From Nemertoderma westbladi (taxonomy: Eukaryota > Animalia > Xenacoelomorpha), in contig JAUCBJ010007471.1 in assembly GCA_032718475.1 (NCBI GenBank), positions 1-33,607 on the forward strand: a stretch of DNA of 33,607 nt. Reading direction: 5' to 3'. The position numbers were made by a program, and so were the translations under genes. Positions 1 through 33,607 of this stretch are shown piece by piece (position 1 is the first letter of the stretch; each line of letters opens with the position of its first letter). The notes under the pieces were generated by a model, which saw nothing but the letters and a program-made list of their open reading frames with translations, ran no database searches and was not told where the DNA came from.

Positions 1-41
1 AAAAATTTGAAATTTTCAAGTGTCGTGAGGCCCGCTTAGAA

Positions 42-92
42 TTTTTGGATACATTTTTGGATACATTTTGGATACATTCTGGATACATTTTT
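42..92. repeat. Short tandem repeat of GGATACATTTT(T), about 4 copies
   Basis: Directly visible: tttttggatacatttttggatacattttggatacattctggatacattttt. Confidence 0.85.
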
Positions 93-489
93 GATGTCTA
101 TTAAAACATACATATTTTTGTCTGACGTCCCTTCTACATAAAGATTACACCAGCATTTTAATATTCTACTCTTCTTTTAATATTCATTCTCAATAATCTA
201 TCAATAATATAGCAAACAAAATTATTGCTACCGGTGCTTATCTTTAATATATATATATATGTTTATTGACGTATTAATTAAACGCAAAAATATACAAAAT
301 ACATCAGGACCTAATGCACTTACTTCTGCTAATTTGTAAGAAATAATTTTGTTTAATTTAATTGTTTTATATTTTGATAATTTTAAAGATAAAAAGCAAA
401 TAAAAGTTTAAGATAAAAAAGTAATTATTATTGAAATTTTTTTAATTGAGTGGTTATTGTTGGATATGCGCAGACAGGATGCTTAGATA

Positions 490-539
490 GTCACATCCGC
501 ATGCCAAGGGTGCGGATGCGGATATTCGTCACATCCCTA
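490..539. mobile_element. Probable terminal inverted repeat of a non-autonomous DNA transposon (hAT-like MITE end); other end outside the window
   Basis: Ends ...CGGATGCGGATATTCGTCACATCCCTA (reverse complement TAGGGATGTGACGAATATCCGCATCCG), a TAGGGATG-type terminus with subterminal CGGAT repeats and an internal CATCCGCA/TGCGGATG inverted repeat. Confidence 0.45.
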
Positions 540-2175
540 ATAATACATAATACCAATGATAGGAACAAAAAAAGAAGAACAAAATCTAAATTATTATTTA
601 TTTACAAAATATTCCATAACATCTTCGATTAAATTACACAGATCACTTAGGTAACTATTAATATATAATTAATAAAAGTAATATATGTAAACATAACTAG
701 CCACACACCATGGAAGCTCAATCTGCTACAGTATTGTAGCTCAATCTGTATATTTATTCGAGCATTTCTGTAATCCGAATATAAGGCACGTGCCTTAGGG
801 CCAGCCGAAAATCCGGGCCATTTTTTCTCAGCGAGTCATTCCTGTGAAAAAAATATATTTATTTTTATTCCAAACAAGTGAAAACATATCCCTAGGAATC
901 CAGCTCTAGGCAAGGTCCGTTCAGTCGGCAACTATGATTGAATGCAAACAGGAAGGGGGACTTCCTGAAATCCGATCATATTTCCTAACGAGATTATAAA
1001 TTAATTTGGATCGGAGTTATGATGATAATGCAAAACTGGTGTAAACTAGTTGCCCAACGGCCTTTCGCCGTCACTTACTTCTAACGTTGAATAAAATATA
1101 AAATTACAACAATTTACGCATGAATATACTGGATAATTATTAAATCTCGATTAATTCACCTCCCATTCACCATCCATTTCTCAATTAAACCATAAAAGTT
1201 TGGTGGAAAAATAGTGAGACTTTTATGAGAAACGTTTTTAAATATTGTGTATATATATATATGGTACAACCAAATATTTCCTGTAATACATATAAGGCCT
1301 TACCATCGTTATCGCATCGAATGCATCATCAATGCAGCATGCCGATTAAATAGATAGGTAGAATCGATTGTAGACATCAATATTTTATAGTCAATTCCAT
1401 AAATTGAAAATAATAATTTGCCGACATGATATTTGCAAGAAAGTGCATCTTTCGACTACTTTCTATCCCTAAATTTGTGATAGAAAGTGCAAACTTATAG
1501 CACAGTCGACCGACAGGTGCTGTGTTATTAGTTCGAAACCTGATGGCAGGGAAATAATAAAAGCATGGGCAGTAAAACTTTAAAGTGCTAATTATGAACA
1601 ATGGATAATTTAATTTTATCTATTTGTGGAATTATTTGTAGTTATGCTCTTAAACTTTCTAGAACAACCAAATAATGACATACTGGAATTACTGTACATA
1701 GTAGGCCTAAATGCCTAAATGTATGGTGTGGAGATATGGTAGTGCAAAATTAATTTTTTTTTACCGGAAACTAGTTTTATAAATATAGGCCCCAATAGAT
1801 AAAAAAAAGGATAAATTAGTTGTAGATAAAATAGTTGTTGATAAAAAAAACGTGTCAGAAATAATTTATTGTCACTACTGTAATTTAATTTAACCGAAAT
1901 TCAGATGTTCTGCCCTCGTACGTATTGAATTTTGCATTCGATGGCATTTTAGGTGCAATTCCTGGAAAACATAAAACTCTTGGACGCACAATTGAATTGG
2001 GGTAAATTAAAATTAGCGACAAAAAGTGCTTATTTCCGAGACTGTTATCTTATTGAAGAACATTACTTTCTCAGCAAGTCCAAATCTAGATCAGAAATAT
2101 TATATCTTTGCACTAAGCCCACACTTTTGGTGTGTTATATTTCTCAGCAAGTCCTGTAAAGATAAGTAGCCTGCG

Positions 2176-2484
2176 AAAGTGAAAAGTAAAAAAAAAGTAA
2201 ATTTTCTTCGGGCGCTAGGCCAGGGATTACGCACAAAGTCTGACGACTTATTTCCAGTGCGGTCCCCCCAGAACTTTACTCCCCATAGGAAACTCCAGTA
2301 CCCATTTAGCACTTCAGGAATCCACTCCAGGATCTACCACTTAAGGATGCAGACACAGAGATGCGCCCTGGTTGGTCCCTTTAAAGCATTCGTGCCGAAA
2401 CGAAAACTGTCCTGGCCCATGTGAGGATCGAACCCACGACCTACAGGAGATGTGAATTCAATGCAACCACTACACCAAGGTGGA
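2176..2484 (-). mobile_element. tRNA-derived SINE
   Basis: Minus strand has Pol III box A TGGTGTAGTGG and box B GGTTCGATCC, then a body with an AAATGGGTACTGG core-like motif and a TTTAC/T-rich tail. Confidence 0.75.
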
Positions 2485-3107
2485 ACATACAGCAAATAAA
2501 TAACACATGCCCACGATTCGATCAAAATTGCTAAATACCTACAGGAGCCAGTCCCCCAGTCAGCCTTAAGGGGGCCAACTATAACCCCCACAGAAATGAA
2601 TTTTTCGAAAATTTACACAATTTTTTGTAGTTTGAGAAAAGGGCTTTCATAAGGTGATGTCGGTTTTCAACAGTGAATTATTTATTGACCTCAAAACTGC
2701 TCTTTTCAACAACATAATATTATATTGCTGATATTTATGATTCTCTATATAAAACAACCTTTTTATCAGTTTGTCGATTTTGACTTTTTTCATCTCTAAA
2801 TTCCCTACTATATACTATTTTATTTTTTACTCAATTGTCATCCAACATACAAAATGTTCAGCAGCTTTAGGACTACTATCGTTGGTTTTGTAAAACATGG
2901 CCATTTGGATCTTCTAGAACCGATTTTGTAACTGCTACACTTTGTCTATCACAAAATATTTATTCCCAAAATATAGCCCGGAAATACTAAAACCTCAATA
3001 AATTTTTCAAAAACTATAATTTTTGTGCTACAAGTATCATAGAAGATAGCCTACATTTTTATGTTTGTCCGTAGGTATCACTTGCGATGCGATGTCCAGT
3101 ATTTATT

Positions 3108-3860
3108 ATTGATTCCATCGGATTCAGGACCCTCATAAACCCGTATAACGCAAGAAACAGGGTGATACTATCTACTGATCAATTTGCATATTTTCCAAAA
3201 TTTGGTGCTGGCACAACAATTTTCACCCACCGGCGAAAAATACAAGTTTGAGAACTTGCAATTTGAGAACTACAATTTTTACTGATTCCATTGAATTCAG
3301 AACCATCACAAACCCGTATAACGCAAGAAACAAGGTGACACAATCAATTGATATATTTGATGGTTTTCAAAATTTGGTGCTAGCACCACATTTTGCACCC
3401 ACATCCGAAAAATACAAGTTTGAGATGTCTAGTTCGATAATTATATTTTCCATTGAATTCAGAACATCCATAAACCTCTAAAACGCAAGAAATAAATTGT
3501 CACAAGCAATTTTATCTATTGAATGGATTTTCAAAATTTCGTGCTAGCACCAAAATTTGCACACAGCACCGAAAAATACAAGTTTAATACGCTTGGTGCA
3601 ACTCGTATATATTTCATTGAATCCAGAACCCCAAAAAACCCCAATTGCGTAAAAAAAAGTTTCAAACAATCAATTTAAGAAATTGACTTATTTCAAAATT
3701 TGGTGCTGGCACCAAAATTTGGCACCCACCGAAAAAAACAAGTTTGAAATTTCTAAATCAATTTATATGAATTCCATCCAATTTCTAACACCAAAAAACC
3801 GGTGTAAATCAAAAATAGAGATGTTACAATTCATATTTAATGAAATGTAATTTTCAAAAA
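3108..3860. repeat. Diverged tandem repeat, ~161-172 bp unit, ~4.5 copies, each with a GGTGCTAGCACC-type palindrome
   Basis: CAAAATTT(G/C)GTGCT anchor at 3196, 3368, 3532 and 3694; GAAAAATACAAGTTT and TTCCATTGAATTCAGAACC-like motifs recur in each unit. Confidence 0.9.
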
Positions 3861-4039
3861 ACGTCTCAAAAACAGTGCCAAAAGTAGGGTTAAGAAATGG
3901 TGCTATAACTCGAAAAGTACCCAATATTTTTGAAAACGGTTTTCACTACTAGGAAGACAATAGAAGGAAGACAATAGAAGACAATTTAGGAAAAGTCGTA
4001 AAATTTCAGATTCCCAACTGCGTTTGTTTCAGAATTATA

Positions 4040-4096
4040 ATAAAAAACCACGGGGGGGGTCATATTGACCCCCCCCCCCGGGTTTAATAGGGTTAA
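4040..4096. mobile_element. Right terminus of a TTAA-specific (piggyBac-like) MITE
   Basis: GGGGGGGGTCATATTGACCCCCCCCCCGGGTTTAATAGGG followed by TTAA; an oppositely oriented related end lies at 5871-5975. Confidence 0.5.
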
Positions 4097-5870
4097 ATGA
4101 GCTAATTTACATACAAATGCCACAAATTTATAGAATTTTTGAAAAAACCGACCTGCTCAAAAAGTGCCATATTTTTCGAACAAACGGTTTATGAAGTTAT
4201 GAATACTCAGTTTTAATAGTGTATAAAAGATCACAGATATTTGTGTTAAAGTTTCAGAATAGTAGCTTTATAAATATAACAAATAGATTTTGGGTAATGA
4301 TCCCATTAATATATTAAAAATTAAAGCTTGAGAAGTTCTACCAAAACCATTACACATTTTATAGCAAAGGTTTTATAAGCATAATATGCCGTTTCGTAAT
4401 GTTACAATTCTTGATGAAAACTATTTTTGCGAAGTCCTTATTATTAAAGTACTTAGTACTTATTTGCACGCAGTAATCCAACGAAAATACTTTATATTTC
4501 CTTCGCAACATTTTGACAATTTCAGTTAGCAGCTTTTTCTTTTGAAAGGGTTTGCGGAAAAATATGAATTTTCGGGCCGTTTTTGGAAATTACTAAAATG
4601 TGCCTTAGGGCCACCAGAGGCTTAATCCGGCACTGGTCGATCTGATTAACGAAGTATATTTTCGTTGTTGTTTGTTAATCTGCTCCACTACATGGGTGTT
4701 AGTTGTAGCCCTTTAGCTCTGGAATAAACTTTACTCTCAGGCAAATATTATCTTACTGATTTGCAATTCGATTGGTGAAACTAATCAAATAGGCAAAGTC
4801 ATTCTGATGAACCCATATAACATTGCTATAATGGTAAGCCATTGCATGAATAAATAATTTAGGTCTTATGAGATTCCCACACAGGGCATCTGCATTGTTT
4901 TCTTCAGTAAACGACCCCAATATGGTGTAAACATTTCAGAGTGCCATTTGATGATATGTTAGATAACTTTGAGAGCCATGTCAATGATGATTCTAGGGTT
5001 GGAACTTAAAAGATAATAGAAGATCAACGAATTCCCTTGGACTCTCACTTCTTAATACAAATTTCATACAAACTACAATGTTGTGTTTATATAATCGAAA
5101 AGTGAGATCACTAGATAATCCCCAGCCATATACAGGATAATTTTTTGTGGAATTCACCTGAAGCTGCATCATCAGAATTTCCTTAACAAAACCCATCATA
5201 TTGCTGAAATTATATCCTTAGTATTCCTTATTCTTAGTTTTCTATGTATATGATGTATTCTTAGTCTTGTATATCCTTATTCTTAGTCTTCAATCTCTTA
5301 AGAATATATATGTCTTGGTTTGAAAGCAAAAATAGAATTGATTTTACTTCAGCAAGAAACATATTGTATATCATTTCAATTAGGGCTATGTGATCACTAT
5401 TCAATCCTCCTGTCATTCTGTTATTCAATTGTTCATATCATTTGTGTTAAGATATGTTAGATTGGTTCTTCTGGTTTGAGAGCAAATGAATGGAGCCCAG
5501 AATTAAAAATTATGCTAGAGTAGGAATGGATTTTGAATACCATGAAAAAATCCTTAGTACAATATTAGAATATGGTAGTTCAGAATTTATTATCATCATC
5601 GGGGATTTGAAGCAAATCTGTCTATTCAGGTCAAACGCTACAACAGTCAGATGCATACCATAAATATTGCAGGAGGAAAAAGTTTTGAATTCAGAGCAAC
5701 AAAGTGCATGTATGTACCTAAAATAACATTTACAGGAACACATTCTGATATGCGTTTGGATAGTTAGTATCAGTGAATATGCTAAATGCACCATGGTTTC
5801 CCATATGGTCTCGTATCCAGTATAAGGCCCAATTTGAATAAATATATTTCATTATAATTGTGTTTAATGT

Positions 5871-5975
5871 TTATCCCTAATAGTACCGGGCTATAAAATG
5901 TTGTACAAATACCGGGGGTGTGGTGGGGGGTGGGGGGGGGGGGGGGGGTGGGGTGGTCATATTGACCCTCCCCCA
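5871..5975. mobile_element. Left terminus fragment of the same TTAA-MITE family
   Basis: TTAT-CCCTAATAGTACCGGG...poly-G...GGTCATATTGACCCTCCCC, sharing the GGTCATATTGACC palindrome with ~4058-4070. Confidence 0.45.
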
Positions 5976-6009
5976 TCTAAAACCTACAAACTATTTTTGG
6001 AAAATATGT

Positions 6010-7990
6010 TCTGGGGTGGTTGTATCCATCGTAGAAGTCTCAATAAATAATTCAGAGCATCTAAAAGAACTAGTTAAGGGCGCCCCCAACTTAATATTAT
6101 CGGTCTCAGAATCGCGGCTCAAGAAATTTCACCACAACTCGGTTATCAATATACCTGGTTACACAACATACAGACGGGATCGGAGAAACAAAAAAGGGGG
6201 TGGTTTAATAGTATATATTCCCGAAGGACTAAATAGTAGGGTTCGTGCAGATATTAAAGAAAATAATAAACTAGAATCTATCTGGATCCAAATTGAAACG
6301 ACATTACTCTGTACAGTATATAATCCCCCCAGAGCAAACAAGTCTGAGTTCATAAACGAAATATCAGAGGAAATTGAAACAGCCTTGCTATTGGAACCGA
6401 ACGCTAAAATAATCATTAAAGGTGACCTTAATATTAATATTAATATTCTAAGTACAAATGCACTAAGTTCAATATCGATATATATGCAAATAAGTTCTAA
6501 ACAAACTAAGTTCAATATATATATATTGGAACTAATATCTGCATTAGATACACTAGGCTTAACTACCCATAACACTCACAACAAACCTTTGTCAAACAAG
6601 CAGAGCTCCAATACATCAGATAATAAATGGATAAACTTTTAATAAATTCAACAATTCAGCCTTTTTGGCAGATATTAACAGTGTAAATTGGGGAAATTTA
6701 TATCTTGTTACTGTGGCCAATCTAATATTCCAATAAAAATACTTAAATTGCTAAACCCCAAAATCGCTATAATTTTAACACATATATTCAACTGGTGTCT
6801 AACTCATATTTCCCGAACAGACTCAAACAGGCAATTGTCATCCCGATCTACAAAAAAGATGATATATTAGATCCAACAAATTACAGACCGATCTCAATTA
6901 TTCACCCACTGGCAAAATTACTGGAAAAAATTATAGCACTGCAAATTCAACAACATATAAAACGCAACAATTTACAATTTGCTGTTTCCTCGTCAGTTCG
7001 GTTTTCGTGCTGGTTATTCAACGACAGACACTGTTGTCTATCTAAGTGAATGTTGGAAAGCAGCACTAAACTCGAATAACTATGGAGCGATAGCTTTTAT
7101 AGAGCATTCAATTCGGTAGAGAATTCAATAGAGGCATTCAATTCGGTCGATTACAAAACCCTATTAGAAAAATTATCGAATATTGGTTTTGAACAAACAG
7201 CTAAGTAACAAAAAGTTTAATTCATAGCTACTTAGAAAACAGAAAACAACGAGTAAAATTAAACAATGTATTGTCCCCATGGGCAACAGAAAAAAGAGGT
7301 GTATATGAAAGAGCAAATAGATAAAGCACTACAAAAAATGTCAATTGCACTATCATCCTTCAGAAAAATAAAAGGCCAACTTCCGACAGTCACTAAAATA
7401 AATATATATAAATCATTAATAATGCCTCACTACTGCTGCATATTTCTTCACTCCTTACCCCAACGCCATGGCTATAATAATTTACTTTATAAGTTCGAAA
7501 AAATACAGAATATGGCACTGCGAACCATCTACGCCCTACGGCACTAAAATAAGAGATATATCTGGTACAGAATTACGTAGGAAAGCAAAATTTCCTTTAA
7601 TCTCGCCCTACAGAGACTATTTCGCAATAAATTTCTTTTTCAAATATATAAATAATTTAAGTGTCCCTTTCCAACAATTAGAACTGCCTCTACTAAAACA
7701 CAACGACACAAAGTTAAACACTAGAACTTTCAAACTTAAAATCCCTGCAACTAAAAATACTCATGGTTACAACAGTTTAACACTAAATCTAATCAGACAC
7801 TGGAATGCTCTCCCTTTAGACATTAGGAAAATCAATAAATTATCACTCTTTGAAAACAAAGTAAGAAATCATTTTCTAACTCGTTATGCCCGTGAAGAAA
7901 TAACATAATTATTTAATCGCAGATGGAAACTACTAAACACAATATTATAAATTCAAATTATTGAACTGCAAATTAAACTTGTAACTTTAC
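6010..7990 (+). pseudogene. Degenerate L2/CR1-group LINE ORF2 (APE endonuclease plus reverse transcriptase fragments), internally deleted
   Basis: APE motifs LSVSESRL, IPGYTTYRRDR..KGGGLIVYI, VYNPP, GDLNINI; RT motifs KQAIVIPIYKK..NYRPISII..LAKLLEK and QFGFR; C-terminal HWNALPLDIR. Multiple frameshifts and stops; YADD region absent. Confidence 0.9.
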
Positions 7991-8744
7991 AAGTTTTTCA
8001 AGTTCAAAATTTATATCAGACAGAAGTTTGTAGATGCTGGAACCGGATTATAAATTTGTGTTGTCCATAAAGAGGATTGGCTTTGAGAATAGTGAAAAAC
8101 GTGTTATATCATTGTAGTAGACAATAAATAACAGTAAACAACAGTAAATAACCTAGTAGTAGTACTGTAGTCAAATTATGGTTGCTTTTCATTGACCATA
8201 TCAATAATTTTGGAACAGAGTGGAATGAGATAAATAAAGGGAATGTTGATAAAGTAAAATATTTCAGGCATGGGTATAACTTCGGTACCATATGTAACCG
8301 TTATAACACAACAAGTTTCGCTCTCAGTATACCAAAATTTTCCAAAACTAATATTCAACATGTGGCAATTTGTTTCTAAAATAATGATATTGTTCTAGAA
8401 TGGTAGCTATTTTTCTAAAACATGTCAGTTTTAATTTAGCAGCGCTCCCATGGCAACAGTAATTATATTCCAGAATTTTAGGACACATTTAGAATTGTAA
8501 GACCAGTAGCTATCGTTTTCAGAAGACGCAAATAATTTATATTGAGTTCTTAGACTACTGCGGCATATTTGTTTATTTTGCCATTTCCATGATAACCGGT
8601 GATAACACGAAGTCAGCTACTGATTCAGGTTATCATATCAAAATGAACGGCTAAAACATAGGTCTTCCCAAAAATATAAGTTCCATATGGTTACCAAAAA
8701 GTATCCCGTATGCTGGCTGGCCCATGGACTATAATACAAGTCAT

Positions 8745-9468
8745 TTATGTTGGCAGGCACATTACCTTATAGTCCCTGAATGCTGGTATTCTACCAGGCA
8801 TAGGTAACCCACATCGGTCAGCTGTAGTTGTATGTACTTAACAACATCGTGAATAAGTTCTACGCTGTTCACTACTCTCTATCTCTTTGACGACTTTCCT
8901 TTGTTGCCATACCCATACACACACACACACACACACACACGGGTAATCACATCATTGGTTTTGAAGTGTTCCACTATATTTTTGAATCTCTTGATTAGTA
9001 TGCATATTAGTAGTTAGCATATTAGATAGTATGCAGAAATAGAAATGTGGATTTACATAGGAGAAAGCCTCTGAAAATATATTGTCGCTGTCGACTTTTA
9101 CTTGTTGCATCATCATGATGAAGCCCTTTATCAACTGACAAGTACTTTGCATCCCACTTTTCTCTAATACACTAGCTATGTGCCTCCAGTTTACTCAACA
9201 CAGAAAGGTTATATTCATCCTTCGTTAATGATAGGTACTGTTCTCTTACTTCTGCAATGTATGACTTACCCAGTAGTTCCGAACATGGGGTATTATTTTG
9301 GCCATATGAACACTTACAAGTCTTACAATAGAATTCATCAACCAATGACTGTTCTTCATTGTCTTCAGCTGATTTCTGTAACTTGTTACCATCTTCAGAT
9401 GTCATTATCAGACCCATGATTTCCCACATCAATCTCATTGATATCAATATTAACATCTCCCACATCAT
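8745..9468 (-). pseudogene. Decayed DNA-transposon-associated ORF fragment (Sola-like/DUF7869-type protein suspected)
   Basis: Minus-strand pieces CKCSYG..PCSELL..VREQYLSL..E.NLSVLSKL and GNKGK...DVVKYI...CGLPMPGRIPAFRDYKVMCLP resemble the N-terminal part of such proteins; interrupted. Family call is from memory only. Confidence 0.4.
8917..8940. repeat. (AC)12 microsatellite
   Basis: Directly visible. Confidence 0.95.
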
Positions 9469-9559
9469 CTTCTGATCTTCATCTTCTGACAGGTCAGGTC
9501 AGGTATTCTAGGTCATTGATCAAGAAAACTTGCCACCTTCATACAGCATAAAGGAGGTT

Positions 9560-12108
9560 CCACCTGTAGCTGCATAGACCCTCTTACTAGGGCAAATCTG
9601 GTCCTGTAACTAGGACCCCCTTTGTTCTGGGATAAGGACGCAATTGGTCCTGGATTAAGGACCCATATACTTGGCTGCAGGGTTATATGGCCTGGCCAGG
9701 CAGATGGTGATCTACCAATGGCTGGTCAGGAGTAGAGTGTTCTCATGTCCATTTTGAGTGCACTTCACTGCGACCTGCACCTGGCAGCAGGGGTACAGGG
9801 CATAACCCAGCAGATGAGCTGCACAGCCAATGGTGGGTCATATGCGCGAGAGTAGATATGGGTGATGGGCCTCATATCTGACTCCACTGCGAGACCCACC
9901 CTGTGGAATGGCAAACCAGGGTGTGGTATTTGCCCCGAGAGCTGACTCGGCAATAAAGCACCCCCCAACCCCCACTATGGATTACATTAGTAATGCGGAG
10001 GTCCAGCCACTAGAGGCCAGTGGAATGACTGGACACAATCGGCCTCACAGGCGTCAGTTATCTCCTGACCGGCTGCCTGTCTCACCCCCTACTGGAGAGA
10101 GAGCGGCAAACAATTCTTAGAGTCCCTTGCCTGATAACCTTTCTGGCCCAAACCATGGGTCACCAGGGAGGCCAGATTGGGGGGAGAGGGATTCTGGAGT
10201 TGGAGGCTACTCTCATGTTCCATCCTGACCAACAAAGCCATTGGTGAATCTGAGGCAAGTCACTAGACTAGCCTCAGTAAACACCCTAACACTCGGGTCC
10301 CCAATGCGACAAGGTGAGCTGACTGCCTTGGCAGATAAGCTTTCTCTTAGTGCAGTGGGTGTTCAAGAGCACCGAATGCAGACTGGACAGACTCATGAGG
10401 TTCTGATTAAGGACATGGGGGGTGGTTGGCGACTCGCCCTCACTTCAGCAGATGATAGTGGCAATGGTGGAATTGGTCTATTGACAAATCCAACTGCACA
10501 TGCAGCATTGGTCAAAATAGACCAAATCTCTAACCGCATCATCCATTGCCATTTCTCATGTTCTGGAAGACTGGCTAAGAAGTTTCCTAAGGTGGTTCTG
10601 ATTGTGTGCTACTCTCCAACTAGTGTTGCCCCTTTAGAGGATGTGGAAAATTTCTACCAGAATCTACAAGCAGCTACTGATGGAGTGGATCGGCATGCAT
10701 TCTTAACATTCCTGGGAGACTTTAATGCAAGTCTGCATCAATCACCTACATCGCCCTGGGTCTATAGCAATAGTGTTAACCGAAATTCCATCCATCTTCA
10801 GGATTTTATCTCTGGAAATGGATTGTTTTCGGCTGGAACCCAGTTCAAGAAGCGAACTGGAAAGCTATGGACTCATAGTGGACCCAGTGGTCACAAGTCC
10901 CAGATAGACCATATCCTGTTTCGTAGGAAATACAGGAGCTCTATACAAGACTGTAATGCATTTACACTACGACCCTTCTCCAGTGATCACCGCCTTATTG
11001 TGGCCAAGGTAAGACTTAGTCTGCGTGCTAGCAGAACAATGAAATCTGCCTTGCCGCAGCATGGCTGGTCCTCTCTGTTGCAACAGCCAAGTGTGAGATC
11101 CAGCTTCACACTACAGCTGAGCAACATGTATGAGGCTCTTGCCTCTGAGGCGGCAGATCACTGTGAGGGCTATACTGCCTTCACAGAGGCAGTTAAGCTA
11201 GCAGCTGCAGAAACAGTTCCTGTATACCCTCGAAACAGGAAACAGGCCCCCTGGACTGACAAACAAAATTCAGAAGTGCCGAAATGACCTCTACAAGGCG
11301 CAGAAAGAGTCCCAACTCAAACAGACTACAGCGGCCAAGAATGCAGTTAAGGCTGCATCTAGGTCCCTGAACAGGCAGTACTCTGTTAATTTACAGGAGC
11401 TAATAAACCAACAGGATGATGCCATCAATAATGCTGACGACAGCAGGCATCATCCCAGGCATGGAGATCGATCAACTTGCTTGCTGGTCGAAAAAGCCAA
11501 CCAACCACCAGCCGATCGCCTCAATGGTTGGAAGGCCCACTTTGAAAAGCTCTTCAATAATGACAGGGTATTGCCTGATAACTTTATAGAAGTAAAAGTG
11601 TCTGAGTCTGTACTCCCAGATATTCCCATTGGTGATATCTCCTCTGCAGAAGTGAAGGCTGCTACAAAGAGCATTAAGACCAATCGTGCCAGTGGAGTAG
11701 ATGTGTTCCCCCTGAGGTCTTTAAAATACCTGAGTTTTTAAAGCTCATCTATCCCATCATAGTAGACATGTACCGTACAACAAGAGTCCCACAAGAAATG
11801 AAAACAAATAAGTTGGTGCCAGTTCCCAAGAAGGGCAACCTAACACTCTATGGTTCTTTTCGGGGAATTTCATTGATCTCGATTGCTGCAAAGCTATACA
11901 ATATAATTATATTAAATCGCATCAGGGATCCTATTGAGAGACTGCTCCGTGGAAATCAGAATGGGTTCCGTAAAGGTCGTGGGACCATGGAGCCCATTTT
12001 GGCACTTAGAAGGATAATTGAAGAGTTATCAAAAAAGAAAGACAGGCATCTGGCTGTTATCTTTGTTGACTTCTTCAAGGCCTTTGATTCAGTCTCTCGA
12101 TCACGTAT
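9560..12108 (+). mobile_element. RTE-clade LINE, 5' part (UTR, APE endonuclease, start of RT), 3'-truncated at the LTR boundary
   Basis: APE motifs VNTL, VGVQEHR, CYSPT, LGDFNA, WTH, QIDHIL, SDHRLI (10241-11287); RT motifs VPVPKKG..FRGISL.SIAAKLYN, QNGFRKGR, FVDFFKAFDSV (11768-12108). The ORF probably starts at ATG 9977 (in frame, two stops); frameshifts near 11280, 11460 and 11710. The 5' boundary is approximate. Confidence 0.88.
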
Positions 12109-13338
12109 TGTTCGCGCTTTTGAAGACCTTTAGCAGTTTAACCTGCCAAAATTTATATGTCTTCTAGTTAATTAAAACACCTTTAGCATACGACAATATT
12201 TTATGCTAATACACAAAACATTACCCGAAGTCAGCCCATGCGCGATCATTCACCCGATGGATCTACACCCGGGAGGCTGAATTCGGCTGCTTAAATTGTA
12301 TTATTGCAGTGTAAGGTTGCAGTGTATACCTACTGTATTATTCGATAGATCGTTAATAATTAATCTCTGACAGATATTATTGGCTTTCGGGAAATATTAA
12401 CAGTTCCTTTAGGACGTGGCGCTTTATCTATTTAAACAGAACTAAGACTTATACTAAAACGCAACGATACTGCTTATGATTAAAGTATAAAGCGTATTCT
12501 TTAGGAAATACTTTGTTACCAATCGCAATCATACACACTATTCTGCCGACCGTCAGTATATTTGATCATACATAAAGAGAGCAGCAATTGACTCACGTAG
12601 GGTCTGCTAAATAACATTGGATTCAATACACACCACATTAATATAAATCGCAATTGTTATGTATAGCCGGTCTCTCTAACCTGTAGTGTATCAAGAAAAT
12701 TGGGAATTTGGGTGATTTATCCGTATTATCCAAAGAGCAATATTTCCATCAACAAATAGGTACAATTAATAACTGACGGTAAAATAACAGTACAAACAAT
12801 ATGATTAATAGTGAGTTATTGAGATATTTTAAGATTTGTTAAGTTAGGTAACAGTTTATACTTTCGATAATTCAAGCAGTTTACTATAGTTCTTACCAAA
12901 AGGCCGGTGTTTCTGGCTTAGACAGCAATAACAACAAAGTATCAAGTAAGAGCAGTAAGACTGAACACTCTCCTTATGATCGGCCGAAAAGCTACACGTC
13001 GACAGGAAAAATCGCTCTGATTGGCTCAAGCCAAACAAAGAACCATGCGTCCAATGGCTGTTTCCATGTCAGCAACCAGCTGTTAGATGTCGTAATATGA
13101 ATCATCACGGCTAAGCTGTGAAAGGTAGTTGGTGCATTACAGGTTTTTTGCCTTACCATGTCCGCCAAAACACGTATATAGCAGAATGATTTTTATGTCC
13201 GTTAAAACACCTGTAAAGGTACCTTGCGGGCGAGGGGAATATATATACAGTTAGAGAACCCTTTTAGAGTATTCCAGCGCCTGGGGGGAACTGGCCAGCA
13301 AAGGCAAACGTATCAGTTATCCCACAAAAGCTTTTACA
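12109..13338 (-). repeat. 3' LTR (1230 bp)
   Basis: Plus strand TGTTCGCGCTTTTGAAGACC...GCTTTTACA, aligns along its length with 26770-28017. Confidence 0.95.
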
Positions 13339-13347
13339 CCGCTCCCA
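13339..13347 (-). other. Polypurine tract (plus-strand primer)
   Basis: Minus strand TGGGAGCGG directly precedes the TGTAAAAGC start of the 3' LTR; similar to the short G-rich PPTs of BEL/Pao elements. Confidence 0.7.
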
Positions 13348-13416
13348 GAAAATGGGATTTAAGTCTATAAAATATACAAAATCACAGTTTCTAAAATATA
13401 AAAATACTCTAAACAG

Positions 13417-14864
13417 TTAGTCTTTCTTGCGCGGACGGCGTTTACGCAGTTTTTTAAAGCTAGCAAGAGTCCTTTTCTCTTTGGGGCGAGCCACTTTACG
13501 AGGAGGGCTATAACTCCTGGGTGAAGGGTGCAATATGATTGCATCAGAAGGTATGGGATTGCGATCGGTATATCCGCCGGTCGAAGTACCGGGTTGATTG
13601 ACCTCAACGTCCGGGGAGAGGGGTCTAACGGCTTTGAGAGCTCGTTTCAAGACAGCCGCTCTTACGGGTCCTTTACGAGTGGTCTGAACGAGGGCCGTGG
13701 GTGGACCATAGGCAGTTAGAAACTTCCTTGGTTTAATGGTTCTTTCCAACTCGCGTTCGCGGGCTCTGTACTCGTAAGGCCGTCGATATACTTCCTGTAA
13801 CTCAGGGTGTGAGTTGACAAATAAGTCTCCATAGGCCGGATCTTGACGGATAAAGTTTATTAAGTTATACGAATTGATGTCACTCGGATTAATGCTCCTG
13901 AGGAATTTGCGTACATATTTGGTTGAAATACATTCTCCAACGCGCTTCAATAGTTCATAACTTGATAGGCGCGATTTCTGCTCGACGGAGGCAAACAAAT
14001 ATGGATGGAACGCATAAACTCCTTCGTAGGCGCGTCCAGGATAATAGCGATGGCGTGAATCACAATATAAATCAGTGTTCGCTCCCAAGCTCTGATGTAA
14101 CGTAGTGTGATCATTTCATCTACGCTTTCCAAATCGTGATTAAAAGGGCAATCGAAACTGGCGTGTCCTTTTAATTGACAATGATGGCATTGAGTCATAA
14201 ATTGGGGGCAGACAGCAAAAATGTGCAAATTATTAAGCCGACAATATGCACAATAGATTTCCATCGACGGTTGCTCGTGGAAATAGGAACAGATATCGTT
14301 GGTGTCCATAGACGTAATATGGTCTCTCGATGCGCACAGCCGACAACGTTGTCGAGAAACATAGTTGGCATGGCGATAATCGTACGCAGTGAGACACTGT
14401 GGACCTTGATACCCTTCTAGGATGTAATCGTTGTCGATATTCCGAGCGCGATAGGCTGAATCTCCTCAGATTCTAGACATATTGGTTCGTCTTCCCAGTC
14501 TGTTACGAATATAATTTTCGTGATCTATTCTCGGTTTATCGATACGACGCCGCTGGGTATGATATTTAAATAGAACCATTTCCCTTTCGGTGTCTACATC
14601 GTCCGTATCATGTAAATCGATAGGATGGCCGGTAGTTAAGAAGTCCATATACGTACCATTACGATGCGTATAGCGAGCGGTTAATTTTCGATAGTCCAAT
14701 TCACGCGTAAGTTGCTCTTGGGACATCGGCGGTTCGATATAACGACCATCGTCCTCCGTAATAGTCGGATCGGCTTCACCGCGCATCAAGCTATCCACAA
14801 ACGCTTGTAAAGGTAGAGTATATCACTCTCTAATACCAAGGTCATCTTCTATCAATTCTGTCAT
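13417..14864 (-). pseudogene. Extra ORF in env position: CCHC zinc-knuckle protein with basic C-terminus, ~480 codons, two in-frame TGA and one frameshift
   Basis: ATG 14864 (MTELIEDDLGIRE*), TGA 14825-14823, ORF 14798-14466, TGA 14468-14466, in-frame continuation through 14309-13947; switch to the 14088-13417 frame near 14115-14080. Motifs CRLC-x4-H-x9-C, CAYC-x5-H-x4-C, CHHC-x4-H-x4-C; ends KKLRKRRPRKKD. Confidence 0.75.
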
Positions 14865-15675
14865 ATCTGCTATCTGAGTTTATTAATATCAATCTAAGTT
14901 AATATTTTAGGCAAGCGGGCGTCGCTGCCTACTAGGCTTTTGCCCCCGGACAGTGGGTTTCTCAGCGCCGATGTACCGCTGTCGCAGTGTTTACGCCAAC
15001 ATGTAGCAACAGCACGACAACGATAACCGGCACAAGTCCCACCACTGTCCGTCCCAAAGGCTTGAATCCACTTGAGGTTATCTCGGTAGAGTTAGGGCTA
15101 TTTTACAATTGCGATTAGCTACTGTAAACACACTTTAGTAGTAACATTCACCTATAAACGCACAAATTCCATACAATCATTGCTTACTGCACACATGCAT
15201 GCCATTTGTCCGTTAGTCAGTGTCTTCCAGAATGTCACGTTATTACTATGTATCCTTGGATACTAATAGTGCGCTATATATACTCTTATGCTACGCAATG
15301 GGGCAAGCTTTTTATTGTTCCTTTAACTTGCTTCTAATTCTAGCGTGGGTGTTGCCATGGTGACATTATGGAAAACTAGCGGTAGAATTAGGGTAATTCT
15401 CATGCATACAGATCTGGGATGTTATTTAATAGTAATTCTTTAGTTGTCAATACCCTCTTTATGCATGATTTTATAAATTTTATCGGCTATTGACTATATA
15501 TTGGAGATTCTCGCACTCTAGTACACTCAATATGAATCTCCGCTCCCATGATCTATTAATTACTGTAATTTTGGGAATGTTATAAATTGCACAAATGACA
15601 ATTTATGAAATTCATTCGAATATGAATTTAAATTTATTCCCGTGAATTTTATTATTTGATGTTAAATTGATACAA

Positions 15676-15968
15676 TTTGATTCCAGAGCAGGTCTGGGGA
15701 CATAGGATCCTTAATTCTATGAAATTTGTCTTTTAAGAGTATCGGTAAGTGCTACGATATCTTAATCGACTAGAATTGTTAACGGATCTGAATTTTACAG
15801 ATTTTAATAAATATTAAATTAATATTTAGGATGGGCACCGATTTATTCCAGAACTTGTCTGGGGACGTTAACCACTGATTCTAGAATTTGTCTTTCAAGT
15901 ATATCGGTGGGTGCCACGATATCTTAATCGACTAGAATTACAGATGGTCAAAAGTTTAACAGATTTAT
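15676..15968. repeat. Two diverged ~125 bp direct repeats (165 bp period) in the internal 3' non-coding region
   Basis: ATTCCAGA..GTCTGGGGAC..AATTTGTCTTT..TATCGGT..ACGATATCTTAATCGACTAGAATT at 15680 and 15845. Confidence 0.88.
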
Positions 15969-16480
15969 TTGCGATTTACGCTACTGTTAGAGGGACATCA
16001 CGCTACTATATGTATTATTTGTTATAAGGTAGAAGAGCAATATCGCACGAAGCAATGTCAGTGTGAAGAGGCAAGTCGTTTCCAAGGTCTACCCAGAGCT
16101 TGGTTTAGCCGAGACACGAGGATCTGAACTTTGCATTCCTAATACTCTGCCTACCAATAATACTTAAATATAGTAGTGGCTTTATTGTACTTTAAGAAGT
16201 ACTGACATGTCATCTTACTATAGTCTCGCATTTATAATATAATACGGACAGTAAGGAAAGAGAAAAATAATTATTTCTTGCCGTCGCACTAAATATATTG
16301 TAAGTAATTAAATACGTAATAAACACTAATATATTGCACTAATCTACTGAACATTCTAAAATAACATTTTACTAAATAAAATCAAATAAAAACGATTATA
16401 ATAAAGTACATAATAAAGTTCGCATATAAAATGTAATAAAATCGATAAATTAATATAGTCATACACCCACTCCAGACGTA

Positions 16481-18090
16481 TCACGTTTGGGAGTCCCTAG
16501 ATGTTTGAGGTATTAGGGAGGTGGTCGTGGGAAGAGTGTCTTGTCTTCCATAGTTTCCGGAGAGTTCTCTGTCTCTTTCCAGCAAACATAAACGACCAAC
16601 TGGGCGATTGAGTTGTTGCGTCTCAAAGATTATTCCGGGTTTCTTGAAGTTACGCCTCATTACGACGAGTTCTACTGAGCGCACTAGACCATCCTCCGAG
16701 ATGTGCGTCTCGATGATACGACCGATCTGCCACCGTCTACGTGGGAGGTCCGGATCTACAATAAGGACCATGTCTCCGGCGCTGACATTTTCCTGCTGCG
16801 CAAACCACTTAGTTCGAAGTTGTAGCGTGGGCAGATAATGTTTCTCAAAATGGTCAGCGAAACGACGGGATAGCAACTGCATAAGCTGCCAAGTTCGACG
16901 ACAGTATTCATCTCCATCGGCAATCTCGGATTTTGGGAGCATGGCTACAGGTTTCTTAAGTAGGAAATGCGCGGGTGTTAGCGCTTCCAGGGAGTCGATA
17001 CTCGATGAGACTGGCATAAGCGGTCTCTCGTTAAGATAGGCAGCGATTTCTTCCATTAACGTCCGTAGAAGTTCGTCGGTGAGATATGCGCGGCACGGCA
17101 CGATAAAGTGAAATGCGGTCTTGACACTTCGAATCAATCTCTCCCAACTTCCTCCCCACCAAGGGGCGTCGGCGGCGTTAAAGGTCCAGCTAGACGCCGT
17201 TATCCGTAGCTGGTCATCCACCTGTCTTTGATTCCAGTCCTTTACGTAAGCCTGGATTTCGTTGTTGGCACCAATGAAGTTCGTTCCCTTGTCGGATCTC
17301 ATCGTATTGCTAGTGCCGAAACGAGCGATCTGTCGTCGTAGACATAAGACGAAGCTGTTAGTAGATAGATCGTTCACCATATCGAGATGGATAGCTCTAC
17401 AAGTCATGCAGACAAAGATTACACACCATCTCTTGATTATAGTTCTAGCACGATATACTTCAATAGGGCCAAATAAATCCACACCAGTATTAGTAAAGGG
17501 TGGTTCATAAAAGCTTACTCGTTCCCTAGGTAATTCTGCCTCTCGCTGTGTTAAAGGCCTACTGAATACTTTCCTACAAGGTATGCAGTTCCTAAGAACT
17601 TGATTCAGAGCTCTACGTGGTTTATGAAAATAATAGCGGGTTCGAATCTCGCTAAGAACTCGTTCTCTACCAGCATGATACAGTTTACTGTGAACATCTA
17701 CAATCATCTTGATTTGTACTTCAAGATTACTAATGAGTATAGGGAATTTAGTATCAAAAGATAATGGAGCGTTGGTAAGTCTTCCTCCAACGCGTATTAA
17801 CCCATCTATCATTGTGCTAGAGAAGCGATCCCTTAAGCGCATCTGCGGATTTCTCAACAACAGAAAGTACCTATCGGAATCCTCATAGCATTGCAATAGT
17901 CTCAGTAGCTGCTTATTAGTTTCTTCATGCTCCTGGTAGCTGATCTTCTCCTTTAGAAACCGGTCTGATATCTTGTACTTAGGTAGATCTTTAATAACAT
18001 GAACTTGCGCAGATGTTACCGGAGCAGGATCACTAGTGGTCTTCTTCCTGGAGTAATGATGGTGAAAACATCTCTTTAAGTATGTGATAG
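16481..18090 (-). CDS. BEL/Pao integrase portion of the polyprotein (frameshift-separated)
   Basis: DGLIRVGGRL, HHCC (H..LYHAG...CIPC), DDE motifs TGVDLFGP, SDKGTNF, GGSWERL, LTPAHFLL, C-terminal W..GRI...DGLVRSV. The frame is open from ~18090 (AITYLKRCF...) into the 17896 ORF. Confidence 0.95.
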
Positions 18091-21000
18091 CTTTGTGAGA
18101 CGATTCCAGGAACTGTAATGATGCAGTGCTCTCTGCAGCAGGGGTGAGATTCCTTGCGAGACGTCTGGTATCTCAGATTTCCAATTTCTATTTCTAATTT
18201 CCACAACAGATTTGTTTGTGGCGAGGGATTGTGGATCCGAAGTATCGTTCTCGGCAGTATGTAATACAGATAGGTCGATTGTCGGTTTAAATAACTTCGA
18301 TTTACTTGTCCGAATTTTGGGTTTGACTTTCTCCGCTCCCTTGGCTTGTCTAATCTCAGCCGTAGTAAGGTGAGGAGGCCATTCATCCTCTTCCTTGCTC
18401 AAGAAGTCGGGTCCACCCAACCAGTCAGGGGTATCTATCAGTTCCTGTGGAGTTGCTCCTCTGGAGGCGATGTCAGCTGGGTTAATCGTACCAGGGCAAT
18501 GTCTCCATTGATCTATCGTTGTGCGACTAAGAATAATGGCCACTCTGTTAGTAACAAAGACGCTGAACTGACAGACTTCATTCGTTATATATTCCAATAC
18601 AAGTAAAGCGTCGGTCCAATAAACAGTTTTCTCCAGTGGATAATCGATCTGTTCTGTTACATTCCGTCCGATAGCGGTAGCGTATAATGCTGCCTTTAAC
18701 TCCGCCCGAGGAACCTTAAGCTTGTTGTTAATCAATGCCTTAGAGGTAACCAAGGCAACTTTGATTCCATCCGGAGTTTCGACTCGCAGGTATGCTACTA
18801 TACCGATTCCCATATCGCTGGCATCTCCAAATACATGGAGTTGATAGGAATACGTAGGGAGAACATGACCAAAATACGAACGGGAAATTATAAAGTTCTC
18901 GATGGCAGGTAGCGAATCCTCCCATTTCATCCATTTCTTTAATAGTTCTCCCTTGAGTGGATCGTCCCACGAGTGGTTTTCTAGCCACATTTGTTGTACT
19001 AAACTCCGAGCAATCAATATAACTGGGCTAATAAATCCCAAGGGATCGAAATAAGTGCTCAGAATACTTAAACAAATCCGTTTGGACCGAACTGGATTAT
19101 CTCGCTGTTTTAACTGAAAAAACAGGATGTCTCTTTCTGTGTCCCACTTCAAGCCAAGTGTCTTGGTTTCCGGAAGATCATCATGTATTAAGTCGAGATC
19201 TTTTGCTCCCCGGTCTTCTACAGATATTGCTTCCAGAAACTCACGGGAGTTGCTGGTGAACTTCGTCAACCGAAATCCACCTCTTTTCAAACACTCAACC
19301 GTTCCTTTCGCGACATCAATGGCTTCCTTTACTGATGGAAGGGACTTTAGATTGTCGTCCATGTATATGTCTCGTTTGATGTTATCTATCACCTCTTTGG
19401 AGAAGGCATCCCGGTTGTCATCCGCAGTAGTACGGACCACTGAGCAGGCGTTTGAAGGGCTTGATATAATCCCAAAAGCCTGGATGGTCATCCAGTACTC
19501 TACTGGTGTCTGGTTGAGATCTCCTTCAGGCCACCACAGGAATCTTAGGCTGTCTCTATCACGATCCAACGCCTTGACTTGTAGGAACATTCCTTCTATA
19601 TCGGAGGCGAACGCGATGGAATATTGTCTTAATCTCAACAGTATCCCCAACAAAGATTGGAGCAAGTTGGGTCCTGGTAACAACTCGGAATTAAGGGATT
19701 GGCCCATATATAGGGCGGAGCCATCAAATACGACCCGTACTTCATGGGGTTTACCGGGTTTGGGAACATAATGATGTGTTAGATAATAAGTCCTTTCAGT
19801 TATTGGAGTTCCTTCCGGTACTCGCTCCGCATATCCCTTTGTGATAAATTTCTTCAACTGAGTTTGGTACATTTCCTTAGCTGAAGCGTTTGCCGTAAGA
19901 CGTCGATGTAATTGATTGATTCTTTTCTCAGCCAAGGGTCTGTTATTTATAAATCTGGGTTCACGTTTTCGGAAGGGTAGTCCGATTTCGTATCTACCTT
20001 GATCTTTTAAAAAACGTGTAGTTGTTTCCTGGATTTGCTTGGCTCTTTCTTCTTCTATTGACAGGGCTTTGTCGTATGAATTGGGTTCTACCAATTCTTG
20101 GGTAAAGAATCGTACGGCGAGTTCGTCCCGAGTTCTAGCGTTGTAGCGCTCTACCTCGTCATTAAGTTCGTCATTATAAATAATGGATTCCGTTAGGCGA
20201 ATCAGTTGACATAGATTCATTTGGTTTTTCCAAGTTTGGTTTTCGGTAAGTAGGTCAATTGTGTTCTCTTCTTCGAAGAGTTGGTAGATGTCGTCATTAT
20301 CCGAGGAGTATGGTGTTCCCTCAGTTAGTTCGTCCACTTCGCTGTTTTCCTCTTCCCAATCACTTACCTGATCTATTTGTTCGTGTGGCATTCTCTCTTC
20401 TAGAGTTCTACGGGAAGGGCCAGTAAAGTACCAACCTACTCTAGTTCTTACCGCATAAGTTTGCAGTGGCTGTGGTTGAGCAGGCCGTTTCTCTAATGTT
20501 TCGAGCGCCTCGTGCGCGTTTTGGCCGATAAGTATTTGCACTCCAGGATAATCTGTCTGGAATCGAGGTATCTTAAGATGTTGGACGCTCTCATCTTCGT
20601 CCCAATTATAAAGGTCTGCTTGAGTAGTAGCAAAGTTCTTTATAGCCACCATTTTTACTGACCTTACACCTTGTGTTCCTAACTTATCCTGGGGGGTGGA
20701 CAACACACCTACATAGTAATCTGCCGTCAGGGTAGATTTCCAAACCTGCATAATTCCTGACATATTCAATTTAGTCCGGAACTTGGGTTGTCCAGCAAAG
20801 ATATCTTCGGCTAGCTCTTGATCTATGAATGTTCCTGTGCTGCCTGAGTTCAGTAGGGCGTTCACTATGTAGCTTTTGTTAATACCATGAACTCTTACCT
20901 GAACTACAGGAAATTCTCTGATTCCTACATTGGAAGTTGGAGCTTTCCAAGATGATTGTTTGGCAAAAGTTGTAGGGGGGAACTCCTCGTTGATATCCTT

Positions 21001-24000
21001 TTCGTAAGTAAGTGCTCGATACACCGTGGTGTTTATTAGATAACAGGATTCATTTACGTCGGAGAATTCGTCAGTATAAAATCCTTCCATCTCAGACTCC
21101 TGATCAGTGTCGTTTACATCACTGAATTGGACATGTAGTTCGGACTCACTTACCTGACTCGGCTTGTCTCGTTCGAACTCACTATGTAACAAGATGTGAT
21201 GTTTCGCACCACACTTTTCACACTTTATGTCGGAGTAACAGGTTCGCCGTTGGTGTCCTGGTCTGAGGCAATTATAACATAACCGCTTGTCCCACACAAC
21301 TGTACGTCTGTCTACAAGGGATTTCTTTAGAAATTCCGCACACGCACTCAAACGGTGGGTCCCGTCACACAGCGCACAGTTAGGTTTTATGTTACTCACT
21401 TTACCCTGTGTAGTCTGATGCACTCTCGTTCTTTCTTCGGGCTTTCTTCCGCGCATTCTGTTAGGAGACTGAGGAGGGGTCTTAGTAACTTGTTCTCTCC
21501 TATTATTGGTTCGAGCTTTGTATTTACTTACGTCCTTGGAGGTTTTGTCAACATAATACGATCTATCGGTATCTTTCCCGCTGTCCTCTTCTTGGGAAGC
21601 TTGGCTTTCGCCGTCGTCAGTGTAACACACCGGTGTTACTCTTCTCCTAGAAGTGGGTTTCTCACTTACCTTATTTTCCGATGTTTTCTCTCTGGACTGC
21701 TTGATGAGTTGTAATTTGACTTCACCATCTAAGAAAGACATGAGATCAGCCATGGTTGGACTTCGTCGTTGTTGTTCATTCATGTACAACACTTTCTTGT
21801 CCCAGCGTGTACATACTCCACCCTTTGGTAAAGTAGAGACTACGGCTCCAATAACCATGGAACTCTGGTATTCGTGCGACTTACCTAACCAGTCCAGTTG
21901 TCTACAGATCTCTTGAATTTCATCGGAAAACTCTATAATCCCACTACTAAGGAAGTGTCGGGGGGCTACTAATTTTGTATACAAATACTTAGCTATGTTA
22001 TCTTTGTTACCATACCTGATGTTTAATGTATCCCAAACTTGTCTTAATCCTTCTGGATGTCCAATAAACTTTAACGCCATTAACTTGGGAGGTCCTTCCA
22101 AGCACTTGATGAGGAATCTAAGTTTCTCTCCGTTAGATAGTACAGAGTTCTGTATGCTATCTTTGTAATATTCGTTGAAAGGTAACCATTTCATCTCATC
22201 TCCATTGAATTTGACGATCTCTCCCACTTTGACCGCTTGGCGGGCTTCTGTTCTTGCCATCTGACGCGTAAAGCTTTCTTGGGCCATCGTGTTATTTAAT
22301 ATCGAATTATCGGTATACAAATTTCTCGGATCATTATCAGGTCTATAGGGAATATCATTAATAACAGGTCTATAATCACCCTTAATAGGGTTTGCTATAG
22401 GAGTTTCAACTTCACTAGCAGTATAGATGCGTGTAGGCTCCACACCTTGCGCATGTAATACTTCAGACCTAACGGGTTGACACAATGTTACAGGGGGCAT
22501 TGGTATGCCTTTTTGTATATTGACTAATTTGTCGCGTTCTAGCGCGATACTTTGCTGCACTTCTTGCAACTCTGCTCTACCTTCCCTCACTGTTCCCTTA
22601 AGTTGGTGGACAGTCTCCTGCATCTGTCCTAGCAGGAGATTCATCCCCCGCCGTCCCTCTTCCACCCACTCAACCGCCGAAGCGGGAGTCGCCAACATAG
22701 TAGCGGGCTGACGCGGGACGACGGGAGACAAATTATTGATTTCTCTCTCTGCTATCTGGACAGGGGTATTTGCATGGACTGTTCCACCGGGTACAGGCAG
22801 TGTAGTGCTATGTAAAGGGAATTTAGAGTTAAGCTCTGGAAGTGTAGGGGTCTCTAGCACAGAAGTGACTTTGGGAATTACAGGCCTAATTATTTCAGGT
22901 TCATCGACTATAGTAGGGAGTCTTTTGACCTGGATAAATTGTTCTATGGGTTCTGCACTACCTAAATCTGTGCTAGTTAGCTGTCTTTTAACAGCTGGGG
23001 GCAAATCAGGCAATTTACGACGGTAATATGTTTTTCTACGCCTACTTAGATGAGATCTATCTCCTCCGCCTTCAGGGTCGGTAGTATCGCCTTCCTCCGA
23101 TGATGTGTACCCCTGGCGCTTGGGAGTAGATTTTCTCATCATCTGCATTTGATTAGCAGTAAACTGTTTAGTTATACTGTCTTGTGTCTCTTGCAGATTC
23201 TCCAACTCCAGTTGGGTAGTCTGCTCAGATGCTCTCCTTTCTGCTGCTGCCATTGCCTTTGCTGCTTTTCTTTCAGCTTCTACTTCTGCCGCCGCTGTCT
23301 TTCTTTCTGCTGCTGCATCTGCTATAGCCTCCGCCATAGCCGCCGTTTTTTGTTCCTCTATCCTTCTTTTCTTTATTTGTTCTTCTTGGACTCTAGTGAG
23401 GCGGAGTTTTTCATCACATTCAGCTTGGTTTGCAGCTAACATTTCGGCGTCGATTGAGTCCAACACAAGCTTGGTTCCTTCACTATTAGGGGAAAGTCCA
23501 GACAGCCGTCTCCTCAACTCTTCGTCTCCTAGGAATCGCTGATAGTCGGACAAATAAATGTCGATAGCGTCTCTAGTTCGCGGTTTCTCGGCGGCCTCTT
23601 CGCTTTTCGCTTGAGCAAGGGTGACATCATTTGGTTCTTCATAGGTTGATCTCTCAGCCAGCTGGGATTTCCACGGGGCTGTTTCCTGTACTTTAAGATC
23701 TACCCGATGTAGCCAAGTTTTGACAGCAACCTGCAGCGACGTGTCCTGTCTTCTTTTGGAAGTTTCCTCAAAGGCTGAGAGGATTAGTCGAATGCGTAGG
23801 GTTCTTTCGCGTATTTGATATAGCAGTTCTTCCTGCTCTTGAGGTCCGTGAGGTTGTCGAAACAGTTGTTCTTCCAATCGCTCCAAGGATCCGAAGAATC
23901 CCTGCACATATCCTGCTGCCGACCTCTTCCAAACAGCTGGATCCATTGTATCTTTAGCCACTCCCATCCTGTGTATATCTTCCCAAGTAGCCTCGGACAT

Positions 24001-24519
24001 ATCCAACGGAAGTCCGAGTCCGGGAAAGTTCCATTGTGATTCAACAATAGATATCAATTCTTCCCTGGCGTATCCTGCGTAATTGTCTTGGGTCGCTCGC
24101 TTATTCTTCGCCCAGTCGGCTTGATGTTCCTCCACCGCAATGAATATAGTAGTTAGCACTGCAGCAGGAAGAGTAAGAAGGGGGTCCGAGTAGACTGTAT
24201 CAGCCATCTGCACTCCATGTTCGGGAGTCAACTCTACAGTATCCGAACTGCTGGAGCTATCGGGTCGCTGGGAAGTAGGTTCTTGACCAAGATGTTGCTG
24301 CGATAAGACAGCTGCCTCTTGGTCCCGTTTTACCTGTGCCCGAGTGCCTATGATGGACCTATGGTGGACTAGCCTAGGGTCTGATACTACTGGAGGGATG
24401 ACCTTTTTTACAGTAGGAGGTGAGCCGAACTCCTTTCTTATTTGCTCCACACTCCTATCTGAATCACAGATAGTTGTATCGATCAGACTGTCTGACAGGT
24501 TTTGCTGAGTGTCAGACAT
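18076..24519 (-). CDS. BEL/Pao gag-protease-RT-RNase H polyprotein (2147 aa up to frameshift)
   Basis: FNGDEMKWLPF gag core (DUF1759-like); knuckles CALC..H..C, CYNC..H..C, CEKC..HH.LLH; protease ALLNSGS; RT RVVFDGS, SDIEGMFLQV, YMDD (19365-19354); RNase H HVFGDAS, PRAEL, WTDA, NPADIASRG. Confidence 0.97.
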   Translation of the reverse strand: MSDTQQNLSDSLIDTTICDSDRSVEQIRKEFGSPPTVKKVIPPVVSDPRLVHHRSIIGTRAQVKRDQEAAVLSQQHLGQEPTSQRPDSSSSSDTVELTPEHGVQMADTVYSDPLLTLPAAVLTTIFIAVEEHQADWAKNKRATQDNYAGYAREELISIVESQWNFPGLGLPLDMSEATWEDIHRMGVAKDTMDPAVWKRSAAGYVQGFFGSLERLEEQLFRQPHGPQEQEELLYQIRERTLRIRLILSAFEETSKRRQDTSLQVAVKTWLHRVDLKVQETAPWKSQLAERSTYEEPNDVTLAQAKSEEAAEKPRTRDAIDIYLSDYQRFLGDEELRRRLSGLSPNSEGTKLVLDSIDAEMLAANQAECDEKLRLTRVQEEQIKKRRIEEQKTAAMAEAIADAAAERKTAAAEVEAERKAAKAMAAAERRASEQTTQLELENLQETQDSITKQFTANQMQMMRKSTPKRQGYTSSEEGDTTDPEGGGDRSHLSRRRKTYYRRKLPDLPPAVKRQLTSTDLGSAEPIEQFIQVKRLPTIVDEPEIIRPVIPKVTSVLETPTLPELNSKFPLHSTTLPVPGGTVHANTPVQIAEREINNLSPVVPRQPATMLATPASAVEWVEEGRRGMNLLLGQMQETVHQLKGTVREGRAELQEVQQSIALERDKLVNIQKGIPMPPVTLCQPVRSEVLHAQGVEPTRIYTASEVETPIANPIKGDYRPVINDIPYRPDNDPRNLYTDNSILNNTMAQESFTRQMARTEARQAVKVGEIVKFNGDEMKWLPFNEYYKDSIQNSVLSNGEKLRFLIKCLEGPPKLMALKFIGHPEGLRQVWDTLNIRYGNKDNIAKYLYTKLVAPRHFLSSGIIEFSDEIQEICRQLDWLGKSHEYQSSMVIGAVVSTLPKGGVCTRWDKKVLYMNEQQRRSPTMADLMSFLDGEVKLQLIKQSREKTSENKVSEKPTSRRRVTPVCYTDDGESQASQEEDSGKDTDRSYYVDKTSKDVSKYKARTNNRREQVTKTPPQSPNRMRGRKPEERTRVHQTTQGKVSNIKPNCALCDGTHRLSACAEFLKKSLVDRRTVVWDKRLCYNCLRPGHQRRTCYSDIKCEKCGAKHHILLHSEFERDKPSQVSESELHVQFSDVNDTDQESEMEGFYTDEFSDVNESCYLINTTVYRALTYEKDINEEFPPTTFAKQSSWKAPTSNVGIREFPVVQVRVHGINKSYIVNALLNSGSTGTFIDQELAEDIFAGQPKFRTKLNMSGIMQVWKSTLTADYYVGVLSTPQDKLGTQGVRSVKMVAIKNFATTQADLYNWDEDESVQHLKIPRFQTDYPGVQILIGQNAHEALETLEKRPAQPQPLQTYAVRTRVGWYFTGPSRRTLEERMPHEQIDQVSDWEEENSEVDELTEGTPYSSDNDDIYQLFEEENTIDLLTENQTWKNQMNLCQLIRLTESIIYNDELNDEVERYNARTRDELAVRFFTQELVEPNSYDKALSIEEERAKQIQETTTRFLKDQGRYEIGLPFRKREPRFINNRPLAEKRINQLHRRLTANASAKEMYQTQLKKFITKGYAERVPEGTPITERTYYLTHHYVPKPGKPHEVRVVFDGSALYMGQSLNSELLPGPNLLQSLLGILLRLRQYSIAFASDIEGMFLQVKALDRDRDSLRFLWWPEGDLNQTPVEYWMTIQAFGIISSPSNACSVVRTTADDNRDAFSKEVIDNIKRDIYMDDNLKSLPSVKEAIDVAKGTVECLKRGGFRLTKFTSNSREFLEAISVEDRGAKDLDLIHDDLPETKTLGLKWDTERDILFFQLKQRDNPVRSKRICLSILSTYFDPLGFISPVILIARSLVQQMWLENHSWDDPLKGELLKKWMKWEDSLPAIENFIISRSYFGHVLPTYSYQLHVFGDASDMGIGIVAYLRVETPDGIKVALVTSKALINNKLKVPRAELKAALYATAIGRNVTEQIDYPLEKTVYWTDALLVLEYITNEVCQFSVFVTNRVAIILSRTTIDQWRHCPGTINPADIASRGATPQELIDTPDWLGGPDFLSKEEDEWPPHLTTAEIRQAKGAEKVKPKIRTSKSKLFKPTIDLSVLHTAENDTSDPQSLATNKSVVEIRNRNWKSEIPDVSQGISPLLQRALHHYSSWNRLTKLSHT

Positions 24520-24607
24520 GTTTAGTTATACAGTTGAATATCTACTACTATAGTTTCAGTTAAAGCAAGTCTAGTAATTCAGTATGATCGCAAGCCTAGC
24601 GATTTAT

Positions 24608-24897
24608 TACCGGTACCGTTAATCGGTGTAACGTGATATATACACAATATATTAGAATACCGGTATGCTTATAATATATAAATATTATTACAGACTAGAT
24701 TTGTCACAGAGTACCGGTATATAATTTTAGCACAAATATATATATATATATAGTAGGCCTATAATGAATACCGGTATACAGCTTACACTTACAGCATGTA
24801 AGTATAGTTATGAACTAAAATTAATGACAGAGTACCGGTATGATTTCAGCTCAAATTTATAGAGATAAATATAATAAGCCTATGGTAAATACCGGTA
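24608..24897. repeat. Phased array of six TACCGGTA palindromes within a degenerate ~115-120 bp dimeric repeat in the 5' UTR
   Basis: TACCGGTA at 24608, 24658, 24712, 24769, 24833, 24890. Confidence 0.85.
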
Positions 24898-25869
24898 TGT
24901 CAATTATCAATTATTTTAGAATAATTGAATTTCTGAATATTTTAGGGTTACTTAGTTACTTTAACTTACTTTATTACCGTTATTTAAGCAGTAGTCCAAC
25001 TGATATTGAGACCTAGTTGTTGTCTGGCAGGCCTACTATTTATAAATCGTTTGAGTTGATTTATAATATTTATATACCCGTTTAAAATGGGTTTTGTCAA
25101 TATTTGAAATAAATGTTATTATTTCTGGGGGTCACTACACGGAAGCTGTGCACTCTCAGTGAAGTGCTATTTATTTGACACTAAAACTGATAATTCTAAT
25201 TTACCTAAGTTACTTAATACTACAAATTACTTACGATATTGGTGAGATTAATTCTCTAATTAAAACACAACAAAAATATGACGTACGAAATTTTTAGGGT
25301 AATTTTACAGGAAGTCTACAACCAGCCTAACAAAGGGTTAGATTTCTGGTTATTACAACAGACAGGGTACTACGGTATTTGAAAATAATAAGTAGTAGTA
25401 AATATATTGCACTGTCCAGATAGGAAAATACCACCGCCTGACGACCTATAACCGTATCGCTATAGGTACTACGTTATGTATCACGGATTGTTCCTACCCA
25501 GAAGCCAATAGAGCTAACGAATGTGCCTATCAACCACTTTACAACACAAATATACTGCCTACACTAATTACTTCGGAAAGCACTGTACACTAAACCCTAA
25601 ATTAGGTACAAGTACCGGTATAACAAATAATCAGTAGTTAAATATACTTGAACAGTTAAAAGAACCACGGCATCTGCTGGAGTGACCGAAGCACAAAGTC
25701 GTCAGTCTTTACCTACGCCAAGCAGCCCTGATGTAGTACCGGGGTTAGTTTAACTATAACGGTATGTATAACAAGCACAATTACTGTAGGAATAAACTTG
25801 GGGACATGAATGTTGCGAATAATCGCATAAACTCTGAATAATAAATATTACGCTACCCGTACAGAATAC

Positions 25870-26415
25870 TCAAACAAAATACAAACTAAACGCTGGCAGA
25901 CTACTATCAAGCCTAAACAAACTACAGTATGTGCAGATTCTGAAACTGTTAGTTAGTATGCGTTCTAACACGGTAGTACGACTTACTCTTTAAGAGGGGA
26001 TTGACCTTACCGCTTATGGCTGCCCCAACTTACTAACGGCACTTGATCAGACCAACTCTACACACGCAGCAATCCCTTCAGACCTAAAAATAGCTAGACA
26101 ACAATCCAGCCTACAAATATTTGAGTAATAACTATTACGGTACCTGAACAGACCACACAAACAAACACAGGCTAAAACACTGGCAGACTACGATCAAGCC
26201 TAAATAAACTACAGTATATGCAGACTCTGAAACTGTTAGTTAGTATGCGTTCTAACACGGTAGTACGACTTATTCTTTAAGAGGGGATTGACCTTACCGC
26301 ATATGGCTGCCCCAACTTACTAACGGCACTTTATCAGACAAACTCTACACACGCCGTAATCTCTCCAAACTCAACAACAGTCAGACAGCAGCTCAGCCTA
26401 CAATTATTTGAACAA
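25870..26415. repeat. Tandem duplication, 287 bp period, in the retrotransposon 5' UTR
   Basis: CTGGCAGACTAC at 25893 and 26180, with a near-identical ~175 bp core following each. Confidence 0.93.
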
Positions 26416-26758
26416 TCTGAGCAGACTTACACGTCTTCAGCTCAATATTAACTTACTAGGAAATAAAACCGACAGAAATAAGTAAGCTCCAAAAGAAACA
26501 AGGGGTGTACAGTCCCTAATCTCTTAAACAGCCTACCGGTATACAATGATCAAAATCGAATAATACTAAATGTACTTGTACAGCAGTACCGGTACCGGTG
26601 ATGACAGTTAGGCCTACTGACCTACAAAAGCACCGGTTCAGTTTTACCAGTCACTACGGTATTTTGCAACCTTATTGCCTACTGCAATAAGATTATAAAC
26701 TGTTACTGTTCGCCAGAACAGTATTAAACTGTATTTAATACCTACACTGCAATACAAG

Positions 26759-26769
26759 TAAACTGTTAC
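26759..26769 (-). other. Candidate non-tRNA primer-binding site GTAACAGTTTA
   Basis: Abuts the CA end of the 5' LTR, lacks TGG, and is the exact reverse complement of LTR positions 27523-27533. Confidence 0.5.
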
Positions 26770-28017
26770 TGTTCGCGCTTTTGAAGACCTTTAGCAGTTT
26801 AACCTGCCAAAATTTATATGTCTTTCAGTTAATTAAAACCACTTTAGCATACGACAATATTTTATGCTAATACGCAAAACACTAGCCGAAGTCAGCCCAT
26901 GCGCGATCATTCACCCGATGGATCTACACCCGGGAGACTGAATTCGGATGCTTAAATTTTATTATTGCAGTGTAAGGTTGCAGTGTATACCTACTGTATT
27001 ATTCGATAGATCGTTAATAATTAATCTCTGACAGATATTATTGGCTTTCGGGAAATATTAACAGTTCCTTTAGGACGTGGCGCTTTATCTATTTAAACAG
27101 AACTAAGACTTATACTAAAACGCAACGATACTGCTTATGATTGAAGCATAAAGCGTATTCTTTAGGAAATACTTTGTTACCAATCACAATCATACACACT
27201 ATTCTGCCGACCGTCAGTATATTTGATCACACATAAAGAGAGCAGTAATTGACTCACGTAGGGTCTGCTAAATAACATTGGATTCAATACACACCACATT
27301 AATATAAATCGCAATTGTTATGTATAGCCGGTCTCTCTAACCTGTAGTGTATCAAGAAAATTGGGAATTTGGGTGATTTATCCGTATTATCCAAAGAGCA
27401 ATATTTCCATCAACAAATAGGTACAATTAATAACTGACGGTAAATAACAGTACAAACAATATGATTAATGCAATTAAATTAAGTGAGCATGTTAATTAGT
27501 GAGATTAGTTAGGTTTGTTAAGGTAACAGTTTATACTTTCGATAATTTAAGCAGTTTTACTAGAGTTCTTCCCAAAAGGCCGGTGTTTCTGGCTTAGACA
27601 GCAATAACAACAAAGTATCAAGTAAAAGCAGTAAGACTGAACACTCTCCTTATGATCGGCTGAAAAGCTACACGTCGACAGGAAAAATCGCTCTGATTGG
27701 CTCAAGCCAAACAAAGAACCATGCGTCCAATGGCTGTTTCCATGTCAGCAACCAGCTGTTAGATGTCGTAATATGAATCATCACGGCTAAGCTGTGAAAG
27801 GTAGTTGGTGCATTACAGGTTTTTTGCCTTACCATGTCCGCCAAAACACGTATATAGCAGAATTACTTTTATGTCCGTTAAAACACCTGTAACGGTACCT
27901 TGCGGGCGAGGGGAATATATATACAGTTAGAGAACCTTTTTAGAGTATTCTAGCGCCTGGGGGGAAACTGGATTGCGAAGCAAAAGGGGCCAGTTATATC
28001 CCACAGAAGCTTTTACA
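26770..28017 (-). repeat. 5' LTR (1248 bp)
   Basis: Aligns with 12109-13338; TG...CA termini; CCAAT box (AGCCAATCAG on minus, ~27694-27703). Confidence 0.95.
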
Positions 28018-28765
28018 TTTACTTTAAGAAATGTGTTTTTTATTGACTACAGTATGCACACCTTTACTTCTAGCTCCCCATTCCTGCATGGCTGGCGTGC
28101 TTGCAATTGCCTAGTCAACCACTTGACCACTAGGGCACACAACCCTAGTCAAACCCACTTTACCGCTACTAGAGCAAAGGGTAATTACATCTACAGTATA
28201 TGAGCCATACTACTAAGCCAGCTTGCTTATTGTTTATCTCCCAAAATGATTGGCTGCATATTTAATCGTGATTCTTTATAGAATAGAATTCATAGAATAA
28301 TTAACTAAATAATTTCTTAGGGGTGTTGACGTGGTAAAGTAATAGTCAGTATCAATACTATTGGTATTAGGTAAGTTTTAATATTTCTTACAATTTGGGT
28401 GCCTCCAAATTGTATTTCATAACTGAGCCTCGTGCTGCGCGAAGGACCCACGAACGTGTAGTTTATATACATATTACTCAATTACTGTATTCCAGTATTA
28501 TGATCTGGTTCGCTATTAATTCGGATTAAGCGTTTATTTAGAGTGAGCAACTGCTGACTGGACTGGACTCAGATGGATAGAGGCTTACAGTATGTATCCA
28601 TTCATTCCACATATATAGACTACAAACAGTAGTGTCAATACAGTATAAAAGCTTTTTTCGAGATAGACCACAAACCTCATTGTTTGTATAAAAGCAATAT
28701 GAAAATGTTTGAGAGTAACTGTTGATTAATGAAAAACTACTGAAGTATGTGGGGACGAGATATAT

Positions 28766-28960
28766 TTATATTTCTTGCGTTCCGATAATTTCTATCTTTA
28801 TTTTCGCTATTGTTGGGAATTCCGTAACCTTTCCTTTCTCCATGCACTCCCCTAGGTGGTTTCTCATCCTATCTATCCTGCGCACCGATATTGTTTCTTC
28901 CATCGCTAACGCCCACGCCGCGTTCGCTATCGCATGAACTCCGCAATCAAATGTTTCACC
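28766..28960 (-). CDS. Last exon of a Ulp1/C48-like cysteine protease
   Basis: Acceptor ttatag| then GETFDCGVHAIANA...MRNHLGECMEKGKVTEFP...QEI*, 65 codons, joins the upstream exon in phase 0. Confidence 0.75.
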   Translation of the reverse strand, partial: GETFDCGVHAIANAAWALAMEETISVRRIDRMRNHLGECMEKGKVTEFPTIAKIKIEIIGTQEI

Positions 28961-29296
28961 CTATAAATATGATAGAAAGTAATCTATTGAAAAATAACAA
29001 CAAAGAGAGAACTTTGAACATCATTGTAATGATATTTACCGTATAACTGTAATTAAAGGAAAATATTAACTAGACTTTTCGAATTATCGGGTTCCGGTAG
29101 GCCTACATACTTTACAGTGAAAACGGCCCTTCAGTTTTTTGGAATCCACTTCTCTACAGTACAAATGCATCAAACATATCAATCGATTACTAAACAACAA
29201 TTGACCTACTGTAGTATGTTTATATAATATGGTGGTACACCACATCCCCCCCGCCCCTCCCCCATTCTCAAGTTTCAGAGTTTACATCTTCTGTAC

Positions 29297-29527
29297 CTGG
29301 TTTTGAACATTTACGTAATGTAGTGTGAGTTTCCCGTCTTTTACCAGCCCTTTGTATGTTTGTTTTAGTAACGTCGTCAGGGGTAGCGAGATGCTACGAT
29401 TGTTAGAGGAATCGAGTATTTCAACTCGACCGCTGACGTTTCTCGCTACGATCCAATGACCAACCGATCGTCTGGTTTCTACAGGATCGTAAAATATCTG
29501 CACATGTGGTGTTTGATCGCCTGATCC
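29297..29527 (-). CDS. Internal exon of a Ulp1/C48-like cysteine protease
   Basis: VQIF...GHWIV...VEILDS...VNVQNQ followed by donor CAG|GTACAG; supplies the catalytic His, Asp and oxyanion Gln. The 5' acceptor (tttcaaag) is tentative. Confidence 0.72.
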
Positions 29528-29592
29528 CTTTGAAATAATAAAATATTTAATGAAAAACATTAACACAGTTAAATCAAACCAAGCACAGAAGC

Positions 29593-29850
29593 AGCAGCTT
29601 GGTCTAGTGGTGACTTTCTGGGCTTTAATTTAGGAAGCCCTGGTTCGATCCCTAGATGGGGCAGCATTGTTTATGCATAGTGCTTTAAATGTTGCAGCCT
29701 AGCCCAGCCCTGGCTTTCATCTTTCAGTGGTCGATAAATGGGAACCAAGGCAACTTGGGAAACAGAGTAGTAGGATTTACTGTGGAAGATCACCAAATTC
29801 CTTATTGGCTTAACGAGCCTAAAAGATTCTCCCGTTCAATATAATATAAT
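29593..29850 (+). mobile_element. tRNA-derived SINE
   Basis: Box A TGGTCTAGTGG (29600), box B GGTTCGATCC (29642), and a CTTTCATCTTTCAGTGGTCGATAAATGGGAACC core resembling conserved central SINE domains. The 3' end is approximate. Confidence 0.75.
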
Positions 29851-30299
29851 CAAAGACAAACAGTTGTAAAACATTTGTAAAACCAGTTGTAAAACAGCCG
29901 AATATTATACAGTAAGTATAATAAGTTCAATGTTTTATACCGGTACCTGTAGTATCAAGTTAACACTCAGATAGTCCGTGCTGTACTTTTATAGCTCTGC
30001 AAACCTGCACCAGTAGGCAGTAGGCCTACTTTTTCTCACTTCCCACCTGATACTGTTGTAGGCCTACTGTGATAGTCCAGCCTACTGTGCGCAGTACAAG
30101 TCCATCATCTGTTAGGAACTAAGCTACTGTATACAGTGCAGTATCACATTCTCTTGCAACAACACCAGTTTTTTCAAAAACTAAAAATAAAGAAACATAT
30201 TTCAAAATCAGTCTTATCCAATTCTGCGAACAGTTACCTTCATCTATGTATCGCCATGGTGGGCTTGTTATTCGCACCAATCTCGTAACACCCAGCGGT

Positions 30300-32830
30300 T
30301 CTGAAGTTGCTATTACATCATCGTAATCTGTAACATGATCGATCATCTGTACTGTCAATGTCCGAGTCGAAATAACTTTCAGGTTTCATGACGTTCATCT
30401 TGGCAGTGTTGATGTCTCTCACAGTCGGTATGAAGGTCTTTCTCACGTCATTCAACTGCCGGTGAACTCCATTTACAACGACCACCCAATCATATACTTC
30501 CTCCACTGGAACTGGTCCTTTCCACTTGTACATCGAATATGACTATCTTGTTTAACATAAACCATATCACCGACTTTGAGGGAGTGGGGATGCTCCACCT
30601 GGCCCCTGGGTTCTCTGCCATCCCATTGTTTTACAGTATTAACCTCAGTGACCCCTGGGAGTTTATTCCCACGTTCTGCAACACCTTTAAAACACAGCTC
30701 AGTTGGAGTAAAGTTCCTGTCACATCCTATTGTCCTACTGAACCAGAATGCTGCTTGTTCTACCGTTTTTCGAGCTCTGACTGCCCATTTCTTAATACGG
30801 TAGTTCAGTGTACTTTTTCTACAGGGTTTATTTTCTCTACAGGCACATACAAATAACAGAGTAACTTCCAAAGTGTCAATAAATTCTTTCAGTTCCTGAC
30901 TCCAAAATGCCGGTAAGTGGTCCACAAGAACTTCATCAGGAGGGCCCATTTCGAGAAATATTTGGTTAAGTTCACACTGTTGACGCATTTTCATTGGCAA
31001 ATTTCGTCTGCATATTTTCTAATGTGATGCATAATCCATTACAGTTAAATACTTTCGATTGCCATACTCAGTAAACTCCATGGAGAGATGGCTCCACACC
31101 TGGTCAACTTTTGCTGTTCAACCTTCCACTTTAGTGGGATTGGATCTTTACTACTGTTACATTTTGGCCACTGATATACCAACTTTTTCAATGAGCCTTA
31201 TAAAGTAGGAGTTGATTCCTTCCTTTCGCAGTCAAGGTGTCAGAGTTATGATGTTCTTTCAACTCCTAGATTGGAAATTTTGTGGATCTTATTCTTTACT
31301 CTCCTTAATTGATCATTAAAATCTTTCATTATCTATCATTAAAATCATCATCTACCATGTCACAATTTTGAGGAACTGTAGTGAGGGCATCAGCCTTATT
31401 AATATCAGACTGTACTAGAAATGGATGGATTATTAGTTGATATTGCTCGATATGGTTGGCTATTAAATCTAATCTCGGTTCAACTAATTTATGGGCCTGC
31501 CCTTAGTTCTTACACTATGAGAGTTGGATACAACTGCTTCTGCCCAATATGAGCAGTGATTGAGTTGATAAACAGGTCGATTTCAACCAATCCCCATCAA
31601 TCGCGAGATTAATACCACCCACAACAGGATCCAATTATGCTACATTAATATGGCTTTTGTCACTTTGTTTACATAACCAGCTAGTGTCTTCAACTATGAT
31701 TTCATCAAACACTGCCAATACTTCCTTGGCAATTGAGGTAAACATCAGTCCAGACTTCTCCCGATTTATTTGGTGGTACCAACCATGTTCCTGTCGCTGG
31801 ATCATTATTACTAGACTGTTCTATCGTTTGGACAATCATTTCTCATTCAATCATTCATTTAGATAGTATTGGTTCAACAGGTGCATCCCACACCCTTCAT
31901 GCACCGTATCACTGCATCCAAAGGCACATGCTGGTATTAGCCATCCAGCGATTGGAAAATGACCACGAAGTGCATCACATATTGAATGCACTTCCCACAT
32001 TGTAATACAATTTGGCAATGATGGTAATTTTGAATCCTGTTTCCACCTTAAAATGGTGTACATGTACGGAAGTGATACCCATACTTGTTCATCAACTGAC
32101 AGTGTTTTCTCCACAATGTGGTTCATGATTTTAGGCACTGAACTTAGTACAAATCCCATCACTGTTACCAAATATCGTACATTTTCATACACCACTGTTT
32201 GATATGGTTGAGTTCTTTAGCGATCATTATTTGCATATGGGGCCATTTAAGGTCTATTAGTGCTGTATGGATGCTTTACGTGGAACACACACACACAGTG
32301 GCTCCCAATAGTCTAAAATGGGGCGTATTCAATTTTTCTTTGGCTCGTATTTCCCCATTAGAGGAATAGTTCTCTTTTTTTTACCATGTTCAAAATCGTT
32401 ATATAGAATCATCCAACCTTGTGTTCGCCATCCATCAATACTAAAACGGAACATTTCTTGATGTTCTGGCCGAATAGTATTAGTATATTATATTATATAT
32501 ATTATATTATTATATATTCTATCATATAGGCGTTATAGTATTCTGGTGCATTGGTTCTTGATTTTGCTTCCATTTCCATTCGGCAGTCCAACTCTCACCA
32601 TTATAAAATGCATTAAAATCCACGGCATTCAGCGTCACTTCAATGCCAATGCTTCCAGTTATGCCAATGTTACACTGTTTAATTAGTTTAGGTCCCAAAA
32701 CCTGTTCTGGACTATTCACCTCCACACCAAGTTTTTTATGAGAATTGACTGCATCCATTGCTCCAAATATTGTTGATATTGAATTTGCTGGGTCAATCGA
32801 TTTAATTAATCTTCTCGTCATCGCCTGATA
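30300..32830 (-). pseudogene. Highly degenerate Gypsy-like LTR retrotransposon pol (RT, RNase H and integrase remnants)
   Basis: Fragments WTAEWKWK, RYLVTVMGFVLSSVPKIM (RT), GPPDEVLVD..FWSQELKEF (integrase core), VGDMVYVK..WKGP..VNGVHR (integrase C-terminus), in RT-then-IN order; many frameshifts. Confidence 0.75.
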
Positions 32831-33607
32831 ACGTCATGTGCAGCCCCTGATAAGGAAAGTGACGTCGGGTAAGCGATGTTTCTTCCTTTAACTTTGACTC
32901 TGCCTTTATACACCCCCAATGTCGAATGTCTAATAAACCGAATGTTTGTCGGATAGTCCAACATATTACTATAGCAACATTTCCATCGTGCCAAAAGGGC
33001 GACTTTTGGGGATCATTTGTATCGTATTGAAAGGAAATTTAAAATAGTTGACCCACAGTAGAAATTCCGGTTAATTTAAACTGGAAATTTCATATAGCCA
33101 GAGCTCAGCTATTATGTATTATATGATAGCTAGTACAGAGTTACTCACCATGTGATTATCCAATTCGTTAATGTGGACTAGTCCATGGATATAGGGAGCA
33201 GTTTCTTTGAGCAAGTCCATACAGTAATCCACAGCTACAGATGATACTGGTGAGTTGGTGGGAAACACAGACTTTGTTGAATGAGATCCGTTATGCAGGT
33301 AATTCCATTGGTAACACCAACTGTACATTATGTACAGAAGTGAAAGCAGCAGAACCCCAGTCGGAGTGTACTAAAATAATATAAAAGTAAAAATGTATTC
33401 CGTATGGCGTCATTTTCACTAGTATTACATGCAGCCAATTCTGTTCTCACAGATTTAATAATCACATAGTGTATGTAATCAAGTCAGGTCAGGGTCCCCA
33501 GATCCTGCTACCACTATGGAAGTAATGTGGTACTACCTGTAGCTGTCTGCCCAGTAGGACAGCTTGATCAGCACCAGTAGCCTACAGTATTCATCATTTA
33601 GTCAATC

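Follow-up and report, generated by a model that had tools for sequence, protein, structure and literature searches.

The BEL/Pao retrotransposon on the minus strand of the window, the 33,607-nt stretch of Nemertoderma westbladi DNA analyzed here, probably starts reverse transcription with its own RNA, as judged from the letters of its long terminal repeat (LTR) and primer-binding site (PBS). The LTR self-complement on which this reading is based is real, is not a product of chance, and is common to a branch of BEL/Pao. As a predicted trait, self-priming is not peculiar to this element and is widespread in this part of BEL/Pao.

The features of the element are given in Table 1. Assignment to BEL/Pao was supported by Pao-type gag-pol domains in the order PR-RT-RH-IN (DUF1759, Peptidase_A17, Integrase_H2C2 and DUF5641; PF03564, PF05380, PF17921 and PF18701) and by TG..CA LTRs together with a polypurine tract; purine-rich words similar to the latter also preceded the 3' LTR in relatives. 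Similarity search returned 544 homologues at E<=0.001. The 120 matches listed were BEL/Pao polyproteins about 40% identical to the window element, all possessing PF05380, and the named nearest proteins among them were from sea cucumber, fish, sea urchin, coral and mussel. The gag region (22200-24519, minus strand) had about 770 aa ahead of DUF1759, including a coiled-coil-like stretch, and was longer than in most relatives, whose polyproteins are about 2000 aa including the integrase. The leader (24520-26769, minus strand) was 2.25 kb long and contained a 287-nt tandem duplication at 25835-26416 as well as many GTACCGGTA-like palindromic words. In the broken extra ORF between pol and the 3' LTR, a zf-CCHC_3 match had an E value of 0.0071, below the curated cut-off, and the ORF was not env-like by Pfam.

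Table 1. Features of the BEL/Pao element and of its predicted priming region (window positions)
Feature	Positions	Strand	Basis or remarks
Whole element		minus	15.9-kb LTR retrotransposon, BEL/Pao
5' LTR	28017-26770	minus	1248 nt, TG..CA; alignment with 3' LTR
3' LTR	13338-12109	minus	1230 nt, TG..CA; alignment with 5' LTR
Polypurine-tract-like stretch	13339-13350	minus	abuts 3' LTR
gag-pol ORF, 2147 aa	18076-24519	minus	DUF1759, zinc knuckles, RT, Pao peptidase/RNase H region
Integrase part of pol, other frame	16481-18172	minus	Integrase_H2C2, DUF5641
Broken extra ORF between pol and 3' LTR	13417-14822	minus	three CCHC-like zinc knuckles, basic C-terminus
PBS-position 11-mer (copy 1)	26759-26769	minus	flush with LTR end; pairs with 27533-27523
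Second PBS copy (copy 2)	26694-26706	minus	13-nt perfect complement of 27535-27523
Predicted self-primer 3' end	27523-27535	minus	complementarity; putative cut after 27523
Predicted promoter	27635-27731	minus	reverse CCAAT 27731, CCAAT 27700, initiator-like TCAGTC 27640-27635
U5 arms pairing with leader	26962-27007	minus	complementary blocks, predicted fold
U5-leader stem	26974-26963 with 26754-26743		12 nt
U5-leader stem	26971-26962 with 26690-26681		10 nt
U5-leader stem	26982-26973 with 26674-26665		10 nt
U5-leader stem	27007-26996 with 26566-26555		12 nt
Leader with partner arms of U5-leader stems	26555-26754	minus	

The window copy is probably not autonomous, since pol changes frame near 18076-18172 and its protease motif looks degenerate. 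Alignment of the 5' with the 3' LTR gave 1186 matches, 40 mismatches and 32 gap columns. The differences, indels included, cluster within the first 50 nt and immediately 3' of the 11-mer. The flanks of the two LTRs differed and no target-site duplication, a BEL/Pao feature, was present. Two LINE fragments were observed on the plus strand, at 10229-12133 and at 5884-7049 (endonuclease and start of RT). The former is cut by the 3' LTR and had no continuation beyond the 5' LTR, so the locus has probably been rearranged and, given that no target-site duplication was present, the two LTRs may stem from separate insertions.

The 5' LTR was followed without a gap by GTAACAGTTTA (26769-26759), and no TGG, by whose presence at or near the LTR end a tRNA-type PBS was judged, was found there. 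As the sequence-only reading had noticed, this 11-mer is the exact reverse complement of 27533-27523 in the 5' LTR and of 12858-12848 in the 3' LTR; the 3-bp extension over a 2-nt bulge that it described is also real, giving 14 pairs and -14.1 kcal/mol. When the LTR was shuffled by dinucleotides, a match of at least 11 nt occurred at offset 0 in 20 of 20,000 shuffles and at offsets 0-4 in 75 of 20,000. The chance of such a match is thus 1e-3 to 4e-3, somewhat higher than the 3e-4 put on it in the sequence-only reading. A further unit had been missed: 63 nt downstream, the terminal 7 nt of the LTR occur again together with the 11-mer (26776-26759 = 26713-26696, 18 identical nt), so that copy 2 of the PBS is preceded by a copy of the LTR's terminal letters (26713-26707). 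Copy 2 pairs over 13 nt with -15.7 kcal/mol, and its 13-nt partner is also present in the 3' LTR at 12860-12848. The site of the family, judged from the sister contigs described below, seems to measure 13 nt and not 11 nt. The distance between partner segment and PBS was 753 nt, and neither a tRNA gene nor an Rfam match was detected in the region (ARAGORN, Rfam).

Sister copies were sought in public sequencing runs. Six runs from four studies matched the stretch, and four of them, one per study, were examined as short contigs; the best-matching run may be the source of the window DNA itself. The family was highly repeated, 12,997 contigs matching in run X1. Depth at the copy-1 junction (26755-26759) was 8,000-10,500 versus 339,000 at 26695 in X1, and 5,500-7,700 versus 105,000 at copy 2 in X3, i.e. 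about 3% and 5-7%, respectively, of that at copy 2, summed contig depth not being copy number; the low depth marks the copy-1 junction of the window as a minority form. Contigs of X4 and X5 ran from the LTR end and the 11-mer directly into letters matching 26693-26681 (the 13-nt form), and contigs joining copy 2 to the LTR end numbered 16 in X1 and 13 in X3. These sequences indicate that the common form of the family has the LTR end directly followed by the 13-nt site. Across the family, the number of tandem LTR-end-plus-PBS units (26707-26776) varied from one to two or more, and contigs of X5 indicated three or more.

This arrangement leaves room for a variant that is compatible with self-priming and that we consider possible, if doubtful, namely that the functional site of the window copy is copy 2 of the PBS, with its 13 nt. 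Under this variant, the 5' LTR would extend to 26707 as a long form, the 11-mer would be a vestige inside U5, and the tandem LTR-end-plus-PBS units would be the outcome of mis-paired second strand transfer. In agreement with it, the terminal letters of the LTR stand in front of copy 2, which also has the stronger pairing, the copy-1 junction has the low relative depth given above, three or more units are indicated in X5, and the clustered LTR indels with the missing target-site duplication mean that a single insertion is not required. However, the 3' LTR of the window ends at the short form, no loose end displayed, 47 rows being excepted, had 3' flanks at 26707, and the depth comparison is subject to the difference between contig depth and copy number.

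The sister copies also bear on the idea that the match arose by chance in a decayed copy whose tRNA PBS had been lost or displaced, to the TGG at 26715-26713. This copy is indeed damaged, with a frame change in pol and no target-site duplication, and the single-window chance stated above applies to a scan of many windows. In two runs, 74% and 79% of depth differed from that TGG, the only one near the site, which is thus a minority allele and was rejected as a displaced tRNA PBS. Sister copies keep the site, mostly without that TGG, and the same trait occurs in relatives, so that chance is largely refuted and must be considered very improbable. Among the well-agreeing loose ends displayed, 47 rows being excepted, none was TGG-type at the LTR end; two poorly agreeing loose ends of X5 looked like mixed flanks. 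As a point against self-priming, PBS position 1 differed in 31% of depth in X1, 16% in X3, about 60% in X4 and 0% in X5. In X1 the depth that differed was 24% at position 12 and 9% at position 6, only the latter change being G.U-compatible. LTR-partner variants were absent from the 40 variant rows shown of 245, among which compensation for the PBS variants was thus not visible. A in place of G at position 1, matched by T, was found in the related families L050 and L054.

Relatives were collected with a profile of 31 proteins, giving 79 metagenome loci (best 80 of 530 confirmed) and 12 genome-contig loci. The latter (L080-L091) are animal-type BEL/Pao contigs in prokaryotic genome bins, presumably host contamination. 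Both LTR ends were apparently present in 16 loci and clean in 14, where they were fixed by the divergence of the two copies; L042 and L061, whose repeat ends were not clean CA, were left out, and the LTR end of L091 was set from its 5' copy and its sister L014. Thirteen of these 14 loci lacked TGG in the first 8 offsets and had a 10-15 nt pairing with their own LTR. Three of the 13 were contiguous (L050, L076 and L087, with 10, 11 and 11 nt), while in the other ten the pairing, of 11-15 nt, formed only if a GT..AG segment of the LTR was taken to be spliced out; shuffles of their own LTRs reached these scores 0-7 times in 150. The remaining locus, L075, was tRNA-type: a 5-nt spacer precedes its TGG, and it lacks a self-complement, its own-LTR pairings being 5 and 7 nt (equaled in 136 and 76 of 150 shuffles). 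In cross-family controls, at least 10 contiguous nt were reached in 1 of 132 off-diagonal pairs and 11 spliced nt in 3 of 132, two of these three between sister families. All 13 duplexes began 0-4 nt from the LTR end, and GT or AT stood at the start of 12 of them, one more letter being included in the longest match of L082 and of L083. In the relatives examined, the paired segment (exon 2 or the contiguous stretch) lay about 50-210 nt from the LTR end, closer than the 753 nt between partner and PBS in the window element, which counts against self-priming there.

The scan was extended to all 91 loci, many without upstream sequence, with the site required to start with the letters RT and with a donor list widened after the result on the 14 loci had been seen. 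It gave 24 spliced matches, L042 among them, and 12 contiguous ones, versus 1 and 5 of 182 cross pairs. Counted as families by the tree, with L088 and L059 apart, the spliced matches represent about 17 families and the contiguous ones up to 9, with LTR ends that were not independently fixed in six of the contiguous families. Ten loci were re-read allowing G.U, of which L015, L021 and L022 gave no match and L057 a doubtful one. Between the sisters L082 and L083, two letters differ before a homologous donor together with the two matching PBS letters, which shows two compensatory changes in this one sister pair. The covariation of PBS and LTR partner that the sequence-only reading had looked to was observed across related BEL/Pao families. 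Self-pairing sites lay on most branches of the tree, which was midpoint-rooted without an outgroup and without L017, L059, L088 and L091, and from which no order of events is drawn. The window element was on a long branch (1.20), its nearest placed neighbors including L075 (tRNA-type) and L068, which also speaks against self-priming; none of the loci collected was a close relative whose PBS could be read, and no relative was found in viral contigs by protein or by the 18-nt motif.

These families also bear on the proposal that the primer is a host RNA other than a tRNA 3' end, such as a tRNA half, a small RNA or a mitochondrial tRNA, the LTR match being incidental or secondary. Half-tRNA primers do exist in Copia lineages, according to the part of PMC6317226 that was consulted. 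Nevertheless, the PBS letters differ among the approximately 17 spliced and up to 9 contiguous families and each matches its own LTR, so no single host RNA would explain them, and the region had no Rfam match or tRNA gene. We regard a primer of this kind as quite improbable.

The window's family is of the contiguous type, whereas most related families pair only across an LTR splice junction. AG precedes the 13-mer of the window, and no upstream donor lengthened the pairing. A splice-dependent primer was rejected for both copies: for copy 1 the best junction gave 10 nt (reached in 14 of 150 shuffles), less than the contiguous 11, and for copy 2 the apparent 14 consisted of the contiguous 13 plus one letter at the first base of the LTR. 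In L016, L018 and L019, the partners of contiguous type likewise include or follow AG, which may be a trace of intron loss or an acceptor whose donor lies off the contig. A strong donor-like GTGAGT was located at 27257 and could splice to near the start of gag. In a run guessed to be RNA, none of the 11 joints shown had GT..AG ends, and this run was uninformative on splicing or expression.

CCAAT boxes and an initiator-like TCAGTC were found by motif scan in both LTRs about 105 nt upstream of the 11-mer, while the TATA-like word cited in the sequence-only reading was present only in the 3' LTR. Transcription is predicted to start near 27638, so that the motifs do not favor the Tf1-like start at the 11-mer proposed in that reading. 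A start this far upstream is compatible with self-priming, since a primer of about 115 nt could be paired by its 3' end alone; the same holds for the spliced relatives, in which a primer spanning the junction calls for a first exon that extends beyond the 3-9 letters paired. In the proposed mechanism, the transcript begun in the 5' LTR would pair through 27535-27523 with the PBS, presented in a loop by the predicted U5-leader stems. The RNA would then be cleaved directly behind 27523, probably, as in Tf1, by the RNase H of the element, and reverse transcriptase would extend the resulting 3'-OH from the LTR boundary. At strand transfer, the 3' LTR copy would supply the 5' piece that had been cut away. 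In each cycle the PBS would be written anew when the primer is copied during plus-strand synthesis, by which the two sequences would stay complementary.

Four complementary blocks of 10-12 nt between U5 and leader (Table 1), also missed earlier, suggest a structure around the PBS. The 13,431-nt interior had eight separate LTR-complementary blocks of at least 11 nt, four of them within its first 215 nt, and the three blocks downstream of copy 2 were reached by 4 of 3000 shuffles. The predicted fold of 27015-26550 had a z score of -6.9, reached by 0 of 100 shuffles. It speaks against the proposed pairing that the primer-PBS duplex was absent from nested folding of 27660-26540 (pair probability 1e-16 and 6e-11); such folding cannot show both, because the duplex would cross the U5-leader stems as a pseudoknot. 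Opening both strands would cost 9.3-10.8 kcal/mol against duplexes of -14.1 and -15.7 kcal/mol, a thin margin. Eleven relatives had no excess of such stems over cross pairs, by which the stems were ruled out as a group trait.

A structured leader that is rich in further LTR-complementary blocks would also suit a regulatory or packaging structure, i.e. a long-range switch closing on spliced or 5'-proximal RNA, with another primer at work; long-range 5' pairings are common in retroelements. We consider this unlikely, for the duplexes of all 13 loci keep the same place at the LTR end and the same narrow range of length, all but one with the GT or AT start, no alternative primer site remains, and it is the primer-PBS pairing that is conserved while the other U5-leader stems are not.

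Priming from an element's own RNA has been described for Tf1/sushi, Tcn1 and TAR elements, as far as the consulted parts of PMC6317226 and PMC4600332 go. Like the window element, Tf1/Tf2 of Schizosaccharomyces pombe, Tj1 of S. japonicus, and the Tf1/sushi and Tcn1 elements of Ty3/gypsy are presented, in the parts consulted, as having no tRNA PBS and about 11 nt complementary to their own LTR in its stead (PMC7175516, PMC4600332). Structured U5 and leader sequences around the PBS are a further likeness to Tf1-type elements, although in the window they are predicted and are not conserved in relatives. The Tf1/sushi lineage differs in its pol, which is of Ty3/gypsy chromovirus type, whereas the domains of the window element are BEL/Pao. 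In Tf1 the primer consists of the first 11 nt of the RNA; these anneal to the PBS, and RNase H cleaves behind them, between bases 11 and 12 (PMC7175516). In the window, by contrast, the predicted start is upstream of the partner segment, which itself lies far from the PBS. The splice-spanning primer of many BEL/Pao relatives does not figure in the consulted portions of the Tf1 descriptions (PMC7175516, PMC4600332). For the TAR lineage (Houba, Osr-1), self-priming was likewise predicted from complementarity, by the consulted part of PMC6317226, but these are Ty1/copia elements of plants. Fungal GalEa Copia elements and bivalve TRIMs resemble the window element in having no tRNA PBS; the relevant parts of PMC5445492 and PMC6934838 describe a local hairpin, with no LTR complement found for GalEa, while that of the window element lies in the LTR.

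The ICTV account of Belpaoviridae/Semotivirus, in the part consulted, gives an 18-nt PBS for tRNA-Arg or tRNA-Gly, host-tRNA priming and a genome of 4.2-10 kb (PMC8742986). The window element agrees with it in LTRs, PR-RT-RH-IN gag-pol order, polypurine tract and animal host, but at 15.9 kb and with no TGG at the LTR end it departs from it in genome size and PBS. Since 13 of 14 relatives also lack a TGG PBS, that account, as consulted, does not cover this branch. No published description of self-priming in BEL/Pao was found in a search mostly outside subscription journals, Repbase reports and supplements, and a term search of the main text of the Sinbad and BEL/Pao survey papers met no mention of tRNA, PBS or priming.

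Taking the window and its relatives together, we lean towards a joint reading in which a large branch of BEL/Pao from aquatic animals would have dropped tRNA priming, each family using an internal primer from its own LTR transcript. This primer would mostly be built by host splicing of an LTR intron; intron-free families such as that of the window would represent a fused form, and the window's family would amplify LTR-end-plus-PBS modules in tandem. If this branch self-primes, BEL/Pao would join Gypsy (Tf1) and Copia (TAR, predicted) as the third LTR superfamily with the mechanism. Fragments of tRNA target the PBS to control LTR elements. If true, self-primed elements would escape this control, and the splice-built primer of the relatives would tie reverse transcription to the spliceosome. 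Self-priming in BEL/Pao would also bear on whether the mechanism is of ancestral or recurrent origin, an ancestral one having been proposed in the consulted part of PMC3601003. Self-primed elements are probably under-annotated by LTR finders that require a tRNA PBS, and the window's family is a contiguous, high-copy test case.

Elsewhere in the window, decayed retroelement remains with weak matches to an integrase core and DUF7047 were located at 30473-32833 on the minus strand, and a tandem array with units of 164-173 nt and internal inverted repeats occupied 3101-3745.
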